A program made the translations under genes and the position numbers. DNA of 59,827 nt, taken from positions 1-59,827 of the forward strand of contig CAWGSK010000022.1 of the NCBI GenBank assembly GCA_963825055.1. Direction: 5' to 3'. Below are positions 1 to 59,827 of this stretch, piece after piece. Below the pieces are notes generated by a model that worked only from the letters and a program-made list of their open reading frames with translations, was not told where the DNA came from and did not search any database. The first letter of the stretch is position 1. Every line of letters begins with the position of its first letter. This DNA comes from an uncultured Gemmatimonadales bacterium. GTDB taxonomy: Bacteria; Gemmatimonadota; Gemmatimonadetes; Gemmatimonadales; GWC2-71-9.

Positions 1-87
1 GTCCGCCCTGTCCGCCCTGTCCGCCCTGTCCGCCCTGTCCGCCCTGTCCGCCCTGTCCGCCCTGTCCGCCTGTCCGCCCGTCCGCCC
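1..87. repeat. Tandem 9-mer array (TGTCCGCCC)n, cut by window edge
   Basis: About 9 copies visible, abutting the stop codon of the minus-strand gene at 88. Confidence 0.95.
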
Positions 88-2490
88 TCACCCCACCGTC
101 ACCCGGAAGTCCACTCCTTCCCAGCGGTCGGCCCCGGGCCAGTAGAATGTGAAGTCGATCCGCGACCCGGTGGGACTGTTTCGCGTGGGGAGATCGGCCA
201 CGTGGACGCCCAGAGTTGTGTCGCGCGTTGGCGTGTCCCTGATCGTCTTCCACCCGTCGGCCGACCAATGCACGACTCCGGGCGCCGCGGTCTCGATTCG
301 CAATGTGGTGCCTGAGGGGATCGTGCGAATCTGGCATGAAAATCCCCAGATGCGGTGCGACGCCACGGTGTGATCCCGCAGGTAACGCTGCACGGGCTGG
401 GGCGGAAGATCGAAGACCCGGCCCTCCGCAAGGGAGCGGCGGAGTTTCAGGTATTCCGCATGCGCCCAGGTCAGCGGCATCGCGGAGCCGGAAGGACGGC
501 CGCGATACAGTTCCAGTTCCGGGAGGTCCGGGGCGTCCCAGACCTGCTCCGGAAGAAGCCCGCCCGCATTGGCGAACCGTTCGAACGCTGCAAGCAGCTC
601 ACCGGCCCGATCCGGTCGTCCGGCAGCCAACTCGTAGTGCGCCCGCTCACCGGTGAGCAGCGGCCATCCCCGGCCGATACCGGTTCCGTCGAACGGTGAG
701 CCGTCGGCATGCTCCCCGTAGCCATCGTCATTGTAGCGATGCCAGGTGGGGCCGGCGGGAGTCTCGACCTTGAGTGTCGCGTCGATGACTGTGACGGTAT
801 CGCGGATGCGGGGGTCGTTCGCCTCGCGCACGCCGAAGCGGACGAGGGCGAGCGCGTCGGGACTCACGACATGGCCTGCAGGACGGGTGGCGTCGCCGTC
901 AATCCGATTCCTGATCTGTACAGTGGACCCGGTTTCCGAGAGGACCTCGTCAGGTCCCACCTGGGCGACCCGGACGTAGTAACCGTCCACCGCGTACCGT
1001 TCGCACCAGTCGGTGCCGGTGACGTACATCCACCGGTCGATCGACGCATGCCAGACGTCGGCGGTTTCGCGAAGATACGTGGCCAGGAGCGCCTCGTCGT
1101 GCAGGTCGGCGAGGTCCGCGGCCGCGAGCAGGGCTGCGATTTCCGCGCCGACGGTCCAGGGCGAATACCCCGGGTCTTCCTCCCAGCGATCCTGCGGGCT
1201 GCCCGGGCCGTTCCGGACCAGGTAGCCCGTGGCCCGCCTCACCATGGGCCAGAGTCGCGCCAGGGTCCGGTGATCCAGCATGCCCTCGCGGCGCGCCAGG
1301 TCGACCAGCAGCACCGGCAGCGCCGTCTCATCCATCTGGATGCCGTCCCAGTACGGCGACCCGTCGAGCCACATGTTCTGCGACCAGTGCCCGTCCGGGA
1401 GCTGGGTTCGCTCGAGAAAGAGCAGTGCTCGCCGCAGCCCTTCGTTCACGCCCGCCGCCACCAGTCCGCCCGCCGCCTGCACCATGTCGCGGGACCAGAC
1501 GAGATGGTATCCCCCGAGGTCTTCATCGCCATGGCTGAATCCCCAGGGAATCGAGAGGCTGGCGATCATGCCCCCCGTCGCAGCCTTGGACACGTGGGTG
1601 CGCAGGACCGCGAGGCTCTTCCGGGTCAGGTCGCCGGGGTGGGGCGCAGCGGGGGCAGGCGGGGTGCAGCTGGCGAGCCAGTGCTGCCAGCCGACGATGA
1701 ACGCACGCTTCGTTCGGTCAAACCCCTCCGCGAGGCTGGCCAGCGCCTTCCGCGCCGCGTCTTCCGCCGTTTCGGCGAAGCCGAGCGCCAGCACCAGTTC
1801 TCCCCGGGAATCGCTCAGGTCGAGTTCGGCCGTAAGGGCGACGTTCCCGTCCGGGGCGCGCGTGTACTCCCGGGTCAGGTGCCGGTGGGCCCGCAGGTCC
1901 TGCCAGCCGTCCGAGACGCCGACGAAACCGGTGGACCGTCTGCCCATGGCGGCAGAGCACGCCAGGGCCAGCGCCGTCTGCCCGCGATGCGCCAGCAGCA
2001 CGGGGGCGCCATCGACGATGTCGATCCATGCGGTGTTGCCGCCCCCGCAGTTTTCCAGATGCGGAGCGAGCAGGACATACAGGTGATACCCGGAAAGCGG
2101 TCCCTGGAGGGCGGTGAAGCGGGTGTGCTGCAGCACGACGTCGCGCTGGGGGTCGCTCACCACTTCCTTGGTGATGCGGTACCGTCCCTGGCGGCAGGTA
2201 TTGACCAGCCGGAACCCCGGCACCCCGTCCGCGAGCCATGCCACCTCGTGGGCCGCGTCCCGCTTCTCTTCGGAGAAGAAGGAGGACCCGTCCGTGACGA
2301 TCAGGCCCATGTCCCGGAGACAGGCCTGGTCGATCCGGGGGTAATAGACTTCGTTGAAGATGCCGTGGCTGAGGGTGTACCAGACCCGGCTCAGCCGGGT
2401 CCGCGCGGTGCCGACCCCCGTCTTGGCGCTGGACGTCCATCGCGCGGGAATGCCGGGACGACCGGGTGCCACCTGCGTGGAAGGCGTCAC
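88..2490 (-). CDS. GH15 glucoamylase / glucan 1,4-alpha-glucosidase with glucodextranase-N domain
   Basis: APGxPG..RWTSSAKTGVG N-terminus, ASLSIPWG, GGYHLVWSRD, QDRWEE, GLLPEQVW, SAMPLTWAHAEY motifs; small C-terminal beta domain. Confidence 0.9.
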   Translation of the reverse strand: MTPSTQVAPGRPGIPARWTSSAKTGVGTARTRLSRVWYTLSHGIFNEVYYPRIDQACLRDMGLIVTDGSSFFSEEKRDAAHEVAWLADGVPGFRLVNTCRQGRYRITKEVVSDPQRDVVLQHTRFTALQGPLSGYHLYVLLAPHLENCGGGNTAWIDIVDGAPVLLAHRGQTALALACSAAMGRRSTGFVGVSDGWQDLRAHRHLTREYTRAPDGNVALTAELDLSDSRGELVLALGFAETAEDAARKALASLAEGFDRTKRAFIVGWQHWLASCTPPAPAAPHPGDLTRKSLAVLRTHVSKAATGGMIASLSIPWGFSHGDEDLGGYHLVWSRDMVQAAGGLVAAGVNEGLRRALLFLERTQLPDGHWSQNMWLDGSPYWDGIQMDETALPVLLVDLARREGMLDHRTLARLWPMVRRATGYLVRNGPGSPQDRWEEDPGYSPWTVGAEIAALLAAADLADLHDEALLATYLRETADVWHASIDRWMYVTGTDWCERYAVDGYYVRVAQVGPDEVLSETGSTVQIRNRIDGDATRPAGHVVSPDALALVRFGVREANDPRIRDTVTVIDATLKVETPAGPTWHRYNDDGYGEHADGSPFDGTGIGRGWPLLTGERAHYELAAGRPDRAGELLAAFERFANAGGLLPEQVWDAPDLPELELYRGRPSGSAMPLTWAHAEYLKLRRSLAEGRVFDLPPQPVQRYLRDHTVASHRIWGFSCQIRTIPSGTTLRIETAAPGVVHWSADGWKTIRDTPTRDTTLGVHVADLPTRNSPTGSRIDFTFYWPGADRWEGVDFRVTVG

Positions 2491-2505
2491 GGGGTGCAGG
2501 ACTCC

Positions 2506-5433
2506 TCAGCCCTCCACCAGTGCCTTGAACCTCGGATTATTCCGGATCCCGTCGAACGTCGGATCGATCCTGAGCCATGCCGGCGTGATGAACGTGCGCA
2601 TCCCCAGCAGGCGCTGCAGCTGGTCGATGGCCGCATCCGTGTTGCCGGCGGCGAGCTGGATCCGGACCAGCTGTATGGTGACATAGTCATTGTTCAGGCT
2701 GCCTGCGGCCAGCGCCCTGGTTGCCTCGGCCACGCCCTGGGCATGCTGACCCTGATACGCCAGCATCAAACCATACAGCGCGCGAAGCTGTGCGTCGGCG
2801 GGCGACGCATCCAGCTGTGCCTTCGATTCTGCCAGCGCTGAATCTGCGTAGATCCGGGCATGCTCCCGGTCGCCGCGTTGCCAGTATGCCGTCGCGAGGG
2901 ACTGGCCCCACCAGGCCCGGTCATCGTCGAACACGGCGGGTGTGAGCCGGAAGAGCAGGTCCTGCTCCTCGGGCGGCAGCGCCCAGGAGAGTTCCTGGTA
3001 GCCGGCGAAGAAGGCGGCCACCTCGGGCGCGGTGAGACCGCCCTCGATCGCGGAACGGACAATGGCCCGCGCCTGAGGGAGCCTTCCCTGGGCCAGATGC
3101 GGAATGACCAGCCACTCGACCATGTTCACGTCGCCCGGTGCCAGGCTGCGGGCGGTCTCCGCCGCCTCGATCGCGTCGTCCCACCGGTGCAGCTGGGTGT
3201 AGACCTGCACCAGGATGTTCACGTTGGTCGGTGAGCGGGGGTCGATCTCGCGCGCGCGCTCGAGTTTGTCCGCCGCCTGCTCGAGGTGGCCGGACTGACG
3301 GTCAATGCCGGCAGCGAGCGAAAGGACTTCAGGATCCCTAGGAGCGGCTCCCAGCGCGCGCTCAGCCGCCTGCCTGGCGCGCGCCGTGTCGTTTTCCACT
3401 ATGAGGTAGTACCGGAGCGCTGCAGCGTTGCTCGCCGGCCCGTCCGGGGCGAGACGCAACGCCTCCTGCATCGCTTCCTTCGAGCGGGCCGCCACCGTGC
3501 CGTCGCGCCGGCCGTTGCTGTAGACCCGGCTCAGGGCGACCGAGAGCGCGCTCCACGCTTCCACGAACCCCGAGTCCAGCGCCACCGCCTGTTCGTAGTA
3601 CGACGCGGCCTCCCGGCTGGTACGGGGGTCGACGCTCGTGAGCGCCCGGCCCCTCTGGTACACGTTCCAGGCGGCGAGGTTGGAGGTGGAGCGCTGGTCC
3701 ACCTGCCGCAGCTCGGTGGTCCCGAGCTGGCGGCCCAGCGCACTGGCGACACGGCCCGCAATCTGAGCCTGCATCTGGAAGACGTCCGACACGCCGGCGT
3801 CGAAGCTCTGCTGCCAGGTCGTGGAGCCGCTCTTGCCGTCCACCAGTTCGGGCACCACCTGGACCCGCCGGCTGTCCCCCGAGCCTGCCCAGCGTACGCG
3901 GCCCACCAGGAGGTAGTCCGCGCCAAGCTCGCGCGCGACATCCTGGCTGCTCTTGGTGGAGCTGCGGTACTGGTCGGAACTGGAGGACGCGATCAGCGTG
4001 ATGCCGTCGATCCGGGACAGCTTGCCCCGCACTTCATCCGCGATGCCCTCGGCGAAGTAGGCGTCGTCGTCCGCGCCCTGGTTCTCGAACGGCAGGATGG
4101 CGAGGTGCACTCCCTCGGCTCGCGCTACGGCTGGCGAGCGCGCCGCGTACACCGTGGCCGCCACGGCCCAGAGCGCCAGGGCGAGCACGCCGCCAAGCGC
4201 CGCGTTGCGCCAGTTGAGCCAGCCGAGGATGCCGCTTACCGTGCGGCCGTCACGGCGCCGGGCTTCGGTACGTGCCGTCAGGCCCAGCACCACCGCACCC
4301 GCGACGATGAGCCCGGCCGCCAGGAAGAGGAACCAGGACGGCAGCCCCCACCGGCCGGTCATGAAGGCCAGGGCGACGAGCGCGATGATGGCCACGGCAC
4401 CGAAGGCGATCCAGGTCCGGCCCACCGTCGCGGCCGCGGGAGCGACCGACGGGGACGATCCGCTCGCCGTGCCCTGCTGGACCCCCGTCAGGGCTGCGGC
4501 CATCTCGTCCGCGCCCGCATAACGGTCCGCCGGGTTCTTGGCCAGCGACCGCGCGACCACCGCCTCGAGGCCCCCGGGGAGGCCCTGCCGGGTGCTGGTC
4601 AGCGGCCGCGGCGTTTCCGTGAGGCTCCGGCTGATCACGGCCTGGGCGTTCGGGCCGGTGAACGGCGGCTCCCCGGCGACCATCTCATACAGGACGCTGC
4701 CCAGGGCATACACGTCGGTCCGGCCGTCCACCTCGCGGCCGCCCGTGGCCTGCTCGGGGCTCATGTACTGGGGGGTGCCGATGGCCATCCCCGTTCCGGT
4801 GAGCTGGACGGCCTCGTTCCCGAGTGCCCGGGCGATGCCGAAGTCCGCCACCATGGCGTGACCTTCGGCCAGGAGAATGTTGGCTGGTTTGATGTCGCGA
4901 TGGACGATGCCGCGCTTGTGGGCGTAGGCCAGCGCCTCGGCCACTTCCCGCGCAATCCGGACGGCATCCTGGACCGGGAGCTGGGTCTCCCGCGCGAGAC
5001 GCGCCGCGAGTGACTCTCCCTCGACGTACGGCATGACGTAAAAGAGGAGGCCCTCGGCTTCCCCGGAGTCATGCATTGGCAGGATGTGCGGGTGGCTCAA
5101 CTGGGCGGCAATCTCCACTTCCCGGAGAAACCGCTCCGAGCCGAGCGTCGCGGCCAGTTCGGGCCGCATGACCTTGACCGCCACTCGACGGCGATGCTTG
5201 AGGTCTTCAGCCAGGTACACGGTCGCCATCCCGCCCTCGCCCAGGATACGCTCCACCCGGAATCGGGTGCCGAGAACCCGGCGGACCTTCTCCACCTCGA
5301 CGGCGCCGGTGGGCATCATGCGAGGCGGCACCCCGGTGTCCGGTGGAGTGGCGGTGCCGCAGTGCATGCAGAACTGCGCCTCCAGGGGGAGGGGCGTCTG
5401 GCATGATGGGCAGGAACGGGCGGTGTCGGTCAT
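2506..5433 (-). CDS. Hanks-type Ser/Thr protein kinase with N-terminal zinc ribbon, TM helices, TolB-N-like and TPR regions
   Basis: CPSC..CMHC; GEGGMATVY, VAVK, HRDIKPAN, DFG, GTPQYMSPEQ; hydrophobic segments; LAILPFEN; helical repeats. Confidence 0.92.
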   Translation of the reverse strand: MTDTARSCPSCQTPLPLEAQFCMHCGTATPPDTGVPPRMMPTGAVEVEKVRRVLGTRFRVERILGEGGMATVYLAEDLKHRRRVAVKVMRPELAATLGSERFLREVEIAAQLSHPHILPMHDSGEAEGLLFYVMPYVEGESLAARLARETQLPVQDAVRIAREVAEALAYAHKRGIVHRDIKPANILLAEGHAMVADFGIARALGNEAVQLTGTGMAIGTPQYMSPEQATGGREVDGRTDVYALGSVLYEMVAGEPPFTGPNAQAVISRSLTETPRPLTSTRQGLPGGLEAVVARSLAKNPADRYAGADEMAAALTGVQQGTASGSSPSVAPAAATVGRTWIAFGAVAIIALVALAFMTGRWGLPSWFLFLAAGLIVAGAVVLGLTARTEARRRDGRTVSGILGWLNWRNAALGGVLALALWAVAATVYAARSPAVARAEGVHLAILPFENQGADDDAYFAEGIADEVRGKLSRIDGITLIASSSSDQYRSSTKSSQDVARELGADYLLVGRVRWAGSGDSRRVQVVPELVDGKSGSTTWQQSFDAGVSDVFQMQAQIAGRVASALGRQLGTTELRQVDQRSTSNLAAWNVYQRGRALTSVDPRTSREAASYYEQAVALDSGFVEAWSALSVALSRVYSNGRRDGTVAARSKEAMQEALRLAPDGPASNAAALRYYLIVENDTARARQAAERALGAAPRDPEVLSLAAGIDRQSGHLEQAADKLERAREIDPRSPTNVNILVQVYTQLHRWDDAIEAAETARSLAPGDVNMVEWLVIPHLAQGRLPQARAIVRSAIEGGLTAPEVAAFFAGYQELSWALPPEEQDLLFRLTPAVFDDDRAWWGQSLATAYWQRGDREHARIYADSALAESKAQLDASPADAQLRALYGLMLAYQGQHAQGVAEATRALAAGSLNNDYVTIQLVRIQLAAGNTDAAIDQLQRLLGMRTFITPAWLRIDPTFDGIRNNPRFKALVEG

Positions 5434-5478
5434 GTGCCTACCGGCGGCGGGTATGTCGAACGGAACCGGGGAAATCTA

Positions 5479-5591
5479 TGTCGGGTGTCGGGTCTCGGGT
5501 ATCGGGCATCGGGTATCGGGTATCGGGAGTCGGCATACTCCGGTCCGCCCTGTCCGCCCTGTCCGCCCTGTCCGTCCGCTCTGTCCGCCCG
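5479..5591. repeat. Heptamer array (TCGGGTA-like) followed by (GTCCGCCCT)n array
   Basis: Direct reading of the intergenic sequence. Confidence 0.9.
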
Positions 5592-5807
5592 TCTTTTTTC
5601 GCGGCTGAAGCCGCCGACGCGTTCACTCGCGGTCGAGGAGCGGCGCCGCCGCTCCTGTGGACCGCATCGTTCACGTCGCGGATTCCCCTCGGTCACGACT
5701 CGGCCAGTCTGTCACTCAAGTGACGCGCGCGTCCCAGGCCGTTCGATCGGCCTTGCCAAACGCCACGGTTCCGGGTAGTTGTCCCTGTCTTTCACCGCGG
5801 AGCCGAC

Positions 5808-6347
5808 GTGCGCGTGATCAGCAAGGCGAAGCCGGGTGACTATCCGGCCTACGCCGACATGTACATGAAGCTCGTGCCGGACGACGGGCACGTTCTGGAA
5901 CATCTGTGGGACAACTACCAGGCCACGAGGGCGTTCATCGAGTCGCTGCCGGAAGAGCGGCTACACCACCGCTACGCGCCGGGCAAGTGGAGCATCAAGG
6001 ACATTCTCGTTCACATCATCGACGACGAGCGCATCTATGCGTATCGTGCGCTCCGGTTTGCCCGGAACGAGCAGGCGAACCTGATCGGGTTCGATCAGGA
6101 CGAGTATGCCCGCCACGCCCAGGGAGATGCCCGTTCACTCGAGGGCATTTTCGCCGAGTTCGAGGCGGTCCGTCGCGCCACGATCACGCTGTTCGAATAC
6201 CTCCCGGAAGACGCCCTCGACCGGTTGGGGCACGGCACCGGGACGGCCAATGATGCGACCGTGCGCGCCCTGGCGTATCACATCGCCGGGCACGAGTTGC
6301 ATCACGTGAAGGTGATCCGGGAGCGGTATCTGGGGGAGAGGGAATAG
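5808..6347 (+). CDS. DinB/YfiT family protein
   Basis: RYAPGKWSIKDILVHIIDDERIYAYRAL and IAGHELHH metal-ligand motifs. Confidence 0.9.
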   Translation: MRVISKAKPGDYPAYADMYMKLVPDDGHVLEHLWDNYQATRAFIESLPEERLHHRYAPGKWSIKDILVHIIDDERIYAYRALRFARNEQANLIGFDQDEYARHAQGDARSLEGIFAEFEAVRRATITLFEYLPEDALDRLGHGTGTANDATVRALAYHIAGHELHHVKVIRERYLGERE

Positions 6348-6374
6348 GGAGGAGGGAAGAGGAGCGGGCGGTGA

Positions 6375-6786
6375 ATGGCGAGTGGCGAGTGGCAAGTGGC
6401 AAGTGGAAGGTGGCAAGTGGCAAGTGGCGAGTGGAAAGTGGAAAGGGGCAATCGGCAGTCGGCAGTCGGCAATCGGCAATCGGCAGGTGGCAATCGGCAA
6501 CCGGTAACTGGCGCGGGGCCGGGAAGGCGTGTCATCTCGAGGGCCGCAGGCCCGAGAGATCTCAAGGGGCCGCCTTCGATAGCACTCGCCCCTTGAGATC
6601 TCTCGCTGCGCTCGAGATGACAGACGTGTTCGCCCGTCCGCCCTGTTTTCGTCCGCCCGTCCGCCCGTCCGCCCGTCCGCCCTGTCCGCCCTGTCCGCCT
6701 GTCCGCCCTGTCCGCCCTGTTCACGTCCGCCTTGTCCTCGTCCGCCCTGTCCGCCCTGTCCGTCCTGTCCGTCCTGTCCGCCTGTC
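6375..6786. repeat. Composite repeat block, copy 1: (GTGGCRA)n + (TCGGCAR)n + linker + 93-bp palindrome + (GTCCGCCCT)n
   Basis: Same module order and unique linker recur at 8341-8736. Confidence 0.92.
6530..6622. repeat. 93-bp palindromic REP/MITE-like element TGTCATCTCGAG...CTCGAGATGACA, copy 1
   Basis: 12-bp terminal IR plus inner IR CGAGAGATCTCAAGGGG/CCCCTTGAGATCTCTCG. Confidence 0.9.
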
Positions 6787-8262
6787 CTACTCCTTCCCTA
6801 TCGGCCGGTGCGCCGCCTCCTCGGCGCCGGCCAGCATGGCGTCCAGCGCGGACCGGTCGAAGTATCGGCCTCCCAGAACCACGGCCCTGATCTTCCGGGT
6901 GTTCCCGATCTGCGCGAGGGGATTCGCGTCGAGCAGGACGAGGTCGGCCATCCTGCCGGACTCGACGCTGCCGTGGCGCGCGGTGTCGCCCAGGAACTCC
7001 GCCCCGCTCCAGGTGGCAGCCCGGAGCGCTTCTGCCGGGCTGAGCCCCGCCTTGACCAGCTCCTCGAGTTCGTCGTGGAGGGCGAAACCGGGGAAGACAA
7101 AGCTGTCCCCGCCGTCCGTACCGGCGAGGATGCGCACGCCGGCCTGGTGGGCCCGCCCGGTGATCTCCAGGCCCTTCCGGTAGAATGCCCGGAAGGTCTG
7201 CCGCCCCTCGGCGGAGGGCGCGAGGGCGACGACGCGGTCGGCGTCGCGAAGCCAGTCGGCCATGAGGGGGGCAGGGATGTAGCGGCCGCGCGGGTCATGC
7301 CGGAACGCGGAATCTCCTGCCATGGCATCCATGCGGCGGGTCACGTGCGTCGGTACGTACCATGTGCCGTTGCGGACGAGGGTCGCGAATTCCTCCTGGC
7401 AGCGCGCCGGATCGTGCTCGTCCACCATGGCGCGCATGGTTTCCGGCGCGGGATCGGTGGACATTGTCGTGCGGCGAAACCCGGCGGCGCCAGGAAAGCA
7501 GTCGAAGAGGAAGTCGCGCGCGTGCTCGATGCTCCGCATGCCGGCGTTCGAAGCTTCCGCCGCAGTCATCCGCAGGGGGACATGGCCCCACGCATCCATG
7601 CCGGCTTTCGCTGCCTCGTCGGTCATCCAGGCCAGGGCCTCGGGTGCGAGGCGGTTGTAAATCTTGAGATGCGTGACCCCGCGCTCGTGCAGCGCCCGGA
7701 CGGTCCCGCGTGCAATCTCCTCGGTCACGGTGAAGTCCCAGGGCGGGTTGATCGGAAAGCTGCTGAGAGCCACCAGGCGGGGGCCGACCCGGGTTCCTTC
7801 ATTAATCTCCTGCTGCCACGCCTTCATCTGCTCGAGACAGACCGGTCCCTGCGCCGGCCGCTCGCAGTCGGAATTCATGTCCCGGGCCCCGGTCACCCCG
7901 TTGGCGACCTCGAGCGGCATCATCCAGTCGGTGATCACCCAGGCCGGCAGTCCGTTGGCCCGCAGGTGCGCGTGCATGTCCCAGAGACCGGGGATGAGCC
8001 ACCGGTTCCGCCCATCCACAGTGCGCGTCGCTCCGTGCGCGGATACCGCCTTTGACGGCCCGACCCTGACGATGCTGTCGCCGGCGATCAGCACCGTCTG
8101 GTCGGGCGCAACTGTGCCCTGGCGGGTATCGACCACGTTCACGTGTACGATCGCCAGGCTCGCGCCCGGGGTGCCCTGGGCGGCGGTACGCTGTGCGGTG
8201 CAGATGGAGAGGGTGAGGGCAATCACAAGTGCGGTCTGGCTGGCTGTTCGCGTGGCCGGCAT
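6787..8262 (-). CDS. Secreted amidohydrolase family protein
   Basis: Signal peptide; IPGLWDMHAH, SIEH, ILAGTDGG, GRMADLVLLDANPL. Confidence 0.9.
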   Translation of the reverse strand: MPATRTASQTALVIALTLSICTAQRTAAQGTPGASLAIVHVNVVDTRQGTVAPDQTVLIAGDSIVRVGPSKAVSAHGATRTVDGRNRWLIPGLWDMHAHLRANGLPAWVITDWMMPLEVANGVTGARDMNSDCERPAQGPVCLEQMKAWQQEINEGTRVGPRLVALSSFPINPPWDFTVTEEIARGTVRALHERGVTHLKIYNRLAPEALAWMTDEAAKAGMDAWGHVPLRMTAAEASNAGMRSIEHARDFLFDCFPGAAGFRRTTMSTDPAPETMRAMVDEHDPARCQEEFATLVRNGTWYVPTHVTRRMDAMAGDSAFRHDPRGRYIPAPLMADWLRDADRVVALAPSAEGRQTFRAFYRKGLEITGRAHQAGVRILAGTDGGDSFVFPGFALHDELEELVKAGLSPAEALRAATWSGAEFLGDTARHGSVESGRMADLVLLDANPLAQIGNTRKIRAVVLGGRYFDRSALDAMLAGAEEAAHRPIGKE

Positions 8263-8340
8263 GGAACCCCGTCTTGATGAGAGGTGGAGGTTTCTCGCGG
8301 GCTATACGCAAAACGTGCCGTGGAGTTTCAGAGTGGAACG

Positions 8341-8736
8341 GCAGTCGGCAGTCGGCAGGGGGGGGGCGAGTGGCGAGTGGCAAGTGGCAAGTGGCGAGTG
8401 GAAAGGGGCAATCGGCAGTCGGCAGTCGGCAGTCGGCAATCGGCAACCGGTAACTGGCGCGGGCAGGGAAGGCGTGTCATCTCGAGGGCCGCAGGCCCGA
8501 GAGATCTCAAGGGGCCGCCTTCGATAGCACTCGCCCCTTGAGATCTCTCGCTGTGCTCGAGATGACAGATGTGTTCGCCCGTCCACCCTGTCCGCCCTGT
8601 CCGCCCTGTCCTCGTCCGCCCTATCCGCCCTTAGTCCGCCCTATTCCGACCGCCTTGTTCCTGTCCGCCTGTCCGCCCTGTCCGCCTGTCCGCCCTGTCC
8701 GCCCTGTCCGCCCGTCCGCCCTGTCCGCCCTGTCCT
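8341..8736. repeat. Composite repeat block, copy 2
   Basis: Direct repeat of 6375-6786 with different array copy numbers. Confidence 0.92.
8475..8567. repeat. 93-bp palindromic element, copy 2
   Basis: Matches 6530-6622 except CTGCG vs CTGTG. Confidence 0.9.
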
Positions 8737-9432
8737 TCACCCAACCGTCCCGACCAGCCTCCCGACGAGCGCGGTACAGCCCATGGCCAGCGCTCCCCAG
8801 AACGTCACCCGGACGGCAGCGCGCAGGATCGGGGCACCGCCGAGTACGGCGGCAATGGCGCCGAGCCCGACCAGCAGGAGGAGTGAGCTGGCGATCACGA
8901 CGGGGGTGACCAGTGACAGCGGCAGCAGCAGGACCAGCAGGAGGGGTGGAGCGGCTCCGCCCGCGAATGCCGCTGCGGAAGCGAGGGCAGCCTGGATCGG
9001 GCGGGCCCGGGTGGCTTCGGACTGGCCGAGCTCGTCCCGGGCGTGGGCCCCCAGTGCGTCATGCGTCATCAACTGGTCGGCCACCTCGGCGGCGAGTGCC
9101 GGCTTGAGTCCGCGCCCGATGTAGATGGCCGCGAGCTCCGCCCGCTCCTTCTCCGGCATGCTGGCCAGCTCGCGACGCTCCCGGTCGAGATCGGCCTGCT
9201 CGGTGTCGGACTGGGAACTGACGGAGACGTACTCGCCAGCGGCCATGGAGAGCGCGCCCGCGACCAGCCCGGCAAGGGCGGCCACGACGACGGGGTCGCG
9301 CGAGGTCGACGCGGCGGCGACCCCCACGACCAGGCTTCCGGTGGATATGAGGCCATCATTCGCACCGAGCACCGCCGCCCGGAGCCAGCCGATATGCTCG
9401 GTGCGGTGGCGCTCGAAGTGGATGATCGCCAC
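8737..9432 (-). CDS. VIT1/CCC1 family Fe/Mn transporter
   Basis: WLRAAVLGANDGLIS and GALSMAAGEYVSVSSQ signatures. Confidence 0.95.
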   Translation of the reverse strand: MAIIHFERHRTEHIGWLRAAVLGANDGLISTGSLVVGVAAASTSRDPVVVAALAGLVAGALSMAAGEYVSVSSQSDTEQADLDRERRELASMPEKERAELAAIYIGRGLKPALAAEVADQLMTHDALGAHARDELGQSEATRARPIQAALASAAAFAGGAAPPLLLVLLLPLSLVTPVVIASSLLLLVGLGAIAAVLGGAPILRAAVRVTFWGALAMGCTALVGRLVGTVG

Positions 9433-9446
9433 TGCTTCGCGTTTCC

Positions 9447-10021
9447 CTAATGCGCCATGTGCGGCGCGTCGTGCCTGACCGTGTACGGCTTGTCGGGACA
9501 GTTCAGGTCGGGGTTCACGGAGACGAACATCCCCGCCGGATTCTTCTTCCAGAGCCAGACGTGCAGGTCCCAGTGATGCAGCTCCGGGGGCATGATCGGC
9601 TCATGGCCCTCCATCGGCCCGTCGAAGCCGCGTCCGAACAGATGGGGTTGCTCGGCCGACACCTGGACCGGAACGAACCACTCGGCGGCGGCCAGGCGGA
9701 GGGAATCGCCGACCGGTTCATAGATCAGGACCTGCGGCCTCAGCGTATCCAGCGGCTGCCCGACCAGCGACAGGTTCAGGAAATGGACGCCCATCCCGCC
9801 GGCGGGGTAGGCCATCTCGTCTTTCCCGCCGGCATGCGGGAACTGCATGCAGGCCTGGGTGGAGAGGTAGCCGTCATGCACGGCCAGTATTGGATCCTTG
9901 TAGCGGTTCAGGGCGGCCTTGGCGTGTTCCAGAGTCGGGCTCGGGTCGGGCATGGACTGGGCGGAGAGGGGGGGGCGGCAGCTACGACAAGACAGGCAAG
10001 GGCAAGGTGGAGCCGGGCCAT
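9447..10021 (-). pseudogene. Secreted hypothetical protein split by a frameshift in a G8 tract (mature part 9447-9953)
   Basis: GGAGG RBS + ATG at 10021 encodes a signal peptide that joins the 9447-9953 ORF only with G6 or G9 at 9968-9975; GGMGVHF and LHVWLW..NPAGMF motifs. Confidence 0.65.
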
Positions 10022-10138
10022 AAGGCCTCCAGGACGGTCAGGGGGCTACCAACATGTTAAGGGGAGAAGAAACTGTCAAAGGGGGAGGGAGTCGGGGGGA
10101 TCGGGCGGGAATCGGGTTCGTGTGCCCCCCTTCACCTT

Positions 10139-10705
10139 TCACCCTTCACCTTTCACCTCTCCCTTCTCGCTTTCCCATTCCTCTCTCAGCAGTCCATACA
10201 CGGCATGGTCCACGAACCGATCCGTGATCCAGTGCGACTGGCGGCGCACCCCCTCCAGGGTAAACCCGAGCCGTTCGGGAATTGCCCGGCTGGCCCGGTT
10301 CTCGACTCCGCACTGCATCTCAATGCGGTTCAGGCCGATGTCCTCGAAGAGATACCGGATTCCTTCCGCTGCCGCCCGGGTCGCGAGCCCCCGGCCCAGG
10401 AACTCCCGTCCCAGCCAGTATCCCACTTCCGCGTTCCGGTTCTGGGGATGGATATGCCAGCAGACCAGGCCGCCTGCCAGCATCCCATCATCGAAGATCC
10501 CGCAGTGAAACCCGTCGCCCGCCTCCTGTTTCGCCTCGAACATGCCAAGGAACGCCTCGACATCCTCCGTGCGCCGGAGTGTACCTGACCACCGGAGCCA
10601 CCGGTCGAGGTGCTCCCGGTTCCGGCTGACCAGGTCGAGCACCGCTGGTGTATCGGCCCTGGTGAAGGAAACCAGCCTTCCGGTGTCCCCGAACGTCAGT
10701 TCCAA
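10139..10705 (-). CDS. RimL/RimJ-type GNAT N-acetyltransferase
   Basis: AEVGYWLG..GRGLAT, NRASRAIPERLGF; TTG start at 10705 after GAGGGAG. Confidence 0.9.
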   Translation of the reverse strand: MELTFGDTGRLVSFTRADTPAVLDLVSRNREHLDRWLRWSGTLRRTEDVEAFLGMFEAKQEAGDGFHCGIFDDGMLAGGLVCWHIHPQNRNAEVGYWLGREFLGRGLATRAAAEGIRYLFEDIGLNRIEMQCGVENRASRAIPERLGFTLEGVRRQSHWITDRFVDHAVYGLLREEWESEKGEVKGEG

Positions 10706-10718
10706 TGCGCGCTCCCTC

Positions 10719-11453
10719 TCAGAACAGGCCCAGCAGGTGCGCCGCCATGACCAGGATGGCCGCGACCAGGACAATGCGGATGATCCCCTCCCCGCGGCGT
10801 ACGGCGAGCCGGGCCGCCCACCAGCCACCCACGGCATTGCCGGCCGCCAGGCTCAGGCCGAGTCCCCAGGCCACGTGACCGCCCGCGGCGAAGACGGCGA
10901 GGGCGGGCAGGGTATAGACCAGGACGACCGTGACCTTGTGTACGTTGACGAATACCAGGTTCATGCGCAGAAGGTGATAGAAAGCCGCCATCAGCAGGAA
11001 GCCGACCCCTGCCTGGATGAACCCTCCGTAGAACCCGATGGCGAACAGGGCGGGGTAGATCCACCGGGATCTCCGGCCTTCCGGTGTGGTGTCCCGGTCG
11101 GGCCGCGGGAGAAGCATGGAGATGACGATTCCCACCATGACCACGCCGAAGAGGCGCTGGAACCAGGCGTCGCTGATCCGCAGCGCCACCACCGCGCCGG
11201 CGATGGCGCCCGGCAGTGCCCAGGCGGCGAAGACGAGGCCCTGCCGGAAGCGGCCCACCTTCTCCCGCTTGAACGACAGGGTGGCGAAGAGGTTCTGGAC
11301 CAGGATCGCGATCCGGTTGGTCCCGTTGGCGGTGGCGCCGTCGAGGCCGAGGAAGAGCAGTACCGCCAGGGAGATGGCGGAACCGCCGCCGGCCATGACG
11401 TTCATGGAGCCGGCGACGAGGCCGATGGCGAAGAGGAGGAAGTGGGGGAGCAG
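10719..11453 (-). CDS. TSUP (TauE/SafE) family membrane transporter
   Basis: NVMAGGGS, ANGTNR, GFYGGFIQAGVG; start uncertain (CTG 11453 or ATG 11405). Confidence 0.88.
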   Translation of the reverse strand: MLPHFLLFAIGLVAGSMNVMAGGGSAISLAVLLFLGLDGATANGTNRIAILVQNLFATLSFKREKVGRFRQGLVFAAWALPGAIAGAVVALRISDAWFQRLFGVVMVGIVISMLLPRPDRDTTPEGRRSRWIYPALFAIGFYGGFIQAGVGFLLMAAFYHLLRMNLVFVNVHKVTVVLVYTLPALAVFAAGGHVAWGLGLSLAAGNAVGGWWAARLAVRRGEGIIRIVLVAAILVMAAHLLGLF

Positions 11454-11456
11454 GGA

Positions 11457-11558
11457 GTCGTTGAGGCGTTAGTCGTTGAGTTGTTGGTCGTCAGTCGTGG
11501 TCAGTGTCGGAACCGTTACCTTCGGGTCCGTTCACCGTTCACCGTTCACCGTTCACCG
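11457..11558. repeat. Composite array (GTCGTTGA-like)n + AACCGTTACCTTCGG + (GTTCACC)n, copy 1
   Basis: Same layout and 15-bp linker at 14553-14695. Confidence 0.85.
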
Positions 11559-14486
11559 TGTTCTTGGTTCCGCATTCAGCCGCACCAGCGCTTCCCGCGC
11601 TTCCCGGGCAAGACCGGCGAGCGGCTCCTCGGCGTCGCGCCAGAGACGTGCGACGAACCCATAGTTGTCGATGGCGATGGCCCGCTCCCCCCGCTTCTCG
11701 GCCAGCCGGGCGCGGTAGAGTCTCCAGATGACCGCGTCGGGTTCGGGCGCCCCGGACTGCCGGGACTGCAGTAATGCCCAGGCGCGGTCCTCCGGGTCGA
11801 AAGCGAGCGTGAGTTCGGCGGGAAGGAGTCCGAATGGAGTCTCCGCCTGCAGCCCGAGAGGGGCGTTCTCGATCCGTGGTGTGCGTCGTCTGGCGGCGGT
11901 GGAATCACCCCGGGCGAGGCTCAGCATCGCCCGTATGAAATCGGCCGCGGGCTCGAGTTCCTGCCTGACTTCCGGAGGCGCCGCGCCGGCGACAGAATCG
12001 ACCCGTCGCTGCAGCCGGCCAAGTCGGGCGGTGTCTCCCGTGGCCACCCAGATCGACAGGCCCGTCAGGGGCCCGAAGGGCGATGGTGAATCCCAGCCGG
12101 CGTCGTTCAGGCTGTCGAACCTCGCCACGGGCAGGGCATCCAGCGACGCCAGCTCCCGCGCCAGGTATCGCCGCTGATTCGGGCTCCGAACGCGCTCGAG
12201 CGCGGAGACGGCCTCGGAGAGCCTGCCGTGGTACAGCAACTGCTCGACGAGCAGCTCGGGGACCCCCGGGGCTTCAGGGAAACGCCGGGCCCTGGTCCGC
12301 GCCAGCATGAGCCCGAGGGTATCGACAGTCCACTCGGTGAACCGCTGGGCCCGGCGCATGAGGTCTGCCGAGGCCGTGTCCATCGCCGTCTGCTTTGCCG
12401 CAACGGGCACCGAGGGATCGAAGAAGAATTCGACCATCCGCAGGGCCTGGCGCTTCTCGTCCGGCAGGCCCGGAACGGCGAGCATGTTGCGGACAAGGGC
12501 GAGGGTCGTGTCGGGGGGCTCGAACATGGGGCTCAATTCGACCGCGTGCTCGAACGCCAGCGCCGACTGGGGGTCGAGCGCCGTGGCCCGGCGGAAATTC
12601 TGGTAGTGCCAGCGCTGGCTCTTCCCGAGCAGGTTCAGGTGGTAGTTCTCGTCGGTAATGCGATAGATCACGTCGGGGTCGTCAGGATAACTGGCCAGCG
12701 CCGTATCCATTACCTGAGCCATGCGGGCGGCACGGGTGAAGTCGGGCCCGAGGCCACTGTCAAACCGGAGATACTGCGCCGCGGCGAGCGAATCGGCGAG
12801 CACCATGAGGCTGTCGCGCCGGGTGAGTCCCCGGTTCCGGGCTCCGGCCTCCAGCCGGAGCCGGATGGCGATGGAGTCGTTTGCGGCCGTGAGCCACCCT
12901 CGTGCATGGGAGCCGTACAGGCGCCCCAGCACGAAGCCCGTGTCGTGGGCAATACTCCGGGTGAAGTGGTCCGCGGCGCTTGCATAGGAGGCCCGCCGGA
13001 GGTCGCGCATCCCGGAGAGGAACTCCCGGACCGCCAGCGGGTCCGACGTGCCCAGCGGGTCGCGACGAACCTGTCCGAGTTCACGGGTCCGGCCCAGGAC
13101 GTCGAGGAACATCGTGGCCAGCGAATCGGCCAGCCGGTCCATCCTTGCAGCCGCGCCGCGCCAGTCCCTCGTGGCCATCTCCGTGCTGTCGGACAGGTCC
13201 AGCAGGGACGCGGTGAGACGGACGGAATCGGCCCCGCCGATGACCTGGCCATAGACCACGTACCGGGCGCCCATCTTCCGGCCAAACCGGCCGGCGGACT
13301 CGCGATCGGCACGTCCGTCCCAGGCGCGGATGGCGCGCGTGGGGGCCACGGCGCGCAGCGTGCCGGCCCCGTCGAAGTACCGGGCGAGCACATCCACCAT
13401 ACCGTCGCTCCAGACGGCCAGGTCGGCGTCGCTGGAAACGAGCTCGAACGGGGCCACGGCGACGAGATTGTCACCGAGCACCGTTCCCCGGTTGTCGCGC
13501 GAGGGCAGGTAGAACAGCACCAGGAGCAGGAGAAGCGCCAGCGCCGTGATGGCGGCGACCATGGGCCACCGGGACCGGCGTGGTTGCGGCTGGTCGGGGA
13601 CGACCGCATCGATCGTGGGCATCGCCGTCGGCGTGACGACCGCGGCATCCAGCGCCCGGGCCATGCCGGTGCCATTGGCGAAGCGGTCCGCGGGCACCCG
13701 GGCGAGCGCGGTGGCCACGACCCGCTCGACCGCAGGCGGCACCGCACTGCGGACGGTGTGCAAGGGCCGGTACGGCTCGGTCATGGCCCGGGTAATCACC
13801 TGCATCGGGGTGGGACCCGTCCACGGCGGCTCGCCGGCGAGCATCTCGTACAGGACGCAGCCCAGCGCATACACGTCGGCCCGCGCGTCCACGGCCGCGT
13901 CGCCGGTAGCCTGCTCCGGGCTCATGTACGCGGGAGTGCCGACCGCGAGGCCGGTGCCGGTCAGCTGCTGGGCCTCACTGCCCAGGGCCCGGGCAATGCC
14001 GAAGTCCGCCACGGCCACGTGGCCGCCGGCCAGCAGCAGGTTCTCGGGCTTGATGTCGCGATGGATGATGCCGTGCTCGTGCGCATGGCCCAGGGCGTCG
14101 GCGGCTTCCCGGGCAATCGTCACCGCCTCGGCGACCGGCAGCTGGCCTTCGCGTGACAGCCGGTCGCGGAGTGACTCGCCCTCCACGTACGGCATGGTGT
14201 ACCAGAGCAGGGCGGGGCCACCGCCGGTGGCCGCGACCTCGCCCGAGTCGTGCACGGTCAGGATGTGGGGGTGCTGCAGGCGGGCGGCGACCCGGATCTC
14301 GCGAAGAAAGCGCTCGGAACCCACGCTTGCCGCCAGCTCCGGATCGAGAACTTTCAGGGCGACCAGACGATCATGCTTGAGATCCCGGGCGAGGAAGACC
14401 ATGGCCATGCCCCCGCGCCCCAGCTCCCGTTCGATCGTGTAGGAGCCGGCCAGTCCGGTCTGGAGGATGGTGCCGAGGTCGGTCAT
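11553..14486 (-). CDS. Hanks-type Ser/Thr protein kinase, single TM, extracellular TolB-N-like/TPR region
   Basis: GRGGMAMVF, VALK, HRDIKPEN, DFG, GTPAYMSPEQ; TM segment; VAVAPFE. Confidence 0.92.
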   Translation of the reverse strand: MTDLGTILQTGLAGSYTIERELGRGGMAMVFLARDLKHDRLVALKVLDPELAASVGSERFLREIRVAARLQHPHILTVHDSGEVAATGGGPALLWYTMPYVEGESLRDRLSREGQLPVAEAVTIAREAADALGHAHEHGIIHRDIKPENLLLAGGHVAVADFGIARALGSEAQQLTGTGLAVGTPAYMSPEQATGDAAVDARADVYALGCVLYEMLAGEPPWTGPTPMQVITRAMTEPYRPLHTVRSAVPPAVERVVATALARVPADRFANGTGMARALDAAVVTPTAMPTIDAVVPDQPQPRRSRWPMVAAITALALLLLLVLFYLPSRDNRGTVLGDNLVAVAPFELVSSDADLAVWSDGMVDVLARYFDGAGTLRAVAPTRAIRAWDGRADRESAGRFGRKMGARYVVYGQVIGGADSVRLTASLLDLSDSTEMATRDWRGAAARMDRLADSLATMFLDVLGRTRELGQVRRDPLGTSDPLAVREFLSGMRDLRRASYASAADHFTRSIAHDTGFVLGRLYGSHARGWLTAANDSIAIRLRLEAGARNRGLTRRDSLMVLADSLAAAQYLRFDSGLGPDFTRAARMAQVMDTALASYPDDPDVIYRITDENYHLNLLGKSQRWHYQNFRRATALDPQSALAFEHAVELSPMFEPPDTTLALVRNMLAVPGLPDEKRQALRMVEFFFDPSVPVAAKQTAMDTASADLMRRAQRFTEWTVDTLGLMLARTRARRFPEAPGVPELLVEQLLYHGRLSEAVSALERVRSPNQRRYLARELASLDALPVARFDSLNDAGWDSPSPFGPLTGLSIWVATGDTARLGRLQRRVDSVAGAAPPEVRQELEPAADFIRAMLSLARGDSTAARRRTPRIENAPLGLQAETPFGLLPAELTLAFDPEDRAWALLQSRQSGAPEPDAVIWRLYRARLAEKRGERAIAIDNYGFVARLWRDAEEPLAGLAREAREALVRLNAEPRTR

Positions 14487-14552
14487 GGGTGCCCGGTGTG
14501 GATGACTTACCTAGATATAGCGGGGAGGGGGGAATGTCGAGGTTGGGCGGAG

Positions 14553-14695
14553 GTCGGGTGTCGGGTGTCGTTGAGTCGTTGAGTGGTTGAGTGGTTGAGT
14601 GGTTGAGTCGTTAGTGGTAGTCGAAGTCGAAACCGTTACCTTCGGTTCGTTCACCGTTCACCGTTCACCGTTCACCGTTCACCGTTCACCGTTCA
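14553..14695. repeat. Composite array (TCGGGTG)n + (GTTGAGTS)n + AACCGTTACCTTCGG + (GTTCACC)n, copy 2
   Basis: Direct reading; linker at 14631-14645. Confidence 0.88.
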
Positions 14696-15481
14696 GGTGA
14701 ACTCTCCCCGCATGACGGTCACGGCCTGTCCGGCCAGGAGCACCCGGTCGTCCTTCACGTGGACGCGTACGACGCCGCCCCGGGCGCTTGCCTGGAAACC
14801 GGTCAGTTCATTCCGGCCGAGGCGCGTAGCCCAGAAGGGGGCGAGGCAGCAGTGCGCCGAACCGGTGACCGGATCTTCCCGGATACCCGCCGACGGCGCG
14901 AAGAAGCGGGAGACGAAGTCGTACTCCCCGTCGTCTGCCACGGCGGTGACGATGAAGCCGCGGGCGGAGATGGACTCGAGGATTCCGAAGTCAGGGTCCA
15001 GCTCGCGGACGGTCTGCTCGCTGTCCACCTCGATCAGGTAGTCCGTCCCGTTGCATCCCACATACTGGAGCGCAACGCCGAAGGCCTCGGTGAGTTCGAT
15101 CGGGGCCACGCAGTAGTCTTCGGGCTTGGCGGGGAAGTCCATCTCGATCCAGCCATCGCCGCGGCTCGCCGTCAGGGCACCGGAGCGCGTCTCGAAAGTG
15201 ATCGCGTCGCCGGCACGGACGTGGCCGTCCTCCCACAGGACGTGGGCGCTGGCCAGGGTGGCGTGGCCGCAGAGGTCCACCTCCGTGACGGGCGTGAACC
15301 AGCGGAGCTGGTAGGCGTCACCGTCCCTGTGCAGGAAGGCGGTCTCGGAGAGGTTGAGCTCCCGGGCCACGTCCTGCATCCATCGCTCTTCCTGCGCGCC
15401 GGGCAGCAGGCAGACACCGGCCGGGTTCCCCCGGAACGGCGTGTCGGTAAAGCTGTCGACCTGGATAATGGATTGCGCCAT
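14693..15481 (-). CDS. PhzF family isomerase
   Basis: VDSFT..FRGNPAGV, NLSETAF, EVDLCGHATLA, EDPVTGSAHC; start re-set to ATG 15481. Confidence 0.95.
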   Translation of the reverse strand: MAQSIIQVDSFTDTPFRGNPAGVCLLPGAQEERWMQDVARELNLSETAFLHRDGDAYQLRWFTPVTEVDLCGHATLASAHVLWEDGHVRAGDAITFETRSGALTASRGDGWIEMDFPAKPEDYCVAPIELTEAFGVALQYVGCNGTDYLIEVDSEQTVRELDPDFGILESISARGFIVTAVADDGEYDFVSRFFAPSAGIREDPVTGSAHCCLAPFWATRLGRNELTGFQASARGGVVRVHVKDDRVLLAGQAVTVMRGEFT

Positions 15482-15500
15482 GTGCCCTCGCTCGGGGGAC

Positions 15501-15890
15501 TCAGTCGTCAATGACGGCCTCGGCTTCGATCTCGACCAGCATGCCGGGATCGATGAGCCGGGCAACCTCGACCATGGTCGAGACGGGACGGATATCACGG
15601 AACACTTCGCCGTGCGCCCGGCCGACCTCGTCGGCGCGGCTGATGTCGGTTACGTAGATGCGGGTACGGACCACGTCGGCGAAGGAAGCGCCGGCACGTT
15701 CGAGTGCCCGGCCGATGTTGGCCAGGGCCTGCACCGCCTGGCCATGCATGTCGCCGGGGGCGACCAGGTTGCCGCCGGCGTCGGTGGCGGTGGTCCCGGC
15801 GACATGGACAGTGGAACCGACCCGGACCGCCCGGCTGTAACCATACTTCGGCTCCCAGGCAGTACCGGACGCGAAAAGCTCCCGTGGCAT
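15501..15890 (-). CDS. RidA/YjgF (Rid7-like) family protein
   Basis: WEPKYGYSRAVRVG, VVRTRIY, LVEIEAEA. Confidence 0.92.
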   Translation of the reverse strand: MPRELFASGTAWEPKYGYSRAVRVGSTVHVAGTTATDAGGNLVAPGDMHGQAVQALANIGRALERAGASFADVVRTRIYVTDISRADEVGRAHGEVFRDIRPVSTMVEVARLIDPGMLVEIEAEAVIDD

Positions 15891-15991
15891 GGGAGGGAAG
15901 GTAATCCGGGAATGGGGGATCAGGTATCGGGTGTGGGAAGGGAACAGGGAGTCGGGGTAATACGGTTGAGATCCGCAAACTATCTTCGGAT

Positions 15992-16041
15992 CCGCTCACC
16001 GCTCACCGCTCACCGCTCACCGCTCACCGCTCACCGCTCAC
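15992..16041. repeat. Tandem heptamer (GCTCACC)n
   Basis: About 7 perfect copies; contains the stop codon of the 16024-16218 ORF. Confidence 0.95.
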
Positions 16042-16218
16042 GGCCCTCACCACCGCCTCCACCACCCCAAGCTGGTCATAGAACCCGTCCACCATCCGGC
16101 GGCGGACCAGGGCCAGCCGGGCAGGCGGCAGGACGGGGGCGTGCAGTCCGGGGCCTCCGAGGCGCAGGGCCAGGGTGGAAAGGCGGAGCAGGGCAGGCGG
16201 TTCGGTGCGGTCGGTCAT
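16024..16218 (-). CDS. Small FlgM-like anti-sigma28 candidate
   Basis: AGGAG RBS; LRLS..A...RLALVRRRMVDGFYD..VVEAVVRAV resembles the FlgM C-terminal helices; upstream sigma28-like promoter; fliA nearby. Confidence 0.6.
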   Translation of the reverse strand: MTDRTEPPALLRLSTLALRLGGPGLHAPVLPPARLALVRRRMVDGFYDQLGVVEAVVRAVSGER

Positions 16219-16235
16219 GAAGTCTCCTGGTGGGA

Positions 16236-16263
16236 GTATCGGCGGGGGCGGGTGGAACCTTGA
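16236..16263 (-). promoter_or_regulatory. Sigma28 (FliA/WhiG)-type promoter
   Basis: Minus strand TCAAG-N15-GCCGATAC just upstream of the FlgM-like ORF. Confidence 0.75.
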
Positions 16264-16314
16264 GTGAGAAGGGAGAGGGAGTAGGGGGAGTAGGGAGTAA
16301 GGCAGGTTCTGGGA

Positions 16315-17626
16315 GGCCCTGTCAGGAATTCTGTGTGTGGGCCGGTGGACTACCCCTCCAGGATGAAGCGGTCGGGGTAGAGGATGGCAAAGTGGGTCAT
16401 GGCCTGTTTCCAGTCGCGCGGCCCCTGTTTCCAGCGGGCCGTGATGTTGCGCAGCACGAGGTAAAGCAACTTGAGGGCGGCCTCGTCATTCGGGAAGTGC
16501 CCCCGGACCTTGAGCGCTTTCCGGAGCTGCATGTGCAGGCTCTCGATCGCGTTCGTGGTGTAGAGCACCCGGCGGATGGGCAGGGGATAGGCGAAGAACG
16601 GAATGACCTGGGGCCACTGCCGCCGCCACGCCGCCGCAATGGGGGGATACTTCGTGCCCCAGGGACCGGCGGCGAACGCCTCCAGGGCCCGCTCCGCTGC
16701 GTCGGCATTGAGCGCCTGGTAAATCCCCTTGAGCGCCGCCGCCACGGCCTTGCGGTCCTTCCAGGTCACGAAGCGCAGGGAATGGCGCAGGAGGTGCACG
16801 ATGCAGGTCTGGACCGTCGTTCGGGGGAAGACGCTGGTGATGGCCTCGGGGAAGCCGGCCAGGCCATCCACGACCGCGAACAGGACATCCTGCACCCCGC
16901 GGGCCTGCAACTCGCTCATCACCCGGAGCCAGAACGTGGCCCCCTCGGTCTGCTCGATCCACAGGCCCAGCACGTCCTTGTGCCCGTCGGGCGTCACCCC
17001 CAGGGCCAGGTAGACGGCCTTGCTCTTGACTGCCCCCTCGTCGCGGATCTTCACCCGCAGCGCGTCGAAAAAGACCACCGGGTACAGCGGCGCCAACGGC
17101 CGCTGCTGCCAGGCGTGGACTTCGTCCAGGACCGCATCGGTCACGGCACTGATCAGCGTCGGCGAGACGTCCACCCCATACAACTCGCGCAGATGCCCCT
17201 GCATCTCCCGCACCGTCAGGCCCCGGGCGTAGAGCGCGATCACCTTCGCGTCGAACCCCGGCAGGCGCCGCTGATGCTTCGGCACCAGCTGCGGCTCAAA
17301 GGTGCCGGCGCGATCCCGGGGGATGGCCAGGCGCAACGCGCTCGTGTCGGTCTGCACCGTCTTGGGCGTCGATCCATTGCGGTGATTGCGGGGCGGCGTC
17401 CCCTCCGCCGCCTCGGCGGCCAGATGGGCCCCCAGCTCGGCTCCCAGCGCCCGCTCCGCCAACGCCGTCTTCAGCTGGTCGAAGATCCCGCCCGGCCCCA
17501 GCATGTCCTCAGGCCGCTGGTACTCCGCCAGCAGCTGATCGAGTAATTCCGGTGCGAAGGTCATCCGCTTGCCTTTCTTGCCCATGGCAGCAAAGATGGC
17601 TCACACACAAAAATCAGGACAGGCAC
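16315..17626 (-). mobile_element. IS256 family insertion sequence
   Basis: Imperfect terminal IRs GGCCCTGTCAGGAATTCTGTGTGTGGGCC / GTGCCTGTCCTGATTTTTGTGTGTGAGCC around a single transposase; exact ends +/-2 bp. Confidence 0.92.
16350..17585 (-). CDS. IS256 family DDE transposase
   Basis: PRDRAGTFEP, FFDALRVKIR, VVDGL, QTCIVH, YTTNAIES; appears intact. Confidence 0.97.
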   Translation of the reverse strand: MGKKGKRMTFAPELLDQLLAEYQRPEDMLGPGGIFDQLKTALAERALGAELGAHLAAEAAEGTPPRNHRNGSTPKTVQTDTSALRLAIPRDRAGTFEPQLVPKHQRRLPGFDAKVIALYARGLTVREMQGHLRELYGVDVSPTLISAVTDAVLDEVHAWQQRPLAPLYPVVFFDALRVKIRDEGAVKSKAVYLALGVTPDGHKDVLGLWIEQTEGATFWLRVMSELQARGVQDVLFAVVDGLAGFPEAITSVFPRTTVQTCIVHLLRHSLRFVTWKDRKAVAAALKGIYQALNADAAERALEAFAAGPWGTKYPPIAAAWRRQWPQVIPFFAYPLPIRRVLYTTNAIESLHMQLRKALKVRGHFPNDEAALKLLYLVLRNITARWKQGPRDWKQAMTHFAILYPDRFILEG

Positions 17627-17690
17627 CCGATACCCGATTCCCGATACCCGACTTGACCACTCAACCACTCAACCACTCAACCACTCAACG
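17626..17690. repeat. (CCCGATA)n + (ACCACTCA)n arrays
   Basis: Reverse complements of the unit types at 5479-5534 and 14553-14610. Confidence 0.88.
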
Positions 17691-17760
17691 CTCCCTCTTC
17701 CCTTTTGCCTCTTCACTATTCTCTATATTCCCCTCACCCCCTCACCCCGGAGATCGACTC

Positions 17761-19104
<1,344 letters not shown>

Positions 19105-19123
19105 TCGAGGTACCCCGGCGGAC

Positions 19124-19174
19124 CCGGAAACTCCTTCCGGTACCCCGGTAAGACCTTCCGGAAAGTCTTTCCAG
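19124..19174. promoter_or_regulatory. Three palindromic CCGGAA-N5-TTCCGG boxes, candidate upstream activator sequence
   Basis: Boxes at 19124-19140, 19145-19161, 19158-19174, about 100-150 bp upstream of a -24/-12 promoter. Confidence 0.65.
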
Positions 19175-19270
19175 CCCCCTGGGGAGCCGGCCTCGAAACG
19201 GCCTCAGGCACACACTGTAAGTAGCTGTCAATAAACCCGATGCCGGGTTGTCCCCAACCATCTCGTCAGG

Positions 19271-19285
19271 CGGTACACCGCTTGC
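19271..19285 (+). promoter_or_regulatory. Sigma54 -24/-12 promoter of fliA
   Basis: CGGTACACCGCTTGC: GG(19272)-N10-GC(19284) with TTGC. Confidence 0.75.
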
Positions 19286-19316
19286 CCCTATGGGTTTCGA
19301 ACCCATGGAGGCGACG

Positions 19317-20072
19317 ATGTACCAGGAACAGGAACTCTGGCAGCGCTATCACCACTTCGCCGACCCGGCCGCCCGCGATGCCCTCGTCGCGCGGTACCTC
19401 GGGCTGGTCCATCATGTCGCGCGGCAGGTGCTCCCGCGGCTCGCGGACACGGTTGAACTGGACGACCTGGTAGGCGCGGGAAGCATCGGCCTGCTTCAGG
19501 CGATGACCTCCTTCGACCCGTCGCGCGGACTCGCCTTCAGCACGTTCGCGGTGCAGCGGATCCGGGGCGCCATGATCGACGAACTGCGGAGCCGGGACTG
19601 GGCGCCGCGCTCGGTGCGCGCACGCGCCCGCCAGATGGCCGCCGCCGAGCGCGAGCTGGGGAGTGAACTCGGCCGCGAGCCCACGGCACGCGAGACCGCC
19701 ATGCGGCTTGGCGTGGACCTGCCGACCTACTGGCGCTGGAAGCAGGACACGGACAACACCGCGCTGGTGTCGCTCGACCAGGGTCCAGCGGGTGAACCCG
19801 GAGCGGCGACCCCGCTGGAACTGGTGGCGGACCGGACAGCCGTGGCGGCCGATGATGACCTGGATCGCGAAGAGGAACTGGCGATGATGCGGGCGAGCCT
19901 GCTGGCGATGCCGGAGCGGGAGCGGATGGTGCTGACGCTGTCGTACTACGAGGAACTGACCCTGCGGGAAATCGCCGAGGTTCTGGGTGTCACCGAGTCC
20001 CGGGTGTCGCAGATCCGGACCCAGGCGGTCCGGAAGCTTCGCGGCAGGATGGAGCTGGCCGGGGCGGCCTGA
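19317..20072 (+). CDS. fliA: FliA/WhiG family RNA polymerase sigma factor
   Basis: DDLVGAGSIGLL, RIRGAMIDELRSRDWAPRSVR, YYEELTLREIAEVLGVTESRVSQI; start re-set to ATG 19317 after GGAGG. Confidence 0.93.
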   Translation: MYQEQELWQRYHHFADPAARDALVARYLGLVHHVARQVLPRLADTVELDDLVGAGSIGLLQAMTSFDPSRGLAFSTFAVQRIRGAMIDELRSRDWAPRSVRARARQMAAAERELGSELGREPTARETAMRLGVDLPTYWRWKQDTDNTALVSLDQGPAGEPGAATPLELVADRTAVAADDDLDREEELAMMRASLLAMPERERMVLTLSYYEELTLREIAEVLGVTESRVSQIRTQAVRKLRGRMELAGAA

Positions 20073-20078
20073 GGTCCT

Positions 20079-20771
20079 TCAGCTCCACTCCGGCACGGTG
20101 AACACGAAGACGGTTTCACCTCGACCGGCTTCGTGCTCGATCGTGCCGTCCATCCGCGTCGCCAGGTCGCGCGCGACGGTCAGGCCGAGACCCAGGTGCC
20201 CGCCGCCGCGACCGGTGACGAACGCATCGAACAACCGGCCTGCAACCTCGGGCTCGATACCGGAACCGTTGTCGCTCACCCGGAAGGTGACCAGCCCGTC
20301 CCTCGACGCCCCCTGCAGCTTCACCCCGCCCCCGCTGACCCCCTCGAGCGCCTCACGGGCATTGATCACCAGGTTGAGCAGGACATGCTCCAGCCAGCCC
20401 TCCACCCCACGCGCGACCGCATCCCCCGCTTCACCAACGATGACTTCGCCAGGCAAGGCCCGCTGCATGGCGGCACTGGCCGCGAGCCGGCCCAGCAGGT
20501 CGGAGACCGGGACGGGCCCGGGATGGATGTTGGTGGGCGGGCCCATCATCGCGGGGATGCGATCGGTGAGCGCCTGCAGGTGTCCGGCGGCGGGAACGAT
20601 CTCCTTCCCCAGCTCCCGAGCCACGGCCAGGTCGTCCTCGTCGGGCAGGAGCTGGGCGGAGAGCAGGATGCCCTGCAGCGGGCTCCGGATATCATGGAGG
20701 AATCCCCGGGTCAGGGTCCCGTAGGCATCCGCGCGGTTGGCGCGGTACAGGAGCTCGGGCGAGATGCTCAC
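20079..20771 (-). CDS. Histidine kinase lacking a sensor domain (HisKA + HATPase only)
   Basis: LHDIRSPL H-box, NLVINA, DNGSGI, GLGLT; GTG overlaps the upstream TGA. Confidence 0.85.
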
Positions 20772-21768
20772 GCGCTGTCCTGCCGGATGGCGGCCTCCTC
20801 CGCGACGACCTCGGCGTAGTGGCACGCCGCGTCAGTCCCCGCGATGGGGCGGAGGAGCGGCTCCTCGCTCCGGCAGCGCTCGTCGCGCAGGGGATGGAAG
20901 CAGCGCGTGTGGAACCGGCAGCCGGGCGGGGGCGCCGCGGGGCTCGGGAGGTCGCCCTCGAGCACGATGCGTGCGCGCTGGAGGTCGGGGTCCGGCTCCG
21001 GTACCGCACTCAGCAGCGCCTGCGTGTAGGGATGCCGGGGATGTTCGAGGATGTCCGTGGTGGCCCCGGTCTCCGCGATCCGGCCGAGGTACATCACGGC
21101 GATGCGGCGGGCGATCTGGCGGACCACGGCGAGGTCGTGCGCGATGAAGAGATAGGAGAGGCCGCGACGCTCCTGGAGGTCCGCCAGCAGGTTCAGGACC
21201 TGCGCCTGCACCGAGACGTCCAGGGCGGAGACCGGCTCGTCGCAGACGATGAACTCCGGCTCCACGGCGAGTGCCCGCGCGATCCCGATGCGCTGGCGCT
21301 GCCCGCCGGAAAATTCATGGGGGTAGCGCCTGGCGTAGTCAGGGTTGAGTCCCACTTCCTCGAGCAGCGACGCCACCCGCTGCTTCACCGCGGCCCCTTT
21401 CGCCAGCCGGTGGATCTCGATCCCTTCGGCGACGGCCGCGCCCACGGTCATCCGCGGGTTGAGCGAGCTGTAGGGGTCCTGGAAGATGATCTGCATCCTC
21501 CGCCGGAGCGCCCGGAGCGCCTTGGGATCGAGACTGAAGATGTCCTGGCCGTTGAAACGCACCGAGCCGGCCGTCGGCTCGAGCAGCCTGAGGATGGTCC
21601 GGCCGACGGTGGACTTGCCGCAACCCGACTCGCCGACCAGCGCGAGCGTCTCGCCGCGCTCGAGGTGGAAAGAGACGCCATCCACCGCGCGGACCACCGG
21701 GGCCTTCCCCGCGAGCATCCCGCCGGCCTTGAAGTGCTTGACCAGCCCCTCGACTTCGAGCAGCGCGC

Positions 21769-21772
<4 letters not shown>
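20768..21772 (-). CDS. Peptide ABC transporter ATP-binding protein (OppF/DppF type)
   Basis: [30 protein letters not shown]-terminal GCRFHTRC. Confidence 0.95.
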
Positions 21773-22736
<964 letters not shown>

Positions 22737-22740
<4 letters not shown>

Positions 22741-23576
22741 GCGCCCCTCGGGTCGAAGGCGTCGCGCAACGCGTCGCCGAGCAGATTGACGGCCAGGACG
22801 GTGAGCATGATGGCAAGTCCGGGAAAAATACTGGTCCAGGGCGCGGTGATGAACGTGGACCGCGCGCCCAGGATCATGGCGCCCCAGCTTGGCGTCGGGG
22901 GCCGGATGCCGACGCCGAGGAAGCCGAGGCCCGCCTCGAGCAGGATCACGTCGCCCACCGCCAGCGTAGCCGCGACGAGCAGCGGGCCGAACGCGTTGGG
23001 CAACAGGTGCCGCAAGATAATGCGGCGGCGGCCCGCGCCGAGGGCCTGCGCCGCATGGACGTAGGCATCCTCCCGGATCCGGAGCACCTCGCCGCGGACC
23101 AGCCGGCTGGTACCGAGCCATCCCGTGGTGCCGAGAACGAGGATCATGACGCCGACCGGGACCGACTCGAGCACGGCCAGCAGGACCAGCAGCAGGAACA
23201 GGCGCGGGACGGCGAGCGCGCCGTCCACGAAACGCATGAGGGCGGTGTCCACCCAGCCGCCGAAGAACCCCGCCAGCAGGCCGACGGTGGCGCCGATCGT
23301 CATTGACACCAGCACCGAGAGTCCGGCCACCCCGAGCGAGATGCGGGCCCCGTAGACCACGCGGGCGAAGACGTCGCGGGAGAGATCGTCGGTGCCGAAG
23401 AGGTGCTGCGGGCCTGGCCCTTCCGCGCGGCAGATGATGCAGGGTTGCGCCGCCGGATCCGGCAGGAAGGGCGGAAGCAGCACCGCCGCAATGACCACGA
23501 TTGCCAGGGCCGCGAGCGACCACCGGCCGCGCGGGGTGCGCGTGGCCTGGCGGATGGCGCCGCCCAGCCAGCTCAC
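22737..23576 (-). CDS. Peptide ABC transporter permease (OppC/DppC type)
   Basis: HLFGTDDLSRD, RHLLPN, PPTPSWG, GDALRDAFDPR. Confidence 0.95.
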
Positions 23577-24544
23577 GACGTTCGCACCCGCGGGTCGAGC
23601 GCCATGTAGGCCAGGTCCGTGAGCAGGTTCGCCGACACGACGAGGACCGCCACCAGCATCCCCGTCCCGACGAGCACCGGGTAATCCCGCGCGGAGACCG
23701 CATCGGCCGCGAGCAGGCCGAGCCCGGTCCAGTGGAAGACCGACTCGACGAACACTGCTCCGGTGGCCAGGAGGGGAAGCCAGAGCCCGAAGAGCGTGAT
23801 GACAGGGAAGAGCGCGTTGCGCCACGCGTGCCGCCTCAGCACCTGCCCCTCCGGCACGCCCTTCGCGCGCGCGGTGCGGATATAGTCGAGCTGGAGCACC
23901 TCGATCATTGCATTGCGCTGGAAGCGCATCGCCGCGCCGATGGTCACGATGGACAGCGTGAGCGCGGGGAGGATGAGGTGGCGGCCCACGTCCAGTGCGC
24001 GCGTGATCCACGGCGCGTCGGGGGCGAGCAGCGGGTCCAGCGTCCCGGCGGCGGGAAGCACGCCCCACTTGACTGCCACGAGCCACGCGAGCACCAGCCC
24101 GAGCCAGAACGAGGGAATGGAATACGCCGCGAGCGACACCACGCCAAGGATACGATCCGCCCAGCTCCCCTTCCGCACCGCCTGCCACGCACCGAGGGCG
24201 AGGCCGAGGGTGAAGTTGATGAGCAGCACCGTGCCGCCCAGGAGGAGCGAGGCGGGGAGGCGCTGGCGGATGAGGGTGGTGACGGGGAGGCCCTGGTACT
24301 GGATCGACCGGCCCAGGTCGAAGCGTGCGAGGTCACTGATAAAGGAAGCGAACTGTCCGGGGAGGCTCCGGTCGAGGCCGTAGCGCTCCCTCAGGTTGTG
24401 GAGTTCCTCCTGCGAGACCGGGCGCTCGCCCACGATGGCCGCGACCGGGTCGCCCGGAACGAGCCGGACGAGGAAGAAGAGGATGGTCGTCGCGACGACG
24501 AGCGTGGCGAGGGCCTGGCCGAGCCGGCGCAGGAGCCAGCGCAC
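23573..24544 (-). CDS. Peptide ABC transporter permease (OppB/DppB type)
   Basis: VPGDP, DYIRTARAKG, RDYPV, LDPRVR. Confidence 0.95.
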   Translation of the reverse strand: MRWLLRRLGQALATLVVATTILFFLVRLVPGDPVAAIVGERPVSQEELHNLRERYGLDRSLPGQFASFISDLARFDLGRSIQYQGLPVTTLIRQRLPASLLLGGTVLLINFTLGLALGAWQAVRKGSWADRILGVVSLAAYSIPSFWLGLVLAWLVAVKWGVLPAAGTLDPLLAPDAPWITRALDVGRHLILPALTLSIVTIGAAMRFQRNAMIEVLQLDYIRTARAKGVPEGQVLRRHAWRNALFPVITLFGLWLPLLATGAVFVESVFHWTGLGLLAADAVSARDYPVLVGTGMLVAVLVVSANLLTDLAYMALDPRVRTS

Positions 24545-24548
24545 CAGG

Positions 24549-26192
24549 CTACCGTCCGCCCGTCCGGTCCCGCGGGAGCATCTGGTCCGGTTTCACGGTC
24601 CATTCGCGGAGCGACAGCCACAGTGCCTCGGGGCGGATCCGGACGTGGTCGTACCGGCGGTGGACCGCGATCAGCTGCGGGGGCGCGGCCATGAAGGCGG
24701 CGGGCATGTCCTCCCGTGCGACGGTCATGGCCTGCCGGTAGAGCGCGACCGGCCGTTCCTGCGAGCGTTCCGCCAGGGAGAGCAGGGAGTCGAAGGCCGG
24801 GTTGCACCACGAGGCCACGTTCTGTCCCGGCTTGCCCGCCGAGGCGCAGATCCAGCTGTTGCGGAGGCCGGCGGGCGACGGGTCCATGGTGGCGCGCGCG
24901 AAGTCGAGGTCGAACCTCCCGGTATTGTGGCGGTCGAGCCAGGTGGGCCATGCCACGGAGACGACCTGGAGGTCCACCCCGACCGCTCGGAGCTGCTGCT
25001 GCAGCTTGAGCGACATGTCCTCGCGCGTCTGGTCCACGCCCGGCGTGCTGAGGGCGAGCCGGAGGGGCCGTCCGTTCCGGTCGCGAATACCGTCGCCATC
25101 GGTATCGCGCCAGCCGGCGGCATCGAGCAGAGCCCGCGCCCGTGCCGGGTCGTACCGGACGGGCGGCGCGTCGGTTGGCTCGATCCAGTGGAAGAACTGC
25201 GGGGCGGGGCCGTCGGGGACGAGGGTGCCCTTGCCGAACACCGCCTGCGCGATGGCACGCCGGTCCGTCGCGAGCACCAGGGCGCGGCGCACCCGCCGGT
25301 CGGTCAGGATCGGGTGGGCGCTGGCCGTGTCGTCCGGGCTCCGCTGGTTGAACAGGATGTAGTAGAGGTGGGTGGACGTCGCGGTAATCACCCGGAAGCG
25401 GGGCGCCTGCTCGAGGCGGGGCAGCATGGTATAGCGCACGTCGGACATCACGTCCACGTCGCCCGAGAGCAGCAGGTTGAGCCGGGCCTCGACATCTCCC
25501 GCCACCCGGAAGAAGACCCGCGCGAGGCCGGGGGCGCCCAGGAAGAAGTCACGGTTGGCGCCCAGCTCGATGAACTGCCCGGGCACCCGTCGCACCCACT
25601 TGAAGGGACCGTTGCCCACCGGTGCCTGTGCGAAGGCGGTCTTCGGGATGCTGTCGAACGGAATTCCGCGGAGCAGGTGCGAGGGCAGGATCTGCACGTT
25701 CCACGTGGCGTCGTAGAACTGCTCCGGATAGGCCTGGCTGTAATGGACTACCGCCCGTCGCGGGCCTTCCGCGGTGACCGAATCAATCCGCCCGATGGCG
25801 GTGGCGAGCCGCGGGTCCTGTTTCGCCAGGTTGAACGTGAAGACCACGTCTTCCGCGGTGACGGGGCGGCCGTCGTGCCAGCGGGCACGCTCGTCCAGGT
25901 CGAACACCAGCGTCAGGGAATCCCGGCGGGTCCACTTCCGGGCCAGCATCGGCACGAAGCCGTCATCCCCGATCGTGCTGAGGGTGGGCCCCATCTCCGC
26001 CAGCCGGAGGAACAGCTGGTCGGTGACCTCCATGCCGCTCCGCTCCGCCGCGAAGATCGGGAGGACCGAGACGGCATCGCCGCCCTGGGCGATCACGATG
26101 GTGCCCCGCGGCGTGCGTCCCTGGGCGAGGGCGGCGGCGGGAAGCACGAGAGCCAGCAGCAGAATCCAGGGGCGCGGCAGGCGCAGGGTCAC
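24549..26192 (-). CDS. Peptide ABC transporter substrate-binding protein (family 5)
   Basis: Signal peptide; WHDGRPVTAEDVVFT, PVGNGPFK, ARALLDAAGW. Confidence 0.92.
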   Translation of the reverse strand: MTLRLPRPWILLLALVLPAAALAQGRTPRGTIVIAQGGDAVSVLPIFAAERSGMEVTDQLFLRLAEMGPTLSTIGDDGFVPMLARKWTRRDSLTLVFDLDERARWHDGRPVTAEDVVFTFNLAKQDPRLATAIGRIDSVTAEGPRRAVVHYSQAYPEQFYDATWNVQILPSHLLRGIPFDSIPKTAFAQAPVGNGPFKWVRRVPGQFIELGANRDFFLGAPGLARVFFRVAGDVEARLNLLLSGDVDVMSDVRYTMLPRLEQAPRFRVITATSTHLYYILFNQRSPDDTASAHPILTDRRVRRALVLATDRRAIAQAVFGKGTLVPDGPAPQFFHWIEPTDAPPVRYDPARARALLDAAGWRDTDGDGIRDRNGRPLRLALSTPGVDQTREDMSLKLQQQLRAVGVDLQVVSVAWPTWLDRHNTGRFDLDFARATMDPSPAGLRNSWICASAGKPGQNVASWCNPAFDSLLSLAERSQERPVALYRQAMTVAREDMPAAFMAAPPQLIAVHRRYDHVRIRPEALWLSLREWTVKPDQMLPRDRTGGR

Positions 26193-26267
26193 GATGCGTC
26201 CAGGGATGTGGGGAACACGGGTGTCCTAAGATAGGGTGCGTCGGCGTCGGCATCCACTGCGGGACAC

Positions 26268-27029
26268 TCAGCGGCGCCAGGTCCAGCCGGGGTCTTGGTA
26301 CTTCGCGTGGTAGCGGGCCTCCCGGGCCTCAACCTCCGTGCCCGCCGGTTGCCATCCATCATGCCAGTTCCCGGCGGCCGCCACCACCGCCTCCGCCGCC
26401 TCGCCCCACCCGACGGTCCGGCCGGCCACCCTGGTCAGGGCGATGTCGCCTCCCGCGGGCGGCGGGCCCCGGGTCACGGCCGTCACGACGCTCTGGGAGC
26501 CGTCCAGCAGCAGGCTCCCGTGCTGCAGAAAGGCAGGTCCACGGGCGAGTTGCGCGCTGCCCAGTACCTTGCCTCCCCCGGCGAGGAGTTCTCCCCCCGC
26601 CGGCCGTGCAAAACACGCGCCGGTCCCGAGCCCCGCCGCCCGGTCGGGGCGAGGGGCCGGAGAGGTGTCGACGCCGAGGGCGGCGAGCGCCCGCGCGAAC
26701 ATGGCGTGGATGTCACGGTAGGCGGGGGCCAGGCCCCCGAATGCCGCGGCCGGGGCGGCCACGGCGTAGGTCAGTTCGGCGTCGTGCCAGACGGCGCGCC
26801 CGCCGGTGGGGCGGCGGACCGTGTCGAGCCCGAGGGACGCGATCCGGCCGCGGTCATAGCGGCGGAGCGCCGGCTCATGGGTGCCGAAGGAAAGGCAGGC
26901 CGGCTCCCAGCGGTAGAGCCGGAGCCAGCCGTCGCCGGTCTCGACCGCCAGGTCGAGCAGCGCCTCATCGCGCGCCATGTTGCGCCAGCCGGGGAGCGGT
27001 GGCTCGGGATGCAGCAGGTGCCACCGCAT
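26268..27029 (-). CDS. Lipoate-protein ligase / octanoyltransferase (LipM-like) family
   Basis: NMARDEALL, LRLYRW, RRPTGGRAVWH, KVLGSAQ, QHGSL; adjacent to gcvP/gcvH. Confidence 0.9.
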   Translation of the reverse strand: MRWHLLHPEPPLPGWRNMARDEALLDLAVETGDGWLRLYRWEPACLSFGTHEPALRRYDRGRIASLGLDTVRRPTGGRAVWHDAELTYAVAAPAAAFGGLAPAYRDIHAMFARALAALGVDTSPAPRPDRAAGLGTGACFARPAGGELLAGGGKVLGSAQLARGPAFLQHGSLLLDGSQSVVTAVTRGPPPAGGDIALTRVAGRTVGWGEAAEAVVAAAGNWHDGWQPAGTEVEAREARYHAKYQDPGWTWRR

Positions 27030-27032
27030 CGT

Positions 27033-29939
27033 TCAGTCCGCGTACGCCTCCACCGGCGGGCAGGTGCAGACGAGGTTCCGGTCACCATAGGCGCCCTCGA
27101 TCCGGCTCACCGTCGGCCACGACTTGTGGACCCGGGTGGACGGGTGCGGGTACGCCGCCTGCTCGCGCGGGTAGGGCCGGTCCCAGCTGTCGCTGATGAC
27201 GTCCTCGAGCGGGTGCGGCGCATGCGAGAGGACGTTGTTGCCCTGCTCGACCTCGCCGTTCTCGATGGCCCGGATCTCATCGCGGATGGCGATCATCGCG
27301 TCGCAGAAGCGATCCAGTTCCTCCCGTGACTCGCTCTCGGTGGGTTCCACCATCAGCGTGCCCGGCACCGGGAACGACACCGTGGGCGGGTGGAACCCGA
27401 AGTCGATCAGCCGCTTCGCGATATCCTCCACGTCCACGCCCGCCGTCGCCTTGAACGGGCGGGTGTCGATGATGCACTCGTGCGCGATGAGGCCGTTCGC
27501 GCCGCTGTAGAGCAGCTCGTAATGGCCCTCGAGCCGTTTTGCGATGTAGTTCGCGTTCAGGATAGCCACGCGGGTCGCGTCGGTCAGGCCGTCCGGCCCC
27601 ATGAGCGCGATGTACGCCCACGAAATCGGCAGGATGGACGAGCTGCCCCAGGGGGCCGCCGAGATGGTGCCGCACGGCTGGGGCACGCCGAGCGGGATGA
27701 CCGGGTGGTCCGGAAGATGGGGCACCAGGTGCGCGGCCACCCCGATCGGTCCCATGCCGGGCCCGCCGCCGCCATGCGGGATGCAGAAGGTCTTGTGCAG
27801 GTTCAGGTGGCAGACATCGGCGCCGATGGCGCCCGGGCTGGTGAGCCCGACCTGCGCGTTCATGTTGGCGCCGTCCATGTACACCTGGCCGCCGTGCTCA
27901 TGGATGATCGCGCTGATTTCCCGGATGGACGCCTCGAACACTCCATGAGTGGACGGGTATGTGACCATCAGCGCGGAGAGGCTGGCCGCGTGCTCGGCGG
28001 CCTTCGCGCGCAGGTCGTCCACGTCAATGTTGCCCTGGTCGTCGGTGCGCACCGGGATCACGCGGAGCCCTGCCATGACGGCGCTGGCGGGGTTGGTGCC
28101 GTGGGCCGACTGCGGGATGAGGCAGACGTCGCGATGCGACTCGCCCTGTGCTTCCTGGTAGGCGCGGATCACCATGAGGCCGGCGAATTCGCCCTGGCTG
28201 CCGGCGTTGGGCTGGAGCGAGACGGCGGCGAAGCCGGTGATCTCGGCGAGCCAGTCCTCCAACTGGTCGAACAGGTCGCGGTAGCCCTGTGCCTGGTCCA
28301 CCGGCGCCATCGGGTGGAGCCGGCCGAACCCGGGCCAGGTGACCGGGATCATCTCGGTGGTCGCATTGAGCTTCATGGTGCAGGAACCCAGCGGGATCAT
28401 CGCCGAGGTGAGCGACAGGTCGCGCGTCTCGAGCCGGTGCAGGTACCGCAGCATCTCGGTTTCGCTGTGGTAGCGATGGAAGACCGGGTGGGTCAGGAAT
28501 TCGCTGGTGCGCCGGAGGCCGGAAGGAATGGCCGGCTGCGCGCTCGAGGCGAGATCGTCGATCCCGGCCGGCGTGACGTCATCCGCGGCGAAGAGTTCCG
28601 CCAGCTCGGCTACGTCGTCCAGTGTCGTCGTCTCATCCAGCGAGATGCCGACGCCGACACCCGGGAGCGTCCGCAGGTTGATCCGGTGCTCCCGGGCTCG
28701 CTGCAGCACCCGGTCGCGCGCGGCGTCGTCCAGTCGTACCGCGAGCGTGTCGAAGTATTCGTCATGCTCGATGGCGACGTCGAGCCGGTCCAGCGCCCCG
28801 GCCAGCACCGTGGCCAGGTTGTGCACCCGGCGGGCGATGGCGGTGATCCCCGCCGGGCCGTGGTACACCGCGTACATCCCCGCCATCACCGCCAGCAGGA
28901 CCTGCGCGGTGCAGACGTTGCTGGTGGCCTTGTCGCGCCTGATGTGCTGCTCGCGGGTCTGGAGCGCCATGCGGAGCGCGGGACGCCCGGCCGCGTCGCG
29001 CGAGACGCCGATGATGCGGCCGGGAATCTGCCGCTTGTACTGGTCCTTCGTGGCGAAGAAGGCCGCGTGCGGGCCGCCGTACCCGAGGGGGACGCCGAAG
29101 CGCTGTGAGTTGCCCACGGCGATATCCGCGCCCCACTCGCCCGGCGGGGTCAGGAGCGTGAGGGCCAGCAGGTCGGTGGCCGCGGTGACCAGCGCGCCGG
29201 CGGCGTGGGCCCGCTCGCAGAGATCCGTGAAGTCGGTGATGCGGCCGTCGGTGCCGGGGTACTGGACCAGGGCGCCGATCACGCCCGCAGTGAACACGAA
29301 TTCCTCCGGCGCGCCGATCTTCACCGTGACACCGCGCGCGCGGGCCCGGGTCCGGACCACCGCGATGGACTGCGGGTGGCAGTTCACGTCCACCAGGTAG
29401 GTCATACTGCCGCCCTTGCCCGCGACGGCCTCGGTCATGTGCATGGCTTCGGCGGCGGCGGTACCCTCGTCCAGGAGGGAGGCATTCGCGATCGGGAGTC
29501 CGGTGAGGTCGCTGATGAGGGTCTGGTAGTTCAGCAGCGCCTCCAGCCGCCCCTGGGCGATCTCCGCCTGGTACGGCGTGTAGGCGGTGTACCAGCCCGG
29601 GTTCTCCATGATGTTCCGGAGGATCACGGGCGGGGTCACCGTGTCGGCGTAGCCCATGCCGATGTAGCTGCGGAAGACCTCGTTCTTCGCGGCCATGCGG
29701 CCGAGGTCGGCCAGCGCGTCGGTCTCCGAGCGGGCGGCGGGGAGGTTCAGCGGGCGTTCGAGCCGGATGCCGTCCGGAATGACCGCATCCATCAGGGCAT
29801 CCAGGGATCCGTAGCCGAGCAGGTCGAGCATCGCGCCGATGTCGTGCGGGCGCGGGCCTAGGTGGCGGCCGGCAAACGCGCCGGCGCGTCCCGGGGAGAC
29901 GTCGGTGGTGTCAGGGGTGTGCGAGACGGTCGTGGCCAT
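27033..29939 (-). CDS. gcvP: Glycine dehydrogenase (decarboxylating), P protein
   Basis: [42 protein letters not shown] lysine; start ATG 29939. Confidence 0.98.
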
Positions 29940-29959
29940 GTGAAGTCCGGTGTTCCGAG

Positions 29960-29993
29960 AAAAGGCGCCCCGAGTCACTGAGCCCGGGGCGCC
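29960..29993 (-). terminator. GC hairpin + short U tract between gcvH and gcvP
   Basis: Minus strand GGCGCCCCGGG-loop-CTCGGGGCGCC-TTTT. Confidence 0.55.
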
Positions 29994-30023
29994 GCCGTGT
30001 CTGCCAGTCCATCACCCGCCCGC

Positions 30024-30413
30024 CTACTCGCCGATATGCGTCTTGTAATCAGCCGCGGAGAGCAGGGAACTGAGGGCGCCCTTGTCGGAGACGCGCATCC
30101 TGATCATCCAGCCGTCGCCGTACGGGTCGCGGTTGACGAGGTCGGGGCTGTCCTCCAGCGCGCCGTTGACCTCGACCACCTCGCCGCCCACCGGTGCGAA
30201 CAGCTCCGAGACGGCCTTGACTGCTTCGATGGTCCCGAACGCCGCGTGGGCCTCGAAGGTCTCCCCGCTCTTCGGCAGGTTGAGGAAGACCACGTCGCCC
30301 AGTTCGCCCTGGGCATAGTCGGTAATCCCAACCACGACCACGTCGTCCTGGTCGGTGGACCGGACGTACTCATGATCGTTCGTATAGCGCAGGGATTCGG
30401 GCACGTTCGACAC
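30024..30413 (-). CDS. gcvH: Glycine cleavage system H protein
   Basis: GITDYAQGELGDVVF, IEAVKAVSE lipoyl lysine, DPYGDGW; GTG start 30413. Confidence 0.97.
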   Translation of the reverse strand: MSNVPESLRYTNDHEYVRSTDQDDVVVVGITDYAQGELGDVVFLNLPKSGETFEAHAAFGTIEAVKAVSELFAPVGGEVVEVNGALEDSPDLVNRDPYGDGWMIRMRVSDKGALSSLLSAADYKTHIGE

Positions 30414-30467
30414 GGAGGCTCCGGGTGGTGGATGCGGGGAGGAGGATAGACGGACGGAGCCCAAATA

Positions 30468-31088
30468 TCAAGCGGAATCGGCGCCCCTCCGGGCATGCTG
30501 CTCGATCACCTCCCACGCCCGCCGCGCCCCCTGGCGGAGGTCCTCGCGCGAGCCGGCATTGTCAATCACGATGTCACTCCCGGCGCGCTTGGGTTCCGGG
30601 GGAGCCTGGCTCGCCAGCGCCCGTTCGGCCGACTCCGGGGAGAAGCCGCGTTCCATCATCAGGCGTTCGCGCCGGACCTCCTCCGGCGCGTCCACCAGGA
30701 CGACCAGGTCGAACTGGGCCGGGTCCATCACCTCGAAGAGGAGGGGAATGTCGCACACCACGACCGTCGCGCCGCGCTCGCGCGCCCCGCGGACCAGGGC
30801 CTCCCGCCGCGCGAGTACTGCGGGGTGCACGATCCCGTTCAGCATGTCCAGCCTGGCGGGGTCGCCCATGGTGCGGCCGCGGAGTTTCGCCCGGTCGAGC
30901 GACCCGTCCGCCCGGAGGATGTCGTGGCCGAACTCGGCGGCCAGCGCCGCCAGCACAGGCGATCCGGGCTCCTGTACTTCGCGCACGAGCACGTCGGCGT
31001 CGATCACCGTCGCGCCCCACTCCCGGAAGAGCTCGAGCACGGTGGACTTGCCGGAGGCGATGTTGCCGGTGAGACCGACGGTGAGCAT
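30468..31088 (-). CDS. coaE: Dephospho-CoA kinase
   Basis: VGLTGNIASGKST, IDAD, LDR..L, IVHP, DIPLLFE. Confidence 0.96.
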   Translation of the reverse strand: MLTVGLTGNIASGKSTVLELFREWGATVIDADVLVREVQEPGSPVLAALAAEFGHDILRADGSLDRAKLRGRTMGDPARLDMLNGIVHPAVLARREALVRGARERGATVVVCDIPLLFEVMDPAQFDLVVLVDAPEEVRRERLMMERGFSPESAERALASQAPPEPKRAGSDIVIDNAGSREDLRQGARRAWEVIEQHARRGADSA

Positions 31089-31100
31089 GGGGGCCGTTGC

Positions 31101-31220
31101 GTTGTTGAGTCGTTGAGTCGCTGGTCGTTACAGGGAATAATAGACCGATTCGCCTTGTCCGCCCTTTCTCCGACCGCCCTGTCCACGACCGCCCTGTCCA
31201 CGACCGCCCTCCGTCCGCCT
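31101..31220. repeat. (GTTGAGTC)n array and ~15-mer CGACCGCCCTGTCCA array in the divergent coaE/tdk gap
   Basis: Direct reading; related to 51361-51500. Confidence 0.8.
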
Positions 31221-31248
31221 TGACCCCGCCGGCCGGACGCGATATCCT
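31220..31248 (+). promoter_or_regulatory. Sigma70-type promoter of tdk
   Basis: TTGACC-N17-TATCCT. Confidence 0.55.
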
Positions 31249-31280
31249 CACGCCGCCCGGCTTCCCTCCGGAGAATCTGC

Positions 31281-31886
31281 ATGTATCATGGTTCCCGCCC
31301 TGGCTCCATCGAAGTAGTCACGGGCGTGATGTTCAGCGGCAAGAGCGAGGAGCTCATCCGCCGGATCCGTCGCGCGGTCATCGCGCGGCGGCGCATCCAG
31401 GTCTTCAAATCCCACCTCGATGAGCGTTATGGTGGCTTGTTCACCGTGGCGAGTCACGACGGGACGGAGATCGAGGCCAGCCCGGTGGACAGCAGCGCCG
31501 AGATTTTCCGGCTCGTCGAGCCGGAAACCGAAATCGTTGCGATTGACGAAGTGCAGTTTCTCGACGAGGGGATCGTCGACGTGGCCACCGACCTGGCGGC
31601 CCGGGGCTTGCGCGTGATCGTGGCCGGCACCGATACTGATTTCCGCGGCGAGCCCTTCGGCGCCATGGGCGACCTCATGGCCGTCGCCGAACGGGTCGAC
31701 AAACTCAACGCGATCTGTGTGGTGTGCGGGGACGTGGCTTGCCGCAACCAGCGGCTGGTGGACGGGCATCCGGCACGCTGGGACTCCCCGACTATCATGG
31801 TAGGGGGGCGCGAGTCGTACGAGGCCCGCTGCCGTCACTGCCACCGCGTCCCCCGGCAGGACGAGGACCAGACCGCCCTGCTATAG
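31281..31886 (+). CDS. tdk: Thymidine kinase
   Basis: [26 protein letters not shown], Zn site CVVC..CRHC. Confidence 0.97.
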
Positions 31887-31937
31887 CAACGCAACGACTT
31901 ACGACTCAACGGCCTAACGCCCCACCCCGGAGGTTTC

Positions 31938-32225
31938 GTGAACAAGAACGATCTCGCCCAGGAACTCGCCACCCGGCTCGACGTCTCCCGGTCCCGCGCC
32001 GCGACCATCGTGGACGAGGTGTTCGGACCGGAAGGCGCGATCTGCCAGGCGCTGCTGAAGAACGACAAGGTCCAGATCAGCGGGTTCGGTCAGTTCGAGG
32101 TCCGGCAGCGTGCCGCGCGCACCGGCCGCAACCCCCGTACCGGGGAATCGATCGAGCTGGCGGCGTCACGGGCACCCGCGTTCAAGGCGGGCAAGGCCCT
32201 CAAGGACCAGCTGAACGCGCGTTAG
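31938..32225 (+). CDS. hup: HU family DNA-binding protein
   Basis: NKNDLA, GFGQF, RAARTGRNPRTGE, PAFKAGKALK. Confidence 0.95.
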   Translation: MNKNDLAQELATRLDVSRSRAATIVDEVFGPEGAICQALLKNDKVQISGFGQFEVRQRAARTGRNPRTGESIELAASRAPAFKAGKALKDQLNAR

Positions 32226-33640
32226 TGCCGCGGGGTCGCGCCCCGGTCCAGCCGGGCCGTGACCCGCCGCCGCCGGATCGTGCGGCCCATGAGATTCCGC
32301 GCAATGGTCTCGGCCTCCCCGGCCGGGACCTCCACCAGCGTGTACAGCTCGCGGATATCCACTTTCCCGATCTTCCCCCGGTCCACGCCCACCTCGCGGG
32401 TGAGCGTGCCGACGAGGTCGTTCGCCGTAGCTCCGTCCTTCCGTCCCACCCCCACCCAGATCCGCGCGTTATCGCCCGTCGCGCGCTCCGGCGCACGCGC
32501 GGCTGCGGGCGCGATCGGGCGGCCCTCGGCCTCGGTCCACAGCTGGTAGATCGCCGCGGCCACGTCGGCCGGGTCGTGCCGGTCGAGCAGCGGGCCGAGG
32601 GCCAGGTGGGCGCCGTCCAGGCCACCGGCCTCCACGGTCCGACGGATCATGGCGCGACGTTCGGTGGCGCGCTGGGCCGCCGCCCCGGCGGCATCGGGCA
32701 GACGGAGCGGACTCACCGGTGCGGCGGTCCGGGCGACCCAGTCACGTCCGTGCGGCGGCACCAGCAGGATCACCGGACCGGAGGCGATGAGCTGGCGCAG
32801 CCGGCTCGCATCCGGCAGGTCCAGTGCGATGACGACATCGCCGTCCGGTGCCTCGCCGCCGGTGATGGCCACCTCGCCGTGCGGCACGGCCCCGGCCCGG
32901 GGATCGGGCCAGGCGGTCCAGACCACGGGACTGGAAGGGTCGAGTGTCTCGATGACGGAGGCGAGGACCCGGGTGCGATCGCCCCAGGCGGCGGTCACGA
33001 TCCGGACTGGCCCGGCGGGAGGCACCGGTTCCTGGTCCGGCGCGGGCAGCCCGAGCGTCAGGGCTTTCCGCGCATACCGCTCGACCAGGGTCCATGATGT
33101 GTCGGGCTTCCCGGTATAGACGAGCCGCTGCGCGTCGCCGGGAAGGTCCTGCATGAGCGGCGCGATCTGTTCCGCGTCGTCCCAGGTCTCGGGCCACGCG
33201 AGGAAGAGGGCCGGCAGGGCGTCCATTTTGAGGGCGGAGCGCCGGACCAGGTCGAGTGCGGTCTCGGGGGTGGCGACGAGAATGTCGAGGGAGCGGTCGC
33301 GGAGGCGGCGCGCGGCACGGGAGGGCCCGTGGGCCGCGTGGATCCGGAGGCCGGTGCCGCGGACGAGGGCGCCCAGCGCGGCGCGCCATTCTTCGAGGGC
33401 GCTGGCGGCGGCCAGGATAAGGAGCCGGGGGGTCGCGTCGGAGCCCGCCGTCGCGCTCAGCGCGGCTGCCACGGCCGGAACGGCATACACCGCGGCCGGC
33501 GGTGCCAGCGCCACGATGTTGTGGCCGCGGGCCGCGGTCGGCAGCAGTTCCCGCAGCAGGTCGTCTGCGGGGGTGTAGCCCAGGCGTTCCAGGGCGGCGG
33601 CCAGTGCCGCCTCCAGGTGCATCTCGCAAAAATCCGACAT
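32222..33640 (-). CDS. Degenerate DEAD-box helicase-like protein with C-terminal DbpA RNA-binding domain
   Basis: ILVATP remnant and IWVGVGRKDGATANDLVG..IGKVDIRELYTLVEV DbpA domain; no GKT or DEAD motif. Confidence 0.75.
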   Translation of the reverse strand: MSDFCEMHLEAALAAALERLGYTPADDLLRELLPTAARGHNIVALAPPAAVYAVPAVAAALSATAGSDATPRLLILAAASALEEWRAALGALVRGTGLRIHAAHGPSRAARRLRDRSLDILVATPETALDLVRRSALKMDALPALFLAWPETWDDAEQIAPLMQDLPGDAQRLVYTGKPDTSWTLVERYARKALTLGLPAPDQEPVPPAGPVRIVTAAWGDRTRVLASVIETLDPSSPVVWTAWPDPRAGAVPHGEVAITGGEAPDGDVVIALDLPDASRLRQLIASGPVILLVPPHGRDWVARTAAPVSPLRLPDAAGAAAQRATERRAMIRRTVEAGGLDGAHLALGPLLDRHDPADVAAAIYQLWTEAEGRPIAPAAARAPERATGDNARIWVGVGRKDGATANDLVGTLTREVGVDRGKIGKVDIRELYTLVEVPAGEAETIARNLMGRTIRRRRVTARLDRGATPRH

Positions 33641-33800
33641 CGTCCCCTCGGTTGTCAAACAGCCACGGCATGGAACAGGGGGTGGAAGCTAAGCCCCCCG
33701 GGCACCGGGGCCAAGGCCGGTTGACATCACCTGCCGGCGGGAAAACCTTTCCCTCCGTTCGCGCGCGGCAACCGGCCGCATCCCTCCGTCCGAGAACGGC

Positions 33801-35012
33801 ATGCCCGATTCCCTGTCCCAGAATGTCGTCCTGCTGAAGGCCTCCGAAACCGTCGCCATCAGCAATGAAGCCAAGCGTCGCAAGGCTGCGGGCGAGAACG
33901 TCCTCGACCTCGGCGTCGGCGAGCCCGACTTCGACACGCCCCAGGCGGCGGCGCAGGCCGGCATCCGCGCGATCCAGGAAGGGAAGACGCGCTACCCGCC
34001 CAACATCGGCATCCTGGAGCTGCGCGCGGCGATGGCGGAGCACCTCTCGCTCCTGTCGCACGGCCGGCCGGTCAACCCGGACAACCTGATCATCAGCTCC
34101 GGGTCCAAGCAGGCCATCTTCAATGCCTGCTTCTGTCTCTTCGGCCCGAAGGACCGGGTCCTGATCCCGTCACCGGCCTGGGTGTCCTACCCGCAGATCA
34201 TTCACCTGTGCCGCGCGGAGCCGGTGGCGGTCCCGGGCGACCCGGAGTGGGGCCTCAAGGTGAGCGTGGCGGACCTGGAGCGCCACACAAACAAGCTCAC
34301 CCGCGGGCTCATCCTCTGTTCGCCGTGCAATCCCACCGGCGCCGTCTATACGCTGACCGAACTCAAGTCCATTGCGGAATGGGCGAAGAAGAACGACGTG
34401 TGGATCATCGCGGACGAGATCTACCGCCGCATTCACTACGGATCGGGCGCGGCGCCCTCGGTGCTCGACCTCCCGGACGAGCTGCTCGAGCGCACGGTGG
34501 TCATCTACGGGGCCAGCAAGGCCTATGCGATGACCGGCTGGCGGATCGGCGGCGCGCTTGCCCCCGGCTTCCTCGCCAGGAAGATGGCCGCGCTCCAGTC
34601 GCACACCACCACCGGCGCCAACCACCCGGCGCAGTGGGCGGCGGCGGCGGCGTTCAGCAGCCCGGAGGTGGAGGCCGACCTCGTGCGGATGGTGCAGGCG
34701 TTCCGGGCCCGCCGGGATCGCGTGGTCGAGCGCTTCCGCACGGAGGCGCCCGGTGTCGAGTTCGTGGATCCGCACGGCGCGTTCTATTTTTTCTTCCGGG
34801 TGGACGGGATCTCCGGCGAGGACGACTTCGGCGGGATGACCTTCTGTGAGCGCCTGATGCAGGAGGAGGGCGTGGCCCTGGTCCCCGGCGCCGCCTTCGG
34901 GGACGATCGCTGGGTCCGGCTCAGCTACGCCGTGGGCGACCGGGAACTGGACGATGCGCTTGACCGGATCATCCGCTTCATTCACCGGCAGGAATCGGCG
35001 GCGGCCGCATGA
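33801..35012 (+). CDS. PLP-dependent aminotransferase class I/II (aspartate aminotransferase type)
   Basis: GEPDFDTP, SPCNPTG, DEIY, SKAYAMTGWRIG. Confidence 0.95.
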   Translation: MPDSLSQNVVLLKASETVAISNEAKRRKAAGENVLDLGVGEPDFDTPQAAAQAGIRAIQEGKTRYPPNIGILELRAAMAEHLSLLSHGRPVNPDNLIISSGSKQAIFNACFCLFGPKDRVLIPSPAWVSYPQIIHLCRAEPVAVPGDPEWGLKVSVADLERHTNKLTRGLILCSPCNPTGAVYTLTELKSIAEWAKKNDVWIIADEIYRRIHYGSGAAPSVLDLPDELLERTVVIYGASKAYAMTGWRIGGALAPGFLARKMAALQSHTTTGANHPAQWAAAAAFSSPEVEADLVRMVQAFRARRDRVVERFRTEAPGVEFVDPHGAFYFFFRVDGISGEDDFGGMTFCERLMQEEGVALVPGAAFGDDRWVRLSYAVGDRELDDALDRIIRFIHRQESAAAA

Positions 35013-35560
35013 GCCCAAGGCTGATGAGCCTTGAAGCGCGCGTGGAAGCCCTGCACGGCGCGCTCCCTTCCATATCCTGGCGGTGGGACCCCGAGACGGA
35101 CATCCTCTCCGGCGCCTTTCGCGAGGATGCCCCCGACGACGACGGCTTCCGCGGCATGGTGGAGTTGACCGACGACAAGGGCTCCGTGATCGTGCTCGAC
35201 TTCGGGCGCGGGATGCTGAGCGGACTGGATGTCGTGGTCTGGCCCCCCGTGGAGTCCGACGCGGGACTGGTGCCGCCCCCCACCGGGAGCGACGCGCGGG
35301 TGATCCTGCCGCGCCGTGCCCCGCAGCGCGGGCCCGAGTCGCGTGAGGTGGAGACGCCCCTCCGGGTCAAGGCCAATCCGCGCCAGACGGTCTTCCACCT
35401 GCAGGTCGGCGAGGCGCCGCGTGCCCGCACGGTGCGCCTCGCGGAACGCTTCCTCGTCGAACTGGACGATGCGGGGCGCCTGGCCGGGTTCTGGCTGCTC
35501 GACGTCGAGGCCTTCCCGCTCGAGCTCGACCTCGAATCCGACCCGTCCGACCTGGCCTGA
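35009..35560 (+). CDS. Hypothetical protein, possibly two DUF2283-like repeats
   Basis: ATGA overlap with the aminotransferase; two similar halves ending VLDFGRGMLSGLDV and VELDDAGRLAGFWL. Confidence 0.7.
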   Translation: MSPRLMSLEARVEALHGALPSISWRWDPETDILSGAFREDAPDDDGFRGMVELTDDKGSVIVLDFGRGMLSGLDVVVWPPVESDAGLVPPPTGSDARVILPRRAPQRGPESREVETPLRVKANPRQTVFHLQVGEAPRARTVRLAERFLVELDDAGRLAGFWLLDVEAFPLELDLESDPSDLA

Positions 35561-35831
35561 GCGGCCTGCCGCGGGGCTCCCGACCGCAGGTTCCCGGAAC
35601 TCCCGCGCGCCAGTCGAACGCCTGGGCACCATGGTGTCTCCTGGTGCCCCATGGCGGCACCAAACTCTTGACAAGACGCCCAAAGAGCGCAAGTGTGAAC
35701 GCGTCCCTTCACGACGACGGTAGCGCAGACGCCCTTCATGCCCCTGCCGGCACCCGCGCCGGTCTTGGTTGAAGTTCTCCTGAGCGGAACCCTCCGCCCC
35801 GCAGCGCCAGCACATTCAGCCTTGTCCTCCC

Positions 35832-35874
35832 CGGCTCCGGTCAACTCGAGTGTCTCGAGTGTTGACCGGAGCCG
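35832..35874. promoter_or_regulatory. Long inverted repeat upstream of the cyc2-cox operon
   Basis: CGGCTCCGGTCAAC / GTTGACCGGAGCCG perfect 14-bp arms around an inner CTCGAG palindrome pair. Confidence 0.55.
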
Positions 35875-35931
35875 CAGTTGTATATGACATGCCGGATCCA
35901 GTATCCCGTTTCACCCAGCCCAGGAGGGCGT

Positions 35932-37416
35932 ATGCGCGACGGGTCTGTGAAGAAGGGTCGGCGAGGCTGGTTGCCGGGTTTGCTGCTCTGCAGTGGCCTG
36001 GGCGTGGGGTTGGTCTCGAACCTGGCGGCGCTGGCGCCTCCCAGTAACAGCACGACCCCCGACTACTCCAGGTATGCTGCGTATGTGGTGGCAGCGGGGG
36101 GCGTGGTTTCCACGCCGGCAGGTCTCACGCTGGCGGTGCACCGGACGGCCGCCATCCCCGCGTTTGCGCGGAAGTACAACATGCCGTGCTCGGCATGCCA
36201 CACCGCCTGGCCCGAGCTGAACGCCTTTGGCCAGCGCTTCAAGGACCGGGGCTACCAGCTCGGTAACGACCGTGACTCGCCCATCTGGGTCAACCCGTCA
36301 TACATCCCGTTCGCGATCCGCACGACCCCGGGCTGGCGCATGGAGCGCACCACCGATCAGCCCGTCGACGCCACGCCCGGGGATCCCGGCAGCGGGGTGG
36401 CGGTGCGCACCATCACACAGTCGGGCTTCGATATTTCGGGCGCCGACCTGCTCATGCTGGGGACGCTCTACAAGGACATCAGCTTCGGATTCGTGCCGAC
36501 CGTCGAGGATGGGGAGGGGGTCGGGATCGAGGCCGCCTTCGTCCGTTTCGACAACCTGCTCGGGTCCAGCTGGGCCAACCTGAAGGTGGGCAAGTTCGAG
36601 ATGGACAACATGCTCTCGGAGAAGCGGGGCATGATGCTCTCCAGCAATGGCGCCTTCTACCAGAGTTACCACTTCGTGCCGGTCGGCGACGGGACCGACT
36701 TCGGGCTGGGTGACAACCAGATTGGCGCTGAGTGGCAGGGCCATTCCGACAACAGCTATACCCGGTTCAGTGTCGCGGTTCTGAGCGGGACCGATGGCGT
36801 GCCGGGGCTGGTTGGGGGCAAGGGCTACGACGGCGCCCTCATGTTGAGCCAGGCCTTCGATGCCGGCCGGCTGGGCCTCCAGCGCGTGGGCCTGTACGGT
36901 TACCTCGGGCGACGACCCCTGTCCTTCGAGACCGTCGGCGGGGAGCCCGTGCCGGGGACCGGGACGGACAACAAGTCGTTCTACCGGGTTGGCGCCGTGG
37001 GCGACTTCTTCCTGGGCAGGCTCGAATTTCTCCCCCTGGTCATGCACGCGTCCGACGACAAGGACCTCGCGGGTGGGACCCGGGATGCCACATGGAACAG
37101 CGGCCTGCTGGAAATCCACTACTACGTCAACCCCCAGCTGGTGTTCACCCAGCGCAGCGAGATCATCCGGATGTCCGACCAGGCCGATCCGGGGTTGCCG
37201 AAGACCCTGGGCGATATCGACGCCTTCACCTTCGGCTACCGCTGGTATCCGATCATGTTCAGCCGGGCCGGGCTGGCGATGGTCGGGGAGCTCTCGTTCA
37301 CCAAGACGATCGGCACCATGCCCCTGAGCGAGGACGGGGCCGGCGTCGATCCGCTCACGCCGGGCACGGCCGTACACAGCACCAGCCTGCTTCTCGCTCT
37401 CGACTTCGACTTCTGA
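35932..37416 (+). CDS. cyc2: Cyc2-like outer-membrane monoheme cytochrome c-porin fusion
   Basis: AIPAFARKYNMPCSACHTAWPELNAFGQRFKDRGY matches the Cyc2 N-terminal signature; beta-barrel-like remainder ending LDFDF; AGGAGG RBS before ATG 35932. Confidence 0.8.
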   Translation: MRDGSVKKGRRGWLPGLLLCSGLGVGLVSNLAALAPPSNSTTPDYSRYAAYVVAAGGVVSTPAGLTLAVHRTAAIPAFARKYNMPCSACHTAWPELNAFGQRFKDRGYQLGNDRDSPIWVNPSYIPFAIRTTPGWRMERTTDQPVDATPGDPGSGVAVRTITQSGFDISGADLLMLGTLYKDISFGFVPTVEDGEGVGIEAAFVRFDNLLGSSWANLKVGKFEMDNMLSEKRGMMLSSNGAFYQSYHFVPVGDGTDFGLGDNQIGAEWQGHSDNSYTRFSVAVLSGTDGVPGLVGGKGYDGALMLSQAFDAGRLGLQRVGLYGYLGRRPLSFETVGGEPVPGTGTDNKSFYRVGAVGDFFLGRLEFLPLVMHASDDKDLAGGTRDATWNSGLLEIHYYVNPQLVFTQRSEIIRMSDQADPGLPKTLGDIDAFTFGYRWYPIMFSRAGLAMVGELSFTKTIGTMPLSEDGAGVDPLTPGTAVHSTSLLLALDFDF

Positions 37417-37429
37417 TCAGGAGGCCCGA

Positions 37430-38269
37430 ATGCGTCGCATCATCTTGAGGGCCTGCGCGGCAGGGAGTGTCCTGCTGCTGGCAGCCACCGGCCTCCTTGC
37501 CGCCCAGGCACCGGCCGTCGCTCACGTCGGGAGTGTCACCGGCAACGCCGCGGCGGGTGCGCGCGCCTACCGCCGGTACTGCATCGGTTGCCACGGCCCG
37601 GCGGGCGACGGGGCCGGGGAGAATGCCCAGTGGATCGATCCCAAGCCCCGGGACTTTACGGCCGCCGTGTTCAAGTGCCGCTCCACGCCCACCGGTACCC
37701 TGCCCACCGACGAGGATCTGTACCATTCGGTCTCGCGCGGTTTCGTGACCACCAACATGCCGGCCTGGGATCCCCTGACCCGGCAAAGCCGGGTGGACCT
37801 GGTGGCCTACATCAAGTCACTCTCCCCCCGCTGGGTCCAGGGGCCGGGCACACCGATCACCATCCCGCCGGAACCCGCATTGACCATGGAGAGCATCCTC
37901 CACGGCAGAGAGCTGTTCCAGCAGCTGGAATGCTGGAAGTGCCATGGGCCTGCAGGGCATGGTGACGGTCCGTCGGCCTCAGCGCTGATGGACAGCAAGG
38001 ACAACCCGATCCGCCCGTACAATTTCGCGTCCGGGTCCCGCTTCAAGTGCGGTAACAGCAACGAGGACATGTACCGGGATTTCATGACGGGCCTGGACGG
38101 CACGCCGATGCCGTCGTTCTCCGACAACATCGAGCCCGCCGACGCCTGGGACCTGGTGCATTTCCTCCGGACCCTGCAGCCGCCGCCCTCGCCGGAAGCC
38201 GCGCTGTGGCGGGCCTGGCTGCCCACCCATGCGGGGGACCTCAGCCCTATTGGTCCTGAGGGCCAGTAG
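37430..38269 (+). CDS. Periplasmic diheme cytochrome c
   Basis: Signal peptide; CIGCH..TNMPAW and CWKCH..TPMPSF (His/Met hemes). Confidence 0.92.
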   Translation: MRRIILRACAAGSVLLLAATGLLAAQAPAVAHVGSVTGNAAAGARAYRRYCIGCHGPAGDGAGENAQWIDPKPRDFTAAVFKCRSTPTGTLPTDEDLYHSVSRGFVTTNMPAWDPLTRQSRVDLVAYIKSLSPRWVQGPGTPITIPPEPALTMESILHGRELFQQLECWKCHGPAGHGDGPSASALMDSKDNPIRPYNFASGSRFKCGNSNEDMYRDFMTGLDGTPMPSFSDNIEPADAWDLVHFLRTLQPPPSPEAALWRAWLPTHAGDLSPIGPEGQ

Positions 38270-38302
38270 ATCACCGACTCACACTCTGGAGAAACGACTC
38301 TC

Positions 38303-39022
38303 ATGCGTTCCCCTGTCATCACTTCATTCGCCCTGCTGGCCGTGGCTGCGTCCGTGATGGGCGCCCTGGCCGCGCCGGACAGGAGTGCCGGTTCGATTGA
38401 CGGCACGGTCACCTTTACCGGCAAGCCGCCCAGGATGCGGCCGATCGACATGTCGAAGGAGCCGGGCTGTGCCGCCCAGCACGCGACGCCGGTCCTGAAC
38501 GAGACCATCGTGAGCGGCCCCGGCAACACCGTCCAGAACGTGGTGGTATACATCTCGGCGGGTGACCAGCCCACGCCTGCGCCCACCGAGGCGGTCCGCT
38601 ACGACCAGAAGGGCTGCGAGTACCTGCCCCACGTCGCGGCGATGCGTGCCGGGCAGCCGCTGGAGGTCTACAACGACGACAAGACCTCCCACAACATCCA
38701 CCCGATGGCGCGCGTGAACCCGGAGTGGAACAAGTCGCAGCCGCCGGGCGCGCCGCCGATCAAGACGACCTACGACAAACCCGAGTTCATCGCGGTCAAG
38801 TGCAATATCCACCCCTGGATGCACGGGTACTTTGCCGTGCTCGGGACCTCGCACTACGCCGTCACCGGCAACGACGGGAAGTTCAGCCTGGCCGGGCTGC
38901 CGCCGGGCAAGTACACGGTGACCGCGTGGCATGAAAAGTTCGGGACGCAGAGCCAGGAGGTCGAGGTGACCGCCAGCGGCGCTGTGACCGCGGACTTCGT
39001 GTTCAAGGCGCTGCCGTACTGA
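38303..39022 (+). CDS. Periplasmic cupredoxin-like protein within a carboxypeptidase-regulatory-like fold
   Basis: Signal peptide; SHNIH and CNIHPWM type-1 Cu ligand set; GKFSLAGLPPGKYTVTAWHE. Confidence 0.8.
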   Translation: MRSPVITSFALLAVAASVMGALAAPDRSAGSIDGTVTFTGKPPRMRPIDMSKEPGCAAQHATPVLNETIVSGPGNTVQNVVVYISAGDQPTPAPTEAVRYDQKGCEYLPHVAAMRAGQPLEVYNDDKTSHNIHPMARVNPEWNKSQPPGAPPIKTTYDKPEFIAVKCNIHPWMHGYFAVLGTSHYAVTGNDGKFSLAGLPPGKYTVTAWHEKFGTQSQEVEVTASGAVTADFVFKALPY

Positions 39023-39055
39023 GCGCGCTGGTTCAGGCCTAGCCGGAGAGGCACC

Positions 39056-39856
39056 TTGGGCAAACTGTTCGCCATTGTCCTGACGGTCATCACCGTCACG
39101 ACAGCCGCCATCTTCATGGCCCGCATCTGGTGGCTTCCCCCCGACATCTCCGTGCTCGGCATCGGGATCGACCACCAGATGATGGAGACGATGCTCGCCT
39201 CCGGGGTGCTGTTCATCCTGGCCCAGCTGATGCTGGCGCTCTTCGTCTGGCGCTATCGGGAGCGCGGGGATGGGCGGCCACTCAGGACATTCCCGGGCGG
39301 ATCCACCGCGATGGTGGTCCTGGCCACCGTACTGGTCGGCGCCGAGATCCTGGTGCTGTCGCTCGTGGGGACCAAGGTCTGGGGCCAGATCTTCCTTGCG
39401 CCGCCCAACCCCGCTGCGGTGAAGATCGACGTGCTGGCGGAGCAGTTTGCCTTTTATTTCCGCTATCCCGGCCCGGACGGAGCCTTCGGTGCCGTGCACC
39501 CCGAGCTCATCGACGATGCCAGCGGGAACTTCTTCGGCCTCGACCCTGCGAACGACACCACCGCGCGGGACGACGTCGTCTCCGCCTCGCTGGTCATCCC
39601 GGTCAATACCCCGATCCTGCTCACCATGCACTCGAAGGATGTCGGGCATGCCTTCTTCGTGCCCGAACTGAGAATCCAGCAGGACTTCGTGCCCGGCCTG
39701 GTCATTCCGCTCCAGTTTACCGCGACCCAGCTGGTGAAGAAGGAAATTGTCTGCACCCAGCTCTGCGGGCTGGGGCACTACAGCATGCGGGCCTATCTCG
39801 AGGTCCAGTCGGTGGACCAGTTCCACCAGTGGCTGGTGGACAACTCGCCATTCTGA
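39056..39856 (+). CDS. coxB: Cytochrome c oxidase subunit II
   Basis: TM helices; SKDVGHAF and CTQLCGLGHYSM CuA motif; TTG start. Confidence 0.93.
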   Translation: MGKLFAIVLTVITVTTAAIFMARIWWLPPDISVLGIGIDHQMMETMLASGVLFILAQLMLALFVWRYRERGDGRPLRTFPGGSTAMVVLATVLVGAEILVLSLVGTKVWGQIFLAPPNPAAVKIDVLAEQFAFYFRYPGPDGAFGAVHPELIDDASGNFFGLDPANDTTARDDVVSASLVIPVNTPILLTMHSKDVGHAFFVPELRIQQDFVPGLVIPLQFTATQLVKKEIVCTQLCGLGHYSMRAYLEVQSVDQFHQWLVDNSPF

Positions 39857-39882
39857 TCGTCTTTCCCTGAGAGGCCAGGCAC

Positions 39883-41691
39883 ATGCGTGATACTCCGGCG
39901 CAACCCGTACACAGTCCGGGTGAAACCTACGAGTACATCGCCCAGCTGAAGCACGCCCCGCCAACGGGATTCCTCCGGAAGCATGTGTTCAGCCTGGACC
40001 ACAAGGTTATCGGCAAGCAGTACCTCGACCTGGCGCTGGTGGCCGTGGTGATCGGCATGGCCCTCTCGTGGCTGATGCGCTTCCACCTGGCGTATCCCAG
40101 CACGCCGGTGCCCGGCCTGGGCACGGTGGCGCCCAACGGTGCGGCGGGTGGCGTCATGACGCCGGAACTGTACCTCTCCCTCATGACCATGCACGGCACG
40201 ATCATGGTGTTCTTCGTGCTGACGACCGCGCCCTTTGCCGGGTTCGGCAACTTCATGCTGCCCATCCAGATCGGCGCGGAGGACATGGCCTTCCCCCGCT
40301 TCAACATGATGTCCTTCTGGGTGACCTGCCTCGCGCTGCTCGTGCTGCTGGCCGCGTTCTTCGTTCCGGAGGGCCCGCCCCTGTCGGGATGGACCGCCTA
40401 TGCTCCGCTCAGCGCGCTGGGCAAGGATGCCGGCCCGGGGCAGGGGACGGGGCAGACGCTGTGGGCCGTGTCCATCGCCATCTTCTGCGTCGGCCAGTTG
40501 CTGGGTTCCCTCAACTTCATCGCAACCACGCTGGACCTCCGCACCAGGGGGATGACCTTCTCCCGCCTGCCGTACTCCACCTGGGCCTGGTTCATCACCT
40601 CGGTCATCGGCCTGATCGCCTTCTCCGTGCTGCTGCCCGCCTGCGTCATGCTCATCCTGGACCGGGTCGCGGGGACCAGCTTCTTCATTCCCGGCGGGCT
40701 GGTCGTCAGTGACCGGCTGCAGCCCCATGCGGGCGGGTCTCCCCTCCTCTGGCAGCACCTGTTCTGGTTCTTCGGGCACCCGGAGGTGTATATCGCGATC
40801 CTGCCGGGATTCGGCATCGTGTCCCATATCCTCCCGGTGTTCGCGCGCAAGCCCCTGCTCGGGCCCAGGGTAGTGATCGCCTGCATGGTCGCGATCGGCT
40901 TCCTCAGCTACACCGTCTGGGGACACCACATGTTCCTGAGCGGAATGAATCCGCTGGCCGCCACCCTGTTCTCCGTGCCCACGCTCGTCATCACCATCCC
41001 CGCGACCATCACGACCCTGCTCTGGATCGGGACGGTGTACGGCGCCAGGCTGCGCCTGACGACCCCAGCCCTGTTCTGTCTCGGGTTCATCTCGGTGTTC
41101 GTGAGCGGTGGCATCAGCGGCTTCTTCCTGGCCCAGCCGTCCATCGATACCTACCTCCACGGTACCTACTTCGTGGTCGGCCACTTCCATTTCGTCATGG
41201 GAGTGGCGGCCATGTTCGGCATCTTCGCGGGCACCTACTTCTGGTTCCCGAAGATATTCGGGCGGATGATGAACGAACCGCTCGGCAAGCTGCACTTCTT
41301 CCTGACGCTGATCGGGGTCTACTGCATCTTCATGCCGATGCACTATCTCGGGCTGGCCGGCAATATCAGGCGCTATTCCGCCTTCACCGACGATTACATG
41401 AAGGGCTCGCTCCCGCTCCACCGATTCATCACCATGGCGGCGCTGTTTACCGGCGCCGTGCAGTTCATCTTCCTCTTCAACCTGGTCTGGAGCCGGATGC
41501 GGGGGGCCAGGGCACCCGACAATCCCTGGCAGGCAACCAGTCTCGAGTGGACGGTGCCCTCGCCCCCGCCGTTCGACAACTTCGGCGGACACCCGCCGGT
41601 GGTGACCCACGGCCCCAACGAGTACGGGGTGAGCGGACCGGACGGCGACTACGTGATGCAGACGTCGGTGACTCCTCCGGCGGCCACCTGA
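39883..41691 (+). CDS. coxA: Cytochrome c oxidase subunit I, A1 type
   Basis: TMHGTIMVF, WFFGHPEVY, VWGHHMF, VVGHFHFV. Confidence 0.97.
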   Translation: MRDTPAQPVHSPGETYEYIAQLKHAPPTGFLRKHVFSLDHKVIGKQYLDLALVAVVIGMALSWLMRFHLAYPSTPVPGLGTVAPNGAAGGVMTPELYLSLMTMHGTIMVFFVLTTAPFAGFGNFMLPIQIGAEDMAFPRFNMMSFWVTCLALLVLLAAFFVPEGPPLSGWTAYAPLSALGKDAGPGQGTGQTLWAVSIAIFCVGQLLGSLNFIATTLDLRTRGMTFSRLPYSTWAWFITSVIGLIAFSVLLPACVMLILDRVAGTSFFIPGGLVVSDRLQPHAGGSPLLWQHLFWFFGHPEVYIAILPGFGIVSHILPVFARKPLLGPRVVIACMVAIGFLSYTVWGHHMFLSGMNPLAATLFSVPTLVITIPATITTLLWIGTVYGARLRLTTPALFCLGFISVFVSGGISGFFLAQPSIDTYLHGTYFVVGHFHFVMGVAAMFGIFAGTYFWFPKIFGRMMNEPLGKLHFFLTLIGVYCIFMPMHYLGLAGNIRRYSAFTDDYMKGSLPLHRFITMAALFTGAVQFIFLFNLVWSRMRGARAPDNPWQATSLEWTVPSPPPFDNFGGHPPVVTHGPNEYGVSGPDGDYVMQTSVTPPAAT

Positions 41692-41692
41692 G

Positions 41693-42289
41693 ATGACCAC
41701 CCTGAGAGCGACGGCGCCGTCACCGGCGCGAACCGGCGTGTGGATTGGCATCGGGGCCGTCGCGATGTCCTTCGCGGCCTACACCAGCGCCCTCATGGTG
41801 CGGCAGGGGGGCGCGACCGACTGGGTGCACCTCAGGCTGCCTCCAGTCCTGTACGTCAACACGGTGGTCCTGCTTGCCAGCAGCGTCACCCTGCTCCTCG
41901 GACGGCGCCGCGTCCTGGCCGGGTGGCCGACAGTCGGCGGGGAGGACGCCAGGAATGCCGGCATGGCCCGGCAGGGGGTCGCCTGGCTGGCCGTCACGCT
42001 GGCGCTCGGGTTGCTGTTCCTTGCGGGGCAGGTCCTCGCCTGGCGGCAGTTGGCTGCCCAGGGACTGTATCTCGCCACCACGCCCGGCAGCGCATTCTTC
42101 TATGTCTTCACGGTGCTCCATGCGCTGCACGTGACCGGTGGCATCATGGCGCTGGCCTACGCCATTCGACGGCTCCATGTCGCCGTCGACGCACCCCCCC
42201 TGGGGGCGCTCAGCGCCGTCGCCCTGTACTGGCACTTCATGGGGGCGCTGTGGCTGTATCTCCTGGCCATACTCGCACTGCGGCTGTAG
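41693..42289 (+). CDS. coxC: Cytochrome c oxidase subunit III family, copy 1
   Basis: NTVVLLASSVT, FFYVFTVLHALHV, LYWHFM. Confidence 0.9.
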   Translation: MTTLRATAPSPARTGVWIGIGAVAMSFAAYTSALMVRQGGATDWVHLRLPPVLYVNTVVLLASSVTLLLGRRRVLAGWPTVGGEDARNAGMARQGVAWLAVTLALGLLFLAGQVLAWRQLAAQGLYLATTPGSAFFYVFTVLHALHVTGGIMALAYAIRRLHVAVDAPPLGALSAVALYWHFMGALWLYLLAILALRL

Positions 42290-42307
42290 GCCGCCGCCGG
42301 AGGTGAC

Positions 42308-42937
<630 letters not shown>

Positions 42938-42947
42938 GGGAGCCACG

Positions 42948-43268
42948 ATGAACGACGATCCTGTGACAGCCAACGCGACCGACCACCCCCCCCGGATGCG
43001 CCAGTATATCGTGGTGTGGGTCGGGCTGCTCCTCATCGTGGCGGTCGAGGTAGGGCTGACCTTTGCGCGGTTGCCGGTGGGAACCATGCTGGCAGCCCTG
43101 CTCGCCCTGGCGCTGCTGGAGGCCGGGCTGGCGGTGACTTACTTCATGAACCTCAGGTACGAGCGGCGCATACTGGCCTTTACCCTCCTCCCCGTGCTCC
43201 TGTTCGTGCTGTTCATGATGAACCAGGTGTGGTGGGACGCCGTGCGGCTGCGCTCCCTCCACCCGTAG
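42948..43268 (+). CDS. coxD: Cytochrome c oxidase subunit IV family
   Basis: Three TM helices, YFMNLRYE motif, operon position. Confidence 0.85.
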   Translation: MNDDPVTANATDHPPRMRQYIVVWVGLLLIVAVEVGLTFARLPVGTMLAALLALALLEAGLAVTYFMNLRYERRILAFTLLPVLLFVLFMMNQVWWDAVRLRSLHP

Positions 43269-43291
43269 GCTTCCAGCGAAGGCCTCGATTC

Positions 43292-43420
43292 ATGCAGATG
43301 CCGATGGCGCTCCCGACAATCCACTCGATGCTCCCGGCCATGGTGATCATCGCCCTGCCCGCCTTCCTGATCTGCGCCGGCGTCACCTTCATGGTGTATC
43401 GCCGCCGTCCCCGCGACTGA
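43292..43420 (+). CDS. Small single-TM membrane protein
   Basis: MQMPMALPTIHSMLPAMVIIALPAFLICAGVTFMVYRRRPRD; hydrophobic helix with basic tail; start uncertain. Confidence 0.5.
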   Translation: MQMPMALPTIHSMLPAMVIIALPAFLICAGVTFMVYRRRPRD

Positions 43421-43559
43421 CCTGTCACGATCGGGGGCGGTTCCTCCACGCCCTCCGCCGCCCTTACCTTACCCCCATGCTGCCCCCGTTCGTCCGCCGG
43501 GCCGTGGCCGCCGGCGGCCCCCGTCCACGCATGGCGGTCCGACCCCGCTCCACGGCCTG

Positions 43560-44528
43560 ATGCGGGCCGCCGCCGTCCATCGGCTCCGCCGGGCTGCGGC
43601 GGACCTTGGCCTGACGCCGGTCGCCGTCGTCCCCCCGCCCTACGATGCCCGGCTCGAGGAGATCGAGACCCGCTCGGCGCGCCTGGTCGAGGATGTCGAG
43701 CTTACCATGCACGGGGTCGGTGAGAGCGAGCCCTGGCGCGAGCCGGTGGCCTTCCTGGACGGTACCCAGCGCTACGGCATCTTCGCCTACGACGGGTGTT
43801 CGCCGGTGGCCTGGGCCACCATCGCCGCCGCGGTGCGGGAACGGCGGGACCGGAAATTCCGCACCGGGACCGCACTCCGGCAGCACCTGCTGGTGGGGCG
43901 CGCCGGGGTGCTGGACCGACTGGCCGGCATCACGGACGCCACTGACCTGCTGCCCATTCCCGACGACATTCCGCTCCATCCCCATCGTGAGATGCAGGCA
44001 ATCCGGCGTGTGGTGGACACGGCGCGCGGCCGGCTGGAGCTGGAGGCCGGCTCCGCGTGGCGTCGTCGGGCCGATGGCTGGCTGCTGGTGGACGGTTCCC
44101 TCGGGGTCAGCTCCTCCTGGGCCCGTGACCCACGGATGCTCGGCATCGTCAAGAGCCACGCGTCGCTGCCGTTCGAGGACGACGACCTGGCCCGCTATCT
44201 CCGGCTGCCCCTCGCGCACCGCACCAGCGTCTTTGCCCCGGATACCAGCACGTACAGCCCGGTGTACTCCTGGGCGCTCAGGCTCTGGGAGCCCGACGGT
44301 CTGGACGTGTTCCATGGCCTGATCCGGGTGGAGGCGCCGGCCACTGAGCGCACGCTGGAGGAAGTGGACCGGGTCGCGCGCCACCTCCTGGCCGAGCGTT
44401 CGCCGCTCAGCACCCCGGACGGACGATGGGACCGGTTGCTCTACGGCTTCCATGACGTCGAGCGATTTCTGAAGGCCGGAGGCGGTGCTCCTCCGGCGCT
44501 CCGCGCCGCTACCTTTCAGGGCACATGA
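43560..44528 (+). CDS. nurA: NurA-like nuclease
   Basis: VAFLDGTQR, LLVDGSL, GIVKSH RNase H-fold motifs; coupled to a HerA gene. Confidence 0.75.
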   Translation: MRAAAVHRLRRAAADLGLTPVAVVPPPYDARLEEIETRSARLVEDVELTMHGVGESEPWREPVAFLDGTQRYGIFAYDGCSPVAWATIAAAVRERRDRKFRTGTALRQHLLVGRAGVLDRLAGITDATDLLPIPDDIPLHPHREMQAIRRVVDTARGRLELEAGSAWRRRADGWLLVDGSLGVSSSWARDPRMLGIVKSHASLPFEDDDLARYLRLPLAHRTSVFAPDTSTYSPVYSWALRLWEPDGLDVFHGLIRVEAPATERTLEEVDRVARHLLAERSPLSTPDGRWDRLLYGFHDVERFLKAGGGAPPALRAATFQGT

Positions 44529-46471
44529 CCACGCCAGAGACCCTGCCGCCTATCGGTCGCGTCGTCGCGACCGAGCTCAAGCCGACCACCCCCCACCAGT
44601 TCCTCTTCTGGACCGCGGTGGACGCGCCGATCGGCATCGGCGCCATCGTGCGGGTGGAGACGGCCGACCGGGTTGTGCATGGTGTGGTGACCGAGGGGTT
44701 CGCGTATGCCGACCTCGACACGCCCATGCATGACGTGATCGGCGCCGAGGGCGATCCCGCCCGTGCCGCGGCCAGTCCCAGCGAGCGCACGGAGATCCGG
44801 CTCTACTCGGCTGCCGTGCTCCGCCAGACACCGGAGGAGCCGCTGCAGCCGGTGCCGCTGGCCGCAGTGCACCTGGCCACCGATGAGGACGTGGCGCTGG
44901 CGCTCCGGATGGATGCCTTCACCACGGGCGAACGCCCGACGGGCGTGCCCGCCGGCGTATACCGGGCCGGCGGGCACGAGGCCCCGGTTCAGCTGGACAC
45001 CGACTTCCTGCTGGGTCCGGAAGCCGCGCACCTCAACATCACCGGTGTCTCCGGCCTTGCCACCAAGACCAGCGCGGTGGAGTTCCTGCTGCTCTCGCTC
45101 TTCCAGAAATTCCCGGTCCACAAGGGCTCGATCGCGGCGGTGTGCTTCAACGTGAAGGGTCCCGACCTGCTCTTCCTGGACCAGCCGGGCGCGCTCAACG
45201 CCGAGGACCTCAGGCTCTACGACCGGTTGGGCCTCGAGCCGGAGCCGTTCCGGAACGTGCGCTACTACGCGCCCTACCGGCCTGATGGAATCAACCTGAA
45301 CACGCTGCGCACGAACGAGGCGCTCTCGGCGAACACGGAGCCGCTCGTCTGGGGGCTTCGCGAGGTGCTGGACTACGCCGAGGTCGTGCTGAACCGGGAT
45401 GACCTGGACGCGAAGGCCGATGCGTTCATCGACTTCCTGACCGACCGCGTGGTCGGGAAGACGTTCGAGGACCCGTCGCTCGGCCGCACGTTCCAGGTGC
45501 AGAGCTTCGCGGATCTGGAGCAGTTCTTCCGGGCCATCTTCGATTTCATGGAGAGCGTCGGACGGGGTGGGGAAGTCTGGCGCACGCACCACGTCGCCAC
45601 CATCCGGAAGGTCCGGAACCGGCTCGGCAACATCAGCGTGCGCTCGAAGGGGCTGGTGACCGACGAGGGCGCGGCGAACGATCTGCCCTGGGGGCAGTTC
45701 GAGGACCGGGGTATCTACTGCCTCGACATCGCGGGGCTGGATCCGCTGGCCCAGGATCTCGTCTTCGCCCGGGTCGTGTCCCACCTTCGCGAGCATCTCG
45801 AGCGGCGCGACCTCGGGGTGGACCATGTCATCGTCTTCGTGGACGAGCTGAACAAGTACGCCCCCGCCGACGGCGCGGACACCTACGTCAAGAAGATGCT
45901 GCTCGATCTCTCCGAGCGGGGGCGCTACCTCGGGCTGGTGCTGTTCAGCGCCCAGCAGTTCCGCTCCCAGGTGCTCCGGCGGGTGGTGGGCAACGCCGGC
46001 ACCGGCATCTTCGGGCGGATGGACATGGACGAGCTCGCCACACCGGGCTACACGACGCTCTCGGCGGCCACCAAGATCAAGCTCGCCACCCTCCCCAAGG
46101 GCGAGTTGATGATCCGGCACCCGCACTTCACCCAGCCGGTCTTCCTCCGCTTCCCGCGCCCGCCCATCATGGCAGGGCGGGAGGGCGTCGAGCGGTTCCC
46201 GCCCGAGCCCGACCTCGCCCTGGACGCCGCCGTGCACCGGCATCTCCGCCAGCTCGACCGGAAGGTCACCCGCCAGGCGGTCGCGGAAGCCATCGAGGGC
46301 CATCGGGAGGAGGACATTCTCCGCGCCCTCAATGCGACGCGCCGGACCCACCCCGAGCGGGTGCTGCCGTTCTTCATCGCCCAGCTCGGCCAGCGCGTGC
46401 GCGCCGGGGAGCCGGTCCGCACCGGGGGCGTGCCGCCGGTGAAGCGGGTGAGGGATCCGTATGGGGAGTAG
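44525..46471 (+). CDS. herA: HerA/FtsK-family ATPase with N-terminal HAS barrel
   Basis: IGRVV N-terminal barrel; HLNITGVSGLATKTS Walker A variant; IVFVDELNKY Walker B; ERGRYLGLVLFSAQQ Arg finger. Confidence 0.85.
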   Translation: MTTPETLPPIGRVVATELKPTTPHQFLFWTAVDAPIGIGAIVRVETADRVVHGVVTEGFAYADLDTPMHDVIGAEGDPARAAASPSERTEIRLYSAAVLRQTPEEPLQPVPLAAVHLATDEDVALALRMDAFTTGERPTGVPAGVYRAGGHEAPVQLDTDFLLGPEAAHLNITGVSGLATKTSAVEFLLLSLFQKFPVHKGSIAAVCFNVKGPDLLFLDQPGALNAEDLRLYDRLGLEPEPFRNVRYYAPYRPDGINLNTLRTNEALSANTEPLVWGLREVLDYAEVVLNRDDLDAKADAFIDFLTDRVVGKTFEDPSLGRTFQVQSFADLEQFFRAIFDFMESVGRGGEVWRTHHVATIRKVRNRLGNISVRSKGLVTDEGAANDLPWGQFEDRGIYCLDIAGLDPLAQDLVFARVVSHLREHLERRDLGVDHVIVFVDELNKYAPADGADTYVKKMLLDLSERGRYLGLVLFSAQQFRSQVLRRVVGNAGTGIFGRMDMDELATPGYTTLSAATKIKLATLPKGELMIRHPHFTQPVFLRFPRPPIMAGREGVERFPPEPDLALDAAVHRHLRQLDRKVTRQAVAEAIEGHREEDILRALNATRRTHPERVLPFFIAQLGQRVRAGEPVRTGGVPPVKRVRDPYGE

Positions 46472-46492
46472 GGTGGGGAGAGAAGCGTGTTT

Positions 46493-46602
46493 CGTTCGTT
46501 AAGTCGTTGAGGACGTTGAGTCGTTGAGTCGTTCCTGAAATCATGCACCCGGATCACACGATTCAACTACTCAACCACTCAACCACTCAACTGCTCAACC
46601 AT
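46493..46602. repeat. Opposed octamer arrays (GTCGTTGA)n ... (TCAACCAC)n
   Basis: Forward and reverse-complement arrays around a ~40-bp spacer between herA and mre11. Confidence 0.85.
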
Positions 46603-46649
46603 TCTACCACCCCCTTGCCTCCCCCTCCCATTCCCCCCATTCTCCCCCT

Positions 46650-47828
46650 GTGAAGCTCGCGCACCTCGCCGATTCGCATCTCGGATTCCGTCAGTACCAC
46701 CGGCAGACCCCCGGCGGCTTCAACCAGCGTGAGGCCGACGTTGGGCAGGCCTTTCGGCGGGCCATTGACGGCATCATCAGCGCCGCTCCCCGGGCTATCG
46801 TCATCGCCGGGGACCTTTTTCATTCCGTGCGCCCCAGCAACCCGGCCATCCTCTTTGCCTTCCGGGAGTTCCAGCGGGTCCGGCTTGCCCTGCCGGAGTC
46901 GCCCATCATCCTGGTTGCCGGGAATCACGATACGCCGCGCTCGACTGAGACAGGATCGATCCTCGAGCTGTTCGAGACGCTGGGTGTCGAGGTGGTATCG
47001 GGCGAAGCCCGGCGCCTGGAGTACCCCGACCTGGACCTGAGCGTCCTGGCGGTTCCCCATCAGTCCCTCATCGCCCCCAGCCGGCCGCTCCTGCGGCCCG
47101 AGGGCGACGCCCGGTACCAGGTGCTGGTTACGCACGGCGAAGTGGACGGGATGCTCCCGATCGAACGGACCGGCCTGGAATACGGCGGAGCCCTGCTTTC
47201 CCCGGCGGAACTCGGTGGCGCCGACTGGACGTACGTCGCGCTCGGGCACTATCACGTGGTGCGCGAGGTGCTGCCCCGTGTCTGGTACTCGGGGGCGACG
47301 GAGTACGTCAGCACCAACCCCTGGGGCGAGGCGCGGGAACAGGCGGAGCAGGGTATTCCGGGCAAGGGCTGGCTGCTGGCGGACCTTGCGGAGGCCACCA
47401 CGTCGTTCCAGCCGGTGGAGCTGGCCCGGCGCGTGATCGATCTCGAGGCGATCGACGCCGACGAGCAGACCGCTGAGGGCGTGGACGCGATGATCCGTGC
47501 GCGCATCAAGGGAACCGGAACCATCGAGGGGCAGATCGTACGGCAGGTGCTCTGCAACATTCCCCGCCATGTCGCCCGGGAGCTGGACCACGCCGCGATC
47601 CGCGGCTGGAAGGCAGAAGCCCTGCACTTCCACCTGGACCTCCGCCGGCCCGAGGCGCGGCGCATCACCGGTGTCGGCACGCCGGGGCGAAGGCAGACCC
47701 TGGCCGAGGTAGTGGAGGGCTACCTCGTCCAGCGCCCGCTGGACGCCGGGATCGACCGCGACCGGTTCGTGCAGCTCGGCGTCTCGCTGCTCGCCGAGGC
47801 GGAGGGCGAGCCGGGAGCGTCGGGATGA
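46650..47828 (+). CDS. sbcD: Mre11/SbcD metallophosphoesterase nuclease
   Basis: HLADSHLG, IAGDLFH, AGNHD, THG, ALGHYH, YSGATE. Confidence 0.93.
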   Translation: MKLAHLADSHLGFRQYHRQTPGGFNQREADVGQAFRRAIDGIISAAPRAIVIAGDLFHSVRPSNPAILFAFREFQRVRLALPESPIILVAGNHDTPRSTETGSILELFETLGVEVVSGEARRLEYPDLDLSVLAVPHQSLIAPSRPLLRPEGDARYQVLVTHGEVDGMLPIERTGLEYGGALLSPAELGGADWTYVALGHYHVVREVLPRVWYSGATEYVSTNPWGEAREQAEQGIPGKGWLLADLAEATTSFQPVELARRVIDLEAIDADEQTAEGVDAMIRARIKGTGTIEGQIVRQVLCNIPRHVARELDHAAIRGWKAEALHFHLDLRRPEARRITGVGTPGRRQTLAEVVEGYLVQRPLDAGIDRDRFVQLGVSLLAEAEGEPGASG

Positions 47829-50245
47829 TCATCCAGCGGCTCCGCCTGCTCAACTTCCGCCAGCACGAGGACACCGAACTGATCCTCGGCGCCGGACTCA
47901 CCGGTATCATCGGCCCGAACGGGGCAGGGAAGACCACCCTGCTCGAGGCGATCGCCTGGTCCATCTACGGCACGCCCGCGGCCCGGGGCACCCGCGAATC
48001 CATCCGTCGGCGTCGCGCCCCACCCCGCTCGCCGGTCCGGGTGGAGCTGGAGTTTGCCCTCGGGCCGCATCAGTATCGCGTCGTCCGCACGCTGCACGGC
48101 GCCGAGCTCTACCAGGATGGCGATCCGTCACCGATCGTGACCAGCCTCGGCGCCGTCTCCGACCGCCTCGAGCGCATCCTCGGCATGACGCGCGAGGAGT
48201 TCTTCAACACTTACTTCACCAGCCAGAAGGAACTGGCGGTGATGGCGGCGATGACGGCGCCCGAGCGGGCGCAGTTCCTCTCGCGCGTGCTGGGGTACGA
48301 GAAGATCCGTCGGGCGCAGGACCGGCTGAAGGACCGGCGCACCGCGCTCCGGAGCCGGCTCCAGACCCTGGAGGGCGCCTTGCCAAACGCCGAGTCGCTC
48401 GCCTCGGACTTCGACAAGGCGCGGTCGCGGCTGGCGGAGGCTGAGGAGAAGGAAAGGATCTCCCGGGAGGCACTGGAGGCGGCCGGACGCAGGCTGGAGG
48501 AGGTCCAGCCGAAGTGGGAGGAGGTGCAGCGGCTCAAGGAGCAGGTTGCGTCGCTCGAGGGCGACCTGCGGCTGGCGGAACACAAGGTGGGCGCGGCCCG
48601 GGAGCGGCACCAGCAGCTCGACCGCCAGCTGGCCGAGGCGCTGACGGCCCGCGGCCGCCTGACGGCGATCGAGACCGATCTGGCGCCGCTCACCGGGCTC
48701 CGCGAGGAGCGCGGGCAGCTCGATGAGCGGCAGCAGGCGGTCGCGGCGCGACGCGGGTTCCAGAGCCAGCTGGATGACCTGCGTCATCGGCGGAAGGAGG
48801 TGGCCGCGGAGCTTGCGCAGATCCCCGCACCGGAGGTGCTGGCCGCGGCCGGCGAGCGACGCGATACACTTGCCGCGCGGCGGACCGAACTCTCCGCTGC
48901 CATCGAGCAGCGGCAGAACGAATGGGTGCGTGACCTGCAGGAGGCGAAGACCCGGCGCCAGACCCTGCTGGACCAGTACAAGGACATTCAGGAGCAGCAG
49001 GACCGCATCCGCGAGGCCGGGAGCGACGGTGCGTGCCCCACGTGCGCACGGCCGCTGGGTGACGAGTTCGACCAGGTGCTCGGCCTGCTCGACCGCCAGC
49101 TGGAGGAAGTCAAGTTCAACGGGAACTATTTCCGGCAGCGGATCGAGCAACTCACGGATACGCCGGCGGACCTGGCCGCCCTGACCACCGAGCACGCGAC
49201 AGTGGAAGAAGACCTCTCCTCGGCGCGGGACGAACTGACCCGTTTCGGGGCGGCGGCGGGCAAGCAGGAAGCCCTGACCGCGGAGGCCGCCCGGCTCGAT
49301 GAACGGATTACCGCACTGGAGCAGGAACTGGCGGCATCGGAAGCGCCGTACGACGCGGAGCGCCACGCCGAGGTTCGCGCCCTGATCGTGAAGCTGGAAC
49401 CGCTCGCCCTGGAGGCGGTGCGGCTCCAGGTCCTGGCGGACCGGGCCGAGGAGCTGGTGCAGGAGGCCGAGTCGGCCGAGCGTGACATGAGCGAGGTGGA
49501 AGGACAGGTCACGGCACTTCGTGAGCAGATGAAGTCGCTGGGGTTCAGCGAGGACGCCTGGGCCTGGGCCAGACGTGAGGCGGAGGAGGCGGAGCGGTCG
49601 CGTCGATTGGTGGAGGTGGACACGGTGCGGTGTGGCGCCGAGCGTTCGGCGGCCGCCGAGGCGGTGCAGGGGCTCGAACGCCGTCAGGCGCAGCGGGAGG
49701 TACAGGCGCGGGAGATCGACCAGGCCGCCGGGGACCTGGCCCTGCACAACGCGCTGGACCGGGCCTTCACCGACCTGCGCACCGACCTCAATGCCACCCT
49801 TCGCCCGGACCTGTCGGAGCTGGCATCGGGCTTCCTGCGCGACCTCACCAACGGGCGGTACTCCGACCTCGAGCTGGACGAGAGCTACATGGCCGTCGTG
49901 CTGGAAGACGGCGACGCCAAGCCCGTGATCTCCGGCGGCGAGGAGGACGTGGTGAACCTGGCGCTCCGCCTGGCCATCAGCCAGATGATCGCGGAGCGGG
50001 CGGGGCAGCCGCTGTCGTTGCTGGTGCTGGACGAGATCTTCGGGTCGCTGGACGAGGAGCGCCGCGCGGGTGTGCTCGAGTTGCTGCGCGGCCTGGCCGA
50101 CCGGTTCCCGCAGGTCATCCTGATCACCCACATCGAGTCGGTGCGGGAAGGCTTCGATCGCGTCATCCGGGTCGAGGTGGACGTAGGGCGTGGCGCCGCC
50201 ACGGCCCGGGAGGACACGGAGGCTCCCGATGGCCTGGCTGCCTGA
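47825..50245 (+). CDS. sbcC: Rad50/SbcC SMC-like ATPase
   Basis: GPNGAGKTT, coiled coils with CPTC zinc hook, ISGGE signature, LVLDEIFGSLD, ITH. Confidence 0.93.
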   Translation: MIIQRLRLLNFRQHEDTELILGAGLTGIIGPNGAGKTTLLEAIAWSIYGTPAARGTRESIRRRRAPPRSPVRVELEFALGPHQYRVVRTLHGAELYQDGDPSPIVTSLGAVSDRLERILGMTREEFFNTYFTSQKELAVMAAMTAPERAQFLSRVLGYEKIRRAQDRLKDRRTALRSRLQTLEGALPNAESLASDFDKARSRLAEAEEKERISREALEAAGRRLEEVQPKWEEVQRLKEQVASLEGDLRLAEHKVGAARERHQQLDRQLAEALTARGRLTAIETDLAPLTGLREERGQLDERQQAVAARRGFQSQLDDLRHRRKEVAAELAQIPAPEVLAAAGERRDTLAARRTELSAAIEQRQNEWVRDLQEAKTRRQTLLDQYKDIQEQQDRIREAGSDGACPTCARPLGDEFDQVLGLLDRQLEEVKFNGNYFRQRIEQLTDTPADLAALTTEHATVEEDLSSARDELTRFGAAAGKQEALTAEAARLDERITALEQELAASEAPYDAERHAEVRALIVKLEPLALEAVRLQVLADRAEELVQEAESAERDMSEVEGQVTALREQMKSLGFSEDAWAWARREAEEAERSRRLVEVDTVRCGAERSAAAEAVQGLERRQAQREVQAREIDQAAGDLALHNALDRAFTDLRTDLNATLRPDLSELASGFLRDLTNGRYSDLELDESYMAVVLEDGDAKPVISGGEEDVVNLALRLAISQMIAERAGQPLSLLVLDEIFGSLDEERRAGVLELLRGLADRFPQVILITHIESVREGFDRVIRVEVDVGRGAATAREDTEAPDGLAA

Positions 50246-51176
50246 CCGGAGCGTGAGCGGTCCGCTGCAGGCGGGGCCGCAGGATATCGAGCCGCTGAAC
50301 CGTATCTTCGCGGACGCCTTCACCGACCGGTACCGGCGGGACGGGCTCGCGGGCGTACGGGTCCCCTTCCTGAATCCACTTATCTGGCGCTACGCCATCG
50401 AGGACGCCGGCGAGGGGGCGATGCTGTGGCGGGACGCCTCCGGCCGCCTGATCGCGTTCAACATGGTGCACCAGTCCGGGGTGGAGGGCTGGATGGGTCC
50501 GCTGGCCGTGCGGCCCGACCGGCAGAACGAAGGTCTGGGGCAGGAAATCGTCATGGCGGGGGTGGAGTGGCTGCGGGAGCGCGGTGTCCGGACCATCGGG
50601 CTGGAGACCATGCCCCGCACCGTGGAAAACATCGGGTTCTACAGCCGCCTGGGGTTCGAGCCGGGGCCGCTCACCATCACACTGATCCGGGACGTCGCCC
50701 GACGGACCGCGCGGAAGGAGGGCCCGCCGGCGGCGCCGCCCACCCTCCCGGAATGCCGTGACCTCGCTGTGCGGGTGACGGGAGGCGTCGACTTCTCCCG
50801 CGAGATCGAGCTCACCCGCGAGCTGCGGATCGGGAACGTGACCGGCATCCGGCGGGATGCCCGCCTGGCCGCGTTCGGCCTCTGGCACTCGGCGTCACTG
50901 GCGGACAGCCGGACGGCAGACGAACTGCGGGTGCTCAAGGTCGTCGCCGTGGACGTGGAAGCGTTCGCCGAGCTGGTGGACGAGCTGGTGCGCACGGCGT
51001 CCCGCGAGCGGATGCGCCGGCTCTCATTGCGGTGCCAGACGCAGGACCCCGCCCCGTACGCCCGGCTCATCGGCGATGGCTTCCGGGTCCACTGGACCGA
51101 CCTGCGGATGACGGTGCGGGGGTATGGCGAGCGGCCGGTGAGGCCCGGCGTGGTGCTGTCGAACTGGGAGATCTGA
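50229..51176 (+). CDS. GNAT family N-acetyltransferase (probably tandem domain)
   Basis: MGPLAVRPDRQNEGLG, NIGFYSRLGF; ATG 50229 overlaps the rad50 end. Confidence 0.85.
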   Translation: MAWLPDRSVSGPLQAGPQDIEPLNRIFADAFTDRYRRDGLAGVRVPFLNPLIWRYAIEDAGEGAMLWRDASGRLIAFNMVHQSGVEGWMGPLAVRPDRQNEGLGQEIVMAGVEWLRERGVRTIGLETMPRTVENIGFYSRLGFEPGPLTITLIRDVARRTARKEGPPAAPPTLPECRDLAVRVTGGVDFSREIELTRELRIGNVTGIRRDARLAAFGLWHSASLADSRTADELRVLKVVAVDVEAFAELVDELVRTASRERMRRLSLRCQTQDPAPYARLIGDGFRVHWTDLRMTVRGYGERPVRPGVVLSNWEI

Positions 51177-51360
51177 GCGGCACCGGGTTCCGGAGGGCAC
51201 CATCCACGGCCGCCATTGTTCATTTGAACCACGGAAAACACGGAAGACACGGAGGTGTGCACGGAGACACCGCACCCCGTCCGTGTTCACTGATCAATCG
51301 GCGCAATCTGTGTGATCTGTGGATGCTATTGCGGGACCTGAGGCCGAACAGGTGATGGGT

Positions 51361-51500
51361 TCCCGTCCGTCTTGTCCTCGTCCGCCCTTTTCCCGACCGC
51401 CCTGTCAGGCACCGCCCTCTTCCCGACCGCCCTGTTCTCCGACCGCCCCTTTTCCCGACCGCCCTCTCACCGACCGCCCTGTTCTTCGACCGCCCCGTCC
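51361..51500. repeat. Degenerate 15-16-mer array CGACCGCCCT(N)5-6
   Basis: About 8 copies; overlaps the 3' end of the 51467-51643 ORF. Confidence 0.85.
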
Positions 51501-51643
51501 CGGGTGAGTGCCCACCACCGCACGAAGAGGCTGGCCGAGACGGCCAGCAGCAGGTTCACGGCGGGATAGGGCAGCGCGAGGACCAGCGCCAGGACGATCC
51601 ACAGGAGGAGACTGGCGACGATTCCCGCGAGAAGGAGAGGCAT
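51467..51643 (-). CDS. Small two-TM hypothetical protein
   Basis: MPLLLAGIVASLLLWIVLALVLALPYPAVNLLLAVSASLFVRWWAL; tail runs into the repeat. Confidence 0.6.
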   Translation of the reverse strand: MPLLLAGIVASLLLWIVLALVLALPYPAVNLLLAVSASLFVRWWALTRDGAVEEQGGR

Positions 51644-51722
51644 GAGGAGTCCCGGCTCAGGGCTGTATTCCCTCAACGGATAACGCGGCGTCCGGGCCTT
51701 CGCAACACCCCGCGGAACCGTG

Positions 51723-51751
51723 TTGACGGCCGAGGTACCGGCCGGTATTTT
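51723..51751 (+). promoter_or_regulatory. Sigma70-type promoter of the ncRNA
   Basis: TTGACG-N17-TATTTT. Confidence 0.65.
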
Positions 51752-51758
51752 GTTCCCT

Positions 51759-51923
51759 GAGCTGGCGGCAACGGGGACAATCGTTATTGAGCCAACATTG
51801 TCCGATGAAGGGCCCGAATGCTGCAGCCGATGTCATGCCCCACGGGGGAAGACAGACGTTGTGGTGAGGGCGCCGCGCATTTTTCTTCGGGCTTCAATTA
51901 ACCCCCTCGTTGCTGTTCAGCTT
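51759..51923 (+). ncRNA. ssrS: Probable 6S RNA
   Basis: ~165-nt rod: GAGCTGGCGGCAACGGGG pairs with CCTCGTTGCTGTTCAGCTT; TGAAGGGCCCGAA with TTCGGGCTTCA; central AT-rich bubble; own promoter and downstream hairpin. Confidence 0.65.
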
Positions 51924-51925
51924 CT

Positions 51926-51950
51926 GCGCCGGCCCCCCTGGGGCCGGCGC
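51926..51950 (+). terminator. GC-rich hairpin after the ncRNA
   Basis: GCGCCGGCCCC-loop-GGGGCCGGCGC; weak U tract. Confidence 0.5.
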
Positions 51951-52021
51951 TGCTGTATAGGGTCCGCCGGAACCTTCTGGCCCGGCCGTGGGTATATTCC
52001 GCGCTGACCTGGAGGGCACGG

Positions 52022-52435
52022 ATGGCCAAGTGCAGTGTCACGCGCCGGGTACACTTCAACGCGGCGCACCGGCTCCACAACCCCGCGTTTTCCGATGACT
52101 GGAACCGCGAGACCTTCGGGCCGTGCAACAACCCGAATTATCACGGGCACAACTACGAGATGGACGTGACGGTGACGGGGGAGATCGACCCGGACACCGG
52201 GTACGTGATGGACGTGGGCCGGCTCCGGGCGCTGGCGGAGGAGCACCTGCTCCGCCACCTCGACCACCGGAACCTCAACCTGGACGTCCCGTGGTTCCGC
52301 GAACTCCAGCCGAGTGCGGAACACATTGCCATGGTCTGCTGGCGCGAGCTCCGGCCCGCCCTGCCCGACAGTCTCGACCTCCGCATCCGTCTCTGGGAGA
52401 CCCCGAGGAACTATGTCGACTTCGAAGGTCCATAA
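52022..52435 (+). CDS. 6-pyruvoyl-tetrahydropterin synthase family, PTPS-II signature
   Basis: [18 protein letters not shown] (C-X5-HGH), [11 protein letters not shown]. Confidence 0.9.
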
Positions 52436-53015
52436 GCTCACGCCGCCCCTGGCGCCGTTCACTGATGAGGTCCGCTCCATCCTCGCTGCCCTCGGGGAGG
52501 ACCCGGATCGGGAGGGGCTCGTGAAGACGCCCTCCCGGGTGGAAGCCGCCTTCCGCTGGCTGACGCGCGGCTACCGCATGTCCGTCGAGGACGTCGTGGG
52601 CGACGCGGTCTTCGAGGAACGGCATGAGAGCATGATCCTGGTGCGGGACATCGAGGTCTACTCGCTCTGCGAGCACCATATGCTGCCGTTCTTCGGCCGG
52701 GCGCATGTCGCGTACATTCCGGACGGACGCATTGTCGGGCTGTCCAAGCTCCCCCGCATTGTGGATGTCTTCGCCCGGCGGCTCCAGGTGCAGGAGCGCC
52801 TCACCGACCAGGTGGCCGACGCCGTCATGGACGTGCTGGAGCCGCAGGGCGTGGGGGTGGTGCTGGAGTGCACTCACCTCTGCATGGCAATGCGGGGCGT
52901 GGAGAAACAGAGCAGCCGTACGGTGAGCAGCGCGCTCCGCGGTGTCTTCCGGGATGACCAGCGAACCCGCGACGAGTTCCTGCGCCTGGTGCACGGGGGC
53001 CGCGGGGGCGAATGA
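52413..53015 (+). CDS. folE: GTP cyclohydrolase I
   Basis: [42 protein letters not shown]; start ATG 52413. Confidence 0.97.
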
Positions 53016-53707
53016 AGCCGCTGGCCGGGCAGGTGGCGGTGGTGACCGGCGCGTCCCGCGGGATCGGGGCAGCCGTCGCGACCGCGCTGGCCGGGGCGGG
53101 GGCCACGGTGGCCCGGCTCGCGCGGAGCCTGCCCGATGCCGACCACGAGCCCTGGTACGACCTCACCTGCGACGTCACTGACCCCGTCCTGCTCCAGCGC
53201 GCCCTCCAGGCACTGCTGTCCGAGTTCGGTCCGCCCCACATTCTCGTCAACAACGCCGGCGGCTTCCTGCTCAAGCCGTTCGAGCAGACGACCACGGGCG
53301 AGTTCGACGCCCAGATCGCCATCAACCTGCGCGCCCCGTTTGCCGTGGCCCGCGGGCTGCTCCCCGCCATGCGCTCGGCGGGCCGGGGCCTGCTCGTCAC
53401 CATCGGCAGCATCGCTGACCACGTCGCGTTCCCCGAGAACAGCGCCTACTCGGCCTCGAAATACGGGCTCCGGGGGCTGCATGAGGTCCTGACGGCGGAA
53501 TACCGCGGCACCGGCGTTCGCTGCACCCTCATCTCCCCGGGCCCGACCGACACCGACGTCTGGGATCCGGTCAACCCCGATGAGCGGGAGGGATTCCCCT
53601 CCCGGGAACAGATGCTGCGGCCCGCGGACGTGGCCGACGCAGTGCTCTACGCGGCGACCCGGCCCCCCCGCGTCACGATCGAGTCGATCCGCATCAATCC
53701 CGCCTGA
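53012..53707 (+). CDS. SDR oxidoreductase (sepiapterin reductase candidate)
   Basis: [21 protein letters not shown]-coupled to folE. Confidence 0.9.
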
Positions 53708-53718
53708 AGGAGGCGTTC

Positions 53719-55293
53719 GTGTGCTTCCGCAAGATCTTCCCTGTCGCGGCACTCGTTGTGCTTGGTGGTGCTCCCCTGACGGCCCAGGCGCTGCCCGAGC
53801 TGCCCGACTCCTCCGGCTGGGGCACGCATGTCCTCACGGTCCAGCGCGACCCCGCGGGCGCCATCTGGGTCGGCACCTACGGCAAGGGGATTTACCGCTT
53901 CCGTCCTGGTACCGACCAGTGGGATGTCTTCCGGAGCGACACCACGGACACGTCCATCTCCTGGGACTTCGTCCAGGCCTTCGGGTTCGGGCGCGAGGGA
54001 CAGATCTGGTACGGCACGGTGGGAAACGGCTGGGGGCTCTCGACGGATGATGGAAAGACCTGGCGCAACTGGACGTTTGGCCAGCTCGGCCCCGAGTGGC
54101 AGTACGTGGCGCCTGACGGCATCGCGGTGCATGGCGACACGGTAGTGATCGCCACGGCCGACGGGCTCCAGGTGACGACCGACGACGGGGTCCACTGGAC
54201 GGCGCTGGTGGACAGCACCGGACCGGCCGCCAGGGGGCCCGCCGACACTGCCATCGTGTTGCTCCGAAACGAGTATACCACCGAGCTCGAATGGGATGAC
54301 CAAGGCCTGGTGGTCCGCTCCCCCGCGGGGTGGCAGCTGCTCCAGGTACGTGACGGCGCCTGGACCGGCCGGACGATCTACATCGATGATGGGTGGGACA
54401 CGGGCACCGGCACCGCCGTCGGCGGCACGACGTACCTCGCTTCACCCTGCGGGCTCCGGCCGGCTGCGGAAGTGGACCGACCCTGCCTGGCGGTGGATGC
54501 ACCGCCGGCCACGCCACCCGAGGGCCCCCGGACCACGTGGTTCCGCCGGCCCATCGATCCGTCGGACAACGCGATGATCGACCAGACCTACCGCTACGGT
54601 TCCACGATGGGCGGCAACTTCCAGCAGCACCAGGGCGTGGAGTTCAACAATGCCGACGGCACGCCGGTGCACGCCATCGGCTCAGGCGTGGTGGAGTACG
54701 CGGGGCCGGCGGAGGCAGGCGCGCTTACCATCGCCATCCGGCACGACTCGATGCTCGTCACCGGGAGCGACACGCTCGCCATCCACTCGGTGTACTACCA
54801 CAATTCGTCGCTCATGGTCCACGTGGGTGAGCGAGTCAGCCGGGGCCAGGTGATCTCGCGCGTGGGCAACACCGGCCGGGCGACGAACGACCACCTGCAT
54901 CTCGAGGTGCACGCCACGCCCCGGGACGCCGGAGTGAGGCTCGTGGTGGACTCGCTGGAGCGTTATCCGCGCTACACCACGAACCCCGAACTCTGGATCG
55001 CGCCGCTGCCGGGAACGGGCATCGTGGCTGGGCGGGTCCTGAACACCGCCGGGGAGCCCACGGGGCAGGTCCGGATCTACGGCCTCCGCAAGGCGGTGCC
55101 CGCCGAGACGCCCTTTTCGTTCGTGGAGACCTACGGGAGCCGGGCGCACCCCCATCCGCTCTACCAGGAGACGTTCGCGATCAGTGACGTGCCGCCCGGC
55201 GAGTACACGCTCGGCGTCGAGGTGGACGGTCGCAGGATCTACCGGCGGGTCCGGGTGTCGCCGGGGCTCCTGACGTGGGTGGAGTTCCGCTGA
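53719..55293 (+). CDS. Secreted M23 peptidase with N-terminal beta-propeller repeats
   Basis: Signal peptide; WVGTYGKGI and STDDGKTW repeats; HQGVEF, VGNTGRAT.DHLHLEV. Confidence 0.85.
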   Translation: MCFRKIFPVAALVVLGGAPLTAQALPELPDSSGWGTHVLTVQRDPAGAIWVGTYGKGIYRFRPGTDQWDVFRSDTTDTSISWDFVQAFGFGREGQIWYGTVGNGWGLSTDDGKTWRNWTFGQLGPEWQYVAPDGIAVHGDTVVIATADGLQVTTDDGVHWTALVDSTGPAARGPADTAIVLLRNEYTTELEWDDQGLVVRSPAGWQLLQVRDGAWTGRTIYIDDGWDTGTGTAVGGTTYLASPCGLRPAAEVDRPCLAVDAPPATPPEGPRTTWFRRPIDPSDNAMIDQTYRYGSTMGGNFQQHQGVEFNNADGTPVHAIGSGVVEYAGPAEAGALTIAIRHDSMLVTGSDTLAIHSVYYHNSSLMVHVGERVSRGQVISRVGNTGRATNDHLHLEVHATPRDAGVRLVVDSLERYPRYTTNPELWIAPLPGTGIVAGRVLNTAGEPTGQVRIYGLRKAVPAETPFSFVETYGSRAHPHPLYQETFAISDVPPGEYTLGVEVDGRRIYRRVRVSPGLLTWVEFR

Positions 55294-55303
55294 GCGGGCC
55301 CCG

Positions 55304-55894
55304 GTGTTCATCGAGCTGACCGACCACCTGCGCTGCCCGGCGGAGCACGAGGAACAGTTTCTCGTGCTGGTCCCGCATGCCATGGATGCGCGGGCGGTCA
55401 CCGAGGGCCGGCTCGGCTGTCCCGTATGCCGCCGGGAGTTCACCGTAAGTGGCGGCATCGTGGACCTCCGCCTTCCGGACGATCCCCCTCCACCGGAGGT
55501 GGTCGAAACGCCGGAGCCCCTCACGGGAGACGGCGCGCTGGCGCTGCTCGGGCTGAGCGGGCCGGGCGGCTATGTGGCGCTGGTGGGTGGCGTGGCGTCG
55601 GTCGCGGGCGAGCTCATCGCCGGACGTCCGGGGGTGCATGTCGTGACGGTCAACGCCCCCGGCACAGTCGGGCCGGAGCCCATGCTGAGCCGCATTGTGG
55701 CGGGGCGGCTGCCGCTCAAGCGGCGGAGCCTGCGTGGGGTCGTGCTGGGCGCGGGCTACGGAGCGGATGCCCGCTGGAGCGCCGAAGCGATCCGGACCGT
55801 CCTGCCGGGACTGCGGGTGGTGGGGGCCGGCACGCCGCCGGCGGACCTGACCGTGCTGGGGGAGGCGGGGGGGTGGTATGTGGGAACTGCGTGA
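55304..55894 (+). CDS. Hypothetical protein with Trm112-like Zn-ribbon N-terminus
   Basis: LRCP....GRLGCPVCRREF..GIVDL. Confidence 0.7.
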   Translation: MFIELTDHLRCPAEHEEQFLVLVPHAMDARAVTEGRLGCPVCRREFTVSGGIVDLRLPDDPPPPEVVETPEPLTGDGALALLGLSGPGGYVALVGGVASVAGELIAGRPGVHVVTVNAPGTVGPEPMLSRIVAGRLPLKRRSLRGVVLGAGYGADARWSAEAIRTVLPGLRVVGAGTPPADLTVLGEAGGWYVGTA

Positions 55895-55983
55895 GCCGTG
55901 AGCGGTAAGCGGTGAGCGGTAAGAAGGCCTGCCCTTCGTTCGGGATTTGAGACCGCCAGGCAGCTCCCGCTCACCGCTCACGC
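55889..55983. repeat. Opposed heptamer arrays (GTGAGCG)n ... (CGCTCAC)n between convergent genes
   Basis: Both stop codons lie in the first repeat unit of their own array. Confidence 0.8.
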
Positions 55984-57807
55984 TTTCCCATCGAGGTCGT
56001 GTATCCCGCCTTCCCGCTCGGCGTACAGTTTCTCGATCCGGTCCCGGTACTTCTTCTCCACCACGCGCCGCTTCACCTTGAGGGTCGGGGTGAGTTCGCC
56101 GCTGTCGATGCTGAAGTCGCTCGTGAGCAGCAGGACCTTTTTCGGCATCTCGAAGTGGGCGAGGTCGCGGAGCTGCTTCATCATCTCGCGTTCGACCTTG
56201 GCGATGGCCTTGGGGTTCTCGACCAGGCTCGGGATGTCACCGAAGACGAGGCCCTTGTCCCGGGCCCAGCTCTTGAGGTTGTCGATGTTGGGCACGATCA
56301 GCATGATCGGGAAGGGTCGCTGGTCGCCCAGCATGACGGCGTTGGCCACGAAGCGATTGGCCTTCACCCGGTTCTCGATCGGTTGCGGGGCGATGTTCTT
56401 GCCACCCGCGGTGACCAGCAGGTCCTTCTTCCGGTCGGTAATCTTGAGGTAGCCGTCAGGATCCAGCTCGCCGATGTCTCCCGTGTGGAACCATCCCTCG
56501 CTGTCGATCACCTCCGCGGTGGCCTCGGGCTTGTGATAGTACCCCTTCATGACATGGGGGCCGCGGGTGAGAATCTCGCCGTCTTCCGCGATCTTCACCT
56601 CCACCCCGGGAAGGGGCTGGCCCACCGTGCCGAGCCGCATGTGCTCGAAGGTGTTCACGGTGATCACGGGTGAGGTCTCGGTGAGCCCGTAGCCCTCCAG
56701 GATCGGCAGGCCCGCCGCGAAGAAGAATTTCGCGATGGCGGGCGAGAGCGGTGCGCCGCCGGAGACGAAGAACCGGAGCTTCCCGCCCGTCCGGGCCTGC
56801 AGTTTCGAGAAGACCAGCTTGTCGGCGATCTTCTTCTTGAGCCCGAGCGTGGCGGAGATGTCTTCGCCCGCCAGCACCCGGCCCGCCCAGTCCTCGGCGG
56901 TGGCCTTGGCCCAGAAGAAGATCTGCTTCTTGATGGGTGAGCCCGACGTCGCGTTGTCGAGCACCCGGGCGAAGATCTTCTCGTAGAGACGCGGGACCGA
57001 CAGCACCACGGTCGGCCGGCGGTCGATCATGTCGTCCGAGACGGTGTCGATGCTCAGCGCATAGTTGATGATGGTGCCGGAGTAGAACATCACGTAGTGC
57101 CCGGCCATCCGCTCGAAGATGTGGGAGAGCGGGAGGAAGGAGAGGCACTCGTCACCCACCCGCAGCGGCAGCACCTCGAGCCCGGACACCACATTGGACG
57201 TGATGTTGCCGTGCGTGAGCATCACGCCCTTCGGGTCGCCCGTCGTGCCGCTGGTGTAGATCAGTGTCGCAACGTCGTCCGGGACCGCGGCGAGGGCCTC
57301 GTCCTTCCACCCACCGTACCTCGCGCGGGCGTCCCGCCCGCGCCGGGCCAGGTCCGTCATCGGCAGGATGTCCTGGCCGGTCAGGCCCTCATCCATGGTG
57401 ATGATGTGCTTGAGGGCCGGCAGCTGGTGGCGGATCCCGCGAATCTTGGCCAGCTGGTCGCCGTTGCTGACGAAGATGGCCAGGGCCCCGGCATCGTTCA
57501 GGATGTACGCGATCTGGCTGGCGGGGAGCGTGGGGTAGATCGGCACGTCCGCGCAGCGGGCGGTCAGGCACGCAAAGTCGGCAATCGCCCACTCCGGCCG
57601 GTTCTCCGACAGCAGGGCGACATGACTGCCGGCCCCCACTCCCAGCTCGCGAAGCCCGTTGCTGACGGCCTGCACCCGGTCGAACAGCTCCGTGTAGCTC
57701 ACGTCCGTCCAGGATCCGGACAGTCGCGAGCGCATCGCGACCGGCCGCGCCCCGTGGAGTTCCATCGCGGCGAAGAAGAGTTCGGTGAGGGTCTGGACGG
57801 CGGTCAT
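55978..57807 (-). CDS. Long-chain fatty acid-CoA ligase (AMP-binding)
   Basis: IYTSGTTGDPKG, EGYGLTE, WFHTGDIG, TDRKKD, LTPTLK. Confidence 0.95.
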   Translation of the reverse strand: MTAVQTLTELFFAAMELHGARPVAMRSRLSGSWTDVSYTELFDRVQAVSNGLRELGVGAGSHVALLSENRPEWAIADFACLTARCADVPIYPTLPASQIAYILNDAGALAIFVSNGDQLAKIRGIRHQLPALKHIITMDEGLTGQDILPMTDLARRGRDARARYGGWKDEALAAVPDDVATLIYTSGTTGDPKGVMLTHGNITSNVVSGLEVLPLRVGDECLSFLPLSHIFERMAGHYVMFYSGTIINYALSIDTVSDDMIDRRPTVVLSVPRLYEKIFARVLDNATSGSPIKKQIFFWAKATAEDWAGRVLAGEDISATLGLKKKIADKLVFSKLQARTGGKLRFFVSGGAPLSPAIAKFFFAAGLPILEGYGLTETSPVITVNTFEHMRLGTVGQPLPGVEVKIAEDGEILTRGPHVMKGYYHKPEATAEVIDSEGWFHTGDIGELDPDGYLKITDRKKDLLVTAGGKNIAPQPIENRVKANRFVANAVMLGDQRPFPIMLIVPNIDNLKSWARDKGLVFGDIPSLVENPKAIAKVEREMMKQLRDLAHFEMPKKVLLLTSDFSIDSGELTPTLKVKRRVVEKKYRDRIEKLYAEREGGIHDLDGKA

Positions 57808-57862
57808 GGAAACTCCGGCGGTCGGGAATCCGGGACGGGGTGGTCCGACCCGGCGGGCCGGG

Positions 57863-58570
57863 TCAGTCGAATCGGACGATGAAGACCTGCCCCGAACCCG
57901 GGATCAGGGCCCCGCTCGGGCGGGTTGCCCTGACCTCTACGTAGGCACTGTCCGGTGCACTGGTGCCGGCGATGGTCTCGACCATGACCGGTGTGGCGGG
58001 GGCGCCGTCACTGCCTGTCTGGACCGTAAGCCGCGGGCCGTTGCCGTTGAGCTGGAGCGTATCGCCCGGGAGGCCGAAGGTCTGGACCACCTCGTAAGTG
58101 ATGGTCCGTCCGCTGACTCCCACCGGCGGGCTGCCAGCCTCCAGGGCGGCGTCCAGCGGCGGCGAGACGCTCATCCCCTGGACGACCCGCAGCGTGTCGG
58201 GCCCCCGGATTACCAGGGTGTCGACCCGCGCCAGGACGGTGAAGGTGACGAGGTTGGACGACAGCTCGCCACTGCGGGCCTGCACCTGGCCCGTGCCCCC
58301 GCCGAGAAGGCCGGTGAGCCGGCCGGTCGTGCTGTCGATGTCGAGTACGGTGTCGGGAGTGGCGCGCCATGTGACCGTGGCGTCCACACTGTCGCCGTCC
58401 TGGTTCAGCGCGCGGGCCTGGAGCTGGATGGTGTCTCCCACCTCAACCCGTGTGCTGGTCGGCACCCGGATCTCCAGCGCGATGACGCCGTTGCCGGTGC
58501 CGGTGATTTCACTGCAGGCCCCGGTGACGAGCCCGGCCGCGGCAAGCACCGCCACCGCGCCACGGTTCAT
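57863..58570 (-). CDS. Lipoprotein with Ig-like domains
   Basis: Lipobox VTGAC; VGDTIQLQARALN..VTW Big-like pattern. Confidence 0.8.
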   Translation of the reverse strand: MNRGAVAVLAAAGLVTGACSEITGTGNGVIALEIRVPTSTRVEVGDTIQLQARALNQDGDSVDATVTWRATPDTVLDIDSTTGRLTGLLGGGTGQVQARSGELSSNLVTFTVLARVDTLVIRGPDTLRVVQGMSVSPPLDAALEAGSPPVGVSGRTITYEVVQTFGLPGDTLQLNGNGPRLTVQTGSDGAPATPVMVETIAGTSAPDSAYVEVRATRPSGALIPGSGQVFIVRFD

Positions 58571-59022
58571 GAGACTTCCGAGGCAGGCGTCCCGTCGATC
58601 TGGCGCAGCGCGTCCTGCGCGTGGCGGATCCAGCGGTCGGCGTCCGCGCCCTTGGGCGGGTGCTCGAGAAACTGCCGCAGGTGGCCGGCGGCTTCGTCAC
58701 GCTCCCCCCGCTTGAGCAGGAGGAACGCCATGCCGTAGTGCGCGCCGACCAGCGACCCATCCATCTCGAGCGCGCGGCGGTAATGACGGATGGCCTCGTC
58801 GGGCTGGCCGGTCTTGGTGAATGCGATGGCGATGTTGACCAGGATGCGCGGGTCGCCGGGGTGCTCCCGGAGCGCGAGCCGGTAGGACGTGAGTGCGGAC
58901 GCATAGTCGCCCTGGCGCTCGAGAGCCAGGGCCTCGTTGACATAATCAAGCCGTGCCGGCTTCAGGTCGGCGTCCTTCCCGCTCCCGAAGAGCCGCTGCC
59001 AGAAACTCATCGCGTCCGCCAT
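58567..59022 (-). CDS. TPR repeat protein
   Basis: Three TPR-like helical pairs (ALTSYRLAL, AIRHYRRAL); alternative start 59010. Confidence 0.88.
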   Translation of the reverse strand: MADAMSFWQRLFGSGKDADLKPARLDYVNEALALERQGDYASALTSYRLALREHPGDPRILVNIAIAFTKTGQPDEAIRHYRRALEMDGSLVGAHYGMAFLLLKRGERDEAAGHLRQFLEHPPKGADADRWIRHAQDALRQIDGTPASEVS

Positions 59023-59190
59023 CCCCCCAGGAGAAGGGGTTCACCCTACGTAACTCGTGAACTGCCACTATAATAGCCCGGCCCCGTATGGCCCGCAACG
59101 CGGTTGCTGGCTGCCCGACCACCGGGATACCTTCCACAGGACCGTCCGGCAGCCCGCCGGTCGGGCCGCCCGCCCCTGCCAGGAGAGACG

Positions 59191-59706
59191 ATGCGACGCG
59201 CCCAGCCCTCCGGTGCCCGCGGTGTCCTGGAAGTCGACTGGCCCTTCTTCGGGGAGATCTGCCGTGCCCTCGCCCTGCGCGTGGCGCAGGCCTACGATCC
59301 CGAGGTGGTTCTCGGCGTGGCCAAGGCGGGTGTTATCCCCGGCGTCGTCGTAGCCAGTATCCTCCAGCGCGAATTCACCTCCATGACCGTCACCCGCCCC
59401 GCAGCCGGGGATGAGCCGGTGCTGGTGGCCGGCCCGCCGCCCACCATCCGGAACCGCCGGGTGCTGATCGTGGACGAGACCTGTGACTCCGGCGCCACCC
59501 TGAAGCTCGCCTTGAACGAGGTCCGCGCCGTCGGGCCCGCCGAGGTCCGCACGGCGGTCTCCTTCAAGACTGGCGACTACCAGCCCGACTACTTCGCGTT
59601 CGAGACGGAGAATTTCATCATTCTCCCGTGGGACCGCGAGATCGTGCAGGACGGGGAGTTGATCGTCCGGCCCGACTACGCGGCCCGGCTGGAGTCGAAC
59701 ACCTGA
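59191..59706 (+). CDS. Phosphoribosyltransferase (type I) family
   Basis: VLIVDETCDSGATL PRPP loop, IILPW; ATG 59191 after AGGAG. Confidence 0.9.
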   Translation: MRRAQPSGARGVLEVDWPFFGEICRALALRVAQAYDPEVVLGVAKAGVIPGVVVASILQREFTSMTVTRPAAGDEPVLVAGPPPTIRNRRVLIVDETCDSGATLKLALNEVRAVGPAEVRTAVSFKTGDYQPDYFAFETENFIILPWDREIVQDGELIVRPDYAARLESNT

Positions 59707-59717
59707 ACCCGTCCGCG

Positions 59718-59827
59718 ATGCAGGACCGCATCGCGGATGCCCTCGCCGCCTCACGGGCGGACTTCACCGAGATCCGGGTCGAGCGCTCGTGGACCAGCGC
59801 GGTCGCCTGGCGGGGCCGCCGGCTCGA
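59718..59827 (+). CDS. TldD/PmbA family protein, 5' fragment cut by window edge
   Basis: MQDRIADALAASRADFTEIRVERSWTSAVAWRGRRL resembles TldD N-termini; only 36 codons visible. Confidence 0.55.
   Translation, partial: MQDRIADALAASRADFTEIRVERSWTSAVAWRGRRL

Follow-up and report, generated by a model that had tools for sequence, protein, structure and literature searches.

Cyc2 proteins are recognised by the motif AXPXFAR[Q/K][T/Y] before a single CXXCH and PXL after it, a length of at least 365 amino acids, a 16-strand porin like OprP or OprO, and a cleavable signal peptide (PMC8406198). In Acidithiobacillus, the rus operon runs cyc2-cyc1-cup-coxBACD-rus-ctaT-ctaB-ctaA (PMC10654088). In all three Cyc2 clusters, those members that have been assayed biochemically oxidise Fe(II) (PMC8406198), and, as an earlier note on this DNA had cautioned, many homologues occur in taxa not known as iron oxidisers (PMC8406198, PMC8446621); homologues in Gemmatimonadota have been mentioned (PMC11316326).

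The closest description is a 2020 preprint, which already described clusters resembling the rus operon, with COX3 doubled, in MAGs of Gemmatimonadetes (bioRxiv 10.1101/2020.03.01.968255). In these clusters Cyc1 is replaced by other cytochromes, the duplicated COX3 resembles that of subtype a-III, and ctaA lies elsewhere in the genome; the authors proposed that ancestral lineages of acidophilic iron oxidisers were the source of a transfer. Matched by its text description, the cassette analysed here is very probably of the same type. The accessible text of the preprint makes no mention of K-channel loss or of a CoxB glutamate for this clade.

Layout and distribution of the cassette

The window, the whole stretch of 59,827 nucleotides that was analysed, contains a run of nine genes on the plus strand with gaps of 13, 33, 33, 26, 1, 18, 10 and 35 bp, the close co-orientation that the earlier note had described, and with GC3 of 0.85-0.91. 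The flanking gaps measure 371 bp on the upstream side and 139 bp on the downstream side. The cassette as a whole (35561..43559) is inserted between host genes at 35009-35560 and 43560-44528, which are near neighbours in relatives: in 25 of the 27 relatives having both, they lie on one contig, 6-2190 bp apart. A scan of the locus gave no promoters and one terminator-like site, inside coxB, which is at or below shuffle level.

A synteny survey of the kind the earlier note had proposed found the order cyc2-diheme-cupredoxin-coxB-coxA in 66 of 80 fetched loci; seven others end before an oxidase could show, and seven have room for one yet are oxidase-free. Such recurrence is not chance. Cyc2 and CoxA orthologues occur in the same 7 of 60 relatives, each pair on one contig, and 120 sampled acidobacterial genomes yielded one extra orthologue, again with the whole operon. 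The cassette, found in soil Gemmatimonadota and Acidobacteria, is mobile, its genes moving as one block. The closest homologues have Gemmatimonadales affinity, in keeping with the Gemmatimonadota host that had been thought probable from the sequence. Searches of plasmid records for named reference sequences returned nine records with short heme-domain matches only, and generic ctaD; of ten sequence clusters looked up, two bore the name of an organism.

The last gene (43304..43420), a hydrophobic ORF of 38 amino acids, has a tblastn match in the same place in 21 of 80 loci and no Pfam match; it is a probable accessory subunit. An in-frame ATG lies slightly upstream of it.

The Cyc2-family porin, diheme cytochrome and copper protein

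The first gene (35932..37416) encodes a monoheme cytochrome-porin of 494 amino acids. The cytochrome-porin signature noticed earlier is borne out, since the protein carries AIPAFARKY-x3-CSACH-x3-PEL, as the published Cyc2 motif specifies, and the pattern PxFAR[QK][TY]-x3-CxxCH-x3-PxL is present in 76 of the 77 homologues that were aligned; the remaining one is without its N-terminus. A hydrophobic, signal-like N-terminus is followed by about 40 extra residues, a heme domain at approximately residues 75-114 (CxxCH 86-90) and a barrel at 128-494 with a terminal Phe. The AlphaFold2 (AF2) model has 16 strand elements (pTM 0.73, the heme domain being of low confidence when folded alone), and its top Foldseek matches are PorB (E 1.5e-12) and OprP (9.4e-12), so that the barrel which the earlier note had asked to see is predicted. 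Judged by sequence and model, gene 1 is a Cyc2-family member on every criterion testable. It shares the motif, single heme and 16-strand OprP-like barrel with Cyc2 PV-1, A. ferrooxidans Cyc2 and Leptospirillum Cyt572 (PMC8406198), but differs from them in the N-terminal extension, which is found in the Gemmatimonadota proteins.

Database searches with gene 1 gave no Pfam or NCBIfam match and no solved relative in the PDB, barrel included. The ESM Atlas returned unnamed clusters, with Acidobacteriota the commonest phylum, and one cluster with Porin_O_P in 20% of its members. The barrel is unrelated in sequence to that of a second Cyc2-like gene of the same genome. Candidate heme ligands are H247, H271 and H396, each conserved in 77/77 homologues; M442, considered as the sixth ligand, was dropped with conservation in 66/77 only.

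The second gene (37430..38269) encodes a diheme His/Met cytochrome c (PF00034/PF13442) with a signal-like N-terminus, in which both CxxCH motifs, M110 and M227 are conserved in 76/76 homologues. Its best solved relative is 6h5l_B (E 2.6e-55), which we take to be Kuenenia Kustc0457, and no c4-type chain is found among its five PDB matches at E up to 0.01. On that identification, a homologous diheme cytochrome also precedes a type-1 copper gene in the anammox kustc0457-kustc0456 pair, whereas the neighbour there is an HAO-like protein rather than a porin or oxidase (PMC12053348).

For the complex of Cyc2 with the diheme cytochrome, the prediction scored 0.71, against 0.02 for the best of three controls. 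Of 157 solved pairs 116 reach the mark for this score, as against 2 of 215 mismatched pairs; with own alignments used and hemes carried along, these counts are an approximate guide here. The runs shared 92% or more of their contacts, and partner pLDDT was no lower than 90. The modelled interface sets Cyc2 residues 82-114 against residues 48-54 and 104-120 of the diheme cytochrome, around both heme motifs; the Cyc2 heme domain is predicted to dock on heme 1. Because no solved Cyc2 relative was found, it is unlikely that the predictor was recalling a like complex. The modelled pair lends itself to a specific assay with two proteins, one of which is a natural acceptor.

In the third gene product (38303..39022), a cupredoxin domain at approximately residues 95-180 is inserted in a transthyretin-like CarboxypepD_reg sandwich (AF2 pLDDT 92). 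In VIA comparisons it aligned with plastocyanin (Z 10.1, rmsd 1.9, 85 aligned), amicyanin (Z 9.7, rmsd 2.0, 85 aligned) and a carboxypeptidase D domain (Z 11.4, rmsd 1.8, 80 aligned). The predicted copper site is of type 1, with a cupredoxin fold, a His and Cys-x2-His-x2-Met, and its ligands H130/C167/H170/M173 are conserved in 72/72 homologues. The cofactors that had been proposed for the second and third genes are in keeping with these conserved ligands. Identity with the single-domain Cup/AcoP is ruled out by the two-domain architecture; AcoP gave a TMq of 0.24-0.25 and ranked 34th or lower.

The terminal oxidase and its K-channel

The next five genes give Pfam matches to COX2, COX1, COX3, COX3 and COX4_pro, the coxB-coxA-coxC-coxC-coxD order previously noted: CoxB with a CuA site (39056..39856, PF00116), an A-family CoxA with GHPEVY (39883..41691, PF00115, E 2e-132), two copies of CoxC (41693..42289 and 42308..42937, both PF00510) and CoxD, or subunit IV (42948..43268, PF03626). 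Alignment to 1m56_A shows that CoxA has the six His ligands, Y303 and the D-channel residues D134/N141/E301, and these His ligands, the cross-link Tyr, GHPEVY and the D-channel Asp/Asn/Glu are kept in 53/53 homologues.

The K-channel is another matter. In Rhodobacter numbering, K362 is replaced by T377, T359 by A374 and D412 by G427; the Lys is present in 0/53 CoxA homologues, and the Thr position is Ala in 51/53. The entry Glu of subunit II is found in 0/67 homologues and is V87 in this CoxB. In alignment with the Paracoccus subunit II, the CuA site consists of H198, C233, C237, H241 and M244 with the Glu replaced by Q235; the His/Cys/Cys/His/Met set is conserved in 64-65 of 65 homologues, and the Glu position is Gln in 64/65. 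The earlier assignment to type A1 therefore stands for GHPEVY, the His ligands and the D-channel, but not for the K-channel Lys, Thr and entry Glu, and on these residues the enzyme is not a canonical A1 oxidase.

The K pathway supplies protons during reduction (PMC8361435). An invariant glutamate, CoxB E97, lies deeper in helix 2 than the lost entry Glu, and a deep subunit-II Glu/Asp is present in 113/113 Lys-less but 0/23 Lys-retaining oxidases, with three Lys-less lineages sampled. It is possible that this residue is a compensatory swap for the lost Lys, and on the strength of the covariation the channel is probably rebuilt from the invariant helix-VIII Ser/Thr together with E97. We found no description of a subunit-II Glu replacing the Lys in the literature searched, most subscription journals lying outside that search. 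Independent of iron, a natural Lys-less A-family oxidase with a covarying subunit-II Glu provides a direct test of the part that the K-channel plays; if the Lys-to-Glu swap is true, the lineages that carry it are natural variants testing the need for the lysine.

Oxidases of rus operons and of Zetaproteobacteria are also Lys-less (PMC8239418), as is the COX of Ferrigenium according to a preprint, and the Lys is missing as well in oxidases of non-iron taxa (PMC8239418). Among aligned oxidase rows 51 of 137 are Lys-less, many rows being fragments or fusions, and in another Lys-less clade the Cyc2 motif occurs in 0/80 loci, many of them short. The idea that Lys loss marks iron oxidisers was dropped in view of this Cyc2-free clade and the non-iron taxa. 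Loss of Mg-site residues was likewise dropped as a Cyc2 adaptation, since Lys-retaining, Cyc2-free sisters (L182, L183) share it.

In the oxidase trees, which include no named Acidithiobacillus, Mariprofundus or Leptospirillum sequence, the enzyme is placed beside Lys-retaining acidobacterial oxidases, in contrast to the transfer proposed in the preprint. It shares with the Acidobacteriota subtype a-III oxidases, its sister group, the coxB-A-C-C-D order and 58-62% CoxA identity; unlike the cassette, these have both the Lys and the entry Glu but not the deep Glu, and no Cyc2 motif occurs in the stretches fetched for them. By these alignments and trees, we consider the oxidase to derive from acidobacterial oxidases with doubled COX3 and to have lost the Lys, a point absent from the earlier note. 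A search of the ESM Atlas with CoxA returned generic COX1 only.

The likeness to the rus operon that had been suggested can now be delimited. The functional gene order and the Cyc2-family first gene are shared, as is the loss from the oxidase of the K-channel Lys, subunit-II entry Glu and CuA Glu. There is no sign, however, of Cyc1 or Cup orthology, neither rus nor cta genes are in the cassette, coxC is doubled, and the A1 motif differs from the rus oxidases, which are listed as A2 (PMC8239418). With a diheme cytochrome that has no c4-type match among its five PDB matches, a two-domain cupredoxin distinct from AcoP, and an oxidase that branches from acidobacterial ones, the cassette is rus-like by analogy only.

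Electron donor and direction of flow

A lone cyc2 is insufficient to fix the likely direction of electron flow, but an O2 reductase encoded alongside it in one operon does so, and we consider it likely that the cassette carries electrons from outside the cell to O2. The reductant, small and dissolved and most likely Fe2+, would enter the Cyc2 barrel and reduce the single periplasmic-side heme, as reasoned from the Cyc2 family; through the modelled contact the electron would pass to the diheme cytochrome at its heme 1, and then, judging by gene order and cofactors, via heme 2, the type-1 copper protein or both to CuA, heme a and a3-CuB, where O2 would be reduced. Such a path would bypass the quinone pool. 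RuBisCO gave no match in the 87% complete genome, another departure from the rus-operon organisms, and for these two reasons the chain most likely tops up the proton-motive force of an organotroph (lithoheterotrophy) rather than supporting autotrophy. To call the wire self-contained, as the earlier note did, is too strong: heme A synthase (CtaA) is on another contig (C30), and 7 of 80 loci are oxidase-free.

That Fe(II) is the physiological donor has, in our estimate, an even chance, and the complete iron-fed inward path from Cyc2 through the diheme cytochrome and Cu/CuA to O2 is similarly balanced. Several observations weigh against the iron reading. Ca. Acidoferrum, for which a role in Fe(III) reduction was proposed on genomic grounds (PMC7980381), carries the operon; oxidase-free loci exist; Lys loss is not an iron signature; and weak Cyc2-like matches are widespread, in 40 of 61 genomes of the order. 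A broader proposal, that two phyla of uncultured soil organotrophs are lithoheterotrophic Fe(II) oxidisers with an independently assembled rus-like chain, the Lys being replaced by a subunit-II helix-2 Glu as in two other Lys-less lineages, is tentative and rather doubtful. Should Fe(II) prove to be the donor, uncultured organotrophs, which marker surveys usually discount, would join the aerobic iron oxidisers of ordinary soils.

The same inward path might instead be fed by Mn(II), Cu(I), humic quinones in reduced form, or electrons shuttled from minerals or from other cells, an alternative we regard as unlikely though the best placed of those considered. The hosts live in soil and are not shown to oxidise iron, what Cyc2 does in organisms other than known iron oxidisers is described as uncertain (PMC8406198, PMC8446621), and no solved protein matches the barrel in sequence; however, Cyc2 proteins reported as tested oxidise Fe(II), and a barrel of 16 strands with a single heme fits a small ion in solution (PMC8406198). 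Many acidic Cyc2 residues are conserved, but so are basic ones, counted irrespective of position. Somewhat less likely is a protective sink, in which Fe(II) or O2 would be cleared at the cell surface with little energy conserved, because the Lys-less oxidase would run slowly or uncoupled. Cyc2 has been proposed to act in detoxification (PMC8446621), the canonical K pathway is missing, and the genome holds other oxidases, a Lys-retaining caa3 among them; yet the D-channel is intact in all 53 homologues, the candidate substitute Glu is invariant, and organisms living on iron have Lys-less oxidases in their rus operons (PMC8239418).

Two loose modules, with Cyc2, diheme cytochrome and cupredoxin feeding a shared periplasmic pool and the oxidase serving mainly as an alternative terminal oxidase for quinol-derived electrons, seem improbable. 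The oxidase-free loci would fit, as would an ACIII-like cluster that we read in the genome and the occurrence of diheme-cupredoxin pairs beside Lys-retaining, Cyc2-free oxidases (L187, L189, L190), but the one-to-one co-occurrence of Cyc2 and CoxA, the extra acidobacterial orthologue with its whole operon and the movement of the genes as one block argue against it. Finally, an outward path from Cyc2 to Fe(III) chelates under anoxia, with the oxidase as an alternative outlet, is very improbable despite the acidobacterial carriers proposed as Fe(III) reducers (PMC7980381) and a potential of -130 mV reported for one Cyc2 (PMC13692758), for the cassette is without a quinol-oxidising gene, its His/Met hemes, type-1 copper and O2 reductase form a high-potential chain, and the genome has separate 17-19-heme clusters.

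The cassette and its distribution

The gene layout claimed by the earlier note was borne out: the nine-gene cassette occupies 35932..43420 on the + strand with intergenic gaps of 1-35 bp, and encodes Cyc2 (35932..37416), a diheme cytochrome c (37430..38269), a type-1 cupredoxin (38303..39022), coxB-coxA-coxC-coxC-coxD and a small ORF. The synteny survey that the note proposed gives the same picture, with the order cyc2-diheme-cupredoxin-coxB-coxA in 66 of the 80 best-scoring loci (of at least 526 confirmed relatives); seven others end before the oxidase position and seven are without an oxidase. By record title, these loci are chiefly from Gemmatimonadota, with Acidobacteriota second. Cyc2 and the diheme, mostly with the cupredoxin, occur with no oxidase nearby in L064, L065, L068, L072, L082, L083 and L088, all from Acidobacteriota. 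The cassette copies L021, L028 and L039, filed under Bacillota or Chloroflexi titles, may be mis-binned contigs, because the L039 copy is identical to one Gemmatimonadetes copy. Runs recorded as soil metagenomes contain near-identical DNA (four runs with a share >0.2, from two studies).

A Cyc2 orthologue is present in 7 of 60 relatives, and a CoxA orthologue in the identical seven. Among 120 genomes sampled from the phylum of the genome G061 (acidobacterial, going by the title of locus L077), one further genome has an orthologue, with the full operon, and 14 have related oxidases with no Cyc2 motif within the fetched stretches. Because the flanking genes lie 6-2190 bp apart in 25 of the 27 relatives that have both, including three with the cassette at another site, we conclude that the cassette moves as a single block.

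Cyc2, its predicted partner and the proposed electron path

Gene 1 has the motif and length set for Cyc2 by Keffer et al. (PMC8406198, available portion), and the core pattern recurs in 76 of 77 aligned homologues. The barrel with a heme plug, a check named in the earlier note, was recovered in part: the AF2 model comprises 16 strand elements, with PorB and OprP as structural matches, but does not resolve the heme domain. Cyc2 has no solved structure according to the accessible text of PMC13741234. Most Gemmatimonadota copies carry an extension of 20-45 residues between the signal-like segment and the motif (window 35932-36150), often bearing a YxAY-like stretch and a His; it is missing from several acidobacterial copies. 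Contig C8 of the source genome (39483-40862; L209:2484-3863) carries another Cyc2-like cytochrome-porin, which stands alone and has PSYARQT as its variant motif. Its match to gene 1 is limited to the heme domain, and 40 of the 61 genomes of the order have weak matches of this broad type.

The best solved relative of the diheme is 6h5l_B (E 2.6e-55), which we take to be Kuenenia Kustc0457. In anammox bacteria, the kustc0457 gene likewise adjoins a type-1 cupredoxin gene (PMC12053348, in part). The cupredoxin of the cassette has an amicyanin-like ligand loop and is set inside a transthyretin-like sandwich. When mature Cyc2 and the diheme were modelled with three hemes, the complex passed, with a score of 0.71 against 0.02 for the best control; the mark is reached by 116 of 157 solved pairs and 2 of 215 mismatched ones, a calibration that applies only roughly here. 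Contact agreement is at least 92% and partner pLDDT at least 90, and the predicted interface is formed by both heme-binding segments together with short turns of the barrel. The modelled contact speaks for binding of the two proteins but is not proof of it.

Electrons would enter at Cyc2, pass to the diheme through the predicted contact, and continue to CuA and O2; the putative donor is Fe(II), and protons would be pumped via the D-channel. The analysis shows the cassette's parts, ligands, folds, synteny and channel substitutions. The cassette quite probably performs electron uptake to O2; for Fe(II) as the donor, we consider the chances about even. The chain described in the earlier note is real, coherent and like the rus operon (the Acidithiobacillus iron-oxidation operon) in its working, but the cassette itself falls outside the rus operon family.

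The K-channel and the origin of the oxidase

CoxA retains every His ligand, the Tyr and the D-channel in 53 of 53 homologues (those among the 80 loci with coverage of at least 75%). The K-channel Lys is present in none of them, and the Thr position of the channel is Ala in 51. CoxB is without the entry Glu and has an invariant Glu, E97, ten residues deeper. Among operons with both subunits readable, a deep Glu/Asp in CoxB helix 2 is found in 67/67 of the cassette's own clade (offset +10), in 44/44 of a second clade without the Lys (+7; 44 of the 80 loci there were readable) and in 2/2 of a third (+16), versus 0/23 Lys-retaining operons. It is possible that the deep residue compensates for the lost Lys in a swap; we offer this as a hypothesis only, because the covariation represents three lineages, not 113 events, and the offsets differ.

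The Lys is also missing from rus-operon and Zetaproteobacterial oxidases, and from those of non-iron taxa (PMC8239418, supplementary file 5). Lys loss alone was rejected as evidence for iron oxidation, given these non-iron taxa and the second Lys-less clade, in which 0 of 80 loci have the Cyc2 motif. By reading, the neighbours of that clade's oxidases are ACIII- or Rieske/b-type genes. In one of its loci (L106:2887-11317), the oxidase comes after genes for a monoheme cytochrome, an unassigned protein of 468 aa with a C-terminal Phe, a diheme and a cupredoxin; this is possibly a split cytochrome-plus-porin parallel, with the 468-aa protein as putative porin.

Quick ML trees place the Lys-less clade as the sister group of acidobacterial oxidases that have doubled COX3 and retain the Lys; within these trees, Gemmatimonadota rows are nested inside acidobacterial ones. 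An AU test against acidobacterial monophyly gave p = 0.038, for 43 chosen rows and a group defined after the first tree was seen. The midpoint-rooted Cyc2 tree gives no decision on the direction of transfer. The data suggest transfer from Acidobacteriota but do not establish it; a separate origin of the cassette is probable.

The cluster type was already noted in 2020: the accessible part of bioRxiv 10.1101/2020.03.01.968255 reports Gemmatimonadetes clusters of rus-like type in which the cytochromes are not Cyc1 and COX3 is doubled, and its figure or supplement may already include these loci. Cyc2 has been reported in Gemmatimonadota (PMC11316326) and Acidobacteria (PMC8446621), and Ca. Acidoferrum is presented as an Fe(III) reducer with cyc2 unmentioned in the main text (PMC7980381), each source being cited from its available portion. 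Our literature search, in a collection with few subscription journals, returned no account of the remodelled K-channel with a covarying CoxB Glu, of a modelled natural partner for the cassette's Cyc2, or of the cassette's probable separate origin.

The host genome

The source genome, of which the window is contig C22, is 87% complete and 6% contaminated, and a search of it for RuBisCO, the one fixation route covered, gave no match. CtaA is on a different contig from the cassette. There are six COX1-family matches, among them a Lys-retaining caa3 found twice, on contigs 95% identical; ba3-, NorBC-, NosZ- and ACIII-like genes were recognized by reading. The cassette is an accessory branch of a versatile respirer.

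On contig C12, the locus L207 (22195-32612) has multiheme genes with 7, 18 and possibly 16 CxxCH, accompanied by a weakly MtrB/PioB-like gene (E 0.046) and adjoined by a NiFe hydrogenase with cytochrome b; it is a candidate second porin-cytochrome conduit. Elsewhere on C12, L208 (126603-132490) encodes 17- and 19-heme cytochromes next to an FAD/4Fe-4S oxidoreductase, with a second copy on contig C24. Within the window, 43560-50245 contains two unassigned genes and, after them, homologues of Mre11 and Rad50; this order of repair genes is of archaeal type, here in a bacterium. The two leading genes, which gave no Pfam match, are presumably NurA- and HerA-like, and the first is present in 38 of 60 relatives. 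Finally, two stretches of ~380 bp in the window, 6419-6788 and 8365-8736, are 85% identical to one another.
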